In this document: positions 1 to 64,000 of the stretch, piece by piece | How the letters are laid out: every line of letters begins with the position of its first letter | Numbering within the stretch: the stretch's first letter is position 1 | Assembly (NCBI GenBank): GCA_001784175.1 | Contig: MFPR01000040.1 | Coordinates: 44,955-108,954, forward strand | Source: Candidatus Lindowbacteria bacterium RIFCSPLOWO2_12_FULL_62_27 | Lineage (GTDB): Bacteria; Lindowbacteria; 2-12-FULL-62-27 | Reading direction: 5' to 3' | Length of the DNA stretch: 64,000 nt | Notes under the pieces: generated by a model | Databases searched by the model: none | What the model saw: only the letters and a program-made list of their open reading frames with translations | Told to the model about the DNA's origin: nothing | Program-made: the position numbers and the translations under genes

Positions 1-252
1 AAGACCGTCGCCGTCACCGAACTGCCGACGCACTTCGGCCCGGTTTCATACAAAATTGAATCCCGTGAGCAGTCGATCGAAGTCCGCGTGGACGGCCAAC
101 TGACAGGGGCCGACACCATCGTGTTCGCGTCGCCGCCGGCCGGGAAAGACATCGCCGCCGTCCTCGTGGACGATCAACCCTACGCCGGCTGGCGCTCCGG
201 CGAGATCGTTCTACCGCAACTTCCGGCCAAGATCGTCTTTCAACTCAAGTAG
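1..252 (+). CDS. 3' end of an upstream gene (partial, last 83 codons); product unknown
   Basis: Frame 1 is open from the window edge to TAG at 250-252 (..TELPTHFGPVSYKIESREQSIEVRVDGQLTGADTIVFASPPAGKDIAAVLVDD..). It converges on the GH94 gene with a 13-nt tail-to-tail overlap. It is too short to assign a family. Confidence 0.4.
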   Translation, partial: KTVAVTELPTHFGPVSYKIESREQSIEVRVDGQLTGADTIVFASPPAGKDIAAVLVDDQPYAGWRSGEIVLPQLPAKIVFQLK

Positions 253-3200
253 ACGCGGACGGCGTGGGATCGCCGGTCGTTCGTCAGCGGCACCCGCCCG
301 TCGTTCACGGGCCGGCCGTCCAGAAGAATCTTTGCGGCTGCCCGACGGCCACGGATCGTATTGCTCACCTCGATCCGGTACACCGTATCGCGGTACCGGT
401 ACGTCATCGAGTACCCCGGCCAGTCGGCGGGAACGCAGGGATCGACGGTGAAGGACTTGCCTTGAAGCTTCAGCCCCAGCAGCCACTCGATACCGATGCG
501 GTACATCCAGCCGGCCGAGCCCGTGTACCACGTCCATCCGCCGCGGCCGGTGTACGGCTCGACGCCGTACACGTCGGCGGCCATGACGTAAGGCTCGACT
601 TTGTAGCGCTCGACGGCCGCCGGCGATCCGGCGTGCCGGACGGGATTGATGAGATTGAATAGGGATACGGCGCGGGCGCGGTCCTTGAGCATGGCGTATG
701 CGAGGATCACCCAGGTGGAGGCATGCGAATACTGGCCGCCGTTCTCGCGCACGCCCGCGACGTATCCTTTGATATAGCCGGGATCCAGTTTGGATCGATC
801 GAAGGGCGGAGTCAAAAGAAGGATGAGCCCGCTCTTGCGGCGAATCAGATGCCGGTCCAGCGCCTTCATCGCGCGCCGCGCGCGCGCGCGGTCGGCCGCG
901 CCGGAAATCACGGCCCAGGATTGCGCGAGGGAGTCGATCCGGCACTCGTCATTGCGCGCCGCGCCCAGCGGCGTGCCGTCGTCCATGTAGGCGCGCCGGT
1001 ACCAGCCGCCGTCCCAGGCGTGGCGTTCGATCGAGCCGGCGATATCCCCGGCGGTCCGGCGAAACTCTTGCGCGCGACGGCCGTCGCCAAGCGATTCGCA
1101 CACGCGCGAGAACCGGTTCAGCACGTCGATCAGAAACCAGCCCAGCCACACGCTCTCTCCCTTGCCCCGGTGGCCCACCCGGTTCATGCCGTCGTTCCAG
1201 TCGCAGGAACCGATGAGCGGCAGACCGTGCCGGCCGAGGCGGACGCCTTTCCGGATCGATTTCAGACAATGCTCGTAGAGCGTGCCCCGCCGGGCGGAGA
1301 TTCTCGGAATGAAACAGCATTCCTGCTCGTGCTTCGGTACCGGTTTGCCTTCAACATAGGGAATTTTTTCGTTCAGCACGGAGTGATCGCCCGTCGCGGC
1401 GATGTAGTCGGAGACGACGTACGGCAAAAACAACAGATCGTCGGAACACCGCGTGCGTGGCCCCATCCCAAACGGCGGATGCCACCAGTGCTGCACGTCC
1501 CCCTCGACGAATTGCCGCGCGGCGGACCGCAGGATGTGTTCGCGAACGAGATGGGGCGCTGAATAAACGAGCGCGCGGGCGTCCTGAAGCTGATCGCGAA
1601 ACCCGAACGCGCCGCCGGATTGATAGAACGCCGACCGCGACCAGATCCTGCACGACAGGGTCTGGTACAGGAGCCAGCGGTTGAGCATGAGGTCGAGCGC
1701 ACGGTCCGGCGTGCGGACCTGCACGGCGCCGAGGACGCGGTCCCAGTGTTCCCGGGCCGCCGCGAGCGCCCGGTCGGCCGCGCCGTGTTTCCTGTATTTC
1801 CGGGCGACGGCCCGCGCCTCCCGCGCATCGCGTCCTTGGCCGAGGAGAAACACGATTTCGCGGCTTTGATTCGGCGCGAGGTCGAACACGACTTGGAGGG
1901 CGGCGCAGGGATCCTGAGGAATCCCCCTCTCCTCCTGAGGATTTCCCCTCTCCCCCCTTGGGGGGAGAGGGTTGGGGTGAGGGGGCTGGAAGGCCGCCGG
2001 CGAGCGCAGGACGCCCTGCGGCCCCAGAAACTCGGCGCGGCTGCAGGTGCCGGCGCGGGGAAACGCGGCGGCGCAGTCGAGAAACGCGACGCGCCCGGGA
2101 AACGGGCCGGCCTTTCGATTCCGCGCCATCAATATGCCGGTCCGGCGGTCCTGCCAGGACTCGACGTGCGGATGGGTTTCGGGGCGCGTCACGCCCAGGA
2201 CCCACTCGGCGTAGAGCGTAGCGGACACTTTTCGATATCGACCCGAACGGTTTTTCAAAACAAGCCTGTATATTTTGACCGGATCATTCATCGGGCAATA
2301 CAGGGACAGCCGCTGGTCCATGCCGTGGCTCGAATGCTCGAACACGGAGTATCCCTGGCCGTGGCGGATCACGTACGGCGCGCCGTCCCGGATCGGCGAG
2401 CAGGTCGTTGTCCAAACCTCGCCGGTTTCCTCGTCGCGCAGATACAGAACTTCACCGGGTGGATCGCTGACCGGATCGTTCGACCACGGCGTCAGCTTGT
2501 TCTCCCGGCTGTTCTCCGACCACGTGTATCCGGCGCCGGACTCGGAAACCTGGAACCCGAACCGCGGATTGGACACCACGTTCACCCACGGCGCCGGCGT
2601 CGTGCGGCCTTTCTCCAGCACGATGATGTATTCGCGGCCGTCGGCGCTGAACCCGCCGAGACCGTTGTATTCGACCAGCGTTTTTTTGTCCCACCCTCTC
2701 CCCCGTGTGTTCCCCCCTCTCCCCCGTAAGGGGGAGAGGGTTGGGGTGAGGGGGCTTTGAACCGGTCCCGGACTGAAATTCTCGAACGGCGCGCGATTCT
2801 TAGGAATGCGGCCGAACACGCGCGCGACCGCATCCGGATTGTGATATCGAGAAATCATTTCTAGCGCGCGCCGTCGGTCGGGCGCGGCGCCGGTGATGAA
2901 GCTCACGCGCGCCTCCGCGCCGGCCGGGATCCGAAGGATCGTCCGGAGACTCAGAATCGGATCGAGCACAGCGCCGGTCGATCCGCTCATCCGAAAGCCT
3001 TTCTCCATCGCCGCCGGATGATCGACCGTCCGGCCGCGGCCGATGAAGCGCGCGCGGTCGGTTTCGTACTGGACCCGGCCGGGCGGTTTCCCGTTTGGCC
3101 CGACGAGCGTATGAAACATCCAGATGGTTTTTTCATTTGCCGACCGGGGCCGGCGAAACGCCAGAATCGCGCTTGCGCGTTTGTCAAATTGCGTCTGGAC

Positions 3201-3656
3201 AAACAGATTGCTGAACGCCGGATGGGACAGATCCGCCGAGGCCGGCGCCAGAACCGCCTCCAGGTAGCTGGTCAGCTCGATGTCGCGAGATTCATCGGAA
3301 AGATTGCTGATCGTGACCCGCCTGATTTCCGCGCGTTCATTCGGTGTAACGACGATTTCCGTCCGCAACTCCATGAACGGATACGAACTCACATACTCGG
3401 ATTTGTCCGAAGAGAACCTGTATCGAAAAATCCCGGAAGCGGCCCGGACCGGCAGAAACGCCGCCGACACGACGGCGTTCGTCATCCTATCCCGCGCGTA
3501 AATAAACGGCCCCCACCCGTCCGTCGTCGGGTCATCCCGCCAGCGCGTCAGGTCCAGAGTCTGGCCGTGGATCGAGCAGAAGCTTTTCCCGCCGCCACCG
3601 TTCGTCAGAAGAACGGAATAGAAGCCGTTAGAAAGAATGCAGCTTTCCTTCCGCAT
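240..3656 (-). CDS. GH94-family glycoside phosphorylase (cellobiose/cellodextrin/chitobiose/1,2-beta-oligoglucan phosphorylase family), long form with extra N-terminal domains
   Basis: 1138-aa ORF. It carries GH94-type motifs: GLGGFSADGREYIIVL at the start of the N-terminal domain, FGFRDQLQDARAL and GDVQHWWHPP in the catalytic (alpha/alpha)6 region. It carries two in-frame insertions of the GGGAGAGG hairpin element (..SPLRGRGGNTRGRG.. and ..PPRGERGNPQEERG..). Confidence 0.8.
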   Translation of the reverse strand: MRKESCILSNGFYSVLLTNGGGGKSFCSIHGQTLDLTRWRDDPTTDGWGPFIYARDRMTNAVVSAAFLPVRAASGIFRYRFSSDKSEYVSSYPFMELRTEIVVTPNERAEIRRVTISNLSDESRDIELTSYLEAVLAPASADLSHPAFSNLFVQTQFDKRASAILAFRRPRSANEKTIWMFHTLVGPNGKPPGRVQYETDRARFIGRGRTVDHPAAMEKGFRMSGSTGAVLDPILSLRTILRIPAGAEARVSFITGAAPDRRRALEMISRYHNPDAVARVFGRIPKNRAPFENFSPGPVQSPLTPTLSPLRGRGGNTRGRGWDKKTLVEYNGLGGFSADGREYIIVLEKGRTTPAPWVNVVSNPRFGFQVSESGAGYTWSENSRENKLTPWSNDPVSDPPGEVLYLRDEETGEVWTTTCSPIRDGAPYVIRHGQGYSVFEHSSHGMDQRLSLYCPMNDPVKIYRLVLKNRSGRYRKVSATLYAEWVLGVTRPETHPHVESWQDRRTGILMARNRKAGPFPGRVAFLDCAAAFPRAGTCSRAEFLGPQGVLRSPAAFQPPHPNPLPPRGERGNPQEERGIPQDPCAALQVVFDLAPNQSREIVFLLGQGRDAREARAVARKYRKHGAADRALAAAREHWDRVLGAVQVRTPDRALDLMLNRWLLYQTLSCRIWSRSAFYQSGGAFGFRDQLQDARALVYSAPHLVREHILRSAARQFVEGDVQHWWHPPFGMGPRTRCSDDLLFLPYVVSDYIAATGDHSVLNEKIPYVEGKPVPKHEQECCFIPRISARRGTLYEHCLKSIRKGVRLGRHGLPLIGSCDWNDGMNRVGHRGKGESVWLGWFLIDVLNRFSRVCESLGDGRRAQEFRRTAGDIAGSIERHAWDGGWYRRAYMDDGTPLGAARNDECRIDSLAQSWAVISGAADRARARRAMKALDRHLIRRKSGLILLLTPPFDRSKLDPGYIKGYVAGVRENGGQYSHASTWVILAYAMLKDRARAVSLFNLINPVRHAGSPAAVERYKVEPYVMAADVYGVEPYTGRGGWTWYTGSAGWMYRIGIEWLLGLKLQGKSFTVDPCVPADWPGYSMTYRYRDTVYRIEVSNTIRGRRAAAKILLDGRPVNDGRVPLTNDRRSHAVRVYLS
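1946..1987. repeat. GGGAGAGG-family palindromic element (12-bp stem CCCTCTCCCCCC/GGGGGGAGAGGG plus GTTGGGGTGAGGGGGCT tail), in frame inside the GH94 CDS
   Basis: A stem-loop is directly readable. The same composite element recurs at 2692-2756 and 14437-14543. A second mini-palindrome TCCTCCTGAGGA lies 5' to it. Confidence 0.85.
2692..2756. repeat. GGGAGAGG-family palindromic element (half copy plus a full hairpin CCCTCTCCCCC gtaa GGGGGAGAGGG plus GTTGGGGTGAGGGGGCT), in frame inside the GH94 CDS
   Basis: Same orientation and same tail as the copy at 1946-1987. Confidence 0.85.
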
Positions 3657-3746
3657 AGACTCTGGCCAATATCAGCATCAGCGGCAATTCGCAAGTGATT
3701 ACAAAAGTCTTGTTTTCCTTCCGCTGCGGACTTAGGATCGCCTGCG

Positions 3747-6506
3747 ATGAGACCGTACTGGGGAGGATTTGCCGCTGTGGTCTGGATCGCCGCTCTTTCG
3801 GCCGGCGGCTCGGCCGCCCGGTGGGATTTGCGGAAGGTCGGCGTGGAAATCCGCGCGTCGTCCGAGGAGAACAACGGCCAGCTCGCCGCCGCCAATGCCT
3901 TCGACGGGAACACCGGCAGCCGCTGGTCGTCCCATTTTTCCGATCCCCAGTGGATCCAGATCCGGTTCGAGAAACAGGTGCCCATCGACGAGGTGGAAGT
4001 CTGGTGGGAGGCGGCCTGCGCGTCCGATTATCGCATCGAGGTTTCGGACGACGGGAAAACCTGGACGAAGGTCCACGAAGTGTCGGGCGGCCGGGGCGGG
4101 AACGAACGCTTCGAATTCAAAGACGTGCGGGCGACGTACCTCAGACTGTACGGCGTGAAACGCGCGACCGAGTGGGGCTATTCGATCTTTGAGCTGATCG
4201 CGAGCGGCGATCTGCCCGATCCCGAGCCGGAATACGCGGGCCTCATCAAGGAACCTCCGCCGCCGCCGGTCGTCACGATTTACGACCAGCTCAAGGCCGA
4301 ACTCGATCCGATGTTTCGCGCGAAACTCGAGTCGGATCCGCCGACCGCTGAGAATCTGTCGGACGACGAGTTCCTTGACCTCATCCAGCGCCGCGCCTTT
4401 GACTATTACTGGTACGAAGTCGACCCCGAATCGCTCTTTCCGGTCGACAGCCTCACCTGGAAGACCGCGACCTCGACGGCGGCCGTCGGATTCGCGCTCG
4501 CCGCCTATGTCGTCGGCCACGAACGCGAATACCGGCCCCGGCAGGAAATCTACGCGCGTGTCGAGAAACTCGTCGATCACGTCTGGGACGACCCCGCCGA
4601 CCCCGGCGACCTCTGCATCGAGCACATGTCGGGTCACCCCTACCACTGGACGAACATCCGGACGGGCCGGTGGGAGGAAATCGAGGGCATCATCACGCAC
4701 GATTCGATGAAGCTGTTTTGCGGGATGATTCTGATCAAGCATTATTTCAAAGGCACGAAGGCCGGCGACATCGCCGAGAAATATCTCGACGCGATCGACT
4801 GGCCGTGGCTCGTGCACGGCGTGAAGAACCGGCAGTATCTGTCGAATTTCTTCACCCGCCACAGCGACCCGTCCGGACCCGGCGATGTCCTCATGTACGA
4901 TGGGATGAAGCTCGATTATCTGGTCCCGATGGGCGCAGCCAAAGGGGTGGCCGCGTATTTCTGGGACAACTGGGCCATGAGTTACCCGTGGGACGACTAC
5001 CGCGGGCATTTCTGGCGGATCCAGCGGCCCGCGATCTGGATCCACCAGTGGGACAACGTCTGGTTTGATTTTCGAAACCTGCGCGACGCGTACGCGGACT
5101 ATCACCAGAATTCCGTCGAAGCGACCCTGGCCAACCGCCAGTGGTGCATCGACAGCCGCACCTACAACGAGTCGCTCTGGGGCATCAACCCGTGCGCGGG
5201 TCCGGGACCGGCCGGCGGCGAGATCTACGGAAATTTCGGCGCGCCGCCGGACGAACTGCCGTTTCAGAACGGCAAGGGCAACGACGGTACCATCGCGCCC
5301 ACCGCCGCCCTCCCTTCCATTATTTTTACGCCGAAGGAATCCATCGCCGTCGCGCGATATCTGTACGACCGCTACCGCCGCAGCATATGGGGCCGCTACG
5401 GGTTCATGGACGCGATCAACCCCTCGAAAAACTGGGTGTCCAAAAACGTCATCGGCATCGATCAGGGGCCCATCCTCACAAACATCGAAAATTACAGGAC
5501 CGGGCTCATCTGGAAATACTTTGCGATGGAAGACATGGTCTGGCGGGGTCTCGACAAGGCCGGCTTCGTGGGCGTCATCGACAACTTCGACCCGTCCGAA
5601 CACTCTCCGCCGTACGCTGTCTGGGTCGCCGACAACCGGCGCGTCTCCATTCGAAAGCAGTCGGACGAAGTCAAAGAGGCCGAACACGCGCTGAAGGTGC
5701 AATACAAACTGGAGGAGGGCGCCTCGGCCAGTTTCGTGGCGCGGCCCGCCCGCCGGGATTTTTCGCGGTGGCGGTACCTCTCGTTCTGGCAGAAGGGCGG
5801 CCCGGACCTCGCCGTGACGCTGTCGTCCGAAACAGGCGCGGAAATCGCGCTGGATCGCGCGGCGGTGGTGGAGGCCGAAGGCGGATGGCGGAAAGTTTAT
5901 TTTTCGGTGCCGCCGGAGTTTGTCCGGGAGCCGGCGCTCGAAGTCTGGTTTTCGTTCACAGCGTCCGGCAAGGGCGAGTTTTATCTCGACGCCGTCTTCC
6001 TCACGAACGATCTCGACCGGACTCCGCAGCCGTTTTTACTCGATGATTTTGAGGCCGCCGCCCCGGCGGAGTGGGTCGTTTCGGACGGAATACGGGTTGC
6101 GAAGTCGGCGGAGAAAGCGCGAGGCGGCGCGGGCGCGCTCAAAGTCGAGGTGCGCAAGACCGGCGACGATGACAAATGGGCTCATCTGAAAATCAAGCCG
6201 CGCGTCCGCGACTGGCGCCGCTTTCATTCGGTCTCCCTCTGGGTCTACGGCCAGGCGGAGATCCTCCTGAAACTGGCCGACGCCTCCGGCCGGTCCAACG
6301 ACGCGTGGATCGCGCGTGCGCCGGCCGCCGGGCGGTGGAATCATGTCTTCTTCAACATCCAGAGAAACACCGATCCGAAGAAAGCCGTTTGGGATGGTGT
6401 CCTGTACGACAAAACCAACATCGCGGAACTCATGCTCTTCATCGAACCGGGCAAACCCCGGGCCAAAGCGGACCTCTACATCGACGATCTGGCGCTGACG
6501 GACTGA
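3747..6506 (+). CDS. secreted glycoside hydrolase: F5/8 type C (discoidin) domain, then a glycoamylase-like (alpha/alpha)6 catalytic domain (GH144-like/PF10091-like), then two C-terminal CBM-like beta-sandwich domains
   Basis: Signal peptide MRPYWGGFAAVVWIAALSAGGSAA. Discoidin motifs NAFDGNTGSRWSS..DPQWIQI..GYSIFELIA. Catalytic-domain motifs shared with four paralogs in this window (LSDDEFLDLIQRRAFDYYWYE; IENYRTGLIWKYFAME). Confidence 0.8.
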   Translation: MRPYWGGFAAVVWIAALSAGGSAARWDLRKVGVEIRASSEENNGQLAAANAFDGNTGSRWSSHFSDPQWIQIRFEKQVPIDEVEVWWEAACASDYRIEVSDDGKTWTKVHEVSGGRGGNERFEFKDVRATYLRLYGVKRATEWGYSIFELIASGDLPDPEPEYAGLIKEPPPPPVVTIYDQLKAELDPMFRAKLESDPPTAENLSDDEFLDLIQRRAFDYYWYEVDPESLFPVDSLTWKTATSTAAVGFALAAYVVGHEREYRPRQEIYARVEKLVDHVWDDPADPGDLCIEHMSGHPYHWTNIRTGRWEEIEGIITHDSMKLFCGMILIKHYFKGTKAGDIAEKYLDAIDWPWLVHGVKNRQYLSNFFTRHSDPSGPGDVLMYDGMKLDYLVPMGAAKGVAAYFWDNWAMSYPWDDYRGHFWRIQRPAIWIHQWDNVWFDFRNLRDAYADYHQNSVEATLANRQWCIDSRTYNESLWGINPCAGPGPAGGEIYGNFGAPPDELPFQNGKGNDGTIAPTAALPSIIFTPKESIAVARYLYDRYRRSIWGRYGFMDAINPSKNWVSKNVIGIDQGPILTNIENYRTGLIWKYFAMEDMVWRGLDKAGFVGVIDNFDPSEHSPPYAVWVADNRRVSIRKQSDEVKEAEHALKVQYKLEEGASASFVARPARRDFSRWRYLSFWQKGGPDLAVTLSSETGAEIALDRAAVVEAEGGWRKVYFSVPPEFVREPALEVWFSFTASGKGEFYLDAVFLTNDLDRTPQPFLLDDFEAAAPAEWVVSDGIRVAKSAEKARGGAGALKVEVRKTGDDDKWAHLKIKPRVRDWRRFHSVSLWVYGQAEILLKLADASGRSNDAWIARAPAAGRWNHVFFNIQRNTDPKKAVWDGVLYDKTNIAELMLFIEPGKPRAKADLYIDDLALTD

Positions 6507-6569
6507 CCCCCCTTCATCAACCTTCGCCTTCCGATTGACAAACTCGCGATCTGAAGTAAGTTGTCGTCT

Positions 6570-6591
6570 GGGACGAAAGCGCTTTCGTCCC
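6570..6591. promoter_or_regulatory. cre-like palindromic operator (GGGAC GAAAGCGCTTTC GTCCC), 36 nt upstream of ATG 6627 and downstream of a TTGACA -35-like box at 6535-6540
   Basis: Perfect 22-nt palindrome. The core GAAAGCGCTTTC matches the G(T/A)AAGC|GCTT(A/T)C half-site pattern seen at six other positions. Confidence 0.55.
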
Positions 6592-6626
6592 GGCGGTGCG
6601 ACGGGTGACAGGGGGGTTTCTCGGAC

Positions 6627-7637
6627 ATGCGCGGTCTTGCGGGACGGTTGGCGGGTTGTCTTCTTGCATCCATCGGGGTTCTCTCGTTCCCGCCCTCTCT
6701 GGCCCGCGCCGACACGCTGACCATCGCGCTCGTCAAGCTTGGCGACGTGTCCGGCTATCGCGGGGCCTGGCGGATCGACCGGCAGATCACGCGGCTTTTG
6801 TCCGAAGCGCTTCTCAGCCTGAACGGCGTGTCCCTCGCGCCGGCCTCGGACGTGTCGGAGGCGGCGCGGCAAACGATCGGCATGCCGGACGAGTCCCTTG
6901 ATCCGAAAAAACTTCTGATGATCGGCCGCGCGGTCGGCGCGGACCTGGCGGTGGGCGGGACGGTCGATAAACTGTCTCTCGAGGGCCAGGGCGTCGTCAG
7001 CTACCGGGCCGGCGGGTATGAGCGGTTCGTGGGCGAGGTGGACCTGACCCTGACGGTGATCGAGACGCGCGGCGGTTCAGCGCTTGTCAACAAGGAAAAG
7101 ATATCGATCTCCCTCGCCGACGACGATGTCGGCATCGCGATCCTGCAGGGACCCGGCAACCGGCCGACCGAGGAAACATTGTACAAAATCTGGAACGCGC
7201 CCGTCGAATCCGACCTCGTCCAGGGATCGATCATCGGCCGCGCAATGGCGCAGGCGGCGATGGAGGCGTCCTCCCGCGTCGCTCGCGCCATCTCCGGCGT
7301 GCCCGCCGGCCGGGAGGGCCGCGTGGTCCGCGTGCGCGGGCGGGACATCTATATCAGCCTGGGGTCGGAGGACGATGTGCGCGAGGGCGACGTCGTCATG
7401 ATCTGGGAGAACGTGGAGGCGGTCCGCGACCCGAAAACCTCCGTGATGCTGGGGTTCACCCGCGCGTCGGAGGGCGCCGAAGCCGAGGTCCGGGAAATCC
7501 GCGGCCGGAAACTCTCGATTTGCCGGACGGCGGAAGACCAGGAATTCCGCGAGGGCGACACGGTCCGCTTCCTCGGCGGGCGGCGCGCCGGCAAATGGGC
7601 GGGCGCGCGGCGCCGGCCTGTCCAGGAAACGGAATGA
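6627..7637 (+). CDS. hypothetical secreted/periplasmic protein (possible CsgG/LpoB-like fold; uncertain)
   Basis: ATG at 6627, with a G-rich Shine-Dalgarno-like stretch 9 nt upstream. Signal peptide ..LSFPPSLARA|DT. 336 aa, with no recognisable catalytic motif. Confidence 0.5.
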   Translation: MRGLAGRLAGCLLASIGVLSFPPSLARADTLTIALVKLGDVSGYRGAWRIDRQITRLLSEALLSLNGVSLAPASDVSEAARQTIGMPDESLDPKKLLMIGRAVGADLAVGGTVDKLSLEGQGVVSYRAGGYERFVGEVDLTLTVIETRGGSALVNKEKISISLADDDVGIAILQGPGNRPTEETLYKIWNAPVESDLVQGSIIGRAMAQAAMEASSRVARAISGVPAGREGRVVRVRGRDIYISLGSEDDVREGDVVMIWENVEAVRDPKTSVMLGFTRASEGAEAEVREIRGRKLSICRTAEDQEFREGDTVRFLGGRRAGKWAGARRRPVQETE

Positions 7638-10600
7638 TCCTCCTTGCCGCCGGAGCCGTGCTGCTGATGATGGAAACGGCGACTTCGGCAATCCAATTCG
7701 ACCGGCGCGCGCCCGAAGGGCTGGTCGGAAACGGCCGGTCGGTGGTGAAGGTCCGGCCGGGCGGTTATGAATTTTTTTCGGGCGGGAAAGCGTCGGGCCG
7801 CATCCGGGTTATGATCGGCGGGAAACGGCGTGAGATTGGCGCGGGGGATGTGCGGCGGTCGGAATTTTTCCCGGGCGGCGTCATCTATTCATTAAATATC
7901 GACGGCGTCGATCTCGACGTCCTGCACGGCGCGCTGAAGGAGGTCGCGTATGTCGCGGCGTTCCGCACGAGGGGTACGCCGCCGCCGGATGTTCAGATCG
8001 ATCTCGAGTCGACTGAAACGCCGGCGGTGTCTCCCTCCGGGCGATTGGACCTCTCGGGCAAGGGCGGGTTTCTTGCGGTTTCCACCGGGTCAGCGCCTCC
8101 GGCGCCCCAAGTGCCGGGGTCTCCGACGCCGGCCGATCCGTCCTATTCGACGAATTCCTGGGATGACCTGCGGGCTGCCGTTGAGGCGCCGTACCTGAAA
8201 GGATTTCAGGTCCGCACGCCGTCGCCGGCCGTCGACCGGGCAGCCCGGTTCTGCCAGTTTTTGCTGGACCTCGGATTTGACGGCCGGCTTCACGTCAGCG
8301 AACTTTTCCGCTGGCGCGACATCTGGTCGCGGGATCTCGGAACGGGTCTCGCGCCGGGCTCGCTGGTCGGCGGCCGGTTCGACGCCGCGCGCATCTCCAT
8401 CCAGTATGATCTCGCGCGATACAAAGCGGCCAACCCAAGAGGCCTGCGGATCACGGAGGACGCGTCCCAGGGCGGGTCGGCCGAAGGGACCGCGTGGCTG
8501 ACACGCGCCGTATGGCGCGATTACCTTTTGAGCGGCGACCGCGCGTTTCTCGCGGAAGCCGCCGGGACGTTGCGTCCGTGGGTGCGGGCGTGGATCGACC
8601 GGGACGCCGACGAAGACGGCCTCGTGATCGACGTCACCGAATGGATGGACCACTCGCGGTTCTTTCTCTTCCCGGACGGCGCCCTCGGGCTGTATTCGAA
8701 CGCGCTGTTCGCGGACCTCCTGGGAACGTTCTCGAAAATCGAAAAGGAACTAGGAGACGAAACCGCCGCCGCCGCCCGGCTCGATGCTTTGCGGCGGAAG
8801 ACCGCCCGCGCGATCAATGACGTTCTCTGGAACGAATCGGCCGGCGCGTACGATAATCTCTCGATCTTCGGGCGAAACGATCAGCGTCTCTCGTCGGCGG
8901 AAAACGCGCTCGCGGTGCTCGCGGGCGTCGCACCGCCCGACCGCGCCCGCCGCGCGCTCCAGACGGTGCGCGACCGGAACTGGCGCAAGGCCGGGTCCGT
9001 CACGATCGCGCCGGCGATGACGCATGTGGACGACAAGAACGACCAGAACGTCCGCGTCTGGCCGTGGTGGAACGCCGTCGAAGCCCGCGCGAGGTTCCGG
9101 ACGGGCGATACGGCGGGCGCCGTGCATCTGCTCGAAAAATGCGCGGCAACGCTGGAGGACGAACACTATCCCGGTCTCATCGAGGAACTGCTGACCCCGG
9201 AGGGCGTGACGGAAGGCGGCCACGCCTTTTTGAGCGCCGCCGGCACGTTCTTGGACGCGCTGTATGAAGGATTGCTCGGGATCGAGATTCTCGAAGCGGG
9301 TTGCGCGCGCATCCGCGTGTCGCCCCACACGCCCGACTGGAAAGCGTGGGAGGCCGCCGTGCCGCTGCCGGGCGGCGATCTCTCCGTGTCTTTCGCCGAC
9401 GGCGTTCTGCGCATCCGCGTGACCGACCCGCGGGTAAAAGTGGTGGAAGCGCCGGCGTCGGCAATTGTTGAGGGAGCGACGCGCGCTGATTTCTCTGTTT
9501 CTCCTGATCCGTCCGAATCTGTTTTCTCAGAATCCAAAATCCAAAATCCAAAATCCAAAATCTCCGACCCGAAGCCCCGCCGCGCCGCGCTCTTCTCCGA
9601 GCCCGGCATCCCGCGCTCGTCCGCCGCGGGCCTGCCCAAGCAGACCATCAACGCGGAGGCGCTCTTGACACTCGACCCCGCCCGGACGCCGGCCCTCGTG
9701 ATCGCCGGCAACGCTCTGCCGCGCCGGACGAAATCCGCCGGAGATGTGCAGAACGCGCTGGCGCGGTACCTGGACGGCGGCGGCGCGATCGTGTTTTTCG
9801 GCGCGACCATGCACGACCGCGGCACGATGGGTGAACACGGCGGCGTGATCGATTGGTACGAGCATCTCCCGCAACTGAAGTACGAGCCGCTGGCCGGCTG
9901 GCGGTTCTCGATCTCGCCGGATGGCCCGGCGGCGCCGCAGGACAAGGAGCACGGTCTGGCCAAAGGCTGGCACCGGCCGGACTTTGACGATCGCGAGTGG
10001 AAACCGATCCGCGTTCCCGGCTGGTGGGAGGACCATCTCGGCCGCGCGCAGGACGGATGGGGCTGGTATCGGACGGAGTTTCTTCTGCCCGAGTCCCGAA
10101 AAGGAAAAACGGTCATTCTGGATATTGGCCGGATCGATGATGACGACTGGATATTCGTAAACGGCGTTCCGGCCGGCTCGGACAAGGGCTGGCAGACGCG
10201 GCGGCTGTACCATCTGAAACCGGGCAGTCCGGCGCACGCGGCGCTGAACTTCGGCGGCCGAAACGTCGTGGCGGTCCAAGTCCTCGATTACGGTGGCGGA
10301 GGCGGCATGCATGCGGACCCGACAAAACTGGCGGTCGAAACGGACGAGTATTCGTGGCAGCCGATCAATCCCAAGACCGGCGTCGTCAGCGAGCAACCAG
10401 TGCGGCACGGCGTCGTGTCCTGGGGGCCGGGCGGAGACTTCTTCAATTCGTGGGAAACGTCCAGAGGCGCATTCGGATTCCGGATTGAAGGACGAAATGT
10501 CTCGTTCGATCCGGAAGGCCCTCTGAAGGGCCTCGCGCCGATCGCAATGACGGTCCATGAAGCCTTCACGGATTTCGCCGTCGCCCGGCCATGGCAATTC

Positions 10601-10780
10601 CAGCCGCTCGCCTTTACGGAAACACGCCGGCGGCTTCTTTACCCGGACAATGGCGAGCGCTACCCGTGCGCGGCCCGCGTGGTGAACACGAAAACCGGAG
10701 GTGAATTCATCCTCGTGCCTGCGTCGCTGGCGGCATCTCCGGCCGGACCTGAACTTCTGCAGAAACTCAGAATCCATTGA
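7634..10780 (+). CDS. six-hairpin (alpha/alpha)6 glycosidase-like protein (GDE_C/GH78/GH63-like region with a W-x-R-D motif) with a C-terminal GH2-N-like jelly-roll sugar-binding domain
   Basis: The ATG at 7634 overlaps the upstream stop (ATGA). N-terminal hydrophobic segment MILLAAGAVLLMM. Motif TAWLTRAVWRDYLLSGDRAF. C-terminal DFDDREWKPIRVPGWWEDHLG..GWGWYRTEF..ILDIGRIDDDDWIFVNG is the jelly-roll domain repeated across this window. It carries an in-frame PKSKIQN heptamer-repeat linker and an in-frame GSAPPAPQVPGSPTP element. Confidence 0.7.
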   Translation: MILLAAGAVLLMMETATSAIQFDRRAPEGLVGNGRSVVKVRPGGYEFFSGGKASGRIRVMIGGKRREIGAGDVRRSEFFPGGVIYSLNIDGVDLDVLHGALKEVAYVAAFRTRGTPPPDVQIDLESTETPAVSPSGRLDLSGKGGFLAVSTGSAPPAPQVPGSPTPADPSYSTNSWDDLRAAVEAPYLKGFQVRTPSPAVDRAARFCQFLLDLGFDGRLHVSELFRWRDIWSRDLGTGLAPGSLVGGRFDAARISIQYDLARYKAANPRGLRITEDASQGGSAEGTAWLTRAVWRDYLLSGDRAFLAEAAGTLRPWVRAWIDRDADEDGLVIDVTEWMDHSRFFLFPDGALGLYSNALFADLLGTFSKIEKELGDETAAAARLDALRRKTARAINDVLWNESAGAYDNLSIFGRNDQRLSSAENALAVLAGVAPPDRARRALQTVRDRNWRKAGSVTIAPAMTHVDDKNDQNVRVWPWWNAVEARARFRTGDTAGAVHLLEKCAATLEDEHYPGLIEELLTPEGVTEGGHAFLSAAGTFLDALYEGLLGIEILEAGCARIRVSPHTPDWKAWEAAVPLPGGDLSVSFADGVLRIRVTDPRVKVVEAPASAIVEGATRADFSVSPDPSESVFSESKIQNPKSKISDPKPRRAALFSEPGIPRSSAAGLPKQTINAEALLTLDPARTPALVIAGNALPRRTKSAGDVQNALARYLDGGGAIVFFGATMHDRGTMGEHGGVIDWYEHLPQLKYEPLAGWRFSISPDGPAAPQDKEHGLAKGWHRPDFDDREWKPIRVPGWWEDHLGRAQDGWGWYRTEFLLPESRKGKTVILDIGRIDDDDWIFVNGVPAGSDKGWQTRRLYHLKPGSPAHAALNFGGRNVVAVQVLDYGGGGGMHADPTKLAVETDEYSWQPINPKTGVVSEQPVRHGVVSWGPGGDFFNSWETSRGAFGFRIEGRNVSFDPEGPLKGLAPIAMTVHEAFTDFAVARPWQFQPLAFTETRRRLLYPDNGERYPCAARVVNTKTGGEFILVPASLAASPAGPELLQKLRIH
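8086..8134. repeat. second intragenic element family (CCGGGTCAGCGCCTCCGGCGCCCCAAGTGCCGGGGTCTCCGACGCCGGCC), in frame as ..GSAPPAPQVPGSPTPA..
   Basis: About 90% identical to 17636-17684. Partial copies at 14743-14764 and 27477-27504, all in the same translation frame. Confidence 0.8.
9530..9561. repeat. heptamer mini-element (CCAAAAT)x4, in frame as a ..SESKIQNPKSKIS.. linker
   Basis: aatccaaaatccaaaatccaaaatccaaaatc inside CDS 7634..10780. Confidence 0.9.
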
Positions 10781-10801
10781 AACGACAGGAGACGAATCCC
10801 T

Positions 10802-13800
10802 ATGAAAAATCTATGGCTGGTGCTTTTCATGACGTCGGTCGCTGCGGCCGTTGAGCCGGCTTCGGCAAAAACGGTTTCCGGAATCCCGGAGAGCCTCTCG
10901 GGGTACTGGTTCTACTGGTCCGACCCCGACGGGACCCTTCGGGCGACGGACATCCAGCAGAGGATGGCGCAGGGCGAGAAACGCAAGATGCTCATCCCAT
11001 CAAATTGGTCGAGGCACGATCGAGATTTACTGAATTACAACGGCGTCGTCTGGTTCGCCCGCGCGTTCAACGCCAAAAAACCACGGCTGACCGAGCGGCT
11101 CTTTCTGCAGTTTGACGGCGTCGATTACGAGGCGGACGTTTTCCTCAACGGCCGGCCGGTAGGACGGCACACCGGATATTTCGAGCCGTTTCGGATCAAC
11201 ATCACCGATACGGTCCAGGCGGGTGAGAACCTCCTGATCGTCCGCGTCAACAGCCCGAGGGACGAGGGATACGCCGACAAGAAAACTCTGATCAAGGGAA
11301 TCTTTGTTCATCACGACTGCCGCCCCGGGTCCAATTCCGGCCAGCAGAATCAGAACGAGCCCACCGGCGGCATCTGGGGAGATGTCCGGCTGGTCCGGAC
11401 GGGGCCGGTGGCGGTTGAGGGCGCGCGGATCATGACGGAACTCAAAGACGGCAAAGGCAGGATCACCGCGCGGTACCGGCTCCGCAACTACTCGGCCTCC
11501 ACGCAGTATCCGCGCCTGAATCTTTCCGTGGCCGGCAAAACCTTCGAGTCGACGCCGGTCAAGGGCCGCGCCAACGTCAAGATCAATCCCGGCGCGATGG
11601 AGGAAGCGGTCGTGACGCTGGACGTTCCCGACCCCCGCCTCTGGTGGACCTGGGACCACGGCCGGCCTGATCTCTATCGGGTCGTCGCCCAGCTCGTGTT
11701 CGAGGGCGTGGTGACGGAGACGCGCGAGGATGCGGTCGGGTTTCGGACCATCGAGTTCGACGAGAAGGCCCTCATCATGAAACTCAACGGCCGCCCCGTG
11801 TTTCACCGAGGTTCCAACTACATCGCGACGCAGTGGCTGGCCGGGTACGGCAGGGAACAGTTTCAAAAGGACATCGATCTCATGAAAGGCGCCAACCTTA
11901 ACTCGATTCGTGTCCACGCGCATGTTCTGCCCCACACGTTTTACGATCTCGCCGACGAGTCGGGCGTCCTCGTCTGGGCCGATTTCGCGCTCATCTGGGG
12001 ATACGACCCCTCCGAATCCTTCGCGCGCGATGCGCTCCGGCAGTACCGCGCGTTCATCGACGGCTGGTTTCACCATCCGTCCATCTGGCTCTGGTGCGCG
12101 CACAACGAAGGCAGCGCCAACGATCCGCTGAACATCCGGCTGGTCGAAATGGCCCGCAGTCTCGACCCCACGCGCGTGCACCTTAAAAACTCCGGCAAGT
12201 GGCCGCCCGGCCCGGGCGGCTGGGACGAACACGAGTATGCGGGGTGGTATGGGGGAAACTATTTGGAATTCGCGGACAAGCAGCATCAGTTCGTCACCGA
12301 ATACGGCGCCCAGGCTGCGCCGGCGGGCTTCGAAAAAATTCTCGCCTCGGGCCACCGCTGGCCGCCGGATCTGGACGACTGGCGTTACCATGATTTCCAG
12401 CTGACTGAAAATCTCCGGAACCTCGGCCCGCTGGAACTTTTCAACAGCGTCGCGGATTTTGTCGAAACCAGCCAGAAATACCAGTACGACCTGCTGAAAT
12501 TCTCGACAGAGGCGTATCGCCGGACAAAGTATCGCCCGCTCGGTGGCATCTACCACTTCATGTTCACCGAATGCTGGCCCGCCATGACCTGGGCGGTCGT
12601 CGATCACGAGCGCGCGCCCAAGCTCGGCTATCACGCGCTGCGCGACGCCATGGCGCCTGTGATTGTTTCTCTGGAAGTTCGCCGGCGCGAGGTTGCGCCG
12701 GGCGAAACGATTGATATCCCGGTCTGGGTCGTGTCCGACCTCGACGAACCCCTGAAGAACTGGCGCGTCCGGTTCGGCGTAGAGGGCGGCGAAGCGCAGA
12801 CATCGGAAGTCAGCTTGGGCGCGGACGCGGCCATGCAGGTCGCCGTTCTCAAAGTGACGGCGCCTGAAACGCCCGGCACGTCCGTTCGAATTTTCTCCGA
12901 ACTGTTTGACTCCGAATCCAAAATCCAAAATCCAAAATCCAAAATCTCAATGTCCGAGTGGGGTTTCGTCGTAAAGAGCGATCCCTTTCGGCTCGGCCAC
13001 TGGACCTTCCGCACCGGCGACGACATGGCTTGGGCGAAGGGCGACGCGGCGCCGGAGGGATTCAAGCCCATCAAGGTTCCCGGCAACTGGGAAAACGACG
13101 GGTATCCGGATTACGACGGATACGGCTGGTACCGCGCGACATTCGTCGTGCCGCCAGCGCACAAGGGAGAACTGCAACTCATGCTGGGGCCCGTCGACGA
13201 CGTGGACGAATTGTACGTCAACGGCGAGTTCGTGGGCCGGACGGGCCGGTTCCCGCCGAATTACGAGACGGCCTGGACCGCGGAACGCGCGTACATGATT
13301 CCGGAAAAATTGTTGCGGAAGGACCGCCCAAACGTGATCGCGATCCGCGTCTATGATTCTACCGGCGGCGGCGGGCCTTACAAGGGTCCCGTCAAACTGA
13401 TCGTTCCGGTCGGAGTCGATCTTGCGTCCGACCGGTGGCGGCTGAAACACGGGGACGATCCGGCGTGGAGCGATCCGGCCTTCAACGACAAGGATTGGAA
13501 ACGCGTCCGCGTGCCGCAGACGTGGGAGGGTACGCTGGGGGAAGTCGACGGATTTGGGTGGTATCGGTTGAAATTTGATGTCCCCCCCTCCGCGCTGCCG
13601 GCGGGCCCTCTGACGCTGACCATCGGCGCGGTCGATGACGTCGATGCGACGTATCTGAACGGCAAAAAAATCGGCCAGACCGGCGAGTTCCCGCCGTCGA
13701 CGGGCGGCGGCGCCACATGGACCACGATGCGGAGATACTTTTTGCCGAGAGACCTTTTGCGCGCGAAGGACAACGTCCTCGCGGTGCGCGTCTACGACGG

Positions 13801-13894
13801 CGGCGGTGGCGGCGGCATATGGCAGGGCCCGGTCCGCATCGACGCGATGGACGCGAGCCTCCGGTACCGGCCGGTGAGGGCCACGTACCCATGA
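10802..13894 (+). CDS. GH2-family glycoside hydrolase (beta-mannosidase/beta-galactosidase-like) with two C-terminal jelly-roll sugar-binding domains
   Basis: Signal peptide. GH2 N-terminal sugar-binding domain (VVWFARAF..LQFDGVDYEADVFLNGRPVG). TIM-barrel motifs WLWCAHNEGSANDP (acid/base NE) and FVTEYGAQA (nucleophile E). A PKSKIQN heptamer linker is followed by two GWYR jelly-roll repeats. Confidence 0.85.
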   Translation: MKNLWLVLFMTSVAAAVEPASAKTVSGIPESLSGYWFYWSDPDGTLRATDIQQRMAQGEKRKMLIPSNWSRHDRDLLNYNGVVWFARAFNAKKPRLTERLFLQFDGVDYEADVFLNGRPVGRHTGYFEPFRINITDTVQAGENLLIVRVNSPRDEGYADKKTLIKGIFVHHDCRPGSNSGQQNQNEPTGGIWGDVRLVRTGPVAVEGARIMTELKDGKGRITARYRLRNYSASTQYPRLNLSVAGKTFESTPVKGRANVKINPGAMEEAVVTLDVPDPRLWWTWDHGRPDLYRVVAQLVFEGVVTETREDAVGFRTIEFDEKALIMKLNGRPVFHRGSNYIATQWLAGYGREQFQKDIDLMKGANLNSIRVHAHVLPHTFYDLADESGVLVWADFALIWGYDPSESFARDALRQYRAFIDGWFHHPSIWLWCAHNEGSANDPLNIRLVEMARSLDPTRVHLKNSGKWPPGPGGWDEHEYAGWYGGNYLEFADKQHQFVTEYGAQAAPAGFEKILASGHRWPPDLDDWRYHDFQLTENLRNLGPLELFNSVADFVETSQKYQYDLLKFSTEAYRRTKYRPLGGIYHFMFTECWPAMTWAVVDHERAPKLGYHALRDAMAPVIVSLEVRRREVAPGETIDIPVWVVSDLDEPLKNWRVRFGVEGGEAQTSEVSLGADAAMQVAVLKVTAPETPGTSVRIFSELFDSESKIQNPKSKISMSEWGFVVKSDPFRLGHWTFRTGDDMAWAKGDAAPEGFKPIKVPGNWENDGYPDYDGYGWYRATFVVPPAHKGELQLMLGPVDDVDELYVNGEFVGRTGRFPPNYETAWTAERAYMIPEKLLRKDRPNVIAIRVYDSTGGGGPYKGPVKLIVPVGVDLASDRWRLKHGDDPAWSDPAFNDKDWKRVRVPQTWEGTLGEVDGFGWYRLKFDVPPSALPAGPLTLTIGAVDDVDATYLNGKKIGQTGEFPPSTGGGATWTTMRRYFLPRDLLRAKDNVLAVRVYDGGGGGGIWQGPVRIDAMDASLRYRPVRATYP
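12915..12946. repeat. heptamer mini-element (CCAAAAT)x4, in frame as a ..DSESKIQNPKSKIS.. linker
   Basis: Identical 32-nt array inside the GH2 CDS, between the catalytic part and the C-terminal jelly-roll domains. Confidence 0.9.
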
Positions 13895-14415
13895 AAAGCC
13901 GGAGATTTTGGATTTTGGATTTTGGATTTTGGATTTCAAACATTCCAAACATGATCTGGATCGTGCCGGCGCTCACGATCGGATGCGCCGCGCCGAAGGC
14001 CGATCTGCAGCGGCCCGACGTGACGATGCCCAAGCGCCTGGAAGTCGTCGGAGCGTCGGCGTCCGGCCAGGAGTCCGACGATGTGCGAGCGATGAATGCG
14101 TTCGACGGCGATGCGAAAACCCGCTGGTCGTCCCCGCATGCCGACCACCAGTGGCTGGTGGCGGATCTCGGGTCGGACCGCACCGTGATCGGTGTCAAGC
14201 TCGTGTGGGAGGCCGCGTTCGGAGAGGAGTATCGCGTGGAGGGATCCTTGAACAACGAGGATTGGTCCAAACTCGCAACGGTCCGGGGCGGGGACGGCGA
14301 GGAGGACCAGATCGAGTTTCGCCCGGCCAAGCTGCGGTACCTGCGGATCAACTGTGTCCGCCGCGGCACGGAGTATGGATTTTCCCTGTATGAGGTCCAA
14401 GTCTGGGGATTTTAA
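13891..14415 (+). CDS. small secreted/lipoprotein-like single F5/8 type C (discoidin) domain protein
   Basis: The ATG at 13891 overlaps the upstream stop (ATGA). N-terminus MKSRRFWILDFGFWISNIPNMIWIVPALTIGC (heptamer element plus signal/lipobox-like segment). Discoidin motifs NAFDGDAKTRWSS..HQWLVADLG..GFSLYEVQVWGF. Confidence 0.7.
   Translation: MKSRRFWILDFGFWISNIPNMIWIVPALTIGCAAPKADLQRPDVTMPKRLEVVGASASGQESDDVRAMNAFDGDAKTRWSSPHADHQWLVADLGSDRTVIGVKLVWEAAFGEEYRVEGSLNNEDWSKLATVRGGDGEEDQIEFRPAKLRYLRINCVRRGTEYGFSLYEVQVWGF
13904..13936. repeat. heptamer mini-element (GATTTTG)x4.7, opposite orientation, at codons 4-15 of CDS 13891..14415 (RFWILDFGFWI)
   Basis: gattttggattttggattttggattttggattt starts 10 nt after the start codon. 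Confidence 0.9.
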
Positions 14416-14431
14416 AAAACATGTGCGCCAT

Positions 14432-14543
14432 TCACCTCCTCTCCCCCCGCAGGGGGGAGAGGATTGAGGTGAGGGGGGTGGCCGGCGTCGATAAAATCCT
14501 GCCACCCTCACCCCAACCCTCTCCCGCCAGAGGCGGGAGAGGG
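14432..14543. repeat. two tandem GGGAGAGG-family hairpin elements in opposite orientations (CCTCTCCCCCC gca GGGGGGAGAGG, and CCCTCTCCCGCC aga GGCGGGAGAGGG preceded by CACCCTCACCCCAACC)
   Basis: They fill the 146-bp gap between CDS 13891..14415 and the ATG at 14562. They are also in frame with the ATG at 14421. Confidence 0.85.
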
Positions 14544-14561
14544 GGGACACAGTTGCGAAAC

Positions 14562-17500
14562 ATGATATTTTGGAGTCTGAGCTGTCTCCTCCTGTCATCG
14601 GCCACGGTCGCGGACGCGGTCGAGTCGCTCCGGAACGTGTCGCTGTCCGCCAAGCCAACCGCGTCTTCTCAGTTCGATGCCGCGTCGGGCCCGCGCAACG
14701 CCATCGATGCGTCGCGGCGATCCACCTGGATCCCCGCGACCGCCGGGTCAGCGCCTCCGGCCGGAGAGGAGTGGCTGCTCCTTGAATTCGACCGCGAGGA
14801 AAACCTGCGGCGCGCGGTCCTGAACTGGGAGTTTTCCCTCAAGGCGAACTGGCGCATCGAAATTTTGCGCGGCGGGATGTGGACCGAAGCGGCGCGCGGC
14901 GTCAAGGACGGAACCGCAACGCGGATCGTCGAACTTGGAGGAAAGCGCGCGGACAAGGTGAAGCTCGTCTGCTCGGGCGCCACGCCCATGGCCTGCTCGC
15001 TGGCGGACTTCCAAGTCTGGGCGGTCGAATCGGATGTGTTTGGCGGGACGTTGGAACCGGCGGCACCGGCGCCGCCAAAATCTGAACCGGCGAAACCCCA
15101 GCCGTCCGCACCAGTCCCTGTCTTCGTCCCCGTTCCGGCGCCACCCAAGCCTCCGAAACCCGCTCCTCCACCACCGGCCGTTCCGAAACGCGAACCGGCG
15201 CCGATCCTGTCCCGGGTTCAGGCTCCGTCCAAACTCCTCGCGCCCCCGCCGCCGGCCGCAAAGAAAGCGAGCGCGCCCAGCCCCAGCCCGATTTTGCCGA
15301 TCCCTTCTCCGGTTTCTCCCCCCTTTACAAGGGGGGATCAAGGGGGGTCCGGTCTCGGGTCACGGCCGCCGGCCGACGTTCGGCCGCATCTCACGACGCT
15401 TGTAGAATCGTTTGACAATATATTGGAAAGCGTGCCCTTGGGCGCCGCGCCGGTGGCGGAGGCGTCCGAAGGCTGCGTGATGCAGGGCGCCGTGACGGGT
15501 GGCGGCTGGGGCCGGGGCGGAAGGGGCGAGGCGTACCGGGCGCGGTTCGTGGTCGTGCCGGACGGCGTCGCGACGCTGAGCCAGAAATTGAAATCGTCGG
15601 CCCCGAGCGGATGGTCGGAACTCTCCTTCTGGGTCAGAGGGTCATGGGCGGCCGGCGCCCCGCTCGAAGTCGTTCTCGCGGACGACGCAAACCAACAGGC
15701 GGCCTTGGCGGCGCCCGGAACGGAAGGCGGCAGTGCGCTCTGGCGCCAGATTAAAATCCCAGCCGGCGCCGTCAAGAAAATCAATCGCGACCGCATCAAG
15801 TCCTATATCCTCCGGTTCACGCCGGCGCATCAGGCGGGAGAAGTCTACATCGACGACATTTATCTCCACGGCGGCGCCGCACCGGGGAAGCCCCGCTCCT
15901 CCGCGGCGGATCCAAAGAAGGCTTCCGCCTCCATCTCTCCAGAACCTCCGGCCTCTATCCCTGTTTCCGACCTCGATCCGCCAGAATCTAAAATCCAAAA
16001 TCCAAAATCCAAAATCTCAAATGTTTTACCGGAGGTTCGCCCCTTCACCTACGACCCCAAAGACCGGCAGGCGGTCCACGAGATGCTGTTGGCGGCCGCC
16101 ATGAACGACCCGAAAACATCGGAGGGCCTCTCGGACGACGAATTTCTTGATCTGGTCGAACGCCGCGCGTTTTTGTATTTCTGGTATGGCGCCAATCCCG
16201 AAAACGGGATCACGCTGGATGGCGCGAAAAACTGGAAACCGGACGATGACCTCGACTGGAATTCGATCGCGGCGGTCGGGTTCGGCCTCACCGCCATCTG
16301 CATCGGCGCCGAACGCGGGTGGATCTCCAAAGAGATGGCTTACGAGCGGTGCCGCGTGACGCTCGACGCCTACTTGAACAAAATACAGAACAACCACGGG
16401 TTTTATTATCATTTCACCAATCGCAAGGGCATGAACGACCGCAATACCGAGCTTTCGTCGATCGACTCCCTCCTCATGTTTTGCGGGATGCTCTTCGCCG
16501 CTGAGTATTTCAAGAGCACGGAGGTCGAGAAAATGGCCCGGCAGATTTTTGAGCGGGTCGACTGGCGGTGGATGCACGACAACCGTAAGTTCGCGTCAAT
16601 GGCGGTGGACCCCGGCGGTAAATTTAATCCCGCAAGCTGGGACCGGCACTGCGAAGGGCAGATCCTGTCCATCCTCGAACTCGGGCATCCCCAAAACATG
16701 CCGACAGACCTCTGGTTCGACATGCCGGAACAATACGGCACATATCGGGGGTACCGCAGCCTCAACCAGGGGCCGCTCTTTACGTTTCAGTTTCCGTCCA
16801 ACTGGATCGATTTCAGGGACCGCAACGACGGGGCCGTCAATTTCTGGGAGAACGGGATCGAAGCGACGCTGGCCAACCGCTTTTACGCCATTGAAAAAAT
16901 GCCTGAACGCAAGGGGTACGGCCCGAACTCGTGGGGATTCACCGCCGGCGATTTCCCCGGCGGATACCATGCGTTTGCCGCTCCGCCCTCTTATCCGGGC
17001 GAGGACGGCACCGTCACGATCAACGCGGCGGGCGGATCTGTCATATTCACGCCGCATCTGTCCACCCAGGCGCTCCGATGGATGTACGACAACCTGCACG
17101 ACAAAGTCTGGGGCAAGTACGGGTTTACGGACGGATACAACCTCGACAAGAACTGGTCCTGCGACCGCGTGATCGGGATTGGCACAGGACCCGTTCTCCT
17201 CTCCATTGAAAATCACCGCACCGGATTCGTCTGGAAATATTTCATGCAGAACGACTATGTCAAACGCGGCATGGAACGCGTTGGCTTTAAGGACGAGCCG
17301 CGCCGGACCGCCAAAGCCCGGCCGCTGGACCTTGCCGGATACTGGAAATGGAAACCCGGCGACAACAAAACGTGGAGCAAGCCCGAGGTCGACGACTCCG
17401 GCTGGCGCGACATGTACGCGCCCGACAAGTGGGAAGTACAGCTCACGCAGGACGGCGACCGCAAGATGGCCGAGTACGACGGGTTCGGCTGGTACCGCCG

Positions 17501-17867
17501 CCGCTTCACCGTGCCGCTGGATACGTGGGAATCCTGGAAAGGTCAGGACCTGTTTTTCCACGCCGGCGCGATCGACGACGCCGACGAGGTCTTCCTGAAC
17601 GGCGAGAAGATCGGTTCGACCGGATCGATGTCCGCCGGGTCAGCGTCTCCGACGCCCCAAGTGTCGGCGTCTCCGACGCCGACCGGCGGGGAGAGCGCTT
17701 GGGAAAAACCGCGCAAGTACGCAGTCCCGCGCAAGCTCGTCAAGGTCGGCGAAGACAACGTGATCGCCGTGCGTGTCTTCGACGCCGCCGGCGGCGGCGG
17801 CCTCTGGATGCGCCCGGTCGAGCTGGGCCCGTTCCTGCCGCTCGATTTCAAACCCTGGAAGCTATAA
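14562..17867 (+). CDS. secreted multidomain glycoside hydrolase: discoidin-like domain, Pro-rich linkers, CBM-like domain, GH144-like (alpha/alpha)6 catalytic domain and a C-terminal jelly-roll domain
   Basis: Signal peptide MIFWSLSCLLLSSATVADA at the ATG at 14562. An in-frame ATG at 14421 would add a 47-aa extension made entirely of two hairpin repeat elements, and this start remains possible. Catalytic motifs LSDDEFLDLVERRAFLYFWYG and IENHRTGFVWKYFMQ. An 80-residue P/A/K-rich linker. In-frame PKSKIQN linker, CCCCCCTT/AAGGGGGG hairpin and GSASPTPQVSASPTP element. Confidence 0.75.
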   Translation: MIFWSLSCLLLSSATVADAVESLRNVSLSAKPTASSQFDAASGPRNAIDASRRSTWIPATAGSAPPAGEEWLLLEFDREENLRRAVLNWEFSLKANWRIEILRGGMWTEAARGVKDGTATRIVELGGKRADKVKLVCSGATPMACSLADFQVWAVESDVFGGTLEPAAPAPPKSEPAKPQPSAPVPVFVPVPAPPKPPKPAPPPPAVPKREPAPILSRVQAPSKLLAPPPPAAKKASAPSPSPILPIPSPVSPPFTRGDQGGSGLGSRPPADVRPHLTTLVESFDNILESVPLGAAPVAEASEGCVMQGAVTGGGWGRGGRGEAYRARFVVVPDGVATLSQKLKSSAPSGWSELSFWVRGSWAAGAPLEVVLADDANQQAALAAPGTEGGSALWRQIKIPAGAVKKINRDRIKSYILRFTPAHQAGEVYIDDIYLHGGAAPGKPRSSAADPKKASASISPEPPASIPVSDLDPPESKIQNPKSKISNVLPEVRPFTYDPKDRQAVHEMLLAAAMNDPKTSEGLSDDEFLDLVERRAFLYFWYGANPENGITLDGAKNWKPDDDLDWNSIAAVGFGLTAICIGAERGWISKEMAYERCRVTLDAYLNKIQNNHGFYYHFTNRKGMNDRNTELSSIDSLLMFCGMLFAAEYFKSTEVEKMARQIFERVDWRWMHDNRKFASMAVDPGGKFNPASWDRHCEGQILSILELGHPQNMPTDLWFDMPEQYGTYRGYRSLNQGPLFTFQFPSNWIDFRDRNDGAVNFWENGIEATLANRFYAIEKMPERKGYGPNSWGFTAGDFPGGYHAFAAPPSYPGEDGTVTINAAGGSVIFTPHLSTQALRWMYDNLHDKVWGKYGFTDGYNLDKNWSCDRVIGIGTGPVLLSIENHRTGFVWKYFMQNDYVKRGMERVGFKDEPRRTAKARPLDLAGYWKWKPGDNKTWSKPEVDDSGWRDMYAPDKWEVQLTQDGDRKMAEYDGFGWYRRRFTVPLDTWESWKGQDLFFHAGAIDDADEVFLNGEKIGSTGSMSAGSASPTPQVSASPTPTGGESAWEKPRKYAVPRKLVKVGEDNVIAVRVFDAAGGGGLWMRPVELGPFLPLDFKPWKL
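14743..14764. repeat. partial copy (5' 22 nt) of the second element family, in frame as ..TAGSAPPAGE..
   Basis: ccgggtcagcgcctccggccgg. Confidence 0.6.
15316..15350. repeat. variant hairpin element CCCCCCTT tac AAGGGGGG plus ATCAAGGGGGGTCC, in frame (..SPPFTRGDQGGSG..)
   Basis: An 8-bp perfect stem inside the Pro-rich linker of CDS 14562..17867. Confidence 0.7.
15985..16016. repeat. heptamer mini-element (CCAAAAT)x4 (first unit CTAAAAT), in frame as a ..PPESKIQNPKSKIS.. linker
   Basis: Inside CDS 14562..17867, between the Pro-rich region and the catalytic domain. Confidence 0.9.
17636..17684. repeat. second intragenic element family, in frame as ..GSASPTPQVSASPTPT.., interrupting a jelly-roll domain relative to its paralogs
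   Basis: Paralogous domains have ..TGRFPPNYETAW.. or ..TGEFPPSTGGGATW.. where this copy has TGSMSAGSASPTPQVSASPTPTGGESAW. Confidence 0.8.
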
Positions 17868-17870
17868 ATC

Positions 17871-18407
17871 GTGGAACCGAAAACTTGGGGCGTGAGCGTG
17901 ATTGTTGCGCTCCTCATGAACATCCTGGGTCTTGGCGCCGGGCTTGAGCCGCCCCGGTATGAGATGTCACTCGAAGGGCAGTGGAAGCTGTCGGCGGGGG
18001 ACAACTACGAATGGAAATCGCCCGAGTTCAATGATGAGAGCTGGAAAAACGCGCAGGTGCCCGCCGCTTGGGAGTCCCAGGGGCTGACCGATTACAACGG
18101 ATACGGCTGGTACCGCTACACGTTCGTCGTTCCCAAAGAGTGGGAAAAAACGGCGCGTGGGTTCATCCTCGACGCGGGACAGATCGACGACGAGGACATC
18201 ACGTTCGTGAACGGCCATGACGTCGGCTCCTCCTCGGGCTGGGACGTGTCCCGGTCCTACGGCGTCCCCAAATCTCTCATCAAGTTCGGCGAAAAAAATG
18301 TGATCGCCATCCGCGTCTACGACCGCACCGGCGGCGGCGGGATCCACAAAGGCCCGGTGAAGCTACGCAGCGGCGTCGTCGGCCGGTTCGACGTCGAAGG
18401 CTATTGA
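17871..18407 (+). CDS. small secreted stand-alone jelly-roll (GH2-N-like sugar-binding) domain protein, paralog 1
   Basis: 178 aa. Signal peptide, then ..KSPEFNDESWKNAQVPAAWESQGLTDYNGYGWYRYTFVVP..ILDAGQIDDEDITFVNG..IAIRVYDRTGGGG. About 75% identical to the product of 19468..20001. Confidence 0.7.
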   Translation: MEPKTWGVSVIVALLMNILGLGAGLEPPRYEMSLEGQWKLSAGDNYEWKSPEFNDESWKNAQVPAAWESQGLTDYNGYGWYRYTFVVPKEWEKTARGFILDAGQIDDEDITFVNGHDVGSSSGWDVSRSYGVPKSLIKFGEKNVIAIRVYDRTGGGGIHKGPVKLRSGVVGRFDVEGY

Positions 18408-18507
18408 TGTTTGGATTTCCCGTCAGTCCTTGGGTGTGGAGATAGATCAATCGTTTCGATCGTTTCTGAACACAAGTTCAGAAAAATAAAGTAGGAGGTG
18501 ATTCCAG

Positions 18508-19341
18508 ATGAGAGTAGTTATTTGTTGTCTTATGCTTGTTGCAGTTTTATCCGTGACAGCGTTTGCGGTCGATGTATTCTACGACGATGTATTAATTTCA
18601 GGTTCAACAGGATTTAACGCACCTGGAGAAACTGCCACTTTGTACCTAGGAGATTTCAATAACAGAGTGAATGCTGTTTGGGGATCTGGTTTGCGTTTTT
18701 CCGCATACAATGCGGAAGACCTACTTGTGTTAAATGAAGTAACGGGCAATGTGGGTATCGGGACAGTCTCTCCACAACATAAAATTCATGTTTTCGATGA
18801 CACCAATCCCCGAATTGAGATCGAGGCCAAGTCGGGTATCGTCCCGCTCAGTTCCGAATTGAACCTTGTCACACAACAAGGGGACAGCCCCGCAAAATTT
18901 GTCAATCTCTTTGCAGACGAGCAAGGGAAATTCGGCATTTGGACCGGAGGGCCGGGTGGTGCAGGCTCCACAAAGCTGACTTTGACCTCACAGGGGGACC
19001 TAGATGTTACAGGAAAGATCAACAGCGGGAGTAAAGGCTTGGTCTACTCCACGACAACAGGTTTGAAGAAAATGGTGACTACATCCGTCAGCGTCAACAC
19101 AAGTATTTCAGGTGGCTCCTCGGGTGGCGCTCCTGCGACTGTGTCCTTTAATTTCTCTGAATCGTTTTCAGGAACACCTGTCGCTTGGGTTGGAGATATC
19201 ACTGCTGGATTACCAAGTTTTTTCATTTTCACTCTCAAAGATGTCACCAGTACCGGTGGAACGCTCTCTATATCGAATCCAACATCTAGCTCCGCAACGT
19301 GTAATGTGACCATAAGAATCGTGGCGTTGGGTTCAGAGTGA
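18508..19341 (+). CDS. secreted tail-fibre-like protein with a C-terminal H-type-lectin-like domain (low-GC gene)
   Basis: Shine-Dalgarno-like AGGAGG 8 nt upstream. Signal peptide MRVVICCLMLVAVLSVTAFA. Motif GNVGIGTVSPQHKIHV, typical of tail-fibre-like proteins. The C-terminus ..VSFNFSESFSGTPVAWVGDIT..IFTLKDVTSTGGTL..CNVTIRIVALG fits an H-type lectin pattern. GC content is clearly below the surrounding genes. Confidence 0.55.
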   Translation: MRVVICCLMLVAVLSVTAFAVDVFYDDVLISGSTGFNAPGETATLYLGDFNNRVNAVWGSGLRFSAYNAEDLLVLNEVTGNVGIGTVSPQHKIHVFDDTNPRIEIEAKSGIVPLSSELNLVTQQGDSPAKFVNLFADEQGKFGIWTGGPGGAGSTKLTLTSQGDLDVTGKINSGSKGLVYSTTTGLKKMVTTSVSVNTSISGGSSGGAPATVSFNFSESFSGTPVAWVGDITAGLPSFFIFTLKDVTSTGGTLSISNPTSSSATCNVTIRIVALGSE

Positions 19342-19393
19342 AGCATTCCACATATTATTGATAGCTGTTAGAGCGTTTGGTTTGCCTTAAATT

Positions 19394-19424
19394 ATCCCTC
19401 TCCCGTCCTATGCGGGAGAGGGAT
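19394..19424. repeat. GGGAGAGG-family hairpin (ATCCCTCTCCCG tcctatg CGGGAGAGGGAT), intergenic, terminator-like
   Basis: A 12-bp perfect stem between the lectin-like gene and paralog 2; followed by AAAAGGGG rather than a T-run. Confidence 0.7.
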
Positions 19425-19467
19425 AAAAGGGGAATGGATATGACAAGAAGGGAGGGACTTTATAGAT

Positions 19468-20001
19468 ATGGCGCCAAAAACTTGTGGTATTGGTGTAATT
19501 GTTTCGCTTCTGATCAGTATTCTCGGATTAGGAACCACCTTTGAGCAACCGAAATTCGAGATTGGCTTGGAAGGACAGTGGTTGTTGTCGGCAGGGGACA
19601 ATTACGAATGGAAGTTGCCCGAGTTTCATGCCGAGGGCTGGAAGACCACGCAGGTGCCTGCCGCGTGGGAGTCCCAAGGACTGACCGATTACAACGGGCA
19701 TGGCTGGTACCTGTACACCTTTGTCGTCCCCAAAGAGTGGGAGAAAACAGCCCGCGAGTTTATCCTCGACATGGGCCAGATTGACAACGAAGATGTCACG
19801 TATGTAAACGGCCAAGACGTCGGTTCTACCAGCGGCTGGAACGTACTCCGTTCCTACGGGATACCGAAACCCCTTGTGAAATTCGGAGAAAAAAACGTCA
19901 TCGTGGTCCGCATCTACGACCGCACAAGCGGCGGCATTCTTCGGGGTCCGATCAAACTCCGCAGCGGCGGCGTTGGCCGATTCGACGTCGAAGGCTATTA
20001 A
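19468..20001 (+). CDS. small secreted stand-alone jelly-roll domain protein, paralog 2 (lower GC than paralog 1)
   Basis: 177 aa, co-linear with the 17871..18407 product (..EWKLPEFHAEGWKTTQVPAAWESQGLTDYNGHGWYLYTFVVP..). Shine-Dalgarno-like AAGGGAGGG upstream. Confidence 0.7.
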   Translation: MAPKTCGIGVIVSLLISILGLGTTFEQPKFEIGLEGQWLLSAGDNYEWKLPEFHAEGWKTTQVPAAWESQGLTDYNGHGWYLYTFVVPKEWEKTAREFILDMGQIDNEDVTYVNGQDVGSTSGWNVLRSYGIPKPLVKFGEKNVIVVRIYDRTSGGILRGPIKLRSGGVGRFDVEGY

Positions 20002-20026
20002 AATCAAAGCCGACAATTCCAAAACG

Positions 20027-22426
20027 TTGCCTCCCTGCAACAAATTTCTGGTTGTGTCTCTCGCGCTGGTCCTTTCGGCCATCGGCGTTCTCCCGGACCC
20101 TGCCCGGGCAGACTACCGGGAAGTGTTTGACATCAGTGGCAACCACGTTTTCGCTGGTGAAGAACTCCTACGGATGGAGGGTACGTCTACGACCGGTCCA
20201 GGGTCTGGTGCGTTTGATTTTGTCAATGACCAGCGTCTGTACCGGGACTGGGGTGCAACGGTCAACGTCACGGAATGGGTCAACAATATGCAGTACAATC
20301 TCGATTTTGGCCGTGTCGGTACATGGTTCACGCCGCTGACCCTTCACAAGGAACGGTTCCGGCCCGGATACGCGAATAAGTTATACGACCGCTGGTGGGA
20401 CCAGCGCACCGTGCGGTTCCGGCTGTCCAAGGCCGACCGGGAAACCACCATGCTGTTCGCCAAGACCGCGAACGCCAACGACGACGATGAGTGGTGGGGA
20501 AACACCGCCGCGTACGACAACATCGACATCGACCGCTACTTTTTCGCGTTCCGCCACCGCTTCAACCTCGCCGGCCAGACGCTCGGGTTTTCCTTCGCCA
20601 ATGAGCATTTCTCATCCTTTAAAGGCGGCGGGATCGACCTCGAATCGCCTCTGCAGGGCGACATCCCGGACGATACACCGGTGGTCATCGCGGTGCTCGT
20701 CCGGGATGATTCGCCGCTGGACAAGGACGGCAATACCGACCAGGCCGGCGCCGCCGTGTACAACATCAGAACCTTCGTGGATGGCGCGGAGGACGCCTCC
20801 TTGGCGATCACCAACGGCGATCCCGCGGGCGCCAATACCGTGCGGTACGGCAATTTCATCGAGTCGGCCGACCGCGTTGAGATGATCGGTCCGACGTCCA
20901 CCGGTTTCTCGCACTTTGTGGTCTTCTATTTCCTGCCCCCCACCACCGCCAAATCCGTGAAATTCTTCATCGATGTGGCCGGCGATTACAACATCATCGC
21001 CGCGCCCATCTCTCTGGCCGATTTCAACGGCCGAAGCCTCACCCCGTTCAGCCTGCCGTTTCTCAAGACCACGCGCGCGAAAGGGAACATCCGCGATAAC
21101 TCGAACCGGCAGACCGTTGAGGTGTCGGTCAACAAATTGACTGGCCAGAGCGTCTTCGGCATCGATCTCCATGGGCTTGTCCCCTGGGTCAACGTCGCCT
21201 TTAACGCCGAAATCGCGCGTTCGTTTCGGTACGGCAAATATCCCGTCCAGAAGGGCATCCAGACCTCGGAACACGCCGATGCCCTCTATCTGGAGCTTTC
21301 AAGGGATTTCGGCAAGGTCCTCATGGTCACCAAGGCCTGGGATTTCGATCTCGACTACGACGCATCCTTCGCCGTGGAGGACAACGACGACCGCGACGAT
21401 CAGCCGGATGTCGTCGATTACTACACGTCGAATCTGCCGGGCATCGACCGCAACAACGAGAGCGGCCCGGATTACGAGGAGGACTGGCTGCTCTTTACGG
21501 TCGACCCGCCCGTGTTTCTGGAGGGCGTCGATTACAACAACAACGACGTGCTCGACAACCTCGAAAACGACGCCAAGCCGGACTACCCGAACGGCTGGAT
21601 CGTCGGCACGCGCGGGTTCCACAGCACCCTCGCATGGAAGCCGGTGGCGGGGCTTCGGCTGACGGGCGGGTACCGGGACGAGAAGCGGGCCGTCGATGAA
21701 ACCTCCAACCGCCTGCATCACGCCCGGGCCCGGTATTCGTTCGGCCTCCCCGGCGGCGACGCCGTCCTGCGTTACGATTTCAAACGCGCGAAAGACACGA
21801 TCAACAACGACCTCGTGACGATCCCGTACGATTACGCCCAGCGCACGGAAAACCAGACGGACACCTTGGTGTTTCGCGACGCCATTCGCCAGCAGGCCGA
21901 CGTCACCCTGAATTTCCGGCCGGTCGAAAAACTGCCGATCACCGCGCGATACGCGCACGTGTTCCAGCGGCGGAAATACAACACGAGCATCGTCAACCAG
22001 GGCATCGCGATTCTGCGCGGGCAGTACGAGAACTGGCATCCGTTCCGGAGCGTCGGGTTTCTCGCCGACTGGCAAATCCTGCCGCTGTTCAAATTCCAGC
22101 GTGAATTTTCGTTTTCGGAGGCGGCCCAGAAACGCACCCACCTCTCCGACTTCTTCACCCAGTCCTTCGGAATCGAGGCCATCCGGAAGCTTTCGGACAA
22201 GACCAAGTTTTTCATGGGACACCAGATCCAGAGCCAGTCGAATTTCCTGTCGCAGACCGACTATGACCGGGGCGTGACGGCCTTCCAGCTTGTTCACAAG
22301 AACCGGTTCCGGGACAAGGAGGTTGTCATCACCACCGGCGTGAACATCATCTCCAAACGAAGCGAAAACGCCGCCGACAACCTCGAAACGATCTTCTCGT
22401 ATTTCAGGTCGTACTTCCAATGGTAA
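20027..22426 (+). CDS. predicted outer-membrane beta-barrel protein (porin-like), D/N-rich
   Basis: The TTG start at 20027 is chosen to avoid an overlap with the upstream gene; the in-frame ATG at 19973 is the alternative. Signal peptide ..KFLVVSLALVLSAIGVLPDPARA. Alternating hydrophobic beta-strand pattern and a C-terminal aromatic end ..FSYFRSYFQW, typical of OM barrels. Confidence 0.5.
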   Translation: MPPCNKFLVVSLALVLSAIGVLPDPARADYREVFDISGNHVFAGEELLRMEGTSTTGPGSGAFDFVNDQRLYRDWGATVNVTEWVNNMQYNLDFGRVGTWFTPLTLHKERFRPGYANKLYDRWWDQRTVRFRLSKADRETTMLFAKTANANDDDEWWGNTAAYDNIDIDRYFFAFRHRFNLAGQTLGFSFANEHFSSFKGGGIDLESPLQGDIPDDTPVVIAVLVRDDSPLDKDGNTDQAGAAVYNIRTFVDGAEDASLAITNGDPAGANTVRYGNFIESADRVEMIGPTSTGFSHFVVFYFLPPTTAKSVKFFIDVAGDYNIIAAPISLADFNGRSLTPFSLPFLKTTRAKGNIRDNSNRQTVEVSVNKLTGQSVFGIDLHGLVPWVNVAFNAEIARSFRYGKYPVQKGIQTSEHADALYLELSRDFGKVLMVTKAWDFDLDYDASFAVEDNDDRDDQPDVVDYYTSNLPGIDRNNESGPDYEEDWLLFTVDPPVFLEGVDYNNNDVLDNLENDAKPDYPNGWIVGTRGFHSTLAWKPVAGLRLTGGYRDEKRAVDETSNRLHHARARYSFGLPGGDAVLRYDFKRAKDTINNDLVTIPYDYAQRTENQTDTLVFRDAIRQQADVTLNFRPVEKLPITARYAHVFQRRKYNTSIVNQGIAILRGQYENWHPFRSVGFLADWQILPLFKFQREFSFSEAAQKRTHLSDFFTQSFGIEAIRKLSDKTKFFMGHQIQSQSNFLSQTDYDRGVTAFQLVHKNRFRDKEVVITTGVNIISKRSENAADNLETIFSYFRSYFQW

Positions 22427-25014
22427 CTATCCACCTCCTCTCCCCCCGCAGGGGGATGCGATGTTGGCCGGCCGTCCTTGTCCTCGCCTTGATGTGCATG
22501 TCTCCATCGGCGGTCCATGCGGCCGGGCTCATTGACAGTTTTGAAAATGACAATGCTCTTTCTGACGGTTCTGGCGCAGACGGTAAATGGGTTGTCGGAT
22601 CCGGGACTTATACGCTGACTTACGAATCGAACCGAACGTTTTTTTCGAAAGGCGCGATGCGTGTCGATTATAACAAGGCAGGCACGGCTTATACTTGGAT
22701 TGAAATTAAGGGTGTCGATACAAACATTGGCGCCAATTTCTCCAACGACACATTCATGACGGCTCGAGTTTTTGGCGCCGTCTCCATCCTGGCTAAATTC
22801 CGCGATGACGACTGTGAAAGTGATGTGCAGGTCGCCACGACTACGAATGCGACGGGATGGTCGCTTGTCACTTGGAAATATAATCCCAATGCACAGGTAG
22901 TTGGCTTATGTACCATCAATCCGAATAATATAAAAGATATGCTGTTCTTTGTGGCTCCGGGGGATACTGCCCCATCCGGAACCTTTTACATGGACAACCT
23001 CTGGCTCGGGTACGGCTATCCGAACGCCCCCGACACCGTGACCAACCTCATCGCCGTGCCGGGACCCAAAAACGGGCAGGCGCGCCTGAGCTGGACCGCG
23101 ATCGGGGACACGAACGGGCAGGACCGCGTCAAGCAGTATCTGATCCGGCAGAGCACGAGCACCATCACAGAGTCCGGGTTCAATTCCCTGACGGACCTGA
23201 CCGGTATTCCGGCGCCGTCGGCCGCCGGAACGCTCGATTCGATGATCGTGTCCGGCCTCACGGCCGGCCAGACCTATTATTTCGCCATCAAGGCGGTGGA
23301 TACGAACAGCCAGACCGACAGCCTGTCCAACGTGGCCCAGTCGGCCGCGCTGTCCTCCTCGGCCGGCAGCCTCGTCTTTGACGATTTCTCCGATGGATAC
23401 ACCAAGCCAAACGGATTCGGCAAGGACGTCGGCCAGTGGTCCAGCGGCGGCGCGACCATTTTCATCTCGACGGCCGCTCCCGCCAATTCGCTCGGCAACA
23501 TCGGCGGCGCGCTGGATATCACCTACAACCGAGGCACCGGCGAGTGCGGGTACTATTCCGTCTTGGGCGAAACGGACCTCTCCGCCTACAAGGGCATTTC
23601 TTTCTGGGCGCGCGGCGCCCTCGGTGGGGAGGAATTTCTGATCGGGTTGAAATCGGTTGTGAACGGCAAGGAATCGAAACTGCGCGCCCACGTCTATCTC
23701 AAGCAGGCGCGGATCACGGCGGCGTGGCAGAAAATCGTGATCCCGTTCGCCGCCTTTAACAAACTCGATCCCAGCGAGGTCGCCACGAGCGGGACGCCGA
23801 CCAATCCGCTGACGAAAATGGAAAACGTGTCGTTCACGTTCGGCACCCAGACGGCCTCCGCCTCCGGACAGGTCTTCATCGACGACATCGCGTTCGTGAA
23901 ATCCGTGCCGGTCGTCTTCCTCGAAAATTTCGACACCACGGCCGATCCGTCCGAAGGCACCCACGCGGCGGGCGGAAACGAGGGCGACCTCAATACGAAC
24001 AACGACGATCCCTTCATAGTGGAAAACGGACACGCCAAACTCACGTCGACCATCGCCAACCAGGGGGTATTTCTGACCCTGCTCCAGTTCGGCGACAGCA
24101 CCGGACTCGGGGACAAGACGACGCCCTTCATCGAGGCGACGCATATTTCCTTGTACGCGCGCGGCAACGTCGGCGGAGAATCGCTCGAGATCAACCTTCA
24201 GGACAAGTACAATCAAAGCCGGGCTGTGAACGTGCGGGACGTTCTCGGCACGGCCCTTCCCGCCGTCTGGACAAAAGTGTCGGTTCCGCTGATCCTGTTT
24301 CCCGGGGTCGACATGACGTTCATGGACGCCGTCCATATCCGTCTGGCCGAGGCCGGCAAGATCGCGTTCATCGATTCGATCGTCTTCGACGACAGCGCCA
24401 CGCCCACCGCGCCGTCCAATCTCCTCCTGAACGGCGTCCTCGCCACCGCCAACGCGCCCCTCACGACCCGCAACACCCTCAGCGTCACGGCCGACGACGG
24501 CGCCACGGACGTCAGCATGCAGGAGGTCCGCTTCGAGTACTCGACCACCGGCGGGTCGGACTGGAGCCTGATCGGTGTCGACCGAGACGTCGCCGATAAC
24601 ACGTACCAGGTAATCTGGGTCACCCGCAACATCGCGGGCGCCCCTTTCTACGCGGCTGTTCCCGTCAACCTCTCCTACCGCGCCGTCGCCGTGGACGTCG
24701 CGGGCAACACCACCGCCACGGCCGCGCTGGCGGCGTCCACGATCAACACGAGCAACGTGGTCGTCTATCCCAATCCCTACTATCCGTTGCAGGGCGGAAA
24801 AATGAAAATCACCAACCTGTCGACCGGCGCGACGGTCAATATCTACACGCTCTCGGGCGAGCTGGTTGTGCAGCTCCTGGATTCCGACAACGACGGCCAG
24901 GTCGACTGGACGGGCGTCAACAAGGGCGGCGACCGCGTCGCCAGCGGCCTGTACCTCTACGAGGCGATCCTCTCGGCGGGTAGAGAGCGCGGAAAGCTGG
25001 TTGTAATTAAATGA
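22420..25014 (+). CDS. secreted multidomain carbohydrate-binding protein (CBM-like modules and FN3) with a T9SS C-terminal sorting domain
   Basis: Signal peptide (alternative start at ATG 22456). FN3-like ..KQYLIRQS..GLTAGQTYYFAIKAVD. CBM-like module LVFDDFSDGY..QVFIDDIAFV. The C-terminus VVVYPNPYYPLQGGKMKITNLSTGATVNIYTLSGELV..WTGVNKGGDRVASGLYLYEA..KLVVIK matches the T9SS type-A CTD pattern. Confidence 0.7.
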   Translation: MVTIHLLSPRRGMRCWPAVLVLALMCMSPSAVHAAGLIDSFENDNALSDGSGADGKWVVGSGTYTLTYESNRTFFSKGAMRVDYNKAGTAYTWIEIKGVDTNIGANFSNDTFMTARVFGAVSILAKFRDDDCESDVQVATTTNATGWSLVTWKYNPNAQVVGLCTINPNNIKDMLFFVAPGDTAPSGTFYMDNLWLGYGYPNAPDTVTNLIAVPGPKNGQARLSWTAIGDTNGQDRVKQYLIRQSTSTITESGFNSLTDLTGIPAPSAAGTLDSMIVSGLTAGQTYYFAIKAVDTNSQTDSLSNVAQSAALSSSAGSLVFDDFSDGYTKPNGFGKDVGQWSSGGATIFISTAAPANSLGNIGGALDITYNRGTGECGYYSVLGETDLSAYKGISFWARGALGGEEFLIGLKSVVNGKESKLRAHVYLKQARITAAWQKIVIPFAAFNKLDPSEVATSGTPTNPLTKMENVSFTFGTQTASASGQVFIDDIAFVKSVPVVFLENFDTTADPSEGTHAAGGNEGDLNTNNDDPFIVENGHAKLTSTIANQGVFLTLLQFGDSTGLGDKTTPFIEATHISLYARGNVGGESLEINLQDKYNQSRAVNVRDVLGTALPAVWTKVSVPLILFPGVDMTFMDAVHIRLAEAGKIAFIDSIVFDDSATPTAPSNLLLNGVLATANAPLTTRNTLSVTADDGATDVSMQEVRFEYSTTGGSDWSLIGVDRDVADNTYQVIWVTRNIAGAPFYAAVPVNLSYRAVAVDVAGNTTATAALAASTINTSNVVVYPNPYYPLQGGKMKITNLSTGATVNIYTLSGELVVQLLDSDNDGQVDWTGVNKGGDRVASGLYLYEAILSAGRERGKLVVIK
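22432..22456. repeat. truncated 5' half of the hairpin element (25 nt identical to 14432-14456), ending at the ATG at 22456
   Basis: cacctcctctccccccgcaggggg is identical to the start of the copy at 14432. Confidence 0.75.
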
Positions 25015-26456
25015 GAATACTTGTTTCGTCGCTCCTCGTGGTCTGTGCCTGTTTCAACGCGTTTGCCGGCGGCGTCGGCACCACCGGCGCGAATTTCCTG
25101 AAAATCCCCGCCGGCGCGCGCGGGATGGCGGTGGGCGGCGCGTTCGGTGCGGTGGCCGACGACGCGTTCGGCGCGTACTGGAACCCGGCCGGGATCGTGG
25201 AGACGGCGCGCGCCCAGACAGGATTCAGCCACGTCGAATGGTTGGAGGGGATCAGTTACGAACACGTCAGCGCGGTGGTCCCGCTCGGCCGCGGCCGCAT
25301 CACCTCCCTGCCGCTTCTGGTCGACGATTTCGACGACGGCGCCGATCCCAACGCCCTCGGCGGGCCCATCGGCGCATGGTCCGATCAGGACGCCGGCGGA
25401 TCGTCCATCCTCACCACCGGATATCGCGCCGAAAGACGCGGGCGGTCTTATCGCGTCACCTATCTGGTCCAACCCAGGCCGGACGGCAAGCCCGGTGCGG
25501 CCGGATGGTGGATCGGGATGGAGGGCCGGAACGTGAAGAGCTACCGGTTTCTGGCGTTTCGCATCCGCGGCGCCTACGGCGGGGAGACCGTGACCATCGG
25601 CCTGAAGGACAAAAAGCAGGTTGAAACGCGGGTGGCGCTCTCCGCCTACGGCGGCGTGACGGCGTCCTGGCGAGAGGTGCTGATCCCGCTGGCCGATTTC
25701 AAGAACGTCGATCTTACCCAGCTTGACAATATATCGCTGGCCTTCGCCGGGTCCGGCGCGGTGTATCTCGACGACCTCATGTTTTCCGGCAAGCGGTCCA
25801 GCGTCCACGGCCTCGGGGTTTCCGCCGGGTATCTCACGTCCGGCAAAATCCCGAGAACGGTCGAGATCGCCGCGTTTCCGTTTTATCAGGAGGTCGGCAG
25901 TTTCGATGTCGGCGCGTCGGTCCTCGGCGTCACGTACGGCCGGGGATTCCTGCTCGGCCCCGTCTATATGCCGGCCGGATTCACCCTGAAATACATCGGC
26001 GAGAATCTCGCCGAGGAACACGCCTCCGGATACGCCCTCGATGTCGGGCTTCTCCTCTCCCCCGCCGACAGCCGCCGGTTCCGGTTCGGCGTGTCCATCC
26101 AGAACATCGGATCGATGAAAGCCTTTGTCCAGGAAGCCGACCCGCTGCCGCTCAACGTCAAAACATCGTTTCTCCTCAAGTCCGATTCCGGCCGCACCCT
26201 CTTCTCGGCCGACATGGACCTTCCCGTCGACGAAGAACCCAGGTTCCGGCTGGGCATCGAGTCGTGGCTCTTCAGATTCTTCAGCCTGCGCGCCGGGTAT
26301 GCCTTCGGCGAAAAAGGCGAAGGACTGCGCGGCGCCGCCGCCGGCCTGGGCGTTCAACTCGGCGGCGTCGTGATCGATTATGCGTTTACCCCGTGGGGCG
26401 ATCTGGGCGACGCCCACCGGTTCTCGGCCACGCTGGTGTGGGGACAGGCCCGATGA
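25011..26456 (+). CDS. PorV/PorQ-family-like outer-membrane protein with an inserted CBM-like module
   Basis: The ATG overlaps the upstream stop (ATGA). The N-terminal region ..GANFLKIPAGARGMAVGGAFGAVADDAFGAYWNPAGI resembles the conserved start of PorV/PorQ-family proteins. A CBM-like insertion (DDFDDGADPNALGG..AVYLDDLMFS) is homologous to modules in the upstream cargo protein. The C-terminal ..WGDLGDAHRFSATLVWGQAR is barrel-like. Confidence 0.55.
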   Translation: MRILVSSLLVVCACFNAFAGGVGTTGANFLKIPAGARGMAVGGAFGAVADDAFGAYWNPAGIVETARAQTGFSHVEWLEGISYEHVSAVVPLGRGRITSLPLLVDDFDDGADPNALGGPIGAWSDQDAGGSSILTTGYRAERRGRSYRVTYLVQPRPDGKPGAAGWWIGMEGRNVKSYRFLAFRIRGAYGGETVTIGLKDKKQVETRVALSAYGGVTASWREVLIPLADFKNVDLTQLDNISLAFAGSGAVYLDDLMFSGKRSSVHGLGVSAGYLTSGKIPRTVEIAAFPFYQEVGSFDVGASVLGVTYGRGFLLGPVYMPAGFTLKYIGENLAEEHASGYALDVGLLLSPADSRRFRFGVSIQNIGSMKAFVQEADPLPLNVKTSFLLKSDSGRTLFSADMDLPVDEEPRFRLGIESWLFRFFSLRAGYAFGEKGEGLRGAAAGLGVQLGGVVIDYAFTPWGDLGDAHRFSATLVWGQAR

Positions 26457-27676
26457 GAAGGAGATTTTGGATTTTGGATTTTGGATTTTGGATTGTCGGG
26501 ATACTTCTGTGCTGGAGCCTCTCGGCCGTCGCCGCGCAGCCGCCCGCTGCGACGCTCCTGTTTGCGCCGCCTGGCGCCGGGAGCGTCGGTATGTCGGCCG
26601 CCGGCGCCGAGGACATCGGGTCGGCCCTCTGGCACAACCCGGCCGGACTTGTGCATCTGCGGTACCGCGAGATCGAGGCCGGGTTTGGCAGCAACTCGAA
26701 CGGATTCGACGCGCACGCCGGATATTTCGACCCGGGTAAACCCATTCTCGGTTTGCCGATGGCGTTCCGCTTCGACGCGCTGACCTCCAACGTCCTTCTC
26801 AGCGACACCAGCCCGGATCGGAAGTTCGGCGACGGCCATCTGATCGCCGTTTCCGCCGGCGCCGGTTTTTACGCCGCTTCGCGGTTGTCGCTCGGTGCGG
26901 CCACGCGGTTCTTCCATCTGAAAGCTCCGGCCGGAAACGGCGTTGGCGCCGTCGCGGATCTCGGCGCGATCTACCGCCCCGGCGAATTGATCCGATTCTC
27001 ATACGGCATCAAAAACCTTGGCTTCGTATCCAGCATTCCCGGTAGCCAGGGCGACATGCCCGTGACCCAGCTTTTGGGCGTTCACGTCAAATCCCCCGCG
27101 CGGGGCAACATCGCGATGGACGCCGTCCTGGGCTGGCCGGCCGACCTCAAGGGCTTCTGGAGTGTGGCCGGGACCTACCGGTTCACGGAGTCGTTGGGCA
27201 TGCGATTTCATCTGGCCGAGGCCAAAGACATCCCGGTCATCGACGGGCGCGGGATTGGATTCTTTCTAAACACATATTGGGGCAAGTTCGATCTGTCGTA
27301 TCAGTTGGCGGAGCTTGGAAATTTCCTCAGGTTCACCTGGATCCGCCGATCGAGCCGGCCCCCTGAAACCTACCCACCCCTCCTCCGGAGCCGGCCGCGT
27401 CCCCCCCCCGCCGCGGGCTCTATTATATATGGAGAGGCGGAAGGTGAACCTGCGAAGGAAAAGACCGGGTCGCCGGCCGGATCAGCGCCTCCGGCGCCGC
27501 CCGGGCGGATCAAGGATGCCGAAGGCACCCCGGCGGTGGCGACGCCGGTGGACGCGGAACCGCCGTCCACGGAGGAGTTTTTCCGTCCGGCCCCCAAGCG
27601 TCCTTCTGTGCCCGAAGGTCCGGCCGCCGACGCCGACGCCCCGGCGGCCGTCGCTGTCCCGGTGGACGAACGATGA
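26453..27676 (+). CDS. second PorV/PorQ-family-like outer-membrane protein with a Pro/Ala-rich low-complexity C-terminal tail
   Basis: ATGA overlap with the upstream gene. N-terminus MRRRFWILDFGFWIVGILLCWSLSAVAA (heptamer element plus signal peptide). ..GSVGMSAAGAEDIGSALWHNPAGL motif. The C-terminal 100 aa are P/A/E-rich and include an in-frame GSAPPAPP element. Confidence 0.5.
   Translation: MRRRFWILDFGFWIVGILLCWSLSAVAAQPPAATLLFAPPGAGSVGMSAAGAEDIGSALWHNPAGLVHLRYREIEAGFGSNSNGFDAHAGYFDPGKPILGLPMAFRFDALTSNVLLSDTSPDRKFGDGHLIAVSAGAGFYAASRLSLGAATRFFHLKAPAGNGVGAVADLGAIYRPGELIRFSYGIKNLGFVSSIPGSQGDMPVTQLLGVHVKSPARGNIAMDAVLGWPADLKGFWSVAGTYRFTESLGMRFHLAEAKDIPVIDGRGIGFFLNTYWGKFDLSYQLAELGNFLRFTWIRRSSRPPETYPPLLRSRPRPPPAAGSIIYGEAEGEPAKEKTGSPAGSAPPAPPGRIKDAEGTPAVATPVDAEPPSTEEFFRPAPKRPSVPEGPAADADAPAAVAVPVDER
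26463..26487. repeat. heptamer mini-element (GATTTTG)x3.5 at codons 4-12 of CDS 26453..27676 (RFWILDFGFWI)
   Basis: gattttggattttggattttggatt follows ATGAGAAGGA. Confidence 0.9.
27477..27504. repeat. partial copy of the second element family, in frame as ..GSAPPAPPG.. within the low-complexity tail of CDS 26453..27676
   Basis: ccggatcagcgcctccggcgccgcccgg. Confidence 0.6.
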
Positions 27677-27749
27677 AAAAGGATCCGTTGCCGTACTTCA
27701 CCGCAATGACAATATTGCGAACCCATGCTATAAAGGAGGTTCTACCGAT

Positions 27750-28799
27750 ATGATCAAGAAGAAACTGCTCCAGAACGGGGCGTCCCGCAAGTCCAACATC
27801 TATGACGTGGCCGAGGAGGCCGGCGTGTCCATCGCGACCATTTCCCGCGCCATGAACAATCCCGCGATCGTCTTTCCCGAAACTCTCAAGCAGATCGAGA
27901 CGGCCATGAAAAAGCTCCGGTACCGGCCCAGCCCCGAGGCGAAATGCCTCGCGCAGCAGAAGAGCGACCAGATCGCCGTGTTCCTGTCGCCTCACGATGA
28001 GGTCCACTATGCCCTCGTCGTCATGAACTTTCTCGTCGGCATCATCTGGGGCGCCGAAAAGAACCGGCTTCGCATGACGGCGCATATGCTGTTCAAGACC
28101 GAGGAGGAAAACGCCGCCGTGGACGTGACGACTTCCCTGGAAGGCGCGATCATGATGGCGGACATGAAGCGCAGCGGGGCCTTGAGGGAACTCGAGCAAA
28201 ACAAAGTCCCGGTCGTCTATTTGAACTGCACCGACCATCCCAAAAAACACCGGATCACGGTGGACGACGCCGCCGGCGCCGGACTGGCGCTGGAGCATCT
28301 CATCCAGCTCGGCCACGAGCGTATCGCGTTTCTGACCGGCGAGATGACCACGATCAGCGGCCTCGCCCGCGCCCGTGGCTGCCAGGAGACTTTGAAAAAG
28401 CATGGCCTGCTCGAAGCGACGGAAAAGAACAGGTTTTTCCGAAACGCGCGGTTCGACCAGAAGATCGCCTACGCCGAAACCCATGACCTCCTCCGGCAAA
28501 CCCCGCGGCCCACCGCCATCTTCGCCGCCAGCGACTGGATGGCCCTCGGGGCCATCACCGCGATCCGCGAAAAAGGCCTGGCCGTGCCCCGCGACGTCTC
28601 CGTGGTTGGATACGACAACTCCATCCTCGCCTCCCAGGTCACGCCGCCGCTCACCACGGTCCACCAGCCGTTCGTGGAAATGGGCAAGGAAGCGGTGGCG
28701 GCCATCCTGAAGATCCGCGAGGAATCCGGCCGCGTCTATCACAAGACGCTGGAGCCGAGTCTCGTGATCCGGGAAACCACGGCGCCGCCGGCCAAATGA
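27750..28799 (+). CDS. LacI-family transcriptional regulator
   Basis: Shine-Dalgarno-like AAAGGAGG 9 nt upstream of ATG 27750. N-terminal helix-turn-helix NIYDVAEEAGVSIATISRAMN. Periplasmic-binding-protein-like effector domain. Confidence 0.85.
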   Translation: MIKKKLLQNGASRKSNIYDVAEEAGVSIATISRAMNNPAIVFPETLKQIETAMKKLRYRPSPEAKCLAQQKSDQIAVFLSPHDEVHYALVVMNFLVGIIWGAEKNRLRMTAHMLFKTEEENAAVDVTTSLEGAIMMADMKRSGALRELEQNKVPVVYLNCTDHPKKHRITVDDAAGAGLALEHLIQLGHERIAFLTGEMTTISGLARARGCQETLKKHGLLEATEKNRFFRNARFDQKIAYAETHDLLRQTPRPTAIFAASDWMALGAITAIREKGLAVPRDVSVVGYDNSILASQVTPPLTTVHQPFVEMGKEAVAAILKIREESGRVYHKTLEPSLVIRETTAPPAK

Positions 28800-28823
28800 A
28801 CCGCCGGCCCGACGGGTTCTGAA

Positions 28824-30356
28824 ATGCGGCTCGTCAAGAAGGATCTCCTCGGGAAAATCCTCCTCACCACCAGGATCATTTCCAAAGATCAGCTCCGCGA
28901 GGCTTTGGAGCGCCAGCAGAAGTCGCCCCTCAAACTCGTCGGCGAAATCCTCATCGAACTCGGATACGCCACCCAGGCCGACGTGCTCACCGCCTACGCC
29001 CTTCAACACGGCATCCGGTATGTCAACCTCGACGACACCGACCTCCCTCATTCCTCCATCGCCGGCCGCTTGCCCGCCAAATTCGCCTGCAAGTACTGCA
29101 TCCTGCCGCTCAAGGAGGACGACGCGACATTCACCATCGCGTCCCACATGCCCAAATACGTCGACAAGACCATCGTCGACGATCTCGAATTGATCCTGGA
29201 CAAAAAAATCGAGCTGGTGATCTGCGGCAAAGACCAGCTCATCGCCAAAATATGCGAGTTCTACCGCATCGCACGCGAGGAATATGACCGGCTGCGGTCC
29301 ATCACCGACCGCGTGGCCATGGAGCTGCCGGACCTGGCGGAAGATCTGGCGCAGGAACCGTTCGACGGCGACCGCCTGGCGGTCGTCAAAAACAGCCCCA
29401 AGATGGCCGCGCTCTATGAAACGATTCTGAGAGTTGCCAAAAGCAACGCGGCCGTCCTGCTCCTCGGCGAAACCGGCACCGGCAAGGAGGTTTGCGCCAA
29501 GGTCATCCATCAGAACAGTCTGAGGAAGGACAAGCCGTTCATCAAAGTCAGTTGCGCCGCGCTGCCGGAGACGCTCCTCGAAAGCGAGATGTTCGGTTAC
29601 GAAAAAGGCGCGTTCACCGGCGCATACAGCCGCAAGCAGGGCCGGTTCGAGCTCGCCAGTGGCGGCACCCTCTTCCTCGACGAAATCGGCGAGATTACCA
29701 TGCCCGTCCAGATCAAGCTCCTGCGCGTCCTCCAGGACGGCGAGATCGAGAGGCTCGGCGGCGTCCACTCCATCAAAACCGACGTGCGGATCATCGCGGC
29801 GACGAACCGCAACCTCGAACAGGAAGTCAAGGCGGGCCGGTTCCGGCAGGACCTCTTTTACCGGCTGAACGTGGTCGCGTTCCAGATCCCGCCGCTGCGC
29901 GACCGCAAGGAGGACATCCCGTACCTGATCGAGCATTTCATCCAGAAGTTCAACCGGAAGAACGACCGGCACGTAAAGTACGTGTCGCCTAAGGTCACCG
30001 ACCTTTTGATGGAATACGACTGGCCGGGAAACATCCGGGAACTCGAAAATTGCATCGAACGCATGATCGTCACGTGCACCTCCGACAAAATCCTCGTCGA
30101 ACACATTCCGTTCCACTTGAAATCGCTCCAGATGCAGGTCGCCTACAGCGGGATTTCGGACGACACGGCCGCATCTCCAGCCGGGCCGGCGCCCGGCCAT
30201 GCTCCGTCTGCCGGTCCGGCAACATCGGCGGCGCTCTCCCGAGAACAGATCGAGGAAGCCCTGCGGAAAACCAGGTGGAACAAAGTCCGCGCGGCCAAAC
30301 TCCTGAACATCCACCGCAACACGCTGATGAAAAAAATCAAGGACCTCGGGTTGTAA
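28824..30356 (+). CDS. sigma-54-dependent transcriptional activator (enhancer-binding protein) with an N-terminal T2SSE_N/MshEN-like domain instead of a receiver domain
   Basis: N-terminal ..LTTRIISKDQLREALE..LVGEILIELGYATQADVLTAYALQHGIRYVNLDD.. is GspE-N/MshEN-like. AAA+ sigma-54 interaction domain (VLLLGETGTGKEV, GAFTGA, GGTLFLDEIGEI). C-terminal Fis-type helix-turn-helix LLNIHRNTLMKKIKDLG. Confidence 0.85.
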   Translation: MRLVKKDLLGKILLTTRIISKDQLREALERQQKSPLKLVGEILIELGYATQADVLTAYALQHGIRYVNLDDTDLPHSSIAGRLPAKFACKYCILPLKEDDATFTIASHMPKYVDKTIVDDLELILDKKIELVICGKDQLIAKICEFYRIAREEYDRLRSITDRVAMELPDLAEDLAQEPFDGDRLAVVKNSPKMAALYETILRVAKSNAAVLLLGETGTGKEVCAKVIHQNSLRKDKPFIKVSCAALPETLLESEMFGYEKGAFTGAYSRKQGRFELASGGTLFLDEIGEITMPVQIKLLRVLQDGEIERLGGVHSIKTDVRIIAATNRNLEQEVKAGRFRQDLFYRLNVVAFQIPPLRDRKEDIPYLIEHFIQKFNRKNDRHVKYVSPKVTDLLMEYDWPGNIRELENCIERMIVTCTSDKILVEHIPFHLKSLQMQVAYSGISDDTAASPAGPAPGHAPSAGPATSAALSREQIEEALRKTRWNKVRAAKLLNIHRNTLMKKIKDLGL

Positions 30357-30357
30357 T

Positions 30358-30400
30358 CGCCGGGCGGTGGAACCCTATTTCACATCCACCGTCATTTTTC
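30358..30400. terminator. possible bidirectional terminator between convergent genes (CGGTGGA-N13-TCCACCG followed by TCATTTTT)
   Basis: 7-bp stem. Overlaps the 3' end of the minus-strand gene. Confidence 0.35.
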
Positions 30401-30869
30401 GGAGGTCGAAGGTTGCGATCCGGCCCGTGATGATTTCCATGCCGACGAGTCCGACTTCGGCGTCGGTCAGACTCAGAAGCACAACGATCCGGCGGCCGGA
30501 AACTTGAAGTGTCCCTCGATATAAAATGTCCTGCACGACGCTGCCGTCCGCCAATTGATATTGGGTCCGGTTGAAAGGCTCCAACCGCGCGCGCCGGCCG
30601 ATCTTTCGCGGCAACACGAGACTGCCGTTGAATCCGGTGTCCAGGATCGCGTTGAATTGAATGCGCTCACCCCTCATTCCAAGAATGGACACGTCTTCGA
30701 GCATCGGTTCGAGATTGGCCGTGATCTGGCCTTTCAGGAATGTCACCTGAAGCGAAAGAACGGGGTATGGATCTTGAAGGCCGTCGGATACCCGACGCGG
30801 ATGAGGCGCACGTCGCTGCCGTTTTTCATCGGCGGGCAACTCCGGACAATGTCGGACCCGCAGAAACAC
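30375..30869 (-). CDS. retropepsin-like (clan AA) aspartic protease domain protein
   Basis: DTG-type motif ..NAILDTGFNGSLVLP.. and an overall size of about 120-160 aa. The true start is probably internal (Met56, about 30704). Convergent with the sigma-54 activator gene. Confidence 0.5.
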   Translation of the reverse strand: MFLRVRHCPELPADEKRQRRAPHPRRVSDGLQDPYPVLSLQVTFLKGQITANLEPMLEDVSILGMRGERIQFNAILDTGFNGSLVLPRKIGRRARLEPFNRTQYQLADGSVVQDILYRGTLQVSGRRIVVLLSLTDAEVGLVGMEIITGRIATFDLRKMTVDVK

Positions 30870-31077
30870 CGGCCGCTTTTTATATCCACCGCCACCAATA
30901 TCCCCTTGCGAAGCCTCCGGCCTTTGAAAAATTTCCGGGCGGCCAAAAGCGCATCCCTATTCCAAGCCGCCGGCGTTTTGGAACTCCGTACGGATCGTTT
31001 CATGACCTTATGCTATCCCCGGGTTGTCCGAAAGGCAAGCTCGCAAATGAGAAAACGGAAATGCATCGTCTCGCTCA

Positions 31078-31227
31078 GAACGTGTGAATAAATCCCTTAT
31101 CCACGAAGGAGCACGAAGGGGCACGAAGAAACATTTAGATAACATATTGAATATCTGGATTCCCTTCGTGTCAGCTTCGTGTCCCTTCGTGGATAAAAAG
31201 TGGTTTATTCAATTTTTTCACACGTTC
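31078..31227. repeat. 150-bp compound inverted repeat: outer arms GAACGTGTGAATAAA / TTTATTCA..TTCACACGTTC; inner arms each carry three direct CACGAAG(G) units (TCCACGAAGGAGCACGAAGGGGCACGAAG / CTTCGTGTCAGCTTCGTGTCCCTTCGTGGA)
   Basis: The arms are directly readable and about 85% complementary. It could be a six-half-site binding array, a MITE-like element or a structured RNA; the function is unknown. Confidence 0.8.
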
Positions 31228-31257
31228 TCACCGAACGGCGGAACTAAACAGCATAAT

Positions 31258-31275
31258 GCACATATAATTGTGCAT
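31258..31275. promoter_or_regulatory. NtrC-type enhancer-like dyad TGCACA-TATAAT-TGTGCA (perfect 6-bp arms)
   Basis: Resembles TGCACC-N5-GGTGCA upstream activating sequences of enhancer-binding proteins. It sits in the AT-rich intergenic region between the divergent genes 30375..30869 and 31495..34107. Confidence 0.4.
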
Positions 31276-31359
31276 ATAGCCTATATATCTGCCGTGAATA
31301 TGCAGTATGCACACATCATCAAGCGTGCTTTCACGATGGGCGCCCACTTTGGCGCATTC

Positions 31360-31375
31360 GAAACCTTAAGGTTTC
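31360..31375. promoter_or_regulatory. perfect 16-bp palindrome GAAACCTTAAGGTTTC
   Basis: Directly readable. Located between the NtrC-like dyad and the candidate sigma-54 promoter. Confidence 0.4.
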
Positions 31376-31424
31376 AAATGATTTGTGAAAATTCCACGTT
31401 TTAACAGTAAGCGCTTTCATCACC

Positions 31425-31440
31425 GGGCATACCCTTTGCA
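31425..31440 (+). promoter_or_regulatory. candidate sigma-54 (-24/-12) promoter GGGCAT-N5-TTGCA for CDS 31495..34107
   Basis: The GG..GC spacing equals the TGGCAC-N5-TTGCA consensus, with a perfect TTGCA -12 element. The predicted start of transcription falls at the cre-like operator. An NtrC-like dyad lies about 165 bp upstream. A sigma-54 activator gene is adjacent. Confidence 0.4.
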
Positions 31441-31448
31441 AGAGATGG

Positions 31449-31462
31449 AGTAAGCGCTTACA
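31449..31462. promoter_or_regulatory. cre-like operator AGTAAGCGCTTACA (perfect 12-bp palindrome core), about 33 nt upstream of ATG 31495
   Basis: Matches the LacI/CcpA-type consensus TGTAAGCGCTTACA at 13 of 14 positions. A half-site-like GTAAGCGCTTTCA at 31407-31420. Confidence 0.6.
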
Positions 31463-31494
31463 AGCGCCAAACAAAAATGGGGTGGAGGTCAGAC

Positions 31495-34107
31495 ATGAAA
31501 ACTGAGATTTTAGATTTTAGATTTTGGATTTTGGATTCCAATAAGGGCGGTTTGAGATGGGCTACCGCGATTCTCATCCTGCTGCTCTGCGCCGGCCTTC
31601 CTGAGGCTCAGGCCGCGCTCAGCAAATCATCGCCGACCGGCGAGGAGGTCTGGCGCATCAACTGCGGCGCCACCGCCGCCGATTACGCCGATCCGGCCGG
31701 GAACACATGGGTCAAGGACGAGGATTTCTACTCCATTTACCGCTGGGGCTACATCAACGGCAACACCGCCTCCACCACCTCCAACATCACCAACACCTCC
31801 ACGCCCGAAATTTACAAGTCCAGCCGCTGGGGCGGAACGAACCTGTCCTACAAGGTCGAAGTCCCCAACGGCACCTACCGCGTCCGGCTCATGTTTGCGG
31901 AGACGTACTGGAACCAGGCCGGCAAGCGCGTGTTCAACGTGGCCCTCGAAGGCAACACGCTGTGGTCCTTCGTCGACATCTGGGCCTGGGCCGGCAATGC
32001 GATGAACAAGGCGATGGACCTGACGGCCGACGTGACGGTGACGGACGGCGTCCTCGACGTGACGTTTCCCGTCGTTCAGATGGACAACGCCTGCATCAGC
32101 GGGATCGAGGTCAAGGTCCTCACGCTGGCCGACGACGCGTTCCTCGATTTCGTGCAGAAAAAGATGTTCTGGTTTTACTGGAACGAGGCCGACGTTCAGA
32201 CCGGCCTCGTCAAATGGGGCGAGAACAATTTCGCCCAGGGGTACGGCAACACCTCCAGCATCGCCACCGATGGGTTCGCCCTCTCCATCTATACGATCGC
32301 CGCCAGCCGCGGATGGATCACGCGCCAGCAGGCGTACGATCGCGTCATGAAAATGCTGAATACGTTTGAGACTGTCATCCAGAACGTGCATGGTTTCTGG
32401 TGGCATTTCGTCTACACCGCCACCGGCGCGCGCGAGGGCACAACCGAAATCTCGACCGTCGACTCCGCGCTCTTTATCATGGGCGCGCTCCAGGCCGGCG
32501 AGTTTTTCCGAAGCGACCATCCGGACGTCGCGTCCAAGGCGGACCTTCTGTACCGCCGCATGGAGTGGAGCTGGTTTCTGAACGTCAATGCCGGCGATCC
32601 GTATCTGAACCGGTTCGTCAACATGGGCTGGAAGCCCGAGTATCAGCCGGGATCGCCGCACGGCTACGTCATCGCGAGCGGCCGGCCCGAAGGCGGTTAT
32701 TTCGTGAACGACTGGTGGAACCGGTACAGCGAATCGGTCTTCGTGAACTTCCTCGCGCTCGGCTCGCCCACCTACTCGGCCGGTCCGGCGGCTTGGACGG
32801 ACATGGGCAAGCCGTGGGTCGACGATTTTGGCTATCACTACGTGAACGAGCCGCCGCTTTTCACGCACCAGTTTCATCATCTCTATTACGACATGCGAAA
32901 CCGGCACGACGGCAAGGTCGACTACGTCGACAACACCCGCAAGGCCACGCAGGTCAACCGCCTCACGTGCGAGAACGACAGCCGCTATGAGCCCAAACGC
33001 TGGGGGCTGTCGGGTTCCAACGGGCCGACGGGCTATCAGGCCTACGGCGCCGGCACGGGCGGGTTCCACGACGGCACGGTCGATCCGGCCGCGCCCGCCG
33101 CCACGATGAACATCACGCCCACGGAGTCGATCCAGGCCACGCGGTTCATGTTCTTCCAGTACAAGCATCACATCTGGGGCCAGTACGGGTTTTCGGACGC
33201 GTTCAACGTGAGCGCCGACTGGAAGGACTGGCTCTTCGACGGCCTCAGCGCCGGCGCGCTCGTCATTGGCATCGAAAATTACCGCACCGGCATGGTGAGA
33301 AACGAGTTCATGAAAAATCCATACCTTGCGACCGCCTACGCTCAGGCCGGCATCAAGACCTTCGGCCAGTCCGCGCTCTACAACGCATCGACCGGCAGTG
33401 ACGCGCCGAACGCGTTCGACAACAACATGACCACGCGCTGGGGCTCGGCCTTCGCCGACCCGCAGTGGCTCGAAGTCGACTACGGCGCCGGACGGACGTT
33501 CAACAAGGTCACGATCAACTGGGAGGCGGCCTACGGCAAGGACTACAAGATCCAGGCGTCGTGGGACGCGAACACGTGGTGGGACGTCGCGACCGTCGTG
33601 AACGGCAACGGCGCCACGGACATCCTGACCTTCCCGATGAACACCGCCCGATACTGGAGAATGTACGGCACGAAACGCGGCACGGCGTGGGGCTATTCGA
33701 TCTGGGAGATGAAATTCGAGAACACGGTGAATCTCGCTCTGAACAAGCCGGCCACGTCCTCATCCAACGAAAACTCGGGCGTCACGGCGCCGAAGGCCTT
33801 CGACGGCAGCTTCACGACGCGCTGGGCGTCACTGTGGAGCGACCCGCAGTGGGTCCGGGTCGACCTCGGCTCGAACCAGAACGTGAGCCGCGTGATCCTG
33901 CACTGGGAGTACGCGTACGGCAAGGACTACAAAATCCAGACCTCGACGGACAACATCAACTGGACGGACCGCTTCACGGCGGTCAACGGCGACGGCGGCG
34001 TCGATGAGTGCCCGTTCACGGCCGTGAGCGCCCGGTACATCCGCATGTACGGCACCGCGCGCGGCACCGGGTTCGGGTATTCGCTGTGGGAGATGCAGGT
34101 GCAGTGA
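31495..34107 (+). CDS. secreted glycoside hydrolase: malectin-like CBM, then a GH144-like (alpha/alpha)6 catalytic domain, then two C-terminal F5/8 type C domains
   Basis: GGAGG 7 nt upstream of ATG 31495. N-terminus MKTEILDFRFWILDSNKGG followed by a signal peptide. Malectin-like ..WRINCGATAADYADPAGNTW..YRVRLMFAETYWNQAGKRVFNVALEGN..ISGIEV. Catalytic motifs DDAFLDFVQKKMFWFYWNEADVQTGLVK and IENYRTGMV. Two discoidin repeats ending GYSLWEMQVQ. Confidence 0.8.
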   Translation: MKTEILDFRFWILDSNKGGLRWATAILILLLCAGLPEAQAALSKSSPTGEEVWRINCGATAADYADPAGNTWVKDEDFYSIYRWGYINGNTASTTSNITNTSTPEIYKSSRWGGTNLSYKVEVPNGTYRVRLMFAETYWNQAGKRVFNVALEGNTLWSFVDIWAWAGNAMNKAMDLTADVTVTDGVLDVTFPVVQMDNACISGIEVKVLTLADDAFLDFVQKKMFWFYWNEADVQTGLVKWGENNFAQGYGNTSSIATDGFALSIYTIAASRGWITRQQAYDRVMKMLNTFETVIQNVHGFWWHFVYTATGAREGTTEISTVDSALFIMGALQAGEFFRSDHPDVASKADLLYRRMEWSWFLNVNAGDPYLNRFVNMGWKPEYQPGSPHGYVIASGRPEGGYFVNDWWNRYSESVFVNFLALGSPTYSAGPAAWTDMGKPWVDDFGYHYVNEPPLFTHQFHHLYYDMRNRHDGKVDYVDNTRKATQVNRLTCENDSRYEPKRWGLSGSNGPTGYQAYGAGTGGFHDGTVDPAAPAATMNITPTESIQATRFMFFQYKHHIWGQYGFSDAFNVSADWKDWLFDGLSAGALVIGIENYRTGMVRNEFMKNPYLATAYAQAGIKTFGQSALYNASTGSDAPNAFDNNMTTRWGSAFADPQWLEVDYGAGRTFNKVTINWEAAYGKDYKIQASWDANTWWDVATVVNGNGATDILTFPMNTARYWRMYGTKRGTAWGYSIWEMKFENTVNLALNKPATSSSNENSGVTAPKAFDGSFTTRWASLWSDPQWVRVDLGSNQNVSRVILHWEYAYGKDYKIQTSTDNINWTDRFTAVNGDGGVDECPFTAVSARYIRMYGTARGTGFGYSLWEMQVQ
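31506..31537. repeat. heptamer mini-element (GATTTTR)x4.5 at codons 4-14 of CDS 31495..34107 (EILDFRFWILD)
   Basis: gattttagattttagattttggattttggatt follows ATGAAAACTGA. Confidence 0.9.
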
Positions 34108-35750
34108 AAAAACCTGAGATTTTAGATTTTAGATTTTCGATTTTTCTTCCATTCTGTCCAAAGTCGTCGAAGGAGTCGTTGGCCATAGTCTTACTGGCGT
34201 GCGCCGTTGTGATGTGCCCGGAGGCAACTTGGGCAACGCATCTGGGCACCTGCCATGACAGCAATCACGTGACATGTTTCTCGACGGCCCCCAGTCACAC
34301 TCAGGAATTCATCAGCATGGGCTGGCTTAGCTACCATGACATCGCGTTCGGATTGCTGATCAAACCGGGATGGAAACAGGGAATCCTGAGCGCATATAAT
34401 TGGAGTCCGCACGTTCCCAACCATATCACGGAGGTAACCAGTGTGGATCTGGTGCGATGGGATGTTTTCGGCGATTTTCCAGGCTATTATCGAGACGCGC
34501 TGGCTTCAGGAATCCCAGTTCCGATCGCATCGGGTGGGGGCACCGTAGGTTCCTTCTTGCCAACGCGCGGGGGAACATTTTATACGGGAACGAAGATAAA
34601 CATCTCCGCACGCTATGAGGGTTATTATCCATGGCTGGAGCCGCTGGGCGGATATAATTCAGACGGATCGGCCAACAAAGGTCCCATCGAGTTCACCAAT
34701 CCAGAGTGGGGCGTGGGACCCCAATTCGACGAATGGGGGTTTGAGGTGAGACCATGGTGCATCGCATTGCAGATGCGGCTTGAGAATTTGACCCCCGGGG
34801 ACCTGAATCCGCCGGAAGAGGTTCAGCCAAAGAACGCCGATCCGGGCGATCCCACGAATGAGAAATCGAAGGTCCGATCCAGGTTGTCCGGAACATCTGT
34901 GCCGTCCTTGCTGGCGGGGGGTGCATACGTGGGGTGGTATATCGAAGGAGAAGGCGGGGGACATGAGGAAGCGCATCACGCCACACCAAGACCGGTCGGC
35001 ACGTTTGAGAATGGCCAGTGGCTGCATTTCGAACACGTGCCGACGGGGCAGACCGTCGATCTCACTCGGACATATACCGCTGGCGAATTCGGGGGCGACG
35101 AGCGAATCAAGGTTGTGGTCAGCGACAAGCCGTTGACTGCTTCGAGCCTTCCGAGATCGACGCTTGCGGAACAGGCGTCGGCCCGGGAGGTATTGAAGCA
35201 GGAGGGTATCGCGGCGGCGGGAAACGACGAAGGCGTCCGCGGCGACGGCACCGGCTGCGCGTTTGGGACCGACGTCTACGTTTTCTGGCCGGGCCTTCAA
35301 GAAATCTCGGATGGGGCGGATTACGAAAAAACGGGACAAACCCCTTCACACCCTCGGAACCACCATGGAACCTCAGATTTGATTATGGCTATTGAGAAAG
35401 TAGCCTTTAAATATAGAGAAACCACGAAGAACAGCCCCGGTCTTGATGAAGCCATTATCCGTGTCAATGACATGAGTCTTGAGAATGGCGGAGCGTTTGA
35501 TATTTGCGCCACGTGGGATATACACGATAATAGTTGTTTGTCTGATCCCAAACCGCCGACGGCTCACAATCGTCACAGAACGGGAAAGAGTGTGGATATC
35601 AGTAAATTCCATAAAGTGATATCTACTGGGTCCGTGGTCCTCCTCGGGAATAATACCTTTCTGGTACAACAATTATTTACAAATGAAAATCTAAATATTT
35701 CTTCACAATTATTTGCGCAATTCGGAAGACTGCATTTTGAACTGCAATGA
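34104..35750 (+). CDS. secreted protein with a C-terminal LAS/M15-like zinc-peptidase-like domain (possible peptidoglycan hydrolase); the C-terminal domain is low-GC
   Basis: The GTG at 34104 overlaps the upstream stop (GTGA); a TTG at about 34179 is an alternative start. N-terminus KKPEILDFRFSIF.. (heptamer element) followed by a signal peptide. C-terminal motif ..AHNRHRTGKSVDIS.. (H-x-T-G-x-x-V-D as in VanY/M15). GC content drops sharply from about 35330. Confidence 0.55.
   Translation: MKKPEILDFRFSIFLPFCPKSSKESLAIVLLACAVVMCPEATWATHLGTCHDSNHVTCFSTAPSHTQEFISMGWLSYHDIAFGLLIKPGWKQGILSAYNWSPHVPNHITEVTSVDLVRWDVFGDFPGYYRDALASGIPVPIASGGGTVGSFLPTRGGTFYTGTKINISARYEGYYPWLEPLGGYNSDGSANKGPIEFTNPEWGVGPQFDEWGFEVRPWCIALQMRLENLTPGDLNPPEEVQPKNADPGDPTNEKSKVRSRLSGTSVPSLLAGGAYVGWYIEGEGGGHEEAHHATPRPVGTFENGQWLHFEHVPTGQTVDLTRTYTAGEFGGDERIKVVVSDKPLTASSLPRSTLAEQASAREVLKQEGIAAAGNDEGVRGDGTGCAFGTDVYVFWPGLQEISDGADYEKTGQTPSHPRNHHGTSDLIMAIEKVAFKYRETTKNSPGLDEAIIRVNDMSLENGGAFDICATWDIHDNSCLSDPKPPTAHNRHRTGKSVDISKFHKVISTGSVVLLGNNTFLVQQLFTNENLNISSQLFAQFGRLHFELQ
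34117..34144. repeat. degenerate heptamer mini-element at codons 5-14 of CDS 34104..35750 (EILDFRFSIF)
   Basis: gattttagattttagattttcgattttt follows GTGAAAAAACCTGA. Confidence 0.85.
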
Positions 35751-36835
35751 AAAAAACAAACGTGGTGTTATCTCTGATTCCATTTTCGGTGGTCATCGTT
35801 ACCAACTGTTGGGCATTTGAACCAAGAGAAAATTTGCCGGTTCTCAGACAGATACGATTATCGTCCACGATTGCTAAGATTGCCGGGTCGATAGATTATT
35901 ATGAATATGACTACTCATTATACAATTCCAACACGAACAGTGGAAGTGTCATGTCAATTGTTATCGATCTGACGGAGCGGGCGAAGAGAATACAACAATT
36001 CAATAGTTCTGTCGGATTTGTGGACAATCGTATGGCGGGGTTTGGAAAGGAGCATGGATATCCCCCAATTGTGGCGGTGAGCGATCTAAAAATTCCAGAC
36101 CGCTGGTTTGGCTTTTTAGGATCGGTTGCCGTCAACTGGGTTGTGCATGGAAGTCAGGATGATCATCCATGGTTGGTAGTCCCCGGAAAATCATTGCAAG
36201 GTCTTGGATTTAAGTCACCGGCGGTGCCGGGTATTACAACATTCGTGGTAACACCTGTCTTGGATCTTTCCAAGTTCTATCCGGACATTCATGATGTTAC
36301 CGGTGGATTGGAAGAAGAAAACGCTTTAATGCGACAGATAAATCAAGATCGTGATGCCATTAAATTTACCGGCAGGACATTGGGACCTGTGGCTCCACCG
36401 GTTGATTTATCAGAACTATGCGATACATTTATCCTCGACCTGATCGGCCAAGTGCGAGAGGCGGAGGTATTGGGCTGGATCAAGCACGACCTGCGGAAAG
36501 ACCGGGACGACGATGACGACCACGGCAAGCGGACGGTCGACGAGAAAGGCAAGAAGAAAGGCCGCGACAAAGACGATGACGAAGACGACGACAACGGCGA
36601 TGACGACGATTCCGACCTCGACGAGAAGAACAGGGGCCTGCCGGGTGTGGCGAAGTCGATCATCAAGAAGCTGACGAAGGTGCGTCAGGAGTGTCTGCGT
36701 GAGAAGTTCGGGATCGCCCGTGAGAAACTGCGGGCGCTGATCAAGCAGGTGAGCGCGCAGCGAGGGAAGCACTTGACCGATGAGGCCTATTATCTGATCC
36801 GATTCAACGCGGAATTTCTGCTTGAAAAAATATAA
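35747..36835 (+). CDS. hypothetical periplasmic protein with an extreme K/R/D/E-rich low-complexity C-terminal region; low-GC; coupled to the upstream gene (ATGA)
   Basis: Signal peptide MKKTNVVLSLIPFSVVIVTNCWA. ..RDDDDDHGKRTVDEKGKKKGRDKDDDEDDDNGDDDDSDLDEKNRG.. tract. No catalytic motifs. Confidence 0.55.
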   Translation: MKKTNVVLSLIPFSVVIVTNCWAFEPRENLPVLRQIRLSSTIAKIAGSIDYYEYDYSLYNSNTNSGSVMSIVIDLTERAKRIQQFNSSVGFVDNRMAGFGKEHGYPPIVAVSDLKIPDRWFGFLGSVAVNWVVHGSQDDHPWLVVPGKSLQGLGFKSPAVPGITTFVVTPVLDLSKFYPDIHDVTGGLEEENALMRQINQDRDAIKFTGRTLGPVAPPVDLSELCDTFILDLIGQVREAEVLGWIKHDLRKDRDDDDDHGKRTVDEKGKKKGRDKDDDEDDDNGDDDDSDLDEKNRGLPGVAKSIIKKLTKVRQECLREKFGIAREKLRALIKQVSAQRGKHLTDEAYYLIRFNAEFLLEKI

Positions 36836-36940
36836 GACGGTCGCCCCAATATGCTTGGTGGCCGTCCCTTTTCCATTTGGATGACAAACTTGGCCCACTT
36901 GCGGCTCTGGAGTTGCCAAAACAATAATGGAGGATGAGTC

Positions 36941-39316
36941 ATGAGAAACGACCTGCCAACATTTTTTTTTGGCATCACGAAGAAAGCGCTTACAATACTC
37001 ATACTGTCTGTGGTCGTCCTGTCACGCGCATGGGCGGCCTCCGACTATCTCCACACCATCGGCAACCGCGTGTACGACGAGAACAACACGGAGGTGTTCA
37101 TCACCGGCGTCAACTGGTTTGGATTCGAGACCACCGATTACGTGTTTCATGGTCTGTGGGCCAGAAACATGAACGACATGCTCAATCAGATGGCGGGACT
37201 GAAATTCAACGTCCTGCGCGTGCCGCTGTCGAGTGAGTTCATCAAGAAGGTCCGCACCGGGCAGACGGTGAAGCCCGGCAAGAGCAAGATCAACCGGAAC
37301 GTGAATCCTGATCTGGTGGGGAAAACGTCGATCGAAATCCTCGACATGGCCATCGCCTACTGCCGGACGATCGGCCTCAAGGTCATCCTCGACATGCACC
37401 GAACGCCCGCGTCCGGCATGATCGACCTCTGGTACAACTCGTCGATCACCGAAGAGGACTGGATGCTCAACTGGGAGTGGCTGGCTGGCCGCTACGGAGG
37501 CAACGACGCCGTCATCGGCGCCGACATTTTCAACGAGCCGCACGGCGTCGCGCGCTGGGACGGATCGAACTCGGCCGTGGACTGGCGGCGCGCGGCGCAA
37601 TTGTGCGGCAACCGGGTCATAGCCATCGAACCGAACTGGCTGATTTTCGTCGAAGGCGTCGAGACGCCGGACGGCGCCACCTACGGCTGGTGGGGCGGGA
37701 ACCTCCGCGGCGCCGCCTCGTATCCCGTCACGCTGAGCCGGCCCGACAAGCTCGTCTATTCTCCGCACGAATACGGGCCGGCGGTCTACAATCAGTGGTG
37801 GTTCCATAACGGCAGTTTTTCCTATGACTCACTGATGAGCGAGCACTGGAAACCGAGCTGGCTCTTCATCAACGATCAGGCCGACGTGCATCCCCTCCTG
37901 ATCGGCGAATGGGGCGGCCGCGAATACGACCTCGCGAGCGACAGCGGCCGATGGTTCAACTATCTTGTTCAGCTCATCGCCAACAAGAAACTCAATCACA
38001 CCTTCTGGTGCTGGAACCCCAACAGCGGTGACACCGGCGGCGTCCTGAACGACGACTGGACGACGGTGAACTGGGGAAAATACAACGTCATTCTGGCGAC
38101 CCTGTTCGGCAATGGACTCGGCCATACCGTCGGACTGGGCGGCGGCGCGCCCTGGCCAGGGTTCACTCAAAGCTGGCCCCGGGCCGTCGCATCGACCTAC
38201 GACGGAAACGGGGTGGAGCCGGCGAACGCCATCGACGGCAATTACAGCTCGCGCTGGAGTTCGACCTTCAACGACAATCAGTGGATCTCCATCGACTTTC
38301 AATCGAACCGTTCCTTCGACGGCGTGACGCTGACCTGGGAGGCGGCCTATGGCCGCGCGTATGAAATCCAGGTGTCGGCGGACGGCGCCAACTGGATGAC
38401 CGTGGCGGCCGTGACCGACGGCGACGGCGGACAGGATGTGGTCTCATTTTCGCCGCAGACGGCGCGGTACGTGAAAAAGAAGGGCGTGACGCGGGCGACA
38501 TCGTGGGGATACTCGCTCTATGAGTTTCAGATCAACGAGGTAATCCCCTCCATTTTCCCGATCGTCACCGAATCCTCCTACGAGTCCGCCGACCGGGACG
38601 GCCGCAAGGCCTTCGACGGCAGCATGGGCACGCGGTGGGCCTCAGAGTGGAGCGACCCGCAGTGGATCAAGGCCGATTACGGGACGGAGACGACCTTCAA
38701 CAAAATCACGATCGACTGGGAGTCCGCCTACGGGAAATCCTACGCGGTGGAGATGTCGCACAACAATTTCAACTGGACGCCCGTCTATTCGACCGCGACG
38801 GGTGACGGCGGGCAGGACCTCCTCACGTTCGAGCCGGTCTCTGCGCGGTACGTGCGGCTGTACGGCACCGAACGGGGAACAACGTATGGATATTCGATCT
38901 GGGAAATAAAAATCGAAAACACGATGGCCGCCATCTCCAATCTGGCGCTCGGTCGCACGGCCTACGCCTCCTCCATCGAGGATTCGGGCATGGAACCCAT
39001 CAGCGCCTTCGACGGCAACATCTCCACGCGCTGGGCCTCGCAGTGGTCCGACCCGCAGTGGCTGGCGGTCGACCTCGGGTCGGCGAAGACCGTCAGCCAG
39101 GTGACGCTCGACTGGGAATACGCGTCGGCACGGTCGTACAAAATCCAGGTGTCGCAGGACATGTCGAGCTGGACGGACGTCTACTCGACGACCACAGGCG
39201 ATGGCGGATACGACGATATCACTTTCCCGGCAGTCAGCGTGCGGTACGTGCGGATGTACGGCGCCCAGCGCGCCACGACGTTCGGGTACTCGCTGTGGGA
39301 GATGCAAGTACGGTGA
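36941..39316 (+). CDS. GH5-family endoglucanase (cellulase family A) with three C-terminal F5/8 type C domains
   Basis: GGAGG upstream. Signal peptide. GH5 motifs: VFITGVNWFGFET, IFNEPHG (acid/base E) and LIGEWGG (nucleophile E). Three discoidin repeats (..RWSSTFNDNQWISIDF.., ..RWASEWSDPQWIKADY.., ..RWASQWSDPQWLAVDLG..). Confidence 0.85.
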   Translation: MRNDLPTFFFGITKKALTILILSVVVLSRAWAASDYLHTIGNRVYDENNTEVFITGVNWFGFETTDYVFHGLWARNMNDMLNQMAGLKFNVLRVPLSSEFIKKVRTGQTVKPGKSKINRNVNPDLVGKTSIEILDMAIAYCRTIGLKVILDMHRTPASGMIDLWYNSSITEEDWMLNWEWLAGRYGGNDAVIGADIFNEPHGVARWDGSNSAVDWRRAAQLCGNRVIAIEPNWLIFVEGVETPDGATYGWWGGNLRGAASYPVTLSRPDKLVYSPHEYGPAVYNQWWFHNGSFSYDSLMSEHWKPSWLFINDQADVHPLLIGEWGGREYDLASDSGRWFNYLVQLIANKKLNHTFWCWNPNSGDTGGVLNDDWTTVNWGKYNVILATLFGNGLGHTVGLGGGAPWPGFTQSWPRAVASTYDGNGVEPANAIDGNYSSRWSSTFNDNQWISIDFQSNRSFDGVTLTWEAAYGRAYEIQVSADGANWMTVAAVTDGDGGQDVVSFSPQTARYVKKKGVTRATSWGYSLYEFQINEVIPSIFPIVTESSYESADRDGRKAFDGSMGTRWASEWSDPQWIKADYGTETTFNKITIDWESAYGKSYAVEMSHNNFNWTPVYSTATGDGGQDLLTFEPVSARYVRLYGTERGTTYGYSIWEIKIENTMAAISNLALGRTAYASSIEDSGMEPISAFDGNISTRWASQWSDPQWLAVDLGSAKTVSQVTLDWEYASARSYKIQVSQDMSSWTDVYSTTTGDGGYDDITFPAVSVRYVRMYGAQRATTFGYSLWEMQVR
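36981..36996. promoter_or_regulatory. cre-like motif AGAAAGCGCTTACAAT inside the first 20 codons of the GH5 gene
   Basis: 10-11 of 12 matches to the palindrome. Its position at +40 to +55 from the ATG makes a regulatory role less certain. Confidence 0.35.
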
Positions 39317-41937
39317 AAAAAGACGCGGGCGGCAGGGTTCGCGATTCCGGAGAGTGGATAATCGGTGTCGGGCTGATCCTGGTTGCGGCCGGATTTCTCG
39401 CTCTGTTCCTCTTATTTGTCGGCGCCCGGCAGGCCCACGCGGCCCTCAGCAAATCCTCGCCGGCCGGCGAGGAGGTCTGGCGGCTGAATTGCGGCGGAGC
39501 GAATTACGATTATACGGATCCCGCCGGCAACTGGTGGACGAGGGATGAGGCCTTTGCGTCCCTCTACCGCTGGGGCTATGCCAACGGATCAAATCGCTCG
39601 ACGGGGAACGCGATCTCCGGGACGACTCAGGGGCCCGTCTATCAGGACTGCCGCGAGGGCGGGACGACGTTGTCGTACAAAATCGAAGTACCGAACGGCA
39701 CGTACCGGGTGAGGCTCATGCTGGCGGAACTGCGCTGGACGGCCGCCGGAAAGAGGAAATTCAACATCGCGCTCGAGGGAACGACCCTGTGGACCAACGT
39801 CGATCCGTACGCACTGGCGGGCGGCCGGCACAAGGCGGTGGACTTGACGGCCGACGTGACGGTTAGCGACGGAGTGCTGGACGTGACGTTTCCGGCCGTG
39901 TACGCAGACAAGGCGTGCCTGAACGGGATCGAGATCAGGCCGCTCGGCGTGCCCGACGGCGCGTTTCTGGATTTCATTCAGAAAAAGATGTTCTGGTATT
40001 TCTGGAACGAAGCCGACGTCCAGACCGGGCTGGTCAAATCGACGGAGAACAACTGGAAAACCGGATACGGCACCGTGTCGAGCATCGCCGTCGACGGGTT
40101 TGCCCTCTCGGTCTACACGGTCGCCGCCGAACGCGGCTGGATCACGCGGCAGACGGCGTACGACCGTGTCATGAAAATGCTGACCTCGTTCGAAACGCGC
40201 CTCCAGAACGTCCACGGATTCTGGTATCACTTCGTCAACATCGGCACCGGCGCGCGCGAGATGAACAGCGAAGTCTCCACCGTCGATTCGGCGCTCTTCA
40301 TTCTCGGCGCGATTCAGGCCGGCCGGTATTTCTTGAGCGACCATCCGGATGTCTGGGCGAAAGCGGACCTCCTGTACCGCCGGATGGACTGGACGTGGTT
40401 TATGAACATCGGCAGTGACTGGCAGAAGCGGTTCGTGAACATGGGATGGAAACCGGAAAACGACGGGTATTCCTATATCATCTCCAGCGGTCGGCCCGAA
40501 GGCGGGTTTTTCTGCAACGACTGGTGGAACCGGTACAGCGAATCGATTTTCGTCACGCTTCTTGCGCTCGGATCTCCGACGCACTCGATCGGCCCGGCGG
40601 CTTGGACCGACATGGGTCGATGGTGGGCCGAGGCGTTCGGATACCGGTTCATCCAAGAACCGCCGCTCTTCACGCACCAGTACCACCATCTCTACATCGA
40701 TCTGCGAAACATCCACGACGGCGGCGCCGACTATTTCGAAAACAGCGTCCGGGCGGCGCAGACCAACCGCTTGACGTGCGTGACGGACGCGCAGGCGCGA
40801 TACGAGCCGGACCGCTGGGGCCTGACGGCCTGCGTCGGGCCGGACGGCGCCTATCACGCGTATGGCGGGTCGCCGGGCGGATCCCATGACGGCACGGTGG
40901 CGCCGACGGCTGCCGTGACCTCGGTGATGCTGACCCCGGCCGAATCGATCCGCGCGGCGCGGTACATGTTTTTCCAGTACAAGCATCACATCTGGGGCCG
41001 GTACGGGTTCACGGACGCGTTCAACGTCGGTCAAACCTGGAGAAGCCAGTTCGTGGACGGCCTCAATCAAGCGCCGATGATTCTGGCGATCGAAAACTAC
41101 AACGCCGGCCTCGTGCGAAACACGTTCATGAGCAATCCCTACATTCAGTCCGCCCTGGCGTTGGCGGGCTTCAAACCGTTTTCGGAAGAGCCGTTGGTGT
41201 CGTCGTCGACCTTCGAAGCGCCCGAACGAAACGGCGCGAAGGCGTTCGACGGGGATCCGAACACGCGGTGGGCCTCGCAGTGGTCCGACCCGCAGTGGCT
41301 CGAGATCGATTACGGGGGCGGGCGCACCTTCAATCAGGCAACGATCGACTGGGAATACGCGCATGGCCGGTCCTACAAGATCCAGTCCTCCTCGGACGGC
41401 GCGACCTGGGTCGATGCGTTCTCGACGTCGTCCGGAGACGGCGGTCAGGATGCGGCGGCGTTCGGCGAGATGACCGGCAGATTCTGGCGTCTCTATGGAA
41501 CGGAGCGCGGGACGCCGTACGGCTACTCGATCTGGGAAATGAAATACGAACACTCAGTCAATCTGGCGCTCAACAAAGTGGTGGCGGCATCCTCGATCGA
41601 AGACTCCGGCATGGAGCCGGCCCGCGCGGTGGATGGAGACTTGGGCACGCGGTGGGCTTCGCAGTGGAGCGACGCGCAATGGATATGGGTGGATCTCGGC
41701 TCGCCGCAGGCCATCCGCCGGGTGACCCTGCACTGGGAATACGCCTATGGGAAGGACTACACCCTCCAGACGTCGGACGACAGCTTCAACTGGACGACCC
41801 GCGCGACGATCGTGGGGGGTGACGGCGGCGTGGATGAGGTGCCGCTGGCGGGTGTGACCGCGCGATACGTGCGGATGGATGGCACGCGCCGCGGCACGCC
41901 GTACGGTTACTCACTGTGGGAATTTCAGGTTCAATAA
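39313..41937 (+). CDS. paralog of 31495..34107: malectin-like CBM, GH144-like catalytic domain and two F5/8 type C domains
   Basis: The GTG at 39313 overlaps the upstream stop (GTGA, same junction as at 34104). TM/signal segment. Malectin-like ..WRLNCGGANYDYTDPAGNWW... Catalytic motifs DGAFLDFIQKKMFWYFWNEADVQTGLVK and IENYNAGLV. Two discoidin repeats. Confidence 0.8.
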   Translation: MKKDAGGRVRDSGEWIIGVGLILVAAGFLALFLLFVGARQAHAALSKSSPAGEEVWRLNCGGANYDYTDPAGNWWTRDEAFASLYRWGYANGSNRSTGNAISGTTQGPVYQDCREGGTTLSYKIEVPNGTYRVRLMLAELRWTAAGKRKFNIALEGTTLWTNVDPYALAGGRHKAVDLTADVTVSDGVLDVTFPAVYADKACLNGIEIRPLGVPDGAFLDFIQKKMFWYFWNEADVQTGLVKSTENNWKTGYGTVSSIAVDGFALSVYTVAAERGWITRQTAYDRVMKMLTSFETRLQNVHGFWYHFVNIGTGAREMNSEVSTVDSALFILGAIQAGRYFLSDHPDVWAKADLLYRRMDWTWFMNIGSDWQKRFVNMGWKPENDGYSYIISSGRPEGGFFCNDWWNRYSESIFVTLLALGSPTHSIGPAAWTDMGRWWAEAFGYRFIQEPPLFTHQYHHLYIDLRNIHDGGADYFENSVRAAQTNRLTCVTDAQARYEPDRWGLTACVGPDGAYHAYGGSPGGSHDGTVAPTAAVTSVMLTPAESIRAARYMFFQYKHHIWGRYGFTDAFNVGQTWRSQFVDGLNQAPMILAIENYNAGLVRNTFMSNPYIQSALALAGFKPFSEEPLVSSSTFEAPERNGAKAFDGDPNTRWASQWSDPQWLEIDYGGGRTFNQATIDWEYAHGRSYKIQSSSDGATWVDAFSTSSGDGGQDAAAFGEMTGRFWRLYGTERGTPYGYSIWEMKYEHSVNLALNKVVAASSIEDSGMEPARAVDGDLGTRWASQWSDAQWIWVDLGSPQAIRRVTLHWEYAYGKDYTLQTSDDSFNWTTRATIVGGDGGVDEVPLAGVTARYVRMDGTRRGTPYGYSLWEFQVQ

Positions 41938-41973
41938 GACGATCGGCAACCCCTTGATTTCTCTCCTCGGAGT

Positions 41974-44433
41974 GTGTTTGATGCACGGGTGACCAAATAT
42001 CCGATGACCCTACGAACCATTCTCCGTCTGACGATCTGGATGGCCGCATTCGGTCTCTGCCTCTTTTATCCGACCGGCGCATCGGCAGATCGAGGCAAGA
42101 GAATCGTTGTGACAATGGAGGCGGTTTCTCAAGGGGCGGTCGAATTCTTCAGCACCCTGTCGACGGTGGATTTTCGGATGTCACCCGTACGGCCGCCGAA
42201 ACTCCGTGAAGAGCCGCCGACCGGGGGACGCATGAAACAGTTTGGCGCGCTCCGGCTTGGAACGGAACAGGCGGAATTTGCGGTCATGGAAGACGTGATC
42301 GCCGAACCCTTGCTGATCGATCTTGTCCCGTCGCCCGAGTCGCAGGCGATGCGCGTGACGGGGCTTGGAAGGCGGTTTCTGCCTAGTTTGAAGGATTTTC
42401 GGTCTTATCGGGCGTTTCCAACCCGCCTCCTCAATTCGGACTGGGAAGTCGAAGCGACCTTTGCGGGGAACGCTTCGGGGGCCGCCGATCCCGTCGTGGT
42501 CCGCAACAAAAATGACGGTGGACGGGTGGCCGTCCTTTACCAAACCGACAACGACAGTCTTCCGCGCGCCGCGGTTCTTCGCGAGTTTTTTACCCGCTGG
42601 GCGCCGACCGTTGCGCCGCTCGCCAAAATGGACATCGCGCTGTACATCGATCAAACGTGGTGGATTTCAAAGCCTGCGGCCGTGCGCGTCGCAAAGAACC
42701 TGATCCGGTCTCTGCAAAAAATAGTGAGGAGCATCGCAATCGTTTCGGAAGAAGATATGCCGGCGTGGGCGCAGCGAAACACGGGCGACGGCGACTTCGA
42801 TGTCCTCGCGCTCTTTGGAGATTTCCCTCAATCGATCTATCCGTCCAACAACACCCAGCCGGACGGTTCGCCGGCGGAGCGCTTTCTCGAGGATGGCAAC
42901 ATGATTCTCAACACGGCGGACTACATTTTTTGGGGTCAGGGACGAAACGCCGCCGAGGGACTCATCCACATGATGGACAACCCGGGCAAGACCGACCTGT
43001 ATGTGGACCGGGACGCGGACGGCGTCCTGACGGCGGCCGACCGGGTGGAATGGTCGCCGTGGACAAAAAGTGACAGAGTCCTGGCGGGGTCTGCGGTATT
43101 GAGTGTGCCATACAGGATCGGCAAGAACGCGTCGAATTTGCCGTGCGGAATCCAGTTCATCCGGCGTCCAGGCGACGGGACTCTGCGGCCGCTTATCATT
43201 CCAGACTATTACCGCCGGGGCGCCGTCAAATTGGGAACTCAAACGTATACGGTCGCGCTCAGAAACGCTGCGGGCGATGGGCTTTTCAACCGGATGGAGG
43301 GGAATGCCAATCGCGTGTCGATCGATCTCAACAGGAACGGGAAAATTGAAGCGGACGTGGAGGAACGGGATCTCTCCCAGTATTTTGTGATCGGGGACCG
43401 GACATATCAGGTGGCGGACATCACGCCGGATGGACTGAAACTGACGTTTGTCGAACGGCGGTTCGGGGATTCCGAACGCAAAACTTCCCGACGCCCGTCC
43501 AAACCGGCCTATCCGGTTACGTTTCGGTTTACATTTGCCGGCGCCAAACAGGTCTACCTGCTTGGATCCTTTAACGACTGGGACCCCTCCAGAGCTTCGG
43601 CCATGCGATTTCGCAAAGGGGAGTGGACCGCGACGCTGAATCTTGACACAGGCATTTATGCCTACAAATTCAAAGTCACTTCCGACTCGCCGCTTCCGGA
43701 CGACGGATGGATGCGCGATCCGGGAAATCCCCTGGTCGCCGAAAACCAGTTTGGGACATTGAATTCACTGGTGGCGGTTCCGCCCGGTTTCAAACCGGAC
43801 ACCGGGGCGCTCCTCGCCGCTTTCCGCGAGGCCCTCAAGGACGAGGTTGAGGCGCTCGGAAATATCGTAGGCTATCATCTGGCGCAAAACGACGTTCCTG
43901 CGGCAGAGCGGACATACAACCGGATCCGGCAGTCGATGGATGAGGACTTGAGCGAACACGCCGGCCGCATGGTCTGGACGGCCAAACAGCGGGAGAAAAA
44001 GCGGAAATACACAGCCCGGGAGGCGCCGGACATTCGCGGCACGACGCTGGCCGGCCGCCCTCTGGCGCTCTCCGATTTTCGAGGGAAAATCGTGCTGATT
44101 GATTTCTGGGCAACCTGGTGCGGGCCGTGCATGTACGAACTTCCGAACGTGAAAAGAATCTACGAGACCTACAAAGACAGCGGACTGGCGGTCATCGGCA
44201 TCGGCCTCGACCATGACACGGATCAACTCAATAAAACGATCAAGGACAAATCGATTCCCTGGCCGCAGATGTTTGACGGCAAGGCCTGGGAAGGCCCGCT
44301 GGTCAAAGCCTACGGAGTCGACGGCATTCCCGCGACCTATCTGCTCAATTCGAGCGGCCAAATCGTCGCGATGGATTTAAGAGGCGGGGAGCTGGAAAAG
44401 AAAATTGGAGAGATGCTCGAGGGTATTAAATAG
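41974..44433 (+). CDS. secreted multidomain protein: unknown N-terminal region, CBM48/E-set-like domain and a C-terminal TlpA-like thioredoxin (thiol-disulfide oxidoreductase) domain
   Basis: The probable start is Met11 (42004, MTLRTILRLTIWMAAFGLCLF..). E-set/CBM48-like ..FRFTFAGAKQVYLLGSFNDWDPS..GIYAYKFKV. C-terminal ..GKIVLIDFWATWCGPCMYELP.. is a TlpA/AhpC-like fold. Confidence 0.7.
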   Translation: MFDARVTKYPMTLRTILRLTIWMAAFGLCLFYPTGASADRGKRIVVTMEAVSQGAVEFFSTLSTVDFRMSPVRPPKLREEPPTGGRMKQFGALRLGTEQAEFAVMEDVIAEPLLIDLVPSPESQAMRVTGLGRRFLPSLKDFRSYRAFPTRLLNSDWEVEATFAGNASGAADPVVVRNKNDGGRVAVLYQTDNDSLPRAAVLREFFTRWAPTVAPLAKMDIALYIDQTWWISKPAAVRVAKNLIRSLQKIVRSIAIVSEEDMPAWAQRNTGDGDFDVLALFGDFPQSIYPSNNTQPDGSPAERFLEDGNMILNTADYIFWGQGRNAAEGLIHMMDNPGKTDLYVDRDADGVLTAADRVEWSPWTKSDRVLAGSAVLSVPYRIGKNASNLPCGIQFIRRPGDGTLRPLIIPDYYRRGAVKLGTQTYTVALRNAAGDGLFNRMEGNANRVSIDLNRNGKIEADVEERDLSQYFVIGDRTYQVADITPDGLKLTFVERRFGDSERKTSRRPSKPAYPVTFRFTFAGAKQVYLLGSFNDWDPSRASAMRFRKGEWTATLNLDTGIYAYKFKVTSDSPLPDDGWMRDPGNPLVAENQFGTLNSLVAVPPGFKPDTGALLAAFREALKDEVEALGNIVGYHLAQNDVPAAERTYNRIRQSMDEDLSEHAGRMVWTAKQREKKRKYTAREAPDIRGTTLAGRPLALSDFRGKIVLIDFWATWCGPCMYELPNVKRIYETYKDSGLAVIGIGLDHDTDQLNKTIKDKSIPWPQMFDGKAWEGPLVKAYGVDGIPATYLLNSSGQIVAMDLRGGELEKKIGEMLEGIK

Positions 44434-44534
44434 GGAGATCATCACCCGCGAAAATTCTGCATGTGGTAACAATCGCAATAACAGGTAGTTAAAGGCTTTT
44501 CGTTTTGGCGGCCTTGACTTTGTGTGCTACATGG

Positions 44535-44548
44535 TGTAAACGCTTACA
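44535..44548. promoter_or_regulatory. cre-like operator TGTAAACGCTTACA overlapping a putative -10 region, 119 nt upstream of ATG 44667; TTGACT -35-like box at 44511-44516
   Basis: 13 of 14 matches to TGTAAGCGCTTACA. Confidence 0.55.
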
Positions 44549-44666
44549 TGAGGGTCGGGAACGTGTCGGTCAAAATCGAGAGGTCGGGTCTGACAACTTT
44601 TGAAATTGAATAGATCGGGTTGGGACGCTGTCTTTTAGAAACGACAAAAAGAGATTAAAGGAGATT

Positions 44667-47600
44667 ATGATGAAAGCGCTTTCAACAACGAGGTATCCGG
44701 AAATCCGATGGGCGACGATTGGGCTGGTCAGTGCACTCATACTTTCCTGCTGGTTTTGTATCGCCTATGCTTCTCCGAATCTGGCGTTGAACAAGTCCGT
44801 CACCGTGTCGAGCGCGGAAGGCGGGAACGTCGGATCGAACGCGGTCGATGGGAATTCCGGAACCCGCTGGAGCAGCGATTTCAGGGATCCGCAATGGATA
44901 CGGGTGGACCTCGGGTCGACGGCGGCGGTCAACCGCGTTGTTCTGAACTGGGAGGCGGCCTACGGGCGGGAGTATCGGATTCAGGCTTCTTCCAACGGCG
45001 TCGATTTTACGGACATCCTCTATATTAATAATGGCGATGGCGGATTTGACGACCTCGGGTTTGCTCCGGTTCAAACGCGATATGTCCGGTTGTACGGGAT
45101 CGCGCGCGGCACGCCCTGGGGATACTCGCTGTGGGAGCTCGAAGTCTACGTCGATGACGAGTCGCCGGCCGCGCCCGTCGTGAACGCGACGTCGGCGTGG
45201 TCGAACATCGAGATGGAGGCGCGGACGATCAGCGGGACGGTGGAGCCGAACGCGACGGTGATCCCGTACGTAGAGGTGTTCGGGTCGTCGTACGAGCAGA
45301 CGAACGTGCAGGCGGGCGGCGACGGCAACTGGAGCGCGCCGGTGAACATCTGGGGACCGGACGGGACGGAGTTCAAAGTCTACGCGGCCGCGCGGGACGC
45401 GGCCGGCAACTGGAGTGGGCGGTCGAACGAGCAGATCATCCGAAAAGATTTGTCGGCGCCGGCGGCGCCCGTCGTGAACGTGACCTCGGCGTGGTCGAAC
45501 GTGGAGCAGGAGGCGCGGACGATCAGCGGGACGGCGGAGGCGAACGCGACCGTGATCCCGTACGTCGAGGTGTTCGGATCGTCGTATGAGCAGACGAACG
45601 CGCAGGCGGGACCCGACGGGACCTGGAGCGCGACGGTGAACATCTGGGGTCCGCACGGGACGGAGTTCAAAGTATATGCGGCGGCGAGGGACGCGGCCGG
45701 CCACTGGAGCGGGCGGTCGAGCGATCAGACGATTCGAAAAGACCTCCTCGCGCCGGCGACGCCTCTTCTTTATCCGATGTCGCCCTGGTCCACCACTGAA
45801 AACGAGGTCCGGATTATCTCGGGCCGCGCTGAGCCTTACACGACGATCGTTCCGTATGTTTCGGTTCTCGGCAACGGCACCTTCGAGCAGACGAGCGTGC
45901 GGGCCGACACGAGCGGTTCGTGGCTGGCCACGGTCAATCTGTTCGGGCCTGACGCATCTGAATTTGATATTTATGTTCAGGCCTTGGACGACGCGGGCAA
46001 CGCCAGCCCCCGCTCGAACTTGGATCACGTCCGCAAGGATGTCTCGGCCCCGGCCGCGCCGGAGGTGTTCGCGACATCGGAGTGGTCGAACATCGAGAAC
46101 GAGGCGCGGACCATCAGCGGCGTCACGGAACCTTACGCGACGGTCGCGCCGTTTGTAGAAGTGGTCGGCATCGGCACGTGGGAACAGGCGAACGTTGCGG
46201 CCGACGCGTTCGGCGCCTGGAGCGCCTCCGTCAATATCTGGGGGCCCGACGCCACCGAGTTTCATATCTACGGCGTCGCCAAAGACGCGGCCGGCAATGT
46301 CGGGCCGCGGTCGAACGCGCTGACCGTCCGCAAGGACCTCGTCGCGCCGGTCATCACGATCGATGCGGTCGAAAGCCCGACCGATCAGGACGTGACGCTG
46401 CGGTATACGGTGGTGGACGCCAACCCGACGGCCGTCACGGGAGACAACAGTCCCTACACGGCCGAGGGCGAGCACACCGCGACGCTGACCGCGACCGACG
46501 CGGCCGGAAACAGTTCGAGCGCGTCCATCACGTTCGTCATCCATCGCGCGCCTCCGCCGCCGGTCGACGGCGCCGCGCCGGTGACGACGCTTTCCATCGA
46601 TCTCATCAACGAATCCACCAAGACCGCGATCTCGCAGAGCCTGGTGACGCTGAGCGCAGAGGACGCCGCGGGCGAGGGCGCCTCGGGCGTGGCGGCGATC
46701 GAGTTCCGGTTTGACGACGGCGCATTTCTGAACTACGCCGGCGCATTCACTCTGGAGGGGTTGGCCTTGGGCGCGCACACGCTGGAGTACCGGAGCCGCG
46801 ACGTGGCCGGCAATGTCGAGACGGCGCACCGGCTGGAGTTCAGCGTGGCCGACGCGCTGGCGATTTCGCGACAGACCAACGAGGGCATCGCGCCGAACCT
46901 CCTCGTGTGGCTGAACTACCGGGAGGGCAAGGGATCGAACAGCGGCAAGCTCTTTGCGGATGGTGAGGATGAGGTCGACGTGGCGCTCCTCGATCAGGTT
47001 CTGGCGGACGCCGGCGCGCTGTCGGTCACGAAGGTCGTGTCGCGCCAGGATTACGTCAAGGCGCTGCGCAGCGGCGATTACAACGCGTATCTCATTTTGG
47101 GCAACCGGTCGAACTCAAAGAACGCCGGCACGTACGACGAGGAGCTTCGCGAGCGCGTGCGCCGCGGAGAAGCGGTGGTGGCATCATTCTGGCGGAGCGG
47201 CCGGCTGGCCGACGCGCGGGTGGAGGGCCGCAGTGTGTGGGGCGCGCTGGTGCGCGACGGCAAGACCGGGAAGCGCGATCTGACCGCGACGTTTTTCGGC
47301 GGCAACCTCGTGGCGGACACGCTGTCGATCCAAGCCGACGGCAAGACGCGGCGGGTGAGTCTGAGCGCCAAGGATCAGAGTCCGGACGTGTCCGTGATCG
47401 GCGTCGTCGACTGCGGCGCCGGCGCTCCGGACGACGAGTGCGAGGACCCGGACGGCGGCGATGACGACGAGTGCGGCGACGACGACGGCTGCGGGGACGA
47501 CGGCCCTGAAATCCAAAATCCAAAATCCAAAATCCAAAATCTCAATCAGAGCGTGGCCGTGAGCAACTCGTATCATCAGGGGCGCGCCGTTTACGTGCCG

Positions 47601-48329
47601 TTTGACTTGGGCGCGGCGCTGACGGCGGGCAACGCGGGTCAGATCAAGGACGTGCTCCGGTCGGCTCTGACGTTCTCGCGACCGGAAGTGACGACCGTGG
47701 TGGAAGGCCAGAGCGTGATGGTGTCGATTCAAGTGTCCTCGCCCGTCGTGGATCTTCTGACGAAGACTGAAGTGTCCCTGCCGGCGCAGGTCGCCGTGGT
47801 GAACACTTCGGCCGGCGCGGACTTGGGCGAGGCCGGCAAGATCAAGTGGCTGGTGACGGTGGCGGCGGGCGGGGGCGCGAATCTTATGTTCACCGTGAAA
47901 TTCCCGGACGGCGACCGCTCGGCAGCGGCCTTCACGACCACCGTTTCCTACTTCGTGCGCGGCCGGTTCTATCCGGTCTCGAATTCGTTTATCGTTGTCG
48001 TCGACGGCGGCGACGTGGACGCGCTCGTTCAGGCCGCCTCGGCGGACATTTCGGCGTTGGCGGTGAGCGGCAAGAAGGACCGCCATTACCAGGAAAAGGC
48101 CGTTCGGGAGCTGGCCCGGATCAAGGACCGCCATCTGGACGGGGCCGGAAAAGTCCGCGACGCGCTCAGGAACTGGAAGGACGCCGTGTACGGCAACCTC
48201 CTGCGGATCGAGACGGCGGACCCCGCCGCTTTGAGCGCGATCCGCGACCGGCTGACGACCCTGATGCTGGTGCTGGAGCGGAAGTTCGTGACAGCCGCCG
48301 CCACCCATGGAGACCTGGCGAGCAACTGA
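44667..48329 (+). CDS. giant surface protein: N-terminal F5/8 type C domain, six tandem bacterial Ig-like repeats, HYR-like region, an acidic Cys-rich cluster and a large C-terminal region of unknown function
   Basis: GGAG upstream. TM/signal segment. Discoidin ..GTRWSSDFRDPQWIRVDLG..GYSLWELEVYVD. Repeats of about 96 aa (..APVVNATSAWSNIEMEARTISGT..). DCGAGAPDDECEDPDGGDDDECGDDDGCGDD followed by an in-frame PEIQNPKSKIQN linker. Confidence 0.75.
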   Translation: MMKALSTTRYPEIRWATIGLVSALILSCWFCIAYASPNLALNKSVTVSSAEGGNVGSNAVDGNSGTRWSSDFRDPQWIRVDLGSTAAVNRVVLNWEAAYGREYRIQASSNGVDFTDILYINNGDGGFDDLGFAPVQTRYVRLYGIARGTPWGYSLWELEVYVDDESPAAPVVNATSAWSNIEMEARTISGTVEPNATVIPYVEVFGSSYEQTNVQAGGDGNWSAPVNIWGPDGTEFKVYAAARDAAGNWSGRSNEQIIRKDLSAPAAPVVNVTSAWSNVEQEARTISGTAEANATVIPYVEVFGSSYEQTNAQAGPDGTWSATVNIWGPHGTEFKVYAAARDAAGHWSGRSSDQTIRKDLLAPATPLLYPMSPWSTTENEVRIISGRAEPYTTIVPYVSVLGNGTFEQTSVRADTSGSWLATVNLFGPDASEFDIYVQALDDAGNASPRSNLDHVRKDVSAPAAPEVFATSEWSNIENEARTISGVTEPYATVAPFVEVVGIGTWEQANVAADAFGAWSASVNIWGPDATEFHIYGVAKDAAGNVGPRSNALTVRKDLVAPVITIDAVESPTDQDVTLRYTVVDANPTAVTGDNSPYTAEGEHTATLTATDAAGNSSSASITFVIHRAPPPPVDGAAPVTTLSIDLINESTKTAISQSLVTLSAEDAAGEGASGVAAIEFRFDDGAFLNYAGAFTLEGLALGAHTLEYRSRDVAGNVETAHRLEFSVADALAISRQTNEGIAPNLLVWLNYREGKGSNSGKLFADGEDEVDVALLDQVLADAGALSVTKVVSRQDYVKALRSGDYNAYLILGNRSNSKNAGTYDEELRERVRRGEAVVASFWRSGRLADARVEGRSVWGALVRDGKTGKRDLTATFFGGNLVADTLSIQADGKTRRVSLSAKDQSPDVSVIGVVDCGAGAPDDECEDPDGGDDDECGDDDGCGDDGPEIQNPKSKIQNLNQSVAVSNSYHQGRAVYVPFDLGAALTAGNAGQIKDVLRSALTFSRPEVTTVVEGQSVMVSIQVSSPVVDLLTKTEVSLPAQVAVVNTSAGADLGEAGKIKWLVTVAAGGGANLMFTVKFPDGDRSAAAFTTTVSYFVRGRFYPVSNSFIVVVDGGDVDALVQAASADISALAVSGKKDRHYQEKAVRELARIKDRHLDGAGKVRDALRNWKDAVYGNLLRIETADPAALSAIRDRLTTLMLVLERKFVTAAATHGDLASN
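45161..45742. repeat. tandem duplication, 2 x 291 bp near-identical units (bacterial Ig-like repeat), followed by about four more diverged units
   Basis: gtcgccggccgcgcccgtcgtgaacgcgac..aaagatttg recurs at 45452 with about 90% identity. Protein repeat APVVN(A/V)TSAWSN(I/V)E.EARTISGT.E.NATVIPYVEVFGSSYEQTN.QAG.DG.WSA.VNIWGP.GTEFKVYAAARDAAG.WSGRS. Confidence 0.8.
47509..47541. repeat. heptamer mini-element (CCAAAAT)x4.5, in frame as ..PEIQNPKSKIQNL.., directly after an acidic Cys cluster
   Basis: aaatccaaaatccaaaatccaaaatccaaaatc inside CDS 44667..48329. Confidence 0.9.
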
Positions 48330-48368
48330 CATGGCATGATTCGGAACACTTATTTGTCCACGACCCAA

Positions 48369-48410
48369 CCTCTGTCCCTAGCCCTCCAAGGGACAGGGGT
48401 TGAATTTTTT
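48369..48410 (+). terminator. intrinsic terminator after CDS 44667..48329
   Basis: Hairpin CTGTCCCT..AGGGACAGGGG followed by TTGAATTTTTT. Confidence 0.6.
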
Positions 48411-48462
48411 ATCCGCGGATGCGTCACTGCCGGCGTGGAGAGACGAAAAAGACGAAAAGGGG

Positions 48463-48523
48463 CCGGGTATTGACTAAAGTGACTTATTTCAGGCTGGAAC
48501 AAGTCAATAAAGTCAATACCCGG
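48463..48523. promoter_or_regulatory. 13-bp perfect inverted repeat CCGGGTATTGACT-N35-AGTCAATACCCGG upstream of CDS 48569..49981; direct repeats GACGAAAA x2 (48441-48458) and CCGTATGCGGCC-like x3 (48520-48566) flank it
   Basis: Directly readable. Function unknown (operator, attenuator or terminator). Confidence 0.5.
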
Positions 48524-48568
48524 CCCCATATGCGGCCCCCGTATGCGGCCCCGTATGCCCCGGCCCGT

Positions 48569-49981
48569 ATGCGTGTGAAACGCCTATTATATTTCTGGTT
48601 TCTGTTCACCGTCATTGTCTGGTCTGCGTCCCAGGAAGCACTGGGACTTTCGGTCGGATTCACCGCACCGGAATTTTCCGCCGATGATCTTTATGGCCGG
48701 CCCCTGAAACTCTCGGATCACCGGGGCAAGTGGATATTTCTGGATTTCTGGGCAACCTGGTGCGGTCCCTGCCGATCGGAGACGCCGCATCTGATGGATG
48801 CGTATCGCCAGTATCATGGGCATCCGATTGAATTTGTTTCGGTGAGCCTTGACAACGACAAGGAGGAGTTGATCCGGTACACACAGGAACTTGGTTTGCC
48901 CTTCCGGCAGATTTTTTCCGGCAAGGGTTGGAATGATCCCATCTCCAGACTCTACGGCGTGCGGGCCATCCCCGAAAATTTTCTGATCGATCCAACCGGC
49001 CGAATTCTGGCGATGAGTCTGAGGGGTGGAGCTCTTCAGGAAAAGCTCAGAGACATTTTTTCATCCGCCAAGCCCGTCAAACGATCCCAGCCGGAACTTG
49101 AGATTCCGCCGAGCGGCGCGCTTGAGGTTCTCGACCGGGAAAGGGCCCTTTTAAAGGGAGACCTCCAAGTCAGCGCGTCCCGCGAAGTGGACGAGCGCGG
49201 GATGCTGACGGTGGAAGACCGGCAGATACAGTTGCCCGGCGGAGCATTCATTTCGAATCCCGGGCCGGAACTGCCCGAATCCGAGCAGGAATTTCTGGCA
49301 AGATCGCAATTGACAGAAATGCCGCCGAGTCCATTTGGAGGGATATGGGTGTACATTAAAACACCCCATCAACCGACGTTTACCCTGCATGCCTTCGATG
49401 CCGAAGGCGCGCTGAGATTCAGTTATCATGTCTCGCCGATTTCGAAGCCGGTCTGGTATGACCGGGTCGAAGGCGATTTGGTTCTGGGCTCGGCCCGTGA
49501 CAATCTCCTTTGGACGCCGCCGTGGGAGCAACCGGGTCTGGGCGTTGTGATCGCCCGCGCGCTGCGAAAACAAACCAACTCGGATGTGGGCCTCTATCCG
49601 GCACTGGCCATCCGGGGAAACATTCCCAAAGGAGATGTCCGGCGCTCTCATCTCGAGGATGCAATCGTCGGATCAGATTCCGTGGTTGTATTATTCATGA
49701 AGGGTACCATTCTAACGAACCTTTTGAGCCAAGCGCACTCGAATGAGAACTGGGTTCATGTATCGGGCGCATCGGTTGAATCTCGAGAGATGGGACCGGG
49801 GATGCCTTTGATGACCACCCGTCTCGAAGATGGAACGATGGCAGGTCTTTCGAAATCCTATACCGTCGCGGCCCCGGCTTGCATGGCGGCAACAATAAAG
49901 GCGGCCACCGTAAAATGGGTCGGATCAAACGTAGTGGAAACCGTGTCCAATTACGTCTCTTCGGTCAGGCAAATCCCGTGA
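48569..49981 (+). CDS. secreted TlpA-like thioredoxin domain protein with a C-terminal 5'-nucleotidase-C-like/unknown domain
   Basis: Signal peptide MRVKRLLYFWFLFTVIVWSA. ..GKWIFLDFWATWCGPCRSETPHL... The C-terminal ..ALAIRGNIPKGDVRRSHLEDAIVGSDSVVVLFMKGTIL.. resembles 5'-nucleotidase C-terminal domains, but only weakly. Confidence 0.65.
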   Translation: MRVKRLLYFWFLFTVIVWSASQEALGLSVGFTAPEFSADDLYGRPLKLSDHRGKWIFLDFWATWCGPCRSETPHLMDAYRQYHGHPIEFVSVSLDNDKEELIRYTQELGLPFRQIFSGKGWNDPISRLYGVRAIPENFLIDPTGRILAMSLRGGALQEKLRDIFSSAKPVKRSQPELEIPPSGALEVLDRERALLKGDLQVSASREVDERGMLTVEDRQIQLPGGAFISNPGPELPESEQEFLARSQLTEMPPSPFGGIWVYIKTPHQPTFTLHAFDAEGALRFSYHVSPISKPVWYDRVEGDLVLGSARDNLLWTPPWEQPGLGVVIARALRKQTNSDVGLYPALAIRGNIPKGDVRRSHLEDAIVGSDSVVVLFMKGTILTNLLSQAHSNENWVHVSGASVESREMGPGMPLMTTRLEDGTMAGLSKSYTVAAPACMAATIKAATVKWVGSNVVETVSNYVSSVRQIP

Positions 49982-52900
49982 TCGCCTTTTTGAGAAGCGC
50001 GTGTATTGGCATCCTGATCTGGTGGTCCTGCGTTTCGGAGTGTGTGCACGCGCAGGTGACCGCGACGGCGTCGAGCGAGGACAACGCCGAACTCGCGGCG
50101 GACCGTGCTGTCGACGGGAACGTGCAGACCCGGTGGTCGAGCAAGTTCGAGGACAAGCAGTGGCTGGAGATCGATCTCGGAGAGGCCCGGGACATTTCCG
50201 GACTGTACATTTTCTGGGAAGCCGCGTACGCGAAGGAATATGATGTTCAGGTTTCGACTGACCGGGCGGACTGGAGTACCGTCCATTCGACGCGGGACGG
50301 CCGGGGCGGGACCGACAAGCTTTTTTTCTCAGGCCGGCCGGTCCGTTACGTCAAGATCGACTGCCTGAAGCGTGGCACGGACTGGGGGAACTCGATCTAT
50401 GAAGTCCAGTTCAGGTCCGCCGAGCCTGCCGCCGCGGGTGGCGCGGGGGGGATGCGTCTTCTCGAGGATTTCGAATCGACCGACGGCTGGGCCGAGATCA
50501 AATCCCAGGGCGCGGAGTTTCGCCTGTCGACCGAGCGCGGGCCCGAGGATAAAGCGCTTGGACTGAACTTCGAGTTTCCTTCACCGCTCGGCTACGTCGT
50601 GGCGGGCAAGGACGTGGACCTGTCCCTTCCGGAGGATTACAAGCTGTCGTTTCTCGTCAAGGGCGAAGGCCCGCCGAACACGATCGAGTTCAAGCTGATG
50701 GACGAGGCCGGCAACACCTACTGGAAGAAATTCGAGGAATTTGAATTTCCGCCGGACTGGAAAGAAATATCGGTCCGGAAAAAACAGGTTGTCTTTGCGT
50801 GGGGTCCGTCCGGCGGCGGGTCCATCCGGGACGTCCGGCGGATTGAATTCGGCGTTTCGTGCGGCCAAGGCGGTAAGGGCCGGCTCCTGATCGACAAGCT
50901 GTCGATCACGGATGTCTCCGCGTCGAAAACGCGCTTTTCCCCGAGCGTGACCGCATCGACGTCCGAGAAAGACGAATTTAGCGCGGCGCGCGCGGTCGAC
51001 GGCGACCGAGGCACGCGGTGGTCGAGTTTGTTCGAGGACGGCCAGTGGCTGGAGCTGGACTTGGGCGAGGTGCGGGAATTCGTCGGGCTGACCATTCACT
51101 GGGAAGCGGCGCACGCGAAGGAGTACGATGTATCGATATCGACCGACCGCGAGAGCTGGACGCGCGTGTATACGACGGACGCAAGCGAGGGTGGCGTGGC
51201 GGACCTGTATTTCAAAAAGCGGACGGCGCGGTACATCCGGATCGACTGTCGCAAGCGCGCGACAGGGTGGGGGAACTCGATCTGGGAGGTAGAGCTGAAG
51301 GGGCCGGAGGAGGAAGTGCGGCTGAGCGCGTCGTCGTCGGATGATCTGGCCGAAAACGCGCTGGACGGCGACCTGACCACGGCGTGGAGCAGCGGGCCGT
51401 CCGACAGCGCCTGGATTATGTGCGATCTGGGCCGGCCGCGCGACATCGGGGCCGTCTTTATCTCGTGGTCCGAGGATTTTGCGCGTTCCTATGACGTGTA
51501 TTTTTCCCGGGACCTTGCGCAATGGGACCGCCGGTTTTCGAGCCGGCGTGGCAACGGCGGCCGCGACCGGCTGGTGTTCAAAGATCTGGAGGCGAGGTAC
51601 GTCATGATCCACGGGCAGGAAGGCGCGGGCGGGCGGGGAATCGGGGTCCGCGAGATCGAGGTGAAGGGATCGGAGTATTCCGGCGACCGCAACACCTTTT
51701 ACGAGATCGCGGCCGAAGAGGCGCCGCGCGGATTTTATCCGAAGTATTTTTCCAAACAGCAATCCTACTGGACGGTCGTCGGCGTGAGCGAGGACAAGGA
51801 GGAGGCGCTGATCAACGAAGAGGGCGCGTTCGAAGTCGGGCGGGAGCAGTTTTCGGTGGAGCCGTTTGTGTACGTGAACGATCGGCTGATCACTTGGGCG
51901 GACGTCACGGCGTCGCAGTCGCTTGAAAAAGACTATCTGCCGATCCCGTCTGTTCAGTGGACGCATCCGGAGGTCGGGTTGACCGTCCAACTGTTCGCGC
52001 ATGGCCCGCCCGGCGGGTCTTCGATGTATGCCGGCTATCGGGTGAGCAATCCGACCGAAGAGAGGCTTCAGGGGAAACTCTTTCTGGCCATTCGGCCGTT
52101 TCAGGTCAACCCTCCGTGGCAGACGCTGAACCAGAAGGGAGGCGTGGCGATAATATCCAGTATCGAGTATGGCGGCGGCGCCGTGTCCGTCAACGGCGGA
52201 AAAAAAGTGATTCCGCTGGTTCGACCGGCAGGGTTCGGCGCGGTCTCGTCCGCGTCCGGTGATGTTACGGATTATCTGCAGAACGGCCGGGTGCCACCGG
52301 AAGGGTCGGTCACCGATGGGGATGCTCTGGCATCGGGCGCGTTGGAATTTCCGTTCGATCTCGGCGCCGGCGAATCGGCGTGGGTTTATCTGGCCGTTCC
52401 GTTTCATGACCGCATGCCGGCCGGCATCGGAGACGCTGGCCCGGCCGCAAGTCCAAACATGGAGGTGGACCGCGCGAGAGAATTGTATGAGAAGCGCCTG
52501 GCGGAAACGGCGGGCTGGTGGGACGACCGGCTGAGCCGGGTGACGTTCAAGGTTCCGGAGAAAGCGCAAAAATTCGTGAACGCGCTGAAATCCAATCTCG
52601 CCTACATTTTCATCAACCGGGACGGCTACCGGATCCAGCCGGGGTCGAGGTCCTACCTGCGGTCGTGGATCCGGGACGGGGCGATGACGTCGTCGGCGAT
52701 TTTGCGGATGGGAAACATCCAGGAGGTGCGGGAGTATCTCTCGTGGTATGCGCCCAACCTGTTCGAAGACGGCCGTGTCCCCTGCGTGGTGGACGACCGG
52801 GGCGCGGACGGCACGCCGGAGAACGACTCGAACGGCGAGTTCATCTACGGATTTTTGCAGTACTATTATTTCACGCAGGACAAGGCGTTCCTGAGGGAGC

Positions 52901-54009
52901 ATTTCCCGAGCCTCCGGAAAGCCGCGGATTTCATCATTCAGATGCGGAATCAGCGAAAGACCGACGAATACAAAAACGGCGGGCCCGAAAAGCGGATGCT
53001 GTACGGGCTGGTGCCGGAATCGATCAGCCACGAAGGTTATTCGGCCAAGCCGGCCCATTCGCACTGGGACAATTTCTTTTCGCTGAAGGGCCTGAAGGAC
53101 GCCGCGACGATCTGCGAGATTCTCGGGGAATCCGACATGGCCGCGAGCTACCGGCGGGAGGTCGACGATTACCGGGCGTGCCTGTACGACTCGATCCGCC
53201 GATCGATGGAATTTTTCAAGACCGATTTCATTCCGGGCGCGGCCGATCTCGGAGACTTTGACGCGACGTCGACGTCGATCGGTGTTTTCCCCTGCGGCGA
53301 GCTTGGCCACATTCCGCAGGAGGCGTTGATACGCACATTCGACAAATACTACGCCGATCTCGAAAAGCGCCTGATCCCGGGAAACAACTGGGGCGAGGCC
53401 TACACGCCGTATGAAATCCGAAGCTGCCGGACGTTCATGATCATGGGGCAGAAGGATCGCGCGGCCGTCATGTTCGACTTTTTCTTCAACGACTGCCGCC
53501 CGCGCGCGTGGAACCACTGGGCCGAGGTCGTCTGGCGCCTTCCGGAGACGCCGCGGTTCATCGGCGACATGCCGCACACGTGGATCGGGTCGGACTACAT
53601 GAACACGGTCCGGAGCATGTTCGTGTATGAGCAGGAGGAGGACCGCTCATTGATTTTGGGCGCCGGGATTTTCGAGGATTGGCTGGACGGCGGGGAGGAA
53701 GTCGGCATCGAACGGGCGCCGACGTACTGGGGATCGGTGAACTTCTCCATGAAGCGCGCCGGCGATCAGACGCTCCTCGTGCGGGTCTGGGGGGACGCTG
53801 CGCCGCCAGGGAAGATCTACGTCCGCCCGCCGCTCAAGGCGCCGATCCGGTCGGTGAAGATCGACCAAACGCCGGCTGGTGAGGTGGCGTATGAGCCGCC
53901 GCGTACGGATTCAAAGGATTGTGCGTCGTGTCCGAAGGGAAGCGGGACGTGGGCGTCAGCCGGGATCCGGGTGGATCAACTGCCGGCGGATATCCAGATC
54001 AATTATTAA
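49978..54009 (+). CDS. secreted protein with three N-terminal F5/8 type C domains and a C-terminal six-hairpin (alpha/alpha)6 glycosidase-like domain (GH15-like W-x-R-D motif)
   Basis: The GTG at 49978 overlaps the upstream stop (GTGA). Three discoidin repeats (..RWSSKFEDKQWLEIDLG.., ..RWSSLFEDGQWLELDLG.., ..AWSSGPSDSAWIMCDLG..). ..SYLRSWIRDGAMTSSAIL.. motif in the C-terminal barrel. Confidence 0.7.
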   Translation: MIAFLRSACIGILIWWSCVSECVHAQVTATASSEDNAELAADRAVDGNVQTRWSSKFEDKQWLEIDLGEARDISGLYIFWEAAYAKEYDVQVSTDRADWSTVHSTRDGRGGTDKLFFSGRPVRYVKIDCLKRGTDWGNSIYEVQFRSAEPAAAGGAGGMRLLEDFESTDGWAEIKSQGAEFRLSTERGPEDKALGLNFEFPSPLGYVVAGKDVDLSLPEDYKLSFLVKGEGPPNTIEFKLMDEAGNTYWKKFEEFEFPPDWKEISVRKKQVVFAWGPSGGGSIRDVRRIEFGVSCGQGGKGRLLIDKLSITDVSASKTRFSPSVTASTSEKDEFSAARAVDGDRGTRWSSLFEDGQWLELDLGEVREFVGLTIHWEAAHAKEYDVSISTDRESWTRVYTTDASEGGVADLYFKKRTARYIRIDCRKRATGWGNSIWEVELKGPEEEVRLSASSSDDLAENALDGDLTTAWSSGPSDSAWIMCDLGRPRDIGAVFISWSEDFARSYDVYFSRDLAQWDRRFSSRRGNGGRDRLVFKDLEARYVMIHGQEGAGGRGIGVREIEVKGSEYSGDRNTFYEIAAEEAPRGFYPKYFSKQQSYWTVVGVSEDKEEALINEEGAFEVGREQFSVEPFVYVNDRLITWADVTASQSLEKDYLPIPSVQWTHPEVGLTVQLFAHGPPGGSSMYAGYRVSNPTEERLQGKLFLAIRPFQVNPPWQTLNQKGGVAIISSIEYGGGAVSVNGGKKVIPLVRPAGFGAVSSASGDVTDYLQNGRVPPEGSVTDGDALASGALEFPFDLGAGESAWVYLAVPFHDRMPAGIGDAGPAASPNMEVDRARELYEKRLAETAGWWDDRLSRVTFKVPEKAQKFVNALKSNLAYIFINRDGYRIQPGSRSYLRSWIRDGAMTSSAILRMGNIQEVREYLSWYAPNLFEDGRVPCVVDDRGADGTPENDSNGEFIYGFLQYYYFTQDKAFLREHFPSLRKAADFIIQMRNQRKTDEYKNGGPEKRMLYGLVPESISHEGYSAKPAHSHWDNFFSLKGLKDAATICEILGESDMAASYRREVDDYRACLYDSIRRSMEFFKTDFIPGAADLGDFDATSTSIGVFPCGELGHIPQEALIRTFDKYYADLEKRLIPGNNWGEAYTPYEIRSCRTFMIMGQKDRAAVMFDFFFNDCRPRAWNHWAEVVWRLPETPRFIGDMPHTWIGSDYMNTVRSMFVYEQEEDRSLILGAGIFEDWLDGGEEVGIERAPTYWGSVNFSMKRAGDQTLLVRVWGDAAPPGKIYVRPPLKAPIRSVKIDQTPAGEVAYEPPRTDSKDCASCPKGSGTWASAGIRVDQLPADIQINY

Positions 54010-56552
54010 TGTTCCGGCGATTCTTCCCGATCGGTATGGTCCTGTTTTCGATCGTTTTTCCGCGCACCGACCTCCCGGCGGCACCGGCCGGTGTTACCCC
54101 CAGCGTGGCGGCCTCCAGTTACCGCAATCCGAAAGTCGACGTCGAATCCCGCGTCTCCGATCTTCTGGCGCGCATGACACTCGAGGAAAAAGTCAGCCTG
54201 CTTGCCGGAAGCGGGCGCGAGAACGGATTCAACACGCGAGCCATCGAACGGCTCGGCATCCCGGAACTCAAGATGACGGACGGACCGCAGGGAGTTCGAT
54301 GGGAGAGCGCGGTGGCCTTCCCGTCCGGAATCGCCATGGCTTCCACGTGGGACCCAGGTCTCGTCCGGCGTCTCGGAGTTGCGCTCGCGGAGGAGACGAA
54401 AGGCCGCGGTCGGCATGTCCTTCTCGGGCCGTGCGTCAACATTCACAGGCTTCCCCTCGGCGGGCGGAACTTCGAGAGTTTCGGAGAGGACCCGTATCTT
54501 GCGGCGCGGATTGCCGTGGGATACATCGGTGGCGTGCAGAGCAAGGGCGTCGTTGCCACCGTCAAGCACTTTGCGTGCAACAATCAGGAACATTCCCGCG
54601 GGGAGGTCGACGTCACCCTCTCCGAACGCGCGCTTCACGAAATTTATTTTCCCGCGTTCCGGGCGTCGATTGAGGAAGCCGGATGCTGGGCCGTCATGTC
54701 CGCATACAACAAGGTCAACACATTCTGGTGCGCGGAGAATGAATATCTCCTGCATCAGACGCTCAAGATGCGCTGGAAGTTCCGCGGCCTCGTCATGTCC
54801 GACTGGGGCGGCGTGCACAGCACCGCCCCGACGCTGAACGCCGGACTCGACATCGAAATGCCGGCCGGCCGAAACCTCGACCACAAGGTCATCGACGAAA
54901 TACGTAATGGCGTCATCGCCGCGTCGGCTGTCGACGACGCCGTTCGGCGGACGCTCCGCGTGATCTTTTCAATCGGCCTCTTCGATCAGCCCATCGAATC
55001 GGACAATTCGCAGGTCAACAGCAAGGCGCACCGTGAAATTGCCCGGCGCGTGGCGGAGGACGGGCTCGTGCTTCTCAAGAACGACGGCGCGGCGCTGCCG
55101 CTGGAGGCCGGCGCGGTGGAACGTATCGCAGTCATCGGCCCGAACGCCGCGCAACTTCGGTTTCACGGCGGCGGAAGCGGCCATGCCGAGCCTGTGCAGA
55201 CGGTTTCACCCCTGGACGGCATCCGGGCGCTGGCCGGGCGCAAGACGGAGGTCATCTATGCTCCAGGGACGATGATGGAAAACGAAATCGATCCGATCGA
55301 ACCGGAACATCTGTCACCGCCGGCCGGCGGCGGCGCGCGCGGGATTCGAGCGGAGTACTTCGCCAACCAGACTATGGAGGGGAAACCCGCGCTCGTCCGC
55401 ATCGATCCGCAAATCAACTTCAACTGGGGCGGCGGATCGCCTGCGCCGGAGATTCCCGTCGATCATTTTTCCGCGCGCTGGGCCGGAAATCTGACGCCGA
55501 CCGAGAGCGGCGAGTATGAGATTGTCGCGAGCAGTGACGACGGGATTCGCGTGTTTCTCGACGGGAAAAAAATTCTCGACATCTGGCGCGACCACGCGGA
55601 AGAGGCCGCGCGCGCCCGTGTTTCCCTCACGGCCGGCCGGCGATATGCGGTACGGGTGGAATACTACGAGAACGGGGGCGGCGCGATTGCGCGTCTGGGA
55701 TGGAACCGGATCGAGGATGTCACGAACCGTCTTGAAGCGGCGGTGCAGGCCGCAAAGGATGCGGACGTTGCGATTGTCTTCGCGGGTCTCACCGAACGCC
55801 ACGAGACGGAGGGCAGGGACCGCGACACGCTCGCTCTACCCGCGGGCCAGGACGAACTCATTGTTGCGGTTTCACGGGCGAATCCAAAGACGATCGTTGT
55901 CCTGAACAACGGCGGGCCGCTTCTGATGGACCGCTGGCTCGACAAGGCCGCCGCCGTGGTTGAGGCGTGGTATCCGGGGCAGGAGGGCGGCGCGGCCGTC
56001 GCCCATGTTCTTTTCGGCCGTGTCAATCCGTCAGGGAAACTCCCGATGACGATGCCGAGAAGCTGGGAATCGTCGCCGGCCTATGGAAATTATCCCGGAG
56101 AAAACCTGCGCGTGGAATACGCCGAAGGCATCTACGTCGGCTACCGATACTTCGACGCAAAACATCTCGAACCTCTTTTCCCCTTCGGCCATGGCCTCTC
56201 CTACACGTCCTTCGAGTACAGCAATCTGACAGTCGCGCCCGGCAAGACGGTGAAGGTTTCCTTCGATATTAAGAACACGGGGAAGCGTGAAGGCGCGGAG
56301 GTGGCGCAGGTCTATGTTGCCGAGGATTCGCCGCGCATCGACCGGCCGCCGAAGGAACTCAAGGCATTTCGAAAAATCGCTCTCGCGCCCGGGAAGAAGA
56401 CGCGCGTAGAAATCGATCTGGGGCGTGACGCGTTTTCCTATTTCGATCCCGTCCAGAGGGACTGGGACGCCGCAGCGGGAATGTTCACGATTCTCGTAGG
56501 CAGTTCGTCCAAAGACATCCGGCTTCAACAGAAAGTCGAGTACATGCCCTGA
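54009..56552 (+). CDS. GH3-family beta-glucosidase with an inserted PA14 domain
   Basis: TAATG junction with the upstream gene. Signal peptide. GH3 motifs KHFACNNQEHSR and VMSDWGG (nucleophile D). PA14 segment ..GIRAEYFANQTMEGKPALVRIDPQINFNWGG..YEIVASSDDGIRVFLDGKKILD.. C-terminal FN3-like domain. Confidence 0.9.
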   Translation: MFRRFFPIGMVLFSIVFPRTDLPAAPAGVTPSVAASSYRNPKVDVESRVSDLLARMTLEEKVSLLAGSGRENGFNTRAIERLGIPELKMTDGPQGVRWESAVAFPSGIAMASTWDPGLVRRLGVALAEETKGRGRHVLLGPCVNIHRLPLGGRNFESFGEDPYLAARIAVGYIGGVQSKGVVATVKHFACNNQEHSRGEVDVTLSERALHEIYFPAFRASIEEAGCWAVMSAYNKVNTFWCAENEYLLHQTLKMRWKFRGLVMSDWGGVHSTAPTLNAGLDIEMPAGRNLDHKVIDEIRNGVIAASAVDDAVRRTLRVIFSIGLFDQPIESDNSQVNSKAHREIARRVAEDGLVLLKNDGAALPLEAGAVERIAVIGPNAAQLRFHGGGSGHAEPVQTVSPLDGIRALAGRKTEVIYAPGTMMENEIDPIEPEHLSPPAGGGARGIRAEYFANQTMEGKPALVRIDPQINFNWGGGSPAPEIPVDHFSARWAGNLTPTESGEYEIVASSDDGIRVFLDGKKILDIWRDHAEEAARARVSLTAGRRYAVRVEYYENGGGAIARLGWNRIEDVTNRLEAAVQAAKDADVAIVFAGLTERHETEGRDRDTLALPAGQDELIVAVSRANPKTIVVLNNGGPLLMDRWLDKAAAVVEAWYPGQEGGAAVAHVLFGRVNPSGKLPMTMPRSWESSPAYGNYPGENLRVEYAEGIYVGYRYFDAKHLEPLFPFGHGLSYTSFEYSNLTVAPGKTVKVSFDIKNTGKREGAEVAQVYVAEDSPRIDRPPKELKAFRKIALAPGKKTRVEIDLGRDAFSYFDPVQRDWDAAAGMFTILVGSSSKDIRLQQKVEYMP

Positions 56553-56560
56553 TCCGGGGA

Positions 56561-58396
56561 ATGGAAGGGTGGAAAGGAGCCGGGATATGGCTTCCCGCAG
56601 CCTTTGGCGTGCTCCTCGGAAGTCTGCCGGCGCTCGCGCTGGACATTCATGACGGCTGGGGATTTCAGACCGGAGACAGGAATGAATGGGCGTCGCCGGC
56701 GTTTGACGATTCGGCATGGCGGAAAATCCGGGGCGGCCGGTCGTGGGAGGATCAGGGACATGCCGGATATGACGGCGTGGCCTGGTATCGGAAATGGATC
56801 AGCATTCCGAAGGAATGGTCCGGCCAGGACTTGATTCTGGAACTGGGTCCGATCGATGACGCCGACGTCACGTACGTCAACGGGCGAATCGTCGGCTCCT
56901 TCGGAGGATTCCCTCCTGCCTTCCGAAGCGCCTGGACAGCGGCGCGTGTCTATCGGATTCGGGCCGACCATGTACGGCCCGGCCGGCGGAACCTCATCGC
57001 CATCCGAGTGTACGACGGCGGGGGCGGCGGCGGTCTGCATGGATGGCCATATCTCATCAGTCCCGATTCCGAATATCAGCAGAAACGAAAGTTGGCGGAC
57101 CGGCCTCACCCGTCGCTGATAATTCCTTCGAATGTTCAATCCATACTGGAACAATCCGAACCTGAACTGAAAGGCGCCGATCTGGACGATGATCGTTCGT
57201 TTGTCATCCGCCGCGCGGTCGCCGCCATTCGCGCGGCGACGGTCCGGGAAGGCGCCGCGGCCGGACAGATTCGCGCCAGCCTGCCGCCCGGCGAATACCG
57301 GGACACGGCATGGGCGCGCGACATGGGCTACGCCCTGTTGGGCCTTTTGGATGCGGCGAGTTTGGGCGCGCAGGGCGTGCTTGACGACGTCCGGCGAGGA
57401 CTGGATTTCTTCATGCGGGCCGAAGCCGGCACGTACAAACAGTACGTCTGGAACGGTCTGGACCGGGGGGTCGGCAAGCCGTATCGCATTTCGGTCTGTC
57501 GCTATTCCGCCGGTGGTCGCGAGTATTCGGACATGGATGCGTCTCGTGGCCCGAACATCGAGCTGGACGGATTCGGTCTGGCGCTCAGCGTGTTTGAACG
57601 ATACGTCGAACAATCGGGGGATCGGACGTTTTTGCGCAAGCACTGGCCTGTGATTTCCAAGGAAATCGCTGACGTGTTGATCCATACGACGGATCAGGCA
57701 ACGGGATTGATCCGGCCCGAATCCGGAATCTGGGAGGTTCATCTGCCCGGCATGCGTTTTCTGCACACAAATGTGCTGGCTGCCGCCGGGCTTTTTTCCG
57801 CCGCGCGGATGGCGGCCGCGCTGAATGACGGGGCCTCCCGGGAGAAATACCAGCGCGCGGCCGAGTTGTTGGCGGAATCCATTCGCTCGCGGCTGGTTGA
57901 ACCCAACACGGGCGTCCTCGCGGGAAATCTGGAACATTTGAATGAAGGCCGGGCGCTGGAGGAATACGCGGGCTCGGCCGGCCCGGGCGTGGCGGACGCA
58001 ATCCAGTTTGAAGTTTTCGATACCGGCGACGCTGTGGTTCAGGCGTCGCTGGATCGCATCGCCGCCGAACTTCGGTGGGCCGGCGCCTACGCGCGTCTGG
58101 ACGGCGGCGGGACGGTAGAGGAATTTTCGTTTACGTCGTTGCGCCTGGCTGCGGCGTTCCTTCGGGCCGGCAGAAAAAAGGAGGGCGAGGCTCTCTTGAA
58201 CTGGGCGGAGCAGAACGCCCGCCAAAACCAGGGCTTGTTCGCTGAAGTCTACACGCGCGATGCGGGCGATTACGCCGGATCGTCGCCCTTGGTCGGGATG
58301 GGCGCCGGCGCCTATTTGACGGCCGTCGCGCAGCTTGTTCCGGGCGTGTCCTTCGGGCCAACCTCTGACCACGAAATTGAATTGATTGTGAAGTAA
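56561..58396 (+). CDS. secreted protein: N-terminal jelly-roll sugar-binding domain and a six-hairpin (alpha/alpha)6 glycosidase-like domain (GH15-like)
   Basis: Signal peptide. ..WRKIRGGRSWEDQGHAGYDGVAWYRKWISIP..ILELGPIDDADVTYVNG..IAIRVYDGGGGGG. ..YRDTAWARDMGYALLGL.. motif. Confidence 0.7.
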   Translation: MEGWKGAGIWLPAAFGVLLGSLPALALDIHDGWGFQTGDRNEWASPAFDDSAWRKIRGGRSWEDQGHAGYDGVAWYRKWISIPKEWSGQDLILELGPIDDADVTYVNGRIVGSFGGFPPAFRSAWTAARVYRIRADHVRPGRRNLIAIRVYDGGGGGGLHGWPYLISPDSEYQQKRKLADRPHPSLIIPSNVQSILEQSEPELKGADLDDDRSFVIRRAVAAIRAATVREGAAAGQIRASLPPGEYRDTAWARDMGYALLGLLDAASLGAQGVLDDVRRGLDFFMRAEAGTYKQYVWNGLDRGVGKPYRISVCRYSAGGREYSDMDASRGPNIELDGFGLALSVFERYVEQSGDRTFLRKHWPVISKEIADVLIHTTDQATGLIRPESGIWEVHLPGMRFLHTNVLAAAGLFSAARMAAALNDGASREKYQRAAELLAESIRSRLVEPNTGVLAGNLEHLNEGRALEEYAGSAGPGVADAIQFEVFDTGDAVVQASLDRIAAELRWAGAYARLDGGGTVEEFSFTSLRLAAAFLRAGRKKEGEALLNWAEQNARQNQGLFAEVYTRDAGDYAGSSPLVGMGAGAYLTAVAQLVPGVSFGPTSDHEIELIVK

Positions 58397-58438
58397 ATGT
58401 CAAAAAGTGTGGGCCTGTCTTGTCTATCAACCAACTTT

Positions 58439-58849
58439 TTATGCCGGATCGAAGGGGTTTACGACAGGACGCAGGAGAAAATGGAAATGGCCGATGTTGC
58501 GAGTTGAAAGGATGAGATCATGAGCGACGGCCGTGGCCGCGATCAGACCGTCCGCAGTAGAAAGCTGAGACTGGCGCGAAGAGAGGCGTCCCCATTCTTT
58601 GGCGACGGCTTTGTCAATCGAGAGAAATCGATTGCTGAACCGCTCCTGAATTTGTCCGAACCAGAGCATCAGATCATTTCGGCGGCGGCCGGTTTCCATG
58701 CCCTCCATGCCCTTCTCTATTTCGCCCAGGGTGATGACGCTTATAAAAATGTCATCATCGGCGATCGATTCAAACCACCGCTTGACCCGGGATTCCGGCC
58801 GGAGCTTTGACATTTCTGAAATAATATTCGTGTCGACCAGATATTTCAT
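58439..58849 (-). CDS. vapC: type II toxin, PIN-domain VapC-like ribonuclease
   Basis: 136 aa. MKYLVDTNIISE.., ..DIFISVITLGEIEKG.., ..LIAATAVAHDLILSTRN.. It overlaps the upstream antitoxin gene by 4 nt (ATGA on the minus strand). Confidence 0.8.
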   Translation of the reverse strand: MKYLVDTNIISEMSKLRPESRVKRWFESIADDDIFISVITLGEIEKGMEGMETGRRRNDLMLWFGQIQERFSNRFLSIDKAVAKEWGRLSSRQSQLSTADGLIAATAVAHDLILSTRNIGHFHFLLRPVVNPFDPA

Positions 58850-59097
58850 TTGAGCTTGATGCCGCGATGCGGCCGATTGTCGCGTTCCAACTTGATCCCG
58901 CTGCCGACCATGGGTGACTGACGAATCAAGTCCCAAAATTTTCTGCCGGTCAGGCGGTTTTCGCCGTAATCCTCGACGGCCGTGACGACGGCAACGGGTT
59001 TGCCATGGACGGTGATCTCCTGGGGGCCGTCTTTTCGCGCGGCCGCGACAAGCGCGCTCAACTTCGCCTTGGCGGTCTGCATCTGCCATTGTTCCAT
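58846..59097 (-). CDS. type II antitoxin (Phd/YefM- or VapB-like)
   Basis: 83-aa ORF immediately upstream of, and overlapping, the PIN toxin gene. ..AKAKLSALVAAARKDGPQEITVHGKPVAVVTAVEDY.. is Phd/YefM-like. Confidence 0.65.
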   Translation of the reverse strand: MEQWQMQTAKAKLSALVAAARKDGPQEITVHGKPVAVVTAVEDYGENRLTGRKFWDLIRQSPMVGSGIKLERDNRPHRGIKLK

Positions 59098-59541
59098 GGG
59101 TATCCTCCTTATAGTCAGATTGGTCAGATTGTCCTCGAGGACCAGGCATTTGTCAAGCGCAACCCCGGGTCCCTTTCGGGGCCCAGGCAGGGGGTTGGGG
59201 GGGCCTTTCCATTACCCACAATTTATCACCACGGAGGCACAGAGACACTGAGAATATAATTTTCGCATCTGCTCAGGCTGATTATGTGGGAATTTACCAC
59301 GAATAAGAGATGTTCGAAGTTTGAACCATAAAAAAATTCGTGTCCATTCGTGCTCAGCATTCGTGGAAATTGTTAATGTCCCCTCTATCGACCCGGTTAC
59401 ATAATGTAAGCGATTTCACTTGACAACCGGGTACCGACGTGGGACACTGTCGTGGTGGGTGGTCAGCGGGAATGCCTGCCAAAGAGACTTCTGCACAATT
59501 GAATCGCCGGATGGAAGGAAGGCTATTTTTTTACAGTGCGC

Positions 59542-59555
59542 AGGAAGCGCTTACA
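59542..59555. promoter_or_regulatory. cre-like operator AGGAAGCGCTTACA in the first (orphan) copy of a duplicated promoter/leader module
   Basis: Part of the module 59385-59600, which is paralogous to 59646-59815. Confidence 0.5.
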
Positions 59556-59785
59556 TCATTTTGGGGAGCAGGCTGTAGGTGTCATCTGGATCGGCAAAAC
59601 TCTTCACATGAAGGGTGCAATAACATGGATATATATCTGTATATAATTACAAAAGTATTTCCTTGACAAACCATATACCGACTAGGACAATCATGGGGTT
59701 AGGATAGTGGGACCGTGAGGGTCCGGCGTAATTTGGGGCGCTTGGAGAGAGGCAGGGGGTTGGTTGTTATTTTTACAGGCGTTGT

Positions 59786-59799
59786 TGGAAGCGCTTACA
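59786..59799. promoter_or_regulatory. cre-like operator TGGAAGCGCTTACA, 20 nt upstream of ATG 59819
   Basis: 13 of 14 matches to TGTAAGCGCTTACA. TTGACA -35-like box at 59663-59668. Confidence 0.55.
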
Positions 59800-59818
59800 A
59801 CACAACCGGGGGGCCGTA

Positions 59819-62800
59819 ATGCCGAACGCGGGGTTGAACGGGAGGACCCGAACTGATTTGAGGATACTGGCAACGATGACGGTGGGGGTCTGCCCGTTTG
59901 TTCTGATGCTGCTGTGGGCGGTGGATGGCTGGGCGACGCCATTTCAGTATATGGGGTTCAACAATGGGACCGTGTATCGGGTGAATGTGGGGTCGACGTC
60001 GAATTACACCGACACCGGCGGGAACATCTGGTACGCGGACCGGGCGTACGACACGAACAGCACGGACGGGTTCGGGTATTCGGCGGGGAAGGGCGGGACG
60101 GCGGACACCGTGAGCGCGGACATCACGAGCACGACGCTGGATCCGCTGTATGCGTCGCACCGGTGGGGGGCCGAGATCGAGTACCGGTTTGACGTGCCGT
60201 CGGCGGGCTGGGACACGGGCGGGATTTACGAGGTGATGATCCGGATCATCGAGCCGTTTTATCAGGCCGGGGGCCAGCGGGTGTTCAACATCTATTTCAA
60301 CGACCTCAGCATCTCGGCGCGCGGGTATCTGATGTTTCAGAGCGTGGATCCGTATTCGTGGTCCGGCGCGCGGTACAAGGCGATGGACATCACGGTGCCG
60401 TATTTTCCGTGCAACGAAGGGACGCTTCGGATCACGTTCGTGCCGAACGGCGGGGACAACACGGCGCTGGTGTCGGCGATCCAGGTGCGGAAAGTGCCGT
60501 ACATCGTGGACAACCTGAATATGACGAACGAGCAGTTTCTGGACAGTTACGAGCGGAAGATATTCAACTGGTTTTACACGGAGGTGATCGACAATCAGTA
60601 TTATCTACCCCCGTCGGAAGGGGGCTATGACGTGCCATGGAACGAAGCCTTTACGAGCATTGCCTCGATCTCTCCTGCGATTGCCGCGTACGTGATCGGC
60701 CATTACCGGCAGTATCCGAAGCCGGGTACGACCCAGGCGTTCAGCTACAATGACGCGTACACGCGGGTGCTGGGCATTCTCAAAGGCGTGGGACAATTCG
60801 TCAAAGGCCCGAACGATCAGGACACGCCGGAGTGCACGGGCGGTCCACGGGCGTGTGATACGGTCTATTCGACGACCAGCATCTATTCGGATCCAAGTCT
60901 CTATAAGAATCATTACACACAGACCTATCATCACCACTATCACCGCGAGCCATGGTGGAAATTCGGCCATCCGTTTCCGGGCTTTGACAAGTGGCGGTCG
61001 ATCGACGACAACGGTGATCTGATGATCGGCATGATGCTTGCCGCCGAATATTTCAAAAACACTGAAATCGAGCTTAGAGCCCGCCAGCTTCTGGAGAGCA
61101 TCAACTGGGGGAATTACTGGTTTGATCCGTGCTACTGCGAGCGGATGATGGCGTTTCTCGAATCGGCCGGTCAGCCCAGAGACGACCGCCGAACTGCGAA
61201 TGACATCAACGCTTGGAACAATGCGTACTGGCAAGGCAATTACGGCGCCGCGATCTACTGGCACCAGTGGCAAAATCTCTGGTACGACGGCCGCAACACG
61301 CAGACCACGCAGGGCACTCAGGTAGGCCGAAATGATTTCAACGCGGATCAACAGCTCACTTTGGAGTTGCGCAAGCGTCAACAGGATATGTGGAAATACT
61401 TGCCCGATTGGTATAACACTTACGACTGGGATGCATGGGGCATAACGGCCGCTTCGCAGACGAACAGTTGTTACGGCGTAAACGGCTGGATACTTCCCAC
61501 AAACAACTCAACTGACGCGGCGGCGATGAATGGCCAGGCCGGGTTTTGCGGAACGAACGAGTCAAGGAGCTACGGAGGCAACCTCAATCCCTTCGCCACC
61601 GTCGCGTCTCTGCCGTTTGCTCCGACAGAGGTTCTCAACGCAATGCGTCACATGTTCTGGCGTTTTGGTCCAACGTCTGAAGGAGGCTTGGGATATCCGC
61701 AATACATGGGAGGCCCCATCACCAGCACATACGGTTTCGCTCAGACGTACAACATTGGCGATCAGCCAGATGGTTCCCTTTGGTACAGGGCCACCGGCAA
61801 CGCCGGATTCGACAATGGCCCGCAGATCATGGCAATCGAAAATTACCGCACCGGCCTGATTTGGAATTACATGATGCAAAGCGACTACATGAAGCGCGCG
61901 ATGTGGCGGTTCAAGATGCAGGGCTTCAGCGATTCGCCGGCGCTGCCGATGAACACTGTCACCGGCATCCCCGGCGCCGTCCACGCGTCGAATTCGACCG
62001 CGTCGCCCACCGACTGGGACGGGTACGGGCCGCCGCAGTCGTCGGGCAAGGCGATGTACGCGTTCGATCTTGACAAGATGAAGCGGTGGCACGCGATGAA
62101 GGCGGACGCGGACACCGGAAACGTGACGCTGTCGGTGACGTTTCCGAACGGGAGCGAGCAGACGGTGGGGAGCGTGATTTTATGGTGGCATGACGAGTAC
62201 GCGACGGCCTACGACATTCGCGTCAAATCGACATCCGACACGTGGCACACCTATTATACGACGACGAGCGGCGACGGCACGGTCGACCGTCTCACCTTTT
62301 CGCCACCGATCGCCAACGCGCGCGCGGTCGAAATCGTGATGAAGACGCGCGTGAACGCAACGCTCGGTTATTCGATCTGGGAGGTCGAAATCTACCCGGA
62401 CGTGCTGGTGGCGACGGGCGCGCTGGTGGACGATTTTGAGGTGACGAGCGGCAAGAACCGTCTGGGCGGATCGATGGATCACTGGCCGTCCGGCACGACC
62501 TACGCGAACCACGCGTACGCGAGCGACAATTACTACGCCGGCAGCAAGGGCATGTGGATCTGGTATGACGTTCGCGCAGGGAATCCCTCCGGGGAGGCAG
62601 GATACTGGACGCAGGTCGCCAATTACGACGCGCGCAACTACAAATATCTGTCGCTTTGGGCGAAGGGATCGACCGGGACGGAAAATTTCCGTGTGCGCCT
62701 CAAGACGGAGCTGACGCCCGGCAATTTTGTCGAGGACGCCGGCGACACCACGTTCACCGCGTCGACGACGTGGACGCAGGTCATCATTCCGCTGGTCGTG

Positions 62801-64000
62801 TACGACGCGTCGAATTTGGCGGACTTGGACAACATCAACGTGTATTTTCACAACAGTTATGGCGGAAATCAAAACAGCCAGATCTGGATCGACGACGTGC
62901 GGTTCGTGCAGGAGGAGGACCTTCCGCCGCCGGCGCCGACGGGCGCGGCGTCGGCCGCGTCGGGCGGGGACAATCTGATCACGTGGACGGCGATCCCCTC
63001 GCAGTATCAGGCGAATCTGGCCGGCTACAACGTGTACCGGAAGAAATGGACCACGACCGACACGGCGACGAAACTCACGGCCGTGCCGTTTGCCGGCACG
63101 ACGTACAGCGACGCGTCGCTGCCTGCGGCCGACAGCACCGTGTGGGAGTATTACGTGACGGCGGTCAGTTCGAAGGGCCCGGAATCGGCGAAGAGCGGCA
63201 CCGTGACGGCCATCCAGGGCAACGTGGATTTGAATTACAGCGACAGCCGGACGACGAACGCCTTCGGGCAGAACGACCTTGGCGCCTGGGGCGGCGCGAT
63301 CAACACGTGGATCGACACGACGCAGAAAGACGGGTCGACCGGCAAATCGCGATACGTCAGCGCCGCGAACGGCGCCGGCGTATTTTCGTCCCTGCTGGAC
63401 GTGGGCGTGACGGCGGACGGCGTGGTGGCACTGACGTTCGACGCGAAGGGAGCATCGGGCGGCGAGACGTTTCTAGTGGGGTTCAAGGACGGCGACGGCG
63501 TGTCCCCGCTGGAGGTGCAGGTGTCCATCGCCACATACGGCGGCGCGCTGACGACGTCGTGGAAGAGATACTCGATCCCGCTGGACGATTTCACCGGGAT
63601 CAATTTTACGAAGCTCGACAACATTTCGTTCAGCCTCGCCGTCCCGTCGGCGAATTTTATGATCGACAACGCCGCGTTCAGCCCGTCGGACACGTCGACG
63701 GTGGTGATGGACCATTTCGACGACGGCATCACCGATTTCAATCCGGCGATCTCCGGCGGCGGCGAGTTCAGCTGGGGCGGCGCGGGCCGGAGCAAATCGC
63801 AGGGCGGCGCCCAGTTCTGGCGCTCGCCGCCGTACGGGCTGAATGTGAGCATCGTGTCCGGCGCGGGGCAGGGATTCGGCCAGTCGGTTCCGAGCTACAA
63901 CGTATCGACGACCAAGTACCTCAGCCTCTGGGTCCGGGGGAGCGACCACTTTCAGAACGAGGACGTGCTGATCGGACTCAAGAGCTACACGGGCCCGACG
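59819..64000 (+). CDS. large secreted glycoside hydrolase (5' part; runs off the window): malectin-like CBM, GH144-like (alpha/alpha)6 catalytic domain, discoidin-like domain, FN3 and several CBM-like modules
   Basis: Hand translation from ATG 59819 is open to the window end (1394 codons). Signal segment MTVGVCPFVLMLLWAVDGWA. Malectin-like ..VYRVNVGSTSNYTDTGGNIWYADRAYD... Catalytic motifs MTNEQFLDSYERKIFNWFYTE and IENYRTGLIWNYMMQ. ..GYSIWEVEIY.. FN3 (NLAGYNVYRKK..EYYVTAV). CBM-like modules (VVMDHFDDGITDF..). Confidence 0.75.
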   Translation, partial: MPNAGLNGRTRTDLRILATMTVGVCPFVLMLLWAVDGWATPFQYMGFNNGTVYRVNVGSTSNYTDTGGNIWYADRAYDTNSTDGFGYSAGKGGTADTVSADITSTTLDPLYASHRWGAEIEYRFDVPSAGWDTGGIYEVMIRIIEPFYQAGGQRVFNIYFNDLSISARGYLMFQSVDPYSWSGARYKAMDITVPYFPCNEGTLRITFVPNGGDNTALVSAIQVRKVPYIVDNLNMTNEQFLDSYERKIFNWFYTEVIDNQYYLPPSEGGYDVPWNEAFTSIASISPAIAAYVIGHYRQYPKPGTTQAFSYNDAYTRVLGILKGVGQFVKGPNDQDTPECTGGPRACDTVYSTTSIYSDPSLYKNHYTQTYHHHYHREPWWKFGHPFPGFDKWRSIDDNGDLMIGMMLAAEYFKNTEIELRARQLLESINWGNYWFDPCYCERMMAFLESAGQPRDDRRTANDINAWNNAYWQGNYGAAIYWHQWQNLWYDGRNTQTTQGTQVGRNDFNADQQLTLELRKRQQDMWKYLPDWYNTYDWDAWGITAASQTNSCYGVNGWILPTNNSTDAAAMNGQAGFCGTNESRSYGGNLNPFATVASLPFAPTEVLNAMRHMFWRFGPTSEGGLGYPQYMGGPITSTYGFAQTYNIGDQPDGSLWYRATGNAGFDNGPQIMAIENYRTGLIWNYMMQSDYMKRAMWRFKMQGFSDSPALPMNTVTGIPGAVHASNSTASPTDWDGYGPPQSSGKAMYAFDLDKMKRWHAMKADADTGNVTLSVTFPNGSEQTVGSVILWWHDEYATAYDIRVKSTSDTWHTYYTTTSGDGTVDRLTFSPPIANARAVEIVMKTRVNATLGYSIWEVEIYPDVLVATGALVDDFEVTSGKNRLGGSMDHWPSGTTYANHAYASDNYYAGSKGMWIWYDVRAGNPSGEAGYWTQVANYDARNYKYLSLWAKGSTGTENFRVRLKTELTPGNFVEDAGDTTFTASTTWTQVIIPLVVYDASNLADLDNINVYFHNSYGGNQNSQIWIDDVRFVQEEDLPPPAPTGAASAASGGDNLITWTAIPSQYQANLAGYNVYRKKWTTTDTATKLTAVPFAGTTYSDASLPAADSTVWEYYVTAVSSKGPESAKSGTVTAIQGNVDLNYSDSRTTNAFGQNDLGAWGGAINTWIDTTQKDGSTGKSRYVSAANGAGVFSSLLDVGVTADGVVALTFDAKGASGGETFLVGFKDGDGVSPLEVQVSIATYGGALTTSWKRYSIPLDDFTGINFTKLDNISFSLAVPSANFMIDNAAFSPSDTSTVVMDHFDDGITDFNPAISGGGEFSWGGAGRSKSQGGAQFWRSPPYGLNVSIVSGAGQGFGQSVPSYNVSTTKYLSLWVRGSDHFQNEDVLIGLKSYTGPT

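What the first reader, a model, noticed from the sequence alone, without database searches (positions are those of the whole stretch)
17871..20001. Low-GC insertion: tail-fibre-like H-type-lectin gene flanked by duplicated small secreted jelly-roll proteins
Two roughly 75%-identical 177-178-aa secreted proteins, each a single GH2-N-like sugar-binding jelly roll, bracket a clearly AT-richer gene. That gene's product has a GNVGIGT..K.HV tail-fibre-like motif and an H-type-lectin-like C-terminus. Paralog 2 shares the lower GC. The gap between paralog 1 and the lectin gene has direct repeats and a hairpin (TCTGAACACAAGTTCAGA). This looks like a horizontally acquired (phage-derived?) adhesin cassette that brought, or was captured next to, a copy of the jelly-roll gene. 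Possibly it is a lectin-adaptor pair for surface glycan recognition.
Basis: partly seen in the sequence, partly recalled or inferred. Interest (0 to 1): 0.6.

Follow-up and report, generated by a model that had tools for sequence, protein, structure and literature searches.

The report
Imported fibre-lectin gene between gene duplicates
A sugar-degradation gene cluster of an uncultured Lindowbacteria bacterium carries a foreign, AT-richer gene for a small secreted protein built like the tip of a phage tail fibre, lying between two diverged copies of a sugar-binding protein gene. It is a clear but fairly ordinary case of gene transfer plus duplication.

Summary
JR1 (17871-18407) and JR2 (19468-20001) are 75% identical GH2_N-type jelly-roll proteins. 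They flank a 277-aa gene (18508-19341) with strongly atypical composition: GC 0.47 and GC3 0.44, against a host GC3 of 0.80 (z about -7).

The window is a Candidatus Lindowbacteria MAG. A relative that is 67-72% identical (L010) has glycoamylase, one JR gene and the 817-aa gene, tightly packed. It has no 277-aa gene and no second JR copy, so the arrangement is lineage-specific.

The 277-aa protein has three parts:
- a Sec signal peptide;
- about 1.5-2 units of the GNVGIGT..P..K.HV fibre repeat. This repeat has 3656 homologues, many ending in S74/G2 chaperone domains, and it also occurs in 55 viral contigs;
- a C-terminal ~100-aa domain. Its confident model matches the R-pyocin fibre foot, AP22 gp53, Helix pomatia agglutinin and discoidin, which is the H-type-lectin fold. 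It scores below Pfam thresholds by sequence.

Phage origin is not shown, and no evidence supports a lectin-adaptor pairing. JR2 evolves about four times faster than JR1, with AT-biased changes, but stays under purifying selection.

Verdict: a new member of a known kind, namely a cellular, secreted, phage-fibre-like lectin. Interest is modest.

The parts
14421..17867 (+). Upstream host gene: 1148-aa secreted enzyme with a PF10091 'putative glucoamylase' domain and a C-terminal GH2_N-like jelly-roll domain (about 17325-17825) that is 37% identical to JR1
   Evidence: Pfam Glycoamylase E 1.5e-51 with weak GH2_N/BetaGal_ABD2 hits at aa 991-1119. tblastn of JR1 against the window. The orthologous C-terminus in L010 is 69% identical.
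17871..18407 (+). JR1: 178-aa stand-alone GH2_N-type jelly-roll protein with a conserved N-terminal hydrophobic segment. It has host-typical composition and a GTG start 3 nt after the upstream stop, so it is probably translationally coupled.
   Evidence: Pfam PF02837 35.4 bits against a cutoff of 28. GC3 0.80, z 0.0. 72% identical to the single JR of L010. The PDB profile search is led by the jelly-roll domain of sialate 9-O-acetylesterase 7kmm, E 1.9e-24, followed by GH2 N-terminal domains.
18408..19600 (.). Low-GC tract (GC 0.40-0.55): gap 1, the 277-aa gene, gap 2 and about the first 40 codons of JR2
   Evidence: 200-nt GC profile. Per-feature GC. GC3 of JR2 codons 1-30 is 0.37, against 0.70 in JR1.
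18408..18507 (+). Gap 1: weak AT-rich hairpin (18464-18485), a 9-nt tandem repeat, and a strong Shine-Dalgarno sequence AGGAGGTGA 6 nt before the ATG of the 277-aa gene
   Evidence: Sequence. Fold z -1.1, not significant. No promoter-like or terminator-like site falls in the gap. No Rfam match.
18508..19341 (+). 277-aa gene for a secreted mini-fibre with a lectin-fold tip. Its composition is foreign.
   Evidence: GC3 0.44, z -6.9; codon usage z -7.4. No Pfam, PHROG or NCBIfam hit. Homologues of both halves exist. The gene is absent at this site in L010.
18508..18567 (+). Sec-type signal peptide MRVVICCLMLVAVLSVTAFA|VD (residues 1-20)
   Evidence: Read from the translation: a positive n-region, a hydrophobic core and an A-F-A cleavage motif. 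pLDDT is below 50 for residues 1-25. No signal-peptide predictor was available.
18568..19002 (+). Fibre-stalk module (residues ~21-165): one complete ~70-aa unit ending in TGNVGIGTVSPQHKIHV (18742-18792), then a second, degenerate unit
   Evidence: Exhaustive phmmer found 3656 proteins at E<=1e-3, mostly long proteins with up to 29 matching stretches. Identity to five repeats of P0008 is 39-51%. Hits carry Peptidase_S74, Peptidase_G2 IMC or collagen repeats. 55 IMG/VR loci match, lying in ORFs of 591-3379 aa rich in GNVGIGT repeats.
19033..19338 (+). C-terminal ~100-aa beta-sandwich 'foot' domain (residues ~176-277) with the H-type-lectin / gp53-like fold
   Evidence: 45% identical to the extreme C-terminus of P0088. 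A small family, P0157-P0165, all end at the same ...A.G.E terminus. Domain model: pLDDT 81, pTM 0.70. Foldseek PDB: R1 pyocin fibre 6cxb TMq 0.56 / TMt 0.53, rmsd 3.0 A; HPA 2ce6 0.52 / 0.58; also discoidin II, SLL-2, LKA1 gp49, phi297 gp61 and AP22 gp53. BFVD hits are annotated 'H-type lectin domain' and 'gp53-like C-terminal domain'.
19342..19467 (+). Gap 2: perfect 14-15 bp hairpin TTATCCCTCTCCCG-N7-CGGGAGAGGGATAA (19392-19426), belonging to a dispersed host palindrome family. It is followed by a GGGAGGGA Shine-Dalgarno-like sequence and the ATG of JR2.
   Evidence: Inverted repeat I6. Fold z -3.6, with 0 of 200 shuffles as stable. Four copies of CCCTCTCCC-N-GGGAGAGGG occur in the window, against 0 expected.
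19468..20001 (+). JR2: 177-aa diverged paralog of JR1. It has its own ATG and SD, lower GC3 (0.64) and an accelerated, AT-biased substitution pattern, but it is still under purifying selection.
   Evidence: Pfam PF02837 33.3 bits. 47 GC>AT against 10 AT>GC JR2-specific changes. dN/dS about 0.11-0.14 against JR1 and L010. 17-19 unique amino-acid changes against 4 in JR1. Its 3' two-thirds and the downstream gene are collinear with L010 in one blastn HSP.
20027..22426 (+). Downstream host gene, the conserved neighbour of the JR gene: about 800-aa secreted protein of unknown family ending in ...YFRSYFQW. TTG at 20027 is the likely start, giving signal peptide ...PARA|DYREVF.
   Evidence: 67% identical to the gene directly after the single JR in L010. 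No Pfam, NCBIfam or PDB sequence match. The start is inferred from the sequence and the alignment with L010.

Best explanation
**What it is.** This is a lineage-specific rearrangement inside a same-strand glycan-degradation gene array of a Candidatus Lindowbacteria genome. The array encodes a rhamnosidase-like GH, a GH2, F5/8C lectin-domain proteins, a PF10091 glycoamylase, CBM30 proteins and a LacI regulator.

**Ancestral state.** It is preserved in a relative: glycoamylase, one small JR gene and the 817-aa gene, tightly packed. In the window's lineage the JR gene is present twice. About 1.1 kb of foreign, AT-richer DNA carrying a single gene sits exactly between the copies.

**What the foreign gene encodes.** The product is a Sec-exported mini-fibre. 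After the signal peptide come about 1.5-2 units of the widespread GNVGIGT..P..K.HV stalk repeat. Long cellular and phage fibres use this repeat, usually with an S74/G2 chaperone, which is absent here. The protein ends in a ~100-aa H-type-lectin-fold 'foot' of the kind found at the distal tip of R-pyocin fibres, AP22 gp53 and LKA1/phi297 tailspikes.

**How it probably works (inferred).** It trimerises like its relatives and binds a carbohydrate through the variable distal loops of the foot. It would then act as a soluble or envelope-associated lectin.

**Origin.** The donor was probably a low-GC bacterium. Homologues of the foot domain sit in Bacteroidota-like, 42%-GC, T9SS-bearing contexts.

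**The JR copies.** JR1 kept the ancestral coupled GTG start and host composition. JR2 gained its own ATG/SD inside the low-GC DNA and evolves about four times faster, with AT-biased changes, yet remains functional (dN/dS about 0.1).

**Shown:** the composition anomaly, absence in a relative, homology of both halves, the fold match, and purifying selection on both JR copies.

**Inferred:** trimerisation, sugar binding, cellular location, donor taxon, and the order of duplication and insertion.
For: - **Identity of the organism.** The names of P0003 and P0006 give it. Nine independent contigs from ENA, Logan and NCBI are at least 99.9% identical, so the arrangement is not an assembly artefact.
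- **Composition.**
- **Synteny.** L010 (Logan SRR22387949) has the glycoamylase C-terminus, then 8 nt, a 177-aa JR, then 6 nt, and the 817-aa homologue. Identities are 69/72/67%. A second relative contig (P0005, no DNA held) lists only one JR gene between a 1163-aa gene and a partial 253-aa gene. No 277-aa-like protein of that size appears among the best 150 exhaustive hits.
- **The gene is real.** It is an intact 277-codon ORF in 47%-GC DNA; my estimate of the chance of that is about 4e-7. It has the strong SD AGGAGGTGA, and both halves have homologues.
- **Stalk repeat.**
- **Foot fold.** Full-length model pLDDT is 80-95 over residues 180-277, and the domain model has pTM 0.70. The top 24 PDB hits are exactly the set that PMC6363177 defines as the foot / discoidin-like lectin fold: R1/R2 pyocin, AP22 gp53, LKA1, phi297, HPA, discoidin I/II and SLL-2. 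Faint Pfam hits of family members to H_lectin (E 0.023) and Gp53-like_C (E 0.035) point the same way.
- **Donor hint.** The P0159 contig L011 has GC 0.42 and a Por_Secre_tail neighbour.
- **JR evolution.**
Against: - **No direct functional evidence.** The sugar-binding residues of H-type lectins were not examined, and sequence-level membership in PF09458 or PF21882 is below threshold. Foldseek E-values are modest (4e-4 to 2e-2), and rmsd to HPA is 5.4 A.
- **Stalk model.** It is only moderately confident (pLDDT 57-80) and was built as a monomer, so trimerisation is untested.
- **Location.** The protein has no recognisable anchor, no T9SS C-terminal domain and no lipobox. In a diderm cell a Sec signal alone would leave it in the periplasm.
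- **Synteny sample.** Only one relative with DNA was available. Two JGI metagenome scans found nothing.
- **Local duplication is not proven.** dS is 1.34 for JR1-JR2, above the 0.88 for JR1-L010. The 5' and 3' thirds of JR1 are closer to L010 than to JR2. Polarised sites are 2 against 2.
- **Mobility.** No mobility gene or target-site repeat marks the insertion.
Confidence: 0.7

Rival explanations
1. The cassette [277-aa gene + JR2] arrived together from a lower-GC relative that already carried a JR-family gene. JR2 would then be a xenolog rather than a local duplicate. A central gene-conversion tract later made JR1 and JR2 alike.
For: JR2 has lower GC3 (0.64, z -3.1) and strongly GC>AT-biased unique changes (47 against 10). 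The low-GC tract runs into JR2's first ~40 codons, where GC3 is 0.37. There JR1 is 79% identical to L010 at DNA level but only 60% identical to JR2. Overall dS is 1.34 for JR1-JR2, above the 0.88 for JR1-L010. JR1 and JR2 are closest to each other only in codons 46-105.
Against: The protein NJ tree groups JR1 with JR2 at 88% bootstrap. The ten JR1=JR2 sites that differ from L010=P0005 are spread along the whole protein, not only in the centre. JR2's 3' part is collinear with the host 817-aa gene in a single HSP against L010. The stand-alone JR family is known only from this narrow group (5 hits among 5.8 billion proteins). The foot-domain homologues come from unrelated low-GC organisms. A compositional shift inflates dS.
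Confidence: 0.2
2. The JR1-277-JR2 arrangement is ancestral. Relatives lost the middle gene by homologous recombination between the two JR copies, which collapsed them into one.
For: Direct repeats 75% identical that flank 1.1 kb are a natural substrate for deletion. Only one relative with DNA was examined.
Against: The single JR of L010 is JR1-like along its whole length (DNA identity 0.73-0.81 to JR1 against 0.52-0.78 to JR2 in most windows), so it is not a JR1/JR2 chimera. The 277-aa gene's GC3 (0.44) shows no adaptation to a 0.80-GC3 genome, which argues against long residence. The closest relatives of its two halves lie outside this lineage.
Confidence: 0.1
3. The 277-aa gene is a decaying remnant of a prophage or tailocin tail-fibre gene and has no present function.
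For: The stalk repeat and foot fold are typical of phage and tailocin fibres. The gene is much shorter than its relatives (277 aa against 400-4800 aa).
Against: The ORF is intact, with a strong SD and a canonical Sec signal peptide, which virion fibres lack. No other phage gene lies nearby; the flanks are glycan-degradation genes. There is no PHROG hit, no match in 50,697 phage genomes and no viral-contig relative of the foot domain. Other short signal-peptide proteins built from the same repeat exist, for example P0057 at 241 aa. The sequence is identical in nine contigs from different samples.
Confidence: 0.07
4. The lectin and the flanking JR proteins form a functional lectin-adaptor complex for surface glycan recognition.
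For: The three genes are adjacent and on the same strand. All three products have N-terminal export signals and carbohydrate-binding-type folds.
Against: In L010 the JR gene sits tightly packed between the glycoamylase and the 817-aa gene with no lectin gene present. JR-like domains are common C-terminal appendages of the glycoside hydrolases in this window (seven copies), which suggests a CBM-like role tied to the enzymes. No homologue of the foot or stalk was seen next to a JR gene elsewhere. No co-variation or interaction data exist.
Confidence: 0.08

Closest known systems
Foot domain of R-type pyocin fibres (PDB 6cl5/6cxb/6cl6), AP22 gp53 (4mtm) and the C-terminal domains of the LKA1 gp49 and phi297 tailspikes
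   Same: A ~100-aa jelly-roll/beta-sandwich at the extreme C-terminus of a fibre. These are the best structural matches (TMq 0.55-0.57, rmsd 2.7-4.1 A, 11-21% identity). PMC6363177 assigns this domain to receptor (LPS sugar) binding through distal loops.
   Different: Here the domain sits on a 277-aa Sec-secreted protein in a glycan-degradation operon, not on a virion or tailocin fibre. There are no baseplate-attachment, head or shaft domains. By sequence it is unrelated at HMMER level.
H-type lectins (Pfam PF09458: Helix pomatia agglutinin, discoidin I/II C-terminal domain, SLL-2)
   Same: Same fold: HPA 2ce6 TMq 0.52 / TMt 0.58, discoidin II TMq 0.56, SLL-2 TMt 0.53, probability 1.00. One family member gives a faint H_lectin hit, E 0.023.
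   Different: Below Pfam thresholds. rmsd is 5.4 A. The GalNAc-binding residues and trimer interface were not examined. The domain is fused to a fibre stalk.
Bdellovibrio MAT (mosaic adhesive trimer) fibres, non-S74 subgroup (PMC10769870)
   Same: Cellular proteins bearing signal peptides. Each has a phage-tail-fibre-like stalk and an exchangeable adhesive tip of lectin-type fold. An S74-less subgroup exists.
   Different: MATs are about 600-1100 aa or longer and share a conserved ~130-aa N-terminal beta-rich domain, which was not tested here. Their solved tips have TNF-like or C-type-lectin folds, not the H-type fold. No sequence match to deposited MAT fragments was found. The organism here is not a known predator.
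Phage and cellular 'tail fiber domain-containing' proteins with the GNVGIGTxxPxxKLHV repeat and a Peptidase_S74 (endosialidase-chaperone) C-terminus
   Same: The stalk repeat is homologous: P0002 and P0029 carry S74, P0008 carries the G2 IMC. The same repeat occurs in giant ORFs on IMG/VR contigs.
   Different: Only about 1.5-2 repeat units, against 3-29. There is no S74/G2 chaperone domain. A lectin-fold tip forms the C-terminus instead.
GH2 N-terminal sugar-binding domain (PF02837) and the jelly-roll domain of sialate 9-O-acetylesterases (PDB 7kmm, 9ega) - for JR1/JR2
   Same: Above the Pfam gathering score. The profile hit to 7kmm residues 242-362 has E 1.9e-24.
   Different: JR1 and JR2 are stand-alone 178-aa proteins with an N-terminal hydrophobic segment and no catalytic domain. 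The stand-alone form is known from only about four lineages.

Membership tests
H-type lectin domain (Pfam PF09458) | Sequence match to the family HMM at the gathering score | tested here: not met
   The 277-aa protein has no Pfam hit at E<=0.1. Of 11 family members, one matches H_lectin at E 0.023.
H-type lectin domain (Pfam PF09458) | Beta-sandwich fold of Helix pomatia agglutinin / discoidin C-terminal domain | tested here: met
   Domain model pTM 0.70. HPA 2ce6 TMq 0.52 / TMt 0.58. H. aspersa agglutinin 0.50 / 0.56. Discoidin II TMq 0.56. SLL-2 TMt 0.53. All at probability 1.00.
H-type lectin domain (Pfam PF09458) | Trimer with sugar (GalNAc) sites formed by distal loops at protomer interfaces | not testable with these tools
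   Only monomer prediction was available. Ligand residues were not compared.
Gp53-like C-terminal / fibre 'foot' domain (Pfam PF21882; R-pyocin foot, PMC6363177) | Sequence match to PF21882 | tested here: not met
   Two of 11 family members match at best E 0.035. The window protein itself has no match.
Gp53-like C-terminal / fibre 'foot' domain (Pfam PF21882; R-pyocin foot, PMC6363177) | Foot fold located at the extreme C-terminus of a fibre | tested here: met
   6cxb TMq 0.56 / TMt 0.53, rmsd 3.0 A. 4mtm TMq 0.56. All 11 family members end at the same C-terminal ...A.G.E. BFVD hits are annotated gp53-like.
Phage tail fibre with intramolecular chaperone (Peptidase_S74 / G2 IMC) | GNVGIGT-type stalk repeats | tested here: met
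   3656 homologues. 39-51% identity to P0008 repeats. Present on viral contigs.
Phage tail fibre with intramolecular chaperone (Peptidase_S74 / G2 IMC) | C-terminal S74 or G2 chaperone-protease domain | tested here: not met
   No Pfam hit. The C-terminus is the foot domain.
Phage tail fibre with intramolecular chaperone (Peptidase_S74 / G2 IMC) | Encoded within a phage, prophage or tailocin gene cluster | tested here: not met
   The neighbours are glycan-degradation genes. No PHROG hit. No phage-genome match.
Bdellovibrio MAT fibres (PMC10769870) | Signal peptide, fibre stalk and an adhesive tip of lectin-type fold | tested here: met
   The signal peptide was read from the sequence. Stalk homology. 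Tip fold. Family description.
Bdellovibrio MAT fibres (PMC10769870) | Conserved ~130-aa beta-rich domain directly after the signal peptide | not tested
   No MAT N-terminal sequence was available for comparison. PDB sequence searches gave no MAT hit.
Glyco_hydro_2_N (PF02837) - JR1 and JR2 | HMM match above the gathering score | tested here: met
   35.4 and 33.3 bits against a cutoff of 28. PDB profile hits to GH2 N-terminal domains and esterase jelly rolls.
Horizontally acquired island | Atypical composition and codon usage | tested here: met
   GC3 z -6.9 and codon usage z -7.4 for the 277-aa gene.
Horizontally acquired island | Absent from the orthologous site in a relative | tested here: met
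   L010 has a single JR between orthologous flanks. This rests on one relative with DNA plus one gene table.
Horizontally acquired island | Mobility genes, tRNA target or flanking short direct repeats | tested here: not met
   The 1.15-kb tract holds only the one gene. The gaps of 100 and 126 nt hold no such features. tRNAs were not scanned.

The most novel reading that the evidence does not exclude
The 277-aa protein and its small C-terminal family (P0088, P0157-P0165) would define a previously undescribed bacterial branch of the H-type-lectin / fibre-foot fold. Cells, not phages, would use it as short secreted trimeric lectins. In this Lindowbacteria it would have been recruited into a polysaccharide-foraging operon, with the fast-evolving JR2 copy adapting as its partner. 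That would be an example of a phage-type receptor-binding tip repurposed for substrate or cell capture in a candidate phylum.
Probability: 0.1. Interest if true: 0.5.

Novelty: new member of a known kind. Interest (0 to 1): 0.3.

Why it matters
The locus is a clean, datable example of a single foreign gene landing exactly at the joint of a tandem duplication inside an operon of a barely studied candidate phylum.

It adds a divergent family to the H-type-lectin / fibre-foot fold: about ten members, with no Pfam model. It also shows that the GNVGIGT stalk module occurs in very short, signal-peptide-bearing proteins.

In practice, composition-trained gene callers can miss such genes. The gene table for the NCBI MAG contig lists no 277-aa gene although the DNA is identical.

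It does not open a new mechanism or resolve an open question.

Tried and rejected
- **Family and sequence searches of the 277-aa protein.** Pfam, PHROGs, NCBIfam and PDB sequence searches found nothing usable.
- **Word-indexed homologue search.** It returned only the protein itself and one weak S74 fibre. The exhaustive search was needed.
- **Looking up the near-identical variant P0001.** It is not on record as a called gene.
- **Apparent relative in the NCBI MAG.** Contig L001/L003 looked as if it lacked the gene. It is the same strain (99.9% identical) with a different gene call, so it is not a synteny control.
- **Extra synteny controls.** JGI metagenome scans with the JR profile and the 817-aa profile found nothing. 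The GTDB genome scan returned only distant (35-43%) JR-like domains in KSB1, Bacteroidia and Pirellulaceae.
- **Phage origin.** A viral-contig scan for the foot domain found nothing, and tblastn against phage genomes found nothing.
- **Campbell-type single-crossover integration.** I rejected it in its simple form because JR1's 3' end is host-like (GC3 0.83-0.90) and L010-like.
- **Import tract reaching into the 817-aa gene.** I rejected it because the reduced GC3 in that gene's first ~120 codons is shared with L010.
- **13-nt perfect inverted repeat (18422-18434 / 19673-19685).** It does not extend, and about 0.1 such matches are expected by chance, so I treat it as chance.
- **Gap-1 hairpin as a terminator or RNA element.** It is not significant, and there is no Rfam hit.
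- **Polarising the JR duplication with outgroups.** The result was uninformative, 2 sites against 2.
- **Population variation.** There is none in the region.

Full report
**Observation**

The ORF map shows a same-strand series:
- a 1148-aa gene (14421-17867);
- JR1 (17871-18407, 178 aa);
- a 277-aa gene (18508-19341);
- JR2 (19468-20001, 177 aa);
- an ~800-aa gene ending at 22426;
- an 864-aa gene.

JR1 and JR2 are 75% identical as proteins (E 5e-102) and about 75% identical as DNA. Both exceed Pfam's gathering score for Glyco_hydro_2_N. A profile of the family hits the jelly-roll domain of a sialate 9-O-acetylesterase (7kmm, E 1.9e-24) and many GH2 N-terminal domains.

The GC drop is real and sharp. 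GC is 0.645 in the last 200 nt of JR1 and falls to 0.40 just past its stop codon. It recovers to about 0.54 or more near 19600. GC3 is 0.80 for JR1, 0.44 for the 277-aa gene and 0.64 for JR2. Size-matched chunks of 13 host genes give 0.798 +/- 0.051 with a minimum of 0.653, so the z-scores are 0.0, -6.9 and -3.1. Codon-usage likelihood gives the same ranking.

The motif TGNVGIGTVSPQHKIHV is at residues 79-95. The gap-1 hairpin and short tandem repeat exist, but the gap does not fold better than shuffled sequence (z -1.1). Nothing there matches Rfam or a terminator pattern. It belongs to a dispersed palindrome family, CCCTCTCCC-N-GGGAGAGGG, with four copies in the window and none expected by chance.

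**Source and reliability**

JR1 is 100% identical to a protein of Candidatus Lindowbacteria MAGs from the Rifle aquifer. Nine contigs from ENA, Logan and NCBI assemblies carry the same region at 99.9% identity or better. None has a difference between 17871 and 20001. The arrangement is therefore not an assembly artefact, but these contigs are the same strain and give no comparative information.

The gene table for the NCBI MAG contig lacks the 277-aa gene and truncates JR2 although the DNA is identical. That is a gene-calling effect of the atypical composition.

**Synteny test**

A divergent relative, L010 (Logan SRR22387949), has the following order:
- the C-terminus of the glycoamylase (69% identity);
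- 8 nt of spacer;
- one 177-aa JR gene (72% identical to JR1, 65% to JR2);
- 6 nt of spacer;
- the homologue of the 817-aa gene (67% identity).

The region has normal GC of 0.58-0.62. At DNA level, window 17124-18405 aligns through the end of the L010 JR gene. Window 19594-22290 aligns from inside the same L010 JR gene into the downstream gene. Each window copy therefore keeps one orthologous flank.

A second relative (P0005) has a gene table with one JR gene between a 1163-aa gene and a partial 253-aa gene. No 277-aa-like protein of that length is among the best exhaustive hits. The three-gene state is therefore specific to the window's lineage, with the caveat that the sample of relatives is very small. 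Further scans for relatives failed.

**The 277-aa protein**

It has no match in Pfam, PHROGs, NCBIfam or PDB sequences. The word-indexed search found only itself and one weak Peptidase_S74 fibre.

*Stalk.* The exhaustive HMMER search found 3656 proteins at E<=1e-3. Nearly all are long (up to 4854 aa) with up to 29 matching stretches, so residues ~21-165 are one to two units of a widespread repeat. Against P0008 (E 1e-57), the segment DVLISGSTGFNAPGETATLYLGDFNNRVNAVWGSGLRFSAYNAEDLLVLNEVTGNVGIGT aligns at 39-51% identity to five successive repeats. Relatives carry Peptidase_S74, the Peptidase_G2 IMC domain or collagen repeats. Fifty-five IMG/VR contigs encode the repeat in ORFs of 591 to over 3379 aa full of GNVGIGTxSPxxKLHV units, some ending in S74-like sequence. 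Short versions with signal peptides also exist, for example P0057 at 241 aa.

*Foot domain.* One exhaustive hit, P0088, matched only residues 163-277, at 45% identity to its own extreme C-terminus. A profile search found nine more members. All end at the same ...A.G.E terminus. One lies on a 42%-GC contig with a T9SS-tailed neighbour.

AlphaFold2 models the C-terminal domain confidently: pLDDT 80-95 in the full-length model, and pLDDT 81 with pTM 0.70 for the domain alone. Foldseek against PDB returns, as its top 24 hits:
- R1/R2 pyocin fibres;
- Helix pomatia and H. aspersa agglutinins;
- SLL-2;
- discoidin I/II;
- LKA1 gp49 and phi297 gp61;
- the cyanophage Pam1 tailspike;
- AP22 gp53 and gp54.

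TMq is 0.42-0.57 and probability 0.93-1.00 for all except the Pam1 tailspike chain 7eea_B (TMq 0.39). All of these except the cyanophage Pam1 tailspike and AP22 gp54 are in the set that Salazar et al. (PMC6363177) describe as sharing the R-pyocin 'foot' / discoidin-like lectin jelly roll, in which variable distal loops bind sugars. BFVD hits include proteins annotated 'H-type lectin domain' and 'gp53-like C-terminal domain'. At sequence level only faint hits exist: H_lectin E 0.023 and Gp53-like_C E 0.035, in other family members. I therefore accept the fold assignment but not Pfam-level membership.

*Is it a real gene?* The N-terminus MRVVICCLMLVAVLSVTAFA|VD reads as a Sec signal peptide. A strong AGGAGGTGA lies 6 nt before the ATG. 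An intact 277-codon frame in 47%-GC DNA is very unlikely by chance; my estimate is about 4e-7.

**Phage origin**

The modules are shared between phages and cells, but nothing ties this gene to a phage:
- no PHROG hit;
- no tblastn match in 50,697 phage genomes;
- no viral-contig relative of the foot domain;
- no phage genes nearby;
- a signal peptide, which is a cellular trait.

The closest concept is the cellular, signal-peptide-bearing fibre with a mosaic lectin tip, as described for Bdellovibrio MAT proteins, including a subgroup without S74 (PMC10769870). Membership in that family was not testable.

**History of the two JR copies**

A protein NJ tree with outgroups groups JR1 with JR2 (88%) and L010-JR with P0005 (100%). 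The JR2 branch is about twice as long as the JR1 branch. JR2 has 17-19 unique amino-acid changes against 4 in JR1. It has 47 GC>AT against 10 AT>GC unique nucleotide changes. Both copies are constrained, with dN/dS about 0.11-0.2.

The signal is mosaic. In codons 1-45 and 106-177, JR1 is closer to L010 than to JR2. In codons 46-105, JR1 and JR2 are closest to each other. Overall dS for JR1-JR2 (1.34) exceeds that for JR1-L010 (0.88).

Two readings fit:
- a local tandem duplication with an accelerated, AT-drifting JR2. I prefer this reading, given the tree, the collinearity of both flanks and the narrow distribution of the family;
- a xenologous JR2 that came in with the lectin gene and later underwent conversion in the centre.

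A simple Campbell-type integration is unlikely because JR1's 3' end is host-like. The reduced GC3 at the 5' end of the 817-aa gene is shared with L010 and is not part of the import.

JR2 starts with its own ATG and SD inside the low-GC DNA. JR1 and the L010 gene use a GTG start a few nucleotides after the upstream stop.

**Context**

JR-like domains are a recurrent appendage in this cluster. tblastn finds seven copies in the window, including two at the end of the GH2 ORF and one at the end of the glycoamylase. The stand-alone JR is therefore best read as a free CBM-like module of the glycan-degradation machinery. Its conserved neighbours are the glycoamylase and the 817-aa protein, not the lectin. 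This undercuts the 'lectin-adaptor pair' idea, for which there is no positive evidence.

**Mechanism I commit to**

The 277-aa gene is a horizontally acquired, functional gene. It encodes a Sec-exported, probably trimeric mini-fibre whose H-type-lectin-fold foot binds a carbohydrate through its distal loops. It lies at the joint of a lineage-specific JR duplication. My confidence in the structural and evolutionary statement is about 0.7. For sugar binding as the function it is about 0.5-0.6, because that rests on inference from the fold family alone.

**Novelty and interest**

This is a new member of a known kind. It is a tidy example of single-gene transfer into an operon and of reuse of the fibre-foot fold by cells in a candidate phylum. 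It is not surprising to a specialist and does not address an open question. I score interest at 0.3.

Noticed in passing
window 9532-9563(-), 12916-12947(-), 13903-13934(+), 15986-16017(-), 26462-26493(+), 31505-31536(+), 34117-34141(+), 47511-47542(-): There are eight ~36-nt arrays of the heptamer GGATTTT (23 overlapping matches against 0.08 expected). They are stop-free in all six frames and all lie in frame within ORFs. In one orientation they encode ESKIQNPKSKIS at domain boundaries of four large secreted enzymes. In the other they encode (R/E)ILDF(G/R)FWILD directly after a start codon and before a signal peptide. The flanks share no similarity. Copy number does not vary in strain-level contigs. 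Candidate explanations are an in-frame mini-insertion element, a phase-variation tract or a linker cassette.
   Followed up: partly
window 1946-1971, 2715-2740, 14517-14543, 19396-19422: A dispersed perfect palindrome family, CCCTCTCCC-N8-9-GGGAGAGGG, resembling REP elements, has four copies against 0 expected. One copy forms the strong hairpin after the 277-aa gene. Another (14517) lies in the only stretch where contig L005 differs from the window (14453-14522).
   Followed up: partly
window 9968-10330, 12995-13399, 13433-13840, 17325-17825, 56627-57049: Five further GH2_N-like jelly-roll domains, 37-43% identical to JR1, occur in the window. Four of them are inside large ORFs (1086 aa; two in tandem at the end of the 1030-aa GH2 ORF; the end of the 1148-aa glycoamylase); the gene context of the fifth (56627-57049) was not checked. 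The stand-alone JR gene appears to be a freed copy of this module.
   Followed up: partly
window 31084-31404 and 35373-36835: Other low-GC patches (GC 0.41-0.49) hold orphan-looking ORFs. One is a 362-aa signal-peptide protein with a highly charged D/K-rich tail. These may be further foreign insertions in the same glycan-degradation region.
   Followed up: no
window 20027-22426: The ~800-aa protein that always follows the JR gene has no Pfam, NCBIfam or PDB sequence match. It has a signal peptide and ends in ...YFRSYFQW, an aromatic terminus reminiscent of outer-membrane beta-barrels. Its fold was not predicted.
   Followed up: partly
window 22420-25014: The 864-aa CBM30/fn3 protein carries a T9SS type-A C-terminal sorting domain (TIGR04183, 25.6 bits against a cutoff of 23, plus a PorZ-like tail). 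That is notable for a Lindowbacteria genome. Its first ~600 nt are also low in GC, at 0.47-0.51.
   Followed up: no
L003 (NCBI GCA_001782795.1 contig MFPQ01000037.1) 10638-11471: The gene table for this MAG contig has no 277-aa gene. It lists a 64-aa reverse-strand ORF instead and starts JR2 late (138 aa), although the DNA is identical to the window. Contigs from other assemblies do call the gene.
   Followed up: yes

What the first reader, a model, noticed from the sequence alone, without database searches (positions are those of the whole stretch)
22420..27676. T9SS-type cargo protein followed by two coupled PorV/PorQ-like outer-membrane proteins, one carrying a CBM-like module inside the barrel protein
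The carbohydrate-binding protein 22420..25014 ends in a canonical T9SS type-A C-terminal domain. The next two genes (ATGA-coupled) start with the ..FLKI..AR..AVGGAF.AVADDA.A.YWNPAGI signature typical of PorV/PorQ-family proteins. The first of them has a roughly 150-aa CBM-like insertion homologous to modules of the cargo protein. PorV is the shuttle that receives C-terminal-domain cargo. A dedicated cargo-PorV-like pair with a sugar-binding insertion suggests a substrate-tethered surface complex in a PUL-like locus that has no SusC/SusD. A preceding probable outer-membrane barrel (20027..22426) may be part of it.
Basis: partly seen in the sequence, partly recalled or inferred. Interest (0 to 1): 0.65.

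Follow-up and report, generated by a model that had tools for sequence, protein, structure and literature searches.

The report
Sugar-binding protein with dedicated membrane anchors
In an uncultured groundwater bacterium, a sugar-binding protein with a type IX secretion tail is encoded in one tightly coupled gene block with three outer-membrane barrel proteins, one of which has a copy of the sugar-binding module inserted on what is probably its inner (periplasmic) face, so the block looks like a new kind of outer-membrane device for capturing and importing a polysaccharide.

Summary
Gene 22420-25014 encodes a signal-peptide protein with three CBM30/11-like modules, FN3/Ig spacers and a C-terminal domain that passes TIGR04183. 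It overlaps (ATGA) gene 25011-26456, a PorV/PorQ-family 14-strand barrel (NF033709, 126 bits) with a 170-aa CBM30-like sandwich 30% identical to the cargo's second module. That gene overlaps (ATGA) gene 26453-27676, a divergent second PorV-family barrel (profile-profile probability 98.5%). The upstream 800-aa protein is a large outer-membrane barrel of an undescribed family.

The block, including a small secreted lectin-like protein, recurs in five other metagenomic loci, always among GH144-type beta-1,2-glucanase genes. The organism is a Lindowbacteria MAG, outside the phyla where T9SS is established.

- The insert lies between strands 2 and 3, a periplasmic turn, so it probably faces the periplasm and not the surface.
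- A CTD protein directly upstream of a PorV-like barrel is the general PorU-PorV-type arrangement (68 of 102 barrels), here recruited to a glycan locus.

Whether the genome has core T9SS genes could not be tested. The barrel with an insert is rare: about 8 of roughly 11,000 family clusters. I rate it a new variant of a known kind, of moderate to good interest.

The parts
19468..20001 (+). Small secreted protein (177 aa) with a GH2_N-like (galactose-binding-like) beta-sandwich. First gene of the conserved cassette. Its end overlaps the longest reading of the next gene.
   Evidence: Pfam PF02837, 33.3 bits. Orthologs of 176-178 aa lie directly before the 800-aa barrel gene in L003, L004 and L085. 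The N-terminal hydrophobic signal and the conserved C-terminal ...V[ED]xY were read from the sequences.
19973..22426 (+). 'p800': a large outer-membrane beta-barrel of an undescribed family (799-817 aa; start TTG at 19973 or 20027). It has an inserted beta-sandwich (about aa 220-350), an Asp/Asn-rich region with an EF-hand-like loop (aa ~441-527) and a C-terminal YFQW beta-signal.
   Evidence: No Pfam or NCBIfam hit. 194 homologs, none with a Pfam domain. AF2 pLDDT 79.7, pTM 0.78, all-beta. Foldseek finds only generic large barrels (SlpA, MtrB, FimD), TM <= 0.32. Conserved in the cassette loci.
22420..25014 (+). CTD-bearing glycan-binding protein (864 aa). Layout: signal peptide aa 1-34; CBM-like module A aa ~37-197; FN3 aa ~207-301; CBM30-like module B aa ~318-494; CBM30-like module C aa ~498-657; Ig-like region aa ~665-770; CTD aa 782-864.
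   Evidence: Orthologs of 885-908 aa share the same C-terminal domain in L001, L003, L004 and L085.
24763..25011 (+). C-terminal domain of the cargo, a type-A-like T9SS sorting domain. Motifs: VYPNPYYP ... SGELV ... WxGxNxxGxxVASGLYLY ... GKLVVIK.
   Evidence: TIGR04183, 25.6 bits against a cut-off of 23. PorZ CTD region, 53.7 bits. Invariant motifs in five orthologs. An HMM of this CTD finds no other copy in the 64-kb window.
25011..26456 (+). PorV/PorQ-family 14-strand barrel with an inserted CBM30-like domain (481 aa). Its ATG overlaps the cargo stop codon (ATGA).
   Evidence: NF033709, 126 bits against 90. AF2 pLDDT 86.5 with 14 strands. The top Foldseek hit is F. johnsoniae PorV 8gl6_F, E = 1e-9, TM 0.63. 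The family profile against 6h3i_F gives E = 2.8e-47.
25287..25805 (+). CBM30/CBM11-like beta-sandwich (aa ~93-265) inserted between barrel strands 2 and 3, that is, in periplasmic turn T1.
   Evidence: Pfam CBM30, 32.8 bits. PDB CBM30 1wmx/2c24, E = 1e-3. CBM11 1v0a, TM 0.65. 30% identity to cargo aa 321-492. Position taken from the alignment with insert-free relatives and from the AF2 strands. Topology argument.
26453..27676 (+). Second, divergent PorV/PorQ-family barrel (aa ~27-299) with a proline-rich C-terminal tail of about 108 aa (27351-27673), presumably periplasmic. Its ATG overlaps the preceding stop codon (ATGA).
   Evidence: hhalign against the PorV-family profile: probability 98.5%, E = 2.5e-15. 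Its HMM also finds canonical PorV-like ORFs in other loci. Orthologs are present in L001 and L003 but not in L004 or L085.
27750..28799 (+). LacI-family regulator. Locus context; a LacI gene also lies next to the cassette in L004 and L085.
   Evidence: Pfam LacI and Peripla_BP_3.
28824..30356 (+). Sigma-54-dependent activator with an N-terminal MshEN domain. Locus context; also present near the cassette in L003.
   Evidence: Pfam Sigma54_activat 239 bits, MshEN 45.7 bits, HTH_8.

Best explanation
This is a conserved, translationally coupled outer-membrane module inside a beta-1,2-glucan-type utilisation locus of a Lindowbacteria MAG.

**Components**
1. A small secreted lectin-like protein.
2. 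A large barrel of a new family (p800).
3. A Sec-exported protein with three CBM30/11-like modules and a type-A, PorZ-like T9SS C-terminal domain (CTD).
4. A PorV/PorQ-family 14-strand barrel.
5. In some lineages, a second and more divergent PorV-family barrel with a proline-rich periplasmic tail.

**Proposed mechanism**
- The CTD protein is exported and then held on the cell surface because its uncleaved CTD binds non-covalently to its own PorV-family barrel. PorU is held this way by PorV and PorZ by PorQ in the Porphyromonas attachment complex. Type-B CTD proteins are held the same way by cognate PorP/SprF barrels.
- On the surface, its CBMs capture the glucan for the many GH144-type enzymes encoded around it.
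- The p800 barrel is the most likely route for oligosaccharides into the periplasm.
- The CBM30-like domain in periplasmic turn T1 of the PorV-like barrel would receive or hold the incoming chain, or tether the complex, on the periplasmic side.

**Shown**
- Domain identities, and the homology between the insert and the cargo module.
- Gene coupling and synteny in six loci.
- The general association of PorV-like barrels with an upstream CTD protein.
- The position of the insert between strands 2 and 3.

**Inferred**
- Cell-surface location of the cargo.
- CTD-barrel binding.
- The ligand.
- The role of p800.
- The periplasmic orientation of the insert, which follows from the topology rule and not from model coordinates.
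For: **Family assignments.**

**Insert homology.** The insert is homologous to the cargo module, E = 7e-16.

**Gene coupling.** The overlaps are ATGGTAA, ATGA and ATGA.

**Synteny.** The same order (small protein, 800-aa barrel, CBM30 protein with CTD, PorV-CBM) occurs in L001, L003, L004 and L085. All of these lie among PF10091/GH144, F5/8-type-C and LacI genes.

**Substrate context.** The window holds six PF10091 proteins, which match the GH144 endo-beta-1,2-glucanase 5gzh. It also holds a GH94 protein closest to the GH94 domain of cyclic beta-1,2-glucan synthase, E = 1.7e-272.

**A specific partnership rather than a general secretion tag.**
- The CTD occurs only once in the 64-kb window although it holds more than ten large signal-peptide CAZymes.
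- 68 of 102 PorV-like ORFs in the fetched loci have a CTD protein ending within 600 bp upstream on the same strand.
- These upstream proteins include a true PorU (L064, 741 bits) and also NHL or propeller proteins and unknown proteins.
- Only 5 of 101 CTD proteins are followed by a PorV-like gene.

**CTD type.** It is closest to the PorZ CTD. Its nearest metagenomic relatives are PorZ-like proteins. PorZ keeps its CTD and stays bound to PorQ (PMC5562754, PMC10947112, listed).

**Not the housekeeping barrels.** The first barrel scores 38 against NF033710 (PorV, cut-off 250) and 65.8 against NF033711 (PorQ, cut-off 220).

**Periplasmic elaborations.** Other members of the clade carry periplasmic additions: P0004 has a C-terminal OmpA domain and the second barrel has a Pro-rich tail.
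Against: - No core T9SS gene (SprA/Sov, PorK/L/M/N, PorU) was seen in the window or in 10-kb flanks of a related contig. The rest of the genome could not be searched.
- Lindowbacteria is reported as the closest phylum to Spirochaetes. Spirochaetes carry PorV/PorQ-family proteins without a T9SS.
- TIGR04183 passes only narrowly, and Pfam Por_Secre_tail did not hit.
- If the cargo is on the surface while the homologous insert is periplasmic, the two related modules work in different compartments. That is odd.
- p800-type barrels pair with type-B-like CTD proteins elsewhere without any PorV-like gene. So p800, and not the PorV-like barrel, could be the CTD partner.
- No binding, localisation or ligand data exist.
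Confidence: 0.55

Rival explanations
1. The whole assembly faces the periplasm and does not depend on a T9SS. The organism has no type IX translocon. The 'CTD' is simply an Ig-like docking domain that fixes a periplasmic multi-CBM protein to the underside of the outer membrane through the PorV-like barrel and its periplasmic CBM-like domain. There the assembly collects oligosaccharides that have entered through p800.
For: - The insert is in periplasmic turn T1.
- It is 30% identical to a cargo module, which is most easily understood if both modules sit in one compartment and bind one ligand.
- Lindowbacteria is the sister phylum of Spirochaetes, and PorV/PorQ-family proteins occur there without a T9SS.
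- No T9SS core gene appears in about 84 kb of sequence inspected.
- The clade has other periplasmic additions: an OmpA fusion and a Pro-rich tail.
Against: - In solved T9SS complexes the CTD binds the extracellular side of PorV (8gl6, top structural match).
- The CTD keeps all the type-A motifs across five orthologs at 44-69% identity and passes TIGR04183.
- Proteins upstream of PorV-like barrels include a bona fide PorU, so the pairing derives from T9SS components.
- FN3 and Ig spacers are typical of surface-displayed binding proteins.
Confidence: 0.17
2. This is an ordinary T9SS cargo next to the organism's general-purpose PorV and PorQ. The two barrels would be the housekeeping shuttle and attachment-complex subunits that serve all cargo and happen to lie in this locus.
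For: Both barrels belong to the PorV/PorQ family. Tandem CTD-PorV-PorV arrangements exist elsewhere, including PorU-PorV-PorV in L064.
Against: - The upstream protein is a CBM protein and not PorU.
- Both barrels score far below the PorV, PorQ and PorV2 equivalog cut-offs.
- The pair travels with the glycan cassette in five other loci from different lineages.
- The barrel carries a module copied from, or shared with, its neighbour.
- The insert-bearing form is confined to about 8 of roughly 11,000 family clusters.
Confidence: 0.08
3. The PorV-like barrels are FadL-type channels for a small or amphipathic substrate and have no functional link to the C-terminal domain of the neighbouring protein. 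The adjacency would reflect only co-regulation within a nutrient-uptake operon.
For: The family belongs to the FadL superfamily. It has the NPA motif and an N-terminal plug, and it hits TodX, TbuX and FadL.
Against: - The profile is about 38 orders of magnitude closer to PorV than to TodX.
- 68 of 102 family members have a CTD protein directly upstream, compared with a 5% background from the CTD side.
- The genes overlap by ATGA.
- The insert is homologous to the neighbour's module.
Confidence: 0.08

Closest known systems
PorU-PorV and PorZ-PorQ pairs of the Porphyromonas gingivalis T9SS attachment complex (PMC5562754, PMC8545088, PMC10947112)
   Same: - A protein with a type-A CTD that is retained and held on a PorV/PorQ-family 14-strand barrel.
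- The gene order 'CTD protein, then barrel', as in porU-porV.
- The CTD here is most similar to the PorZ CTD.
   Different: - The passenger is a multi-CBM glycan binder, not a C25 sortase or a propeller protein.
- The barrels are not orthologs of PorV or PorQ.
- One barrel carries a 170-aa CBM30-like domain in a periplasmic turn.
- The genes sit in a glycan-utilisation locus of a non-FCB candidate phylum.
- The presence of the rest of the T9SS is unknown.
Type-B CTD proteins with cognate PorP/SprF-like barrels (SprB-SprF, PG1035-PorP; PMC9143113, PMC12618676)
   Same: A dedicated, genetically linked pair of a CTD protein and a FadL-family 14-strand barrel, in which the barrel acts as specific shuttle and anchor. 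Periplasmic anchoring partners exist (PorE with an OmpA-like domain), comparable to the OmpA fusion in P0004.
   Different: The CTD here is type-A-like and the barrel is of the PorV/PorQ subfamily, not PorP/SprF. Published work states that all type-A CTDs use the general PorV. A cargo-specific PorV-like barrel for a type-A CTD has not been described in the papers found.
SusC/SusD with surface glycan-binding proteins in Bacteroidota polysaccharide utilisation loci
   Same: A locus-encoded outer-membrane barrel together with a surface glycan-binding protein, surrounded by glycoside hydrolases and a regulator. This is the same logic of capture, import and periplasmic breakdown.
   Different: There is no TonB-dependent transporter (no Plug or TonB_dep_Rec domains), no SusD and no lipoprotein signals. 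The binding protein has a CTD instead of a lipid anchor. The barrel belongs to an unrelated and uncharacterised family.
FadL/TodX hydrophobic-compound channels and the spirochaetal UPF0164/PorV-like proteins
   Same: A 14-strand barrel with an N-terminal plug and an NPA motif. PorV/PorQ-family members occur in lineages without a T9SS.
   Different: Sequence similarity is much weaker than to PorV. Those proteins are not encoded downstream of a CTD protein and carry no inserted CBM.
CBM30 and CBM11 of Clostridium thermocellum cellulases (1wmx, 2c24, 1v0a)
   Same: The same beta-sandwich family by HMM and by fold.
   Different: Here the module is inserted into a membrane barrel, or arrayed in a non-catalytic CTD protein. 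The genomic context points to beta-1,2-glucan and not to beta-1,4- or mixed-linkage glucan. The ligand is untested.

Membership tests
T9SS type-A CTD cargo (TIGR04183) | C-terminal domain of about 70-100 aa that scores above the TIGR04183 cut-off | tested here: met
   25.6 bits against a cut-off of 23, at aa 782-862. The CTD part of the PorZ model scores 53.7 bits. Pfam Por_Secre_tail gave no hit; CHU_C and FlgD_ig were only weak.
T9SS type-A CTD cargo (TIGR04183) | N-terminal Sec signal peptide | tested here: met
   Read from the sequence...LVLALMCMSPSAVHA|AGLIDSF. No signal-peptide predictor was available.
T9SS type-A CTD cargo (TIGR04183) | Conserved CTD motifs are kept among orthologs | tested here: met
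   VYPNPYYP, SGELV, ASGxYLY and GK[LF]VVIK are invariant or nearly so in five orthologs.
T9SS type-A CTD cargo (TIGR04183) | The genome encodes the T9SS translocon and motor (SprA/Sov, PorK/L/M/N) and the PorU sortase | not testable with these tools
   None were found in the window or in 10-kb flanks of a related contig. The single genome-collection scan was saturated by generic PorV hits and never reached this genome.
PorV/PorQ family (NF033709), gene 25011-26456 | Scores above the family cut-off | tested here: met
   126 bits against 90. The family profile against solved PorV 6h3i_F gives E = 2.8e-47.
PorV/PorQ family (NF033709), gene 25011-26456 | 14-strand FadL-type barrel with an N-terminal plug and an NPA motif | tested here: met
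   The AF2 model has 14 strands, pLDDT 86.5. The top Foldseek hit is PorV 8gl6_F, followed by FadL and TodX. YWNPAG is invariant.
PorV/PorQ family (NF033709), gene 25011-26456 | Ortholog of PorV (NF033710), PorQ (NF033711) or PorV2 (NF052325) | tested here: not met
   38 against 250, 65.8 against 220 and 56.3 against 325 bits; only the N-terminal part matches.
PorV/PorQ family (NF033709), gene 25011-26456 | Binds the CTD of a partner protein | not testable with these tools
   Only indirect support: ATGA coupling to a CTD protein, and 68 of 102 family members with an upstream CTD protein.
PorV/PorQ family (NF033709), gene 26453-27676 | Scores above the family cut-off or shows full-length profile homology | tested here: inconclusive
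   The curated model gives only 16.1 bits against 90. Profile-profile comparison gives probability 98.5%, E = 2.5e-15 over 268 columns. Its own HMM finds canonical PorV-like ORFs down to E = 4e-11. It is a homolog, but too divergent for the curated model.
CBM30 (PF21582) | Scores above the gathering threshold and has a beta-sandwich fold | tested here: met
   Cargo 40.6 bits and barrel insert 32.8 bits, against 27. CBM30 structures 1wmx/2c24, E = 1e-3. CBM11 1v0a, TM 0.65.
CBM30 (PF21582) | Binds a carbohydrate | not testable with these tools
   No ligand data. The context suggests beta-1,2-glucan.
SusC/SusD-type polysaccharide utilisation locus | Adjacent SusC-like TonB-dependent transporter and SusD-like lipoprotein | tested here: not met
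   None of the 24 window proteins scanned hit Plug, TonB_dep_Rec or SusD.
FadL-type hydrophobic substrate channel | Closer to FadL/TodX/TbuX than to PorV | tested here: not met
   PorV E = 2.8e-47 against TodX E = 1.7e-9.

The most novel reading that the evidence does not exclude
The cassette is a self-contained system for displaying CTD proteins and importing glycans, and it works without the classical T9SS translocon in a phylum outside the FCB group.
- The undescribed p800 barrel family is always coupled to CTD-bearing lectin-like proteins: type-B-like CTDs in Latescibacteria-type loci, and this cassette here. p800 would be either the export or anchor barrel for those proteins, or the channel of a SusCD-like importer whose lid is a CTD protein.
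- The PorV-like barrel with a periplasmic CBM would link surface capture to periplasmic hand-over.
Probability: 0.12. Interest if true: 0.85.

Novelty: new variant of a known kind. Interest (0 to 1): 0.58.

Why it matters
Outside Bacteroidota it is largely unknown how diderm bacteria display glycan-binding proteins on their surface and bring large oligosaccharides across the outer membrane.

This cassette offers a concrete, conserved candidate with three parts:
- a CTD-tagged multi-CBM protein with its own PorV-family anchor barrel;
- a new family of large barrels that is coupled to CTD-bearing lectin-like proteins in every context examined;
- a barrel with a sugar-binding fold in a periplasmic turn.

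Published work states that type-A CTDs all use the general PorV. This locus suggests that cargo-specific PorV-like barrels also exist, as they do for type-B CTDs. It also suggests that CTD-barrel pairs occur in candidate phyla far from Bacteroidota. If the genome lacks a classical T9SS, the finding would bear on how such proteins reach or attach to the outer membrane at all.

The modules are also candidates for beta-1,2-glucan-binding domains. Few such domains are known, a statement that rests on my own knowledge and was not checked here.

Tried and rejected
- **Genome-collection scan with the five insert-bearing barrels.** One of the two back-translated patterns was the generic PorV motif. 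The organism-level T9SS test therefore could not be run. The 80 loci were still useful as a family-wide control.
- **Metagenome scan with the CTD alignment.** It did not recover Lindowbacteria-like contigs, only CTDs at 25-45% identity. I used these as the background set.
- **Flanks of a related 123-kb contig.** More glycosidases, a giant 6209-aa protein and a toxin-antitoxin pair, but no T9SS genes.
- **Promoter and terminator scan.** Counts did not exceed the shuffled expectation, so it was uninformative.
- **The two barrels as recent duplicates: rejected.** Direct BLASTP between them is insignificant.
- **p800 as a SusC-like or TonB-dependent transporter: rejected.** It has no Plug or TonB-dependent receptor domain.
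- **The long match spans in L064 and L075 as further insert-bearing barrels: rejected.** They are two adjacent barrel genes.
- **Model coordinates are not accessible.** The side on which the insert lies rests on strand parity and published PorV/FadL topology, not on inspection of the model.

Full report
**Checking the observation**

The window has about 62% G+C, and the true genes have GC3 near 0.8.

Four + strand genes are translationally coupled:
- 19973/20027-22426, called p800 here. It overlaps the next gene by ATGGTAA.
- 22420-25014, the cargo. It overlaps the next gene by ATGA.
- 25011-26456, the first barrel. It overlaps the next gene by ATGA.
- 26453-27676, the second barrel.

A fifth gene, 19468-20001, precedes p800 and overlaps its longest reading.

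The cargo (864 aa):
- It starts with a Sec-type signal peptide.
- Pfam CBM30 scores 40.6 bits against a cut-off of 27, in two stretches. There is a weak FN3 hit.
- TIGR04183 scores 25.6 bits against a cut-off of 23 at aa 782-862.
- The CTD end of the PorZ model gives a stronger match, 53.7 bits.

The first barrel (481 aa):
- NF033709, the PorV/PorQ family, scores 126 bits against a cut-off of 90.
- Pfam CBM30 hits inside the protein at 32.8 bits.
- The inserted part aligns to cargo residues 321-492 at 30% identity, E = 7e-16, and to a second cargo module at E = 4e-8.

The second barrel is weak against curated models, at 16 bits. A profile of three orthologs nevertheless matches a 72-sequence PorV-family profile over the whole barrel: hhalign probability 98.5%, E = 2.5e-15. 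Its own HMM also finds canonical PorV-like ORFs in other loci.

**Organism and locus**

Exact-sequence look-up places the window in a Candidatus Lindowbacteria MAG from the RIFCSPLOWO2 series, proteins OGH56008-56023. A recent phylogenomic study treats Lindowbacteria as the closest phylum to Spirochaetes, so it lies outside the FCB group where T9SS is established.

The window is a very large glycan locus:
- six proteins with PF10091;
- a GH94 enzyme;
- GH2- and GH15-like enzymes;
- many F5/8-type-C and malectin modules;
- a LacI regulator;
- a sigma-54 activator with an MshEN domain.

The PF10091 proteins match solved GH144 endo-beta-1,2-glucanases. The GH94 protein is closest to the GH94 domain of cyclic beta-1,2-glucan synthase, E = 1.7e-272. 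The substrate is therefore probably beta-1,2-glucan. There is no SusC, SusD or TonB-dependent receptor.

**Conserved cassette**

Among 5.8 billion proteins, only five others carried the barrel-plus-CBM architecture. An exhaustive HMMER search of 1.84 billion representatives gave about eight clusters with the insert, among 11,295 hits.

Their contigs show the same order:
- a small 176-178-aa GH2_N-like protein;
- an 800-aa barrel;
- an 885-908-aa CBM30 protein;
- the PorV-CBM barrel.

These loci are L001, L003, L004 and L085, the last labelled Elusimicrobiota. All lie among PF10091, F5/8-type-C and LacI genes.

The last gene varies. The second barrel is present in the window, in L001 and in L003. 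In L001 it follows an inserted M6 peptidase gene. L004 and L085 have an unrelated 284-286-aa protein instead.

All cargo orthologs keep the same C-terminal domain, with invariant VYPNPYYP, ASGxYLY and GK[LF]VVIK motifs. An HMM of this domain finds no second copy in the 64-kb window.

**Structures**

The AlphaFold2 model of the first barrel has pLDDT 86.5 and 14 strands:
- strand 1 at residues 68-76;
- strand 2 at residues 82-92;
- a beta-sandwich at residues 93-265;
- twelve further strands, ending at residue 477.

The best structural match is Flavobacterium PorV in the substrate-bound translocon, 8gl6_F, E = 1e-9. Next come CBM11 for the insert (TM 0.65) and FadL/TodX. The family profile hits solved PorV at E = 2.8e-47 and TodX at E = 1.7e-9.

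p800 models as a large all-beta barrel, pLDDT 79.7. It has an inserted sandwich and an Asp/Asn-rich region that contains an EF-hand-like loop. Foldseek returns only generic big barrels with TM at or below 0.32. Neither p800 nor any of its 194 homologs has a Pfam domain.

**Which side the insert faces**

- In FadL-family barrels the N-terminal tail threads the pore from the outside, and strand 1 starts at the periplasmic rim (PMC12611786).
- In PorV the strand 3-4 loop is the extracellular loop that enters SprA.
- The insert lies at the opposite end of strand 3. Twelve strands follow it. The C-terminus is periplasmic, because the relative P0004 carries a C-terminal OmpA domain.
- Polar residues cluster at the tips of the odd-to-even hairpins, which fits those tips being extracellular. 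This was read from the sequence.

The insert therefore occupies periplasmic turn T1. I put this at about 75-80% confidence. It rests on topology, because model coordinates cannot be inspected here.

**How general the pairing is**

I scanned the 88 sequences held at that point (the window and 87 fetched loci) with local HMMs.
- 68 of 102 PorV-like ORFs have a same-strand ORF that ends within 600 bp upstream and whose C-terminus matches the cargo CTD model.
- Those upstream proteins include a true PorU (L064, 741 bits) and a PorU-like protein.
- They also include NHL or propeller proteins and unknown proteins of 1000-1200 aa. These come from Poribacteria, FCPU426, Endomicrobia, Krumholzibacteriota and even a Chitinophagaceae MAG.
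- Tandem arrangements of a CTD protein followed by two barrels also recur, in L064, L023, L075 and L015.
- Starting from the CTD side, only 5 of 101 CTD proteins from metagenomes are followed by a PorV-like ORF.
- The nearest CTD relatives are PorZ-like proteins.

PorV-family barrels therefore usually have a cognate CTD protein. In this locus that partner is a glycan binder.

**p800 elsewhere**

In five distant contexts (two in L086/L087, plus L170, L171 and L172), the gene directly upstream of a p800-like barrel is a 610-850-aa protein. It carries an F5/8-type-C-like domain and a CHU_C/FlgD_ig C-terminal domain with the FTPNGDGxND motif. I recognise that motif, from memory, as the type-B CTD signature. 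No PorV-like gene is nearby.

In the window, the gene upstream of p800 is a small galactose-binding-like protein without a CTD. The cassette may therefore combine two pairs: a lectin with p800, and a type-A CTD protein with a PorV-like barrel.

**Interpretation**

The best-supported reading is a dedicated pair of a surface glycan-binding protein and its anchor barrel, built on the PorU-PorV / PorZ-PorQ principle. It is also analogous to the type-B CTD-PorP/SprF pairs (PMC5562754, PMC9143113, PMC12618676). The pair is embedded in an outer-membrane module in which p800 is the likely oligosaccharide conduit. The periplasmic CBM of the barrel would act as a receiver or a tether.

Rivals:
- A wholly periplasmic, T9SS-independent assembly. 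This is attractive because the homologous modules would then share a compartment, and because of the host's phylogenetic position.
- Housekeeping PorV and PorQ barrels. This is unlikely.
- FadL-type channels unrelated to the CTD. This is also unlikely.

The decisive test is whether these genomes encode SprA/Sov and PorK/L/M/N. I could not run it, because the one genome scan was saturated.

**Novelty**

A full-text search for PorV together with carbohydrate-binding modules and polysaccharide utilisation found no description of a PorV-like barrel with an inserted CBM, or of a cargo-specific PorV-family barrel for a type-A CTD. p800 has no Pfam or NCBIfam family.

I class the finding as a new variant of a known kind, with an interest score of 0.58. 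The bolder reading is a translocon-independent CTD display and import system built around p800. I give it about 12% probability; it would be of high interest if true.

Noticed in passing
window 19973-22426; L086 5332-8022 and 10001-12655; L170 7001-9670; L171 7001-9637; L172 7001-9604: The p800 barrel family (800-1000 aa, no Pfam or NCBIfam model, about 194 homologs, mostly from Latescibacteria-type MAGs) is directly preceded in every distant context examined by a lectin-like protein of 610-850 aa. That protein has an FTPNGDGxND-type (CHU_C/FlgD_ig, type-B-like) C-terminal domain, often overlaps the start codon, and has no PorV- or PorP-like gene nearby. This looks like an undescribed barrel partner for CTD proteins.
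   Followed up: partly
loci L005-L084 (PorV-like match near position 10000 in each): 68 of 102 PorV/PorQ-family ORFs, from many candidate phyla including non-FCB ones (Elusimicrobia, Poribacteria, FCPU426, Desantisbacteria), have a CTD-bearing protein ending within 600 bp upstream. Only some of these are PorU. Others are NHL or propeller proteins, or unknown proteins of 1000-3300 aa.
   Followed up: partly
window 1-64000: The whole window is one very large glycan locus. It holds six PF10091 (GH144-like) proteins, a GH94 closest to the cyclic beta-1,2-glucan synthase phosphorylase domain, GH2- and GH15-like enzymes, and many F5/8-type-C and malectin modules. This suggests a beta-1,2-glucan specialist.
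   Followed up: partly
window 28824-30356; L003 17205-18698: A sigma-54-dependent activator has an N-terminal MshEN domain. From memory, this domain type binds c-di-GMP; that was not checked here. The activator lies next to the cassette and is conserved near it in a second lineage.
   Followed up: no
window 22420-25014: The NCBI protein model for the cargo (OGH56019/OGH63055) is 674 aa, whereas the ORF is 864 aa. The deposited annotation therefore lacks the signal peptide and the first CBM-like module.
   Followed up: no
window 18408-19467 (ORF 18508-19341): A stretch with about 51% G+C contains a 277-aa ORF with GC3 of 0.44, against about 0.8 in its neighbours. It has a signal-peptide-like start and no family hit. 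It separates the glycosidase genes from the cassette. Similar low-GC stretches occur at about 30.4-31.5, 34.1-38.3, 48.4-49.8 and 58.4-59.8 kb.
   Followed up: no
window 20027-22426, aa ~441-527: p800 has an invariant Asp/Asn-rich segment that includes DYNNNDVLDNLE. This fits the EF-hand/dockerin-type calcium-loop pattern DxNxNxxxDxxE.
   Followed up: no
P0004 (777 aa; contig of 2.8 kb): One member of the insert-bearing clade also has a C-terminal Ig-like region and an OmpA peptidoglycan-binding domain, so it carries two periplasmic elaborations on one PorV-like barrel.
   Followed up: no
L001 5872-7833: In the relative GCA_023249255.1, a Peptidase_M6 gene is inserted between the PorV-CBM barrel and the second PorV-like barrel. 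Both its junctions are 4-nt overlaps.
   Followed up: no
window 59819-64000 (runs off the end); L089 13259-21836: The last gene of the window (PF10091, malectin and CBM30 modules) corresponds in a related strain to a called product of 6209 aa. Its C-terminus was not seen, so whether it has a CTD is unknown.
   Followed up: no
window 41974-44433: An 819-aa protein combines an AMPK1_CBM (glycogen-binding-type) module with a C-terminal AhpC/thioredoxin-like domain. This is an unusual combination inside a glycan locus.
   Followed up: no
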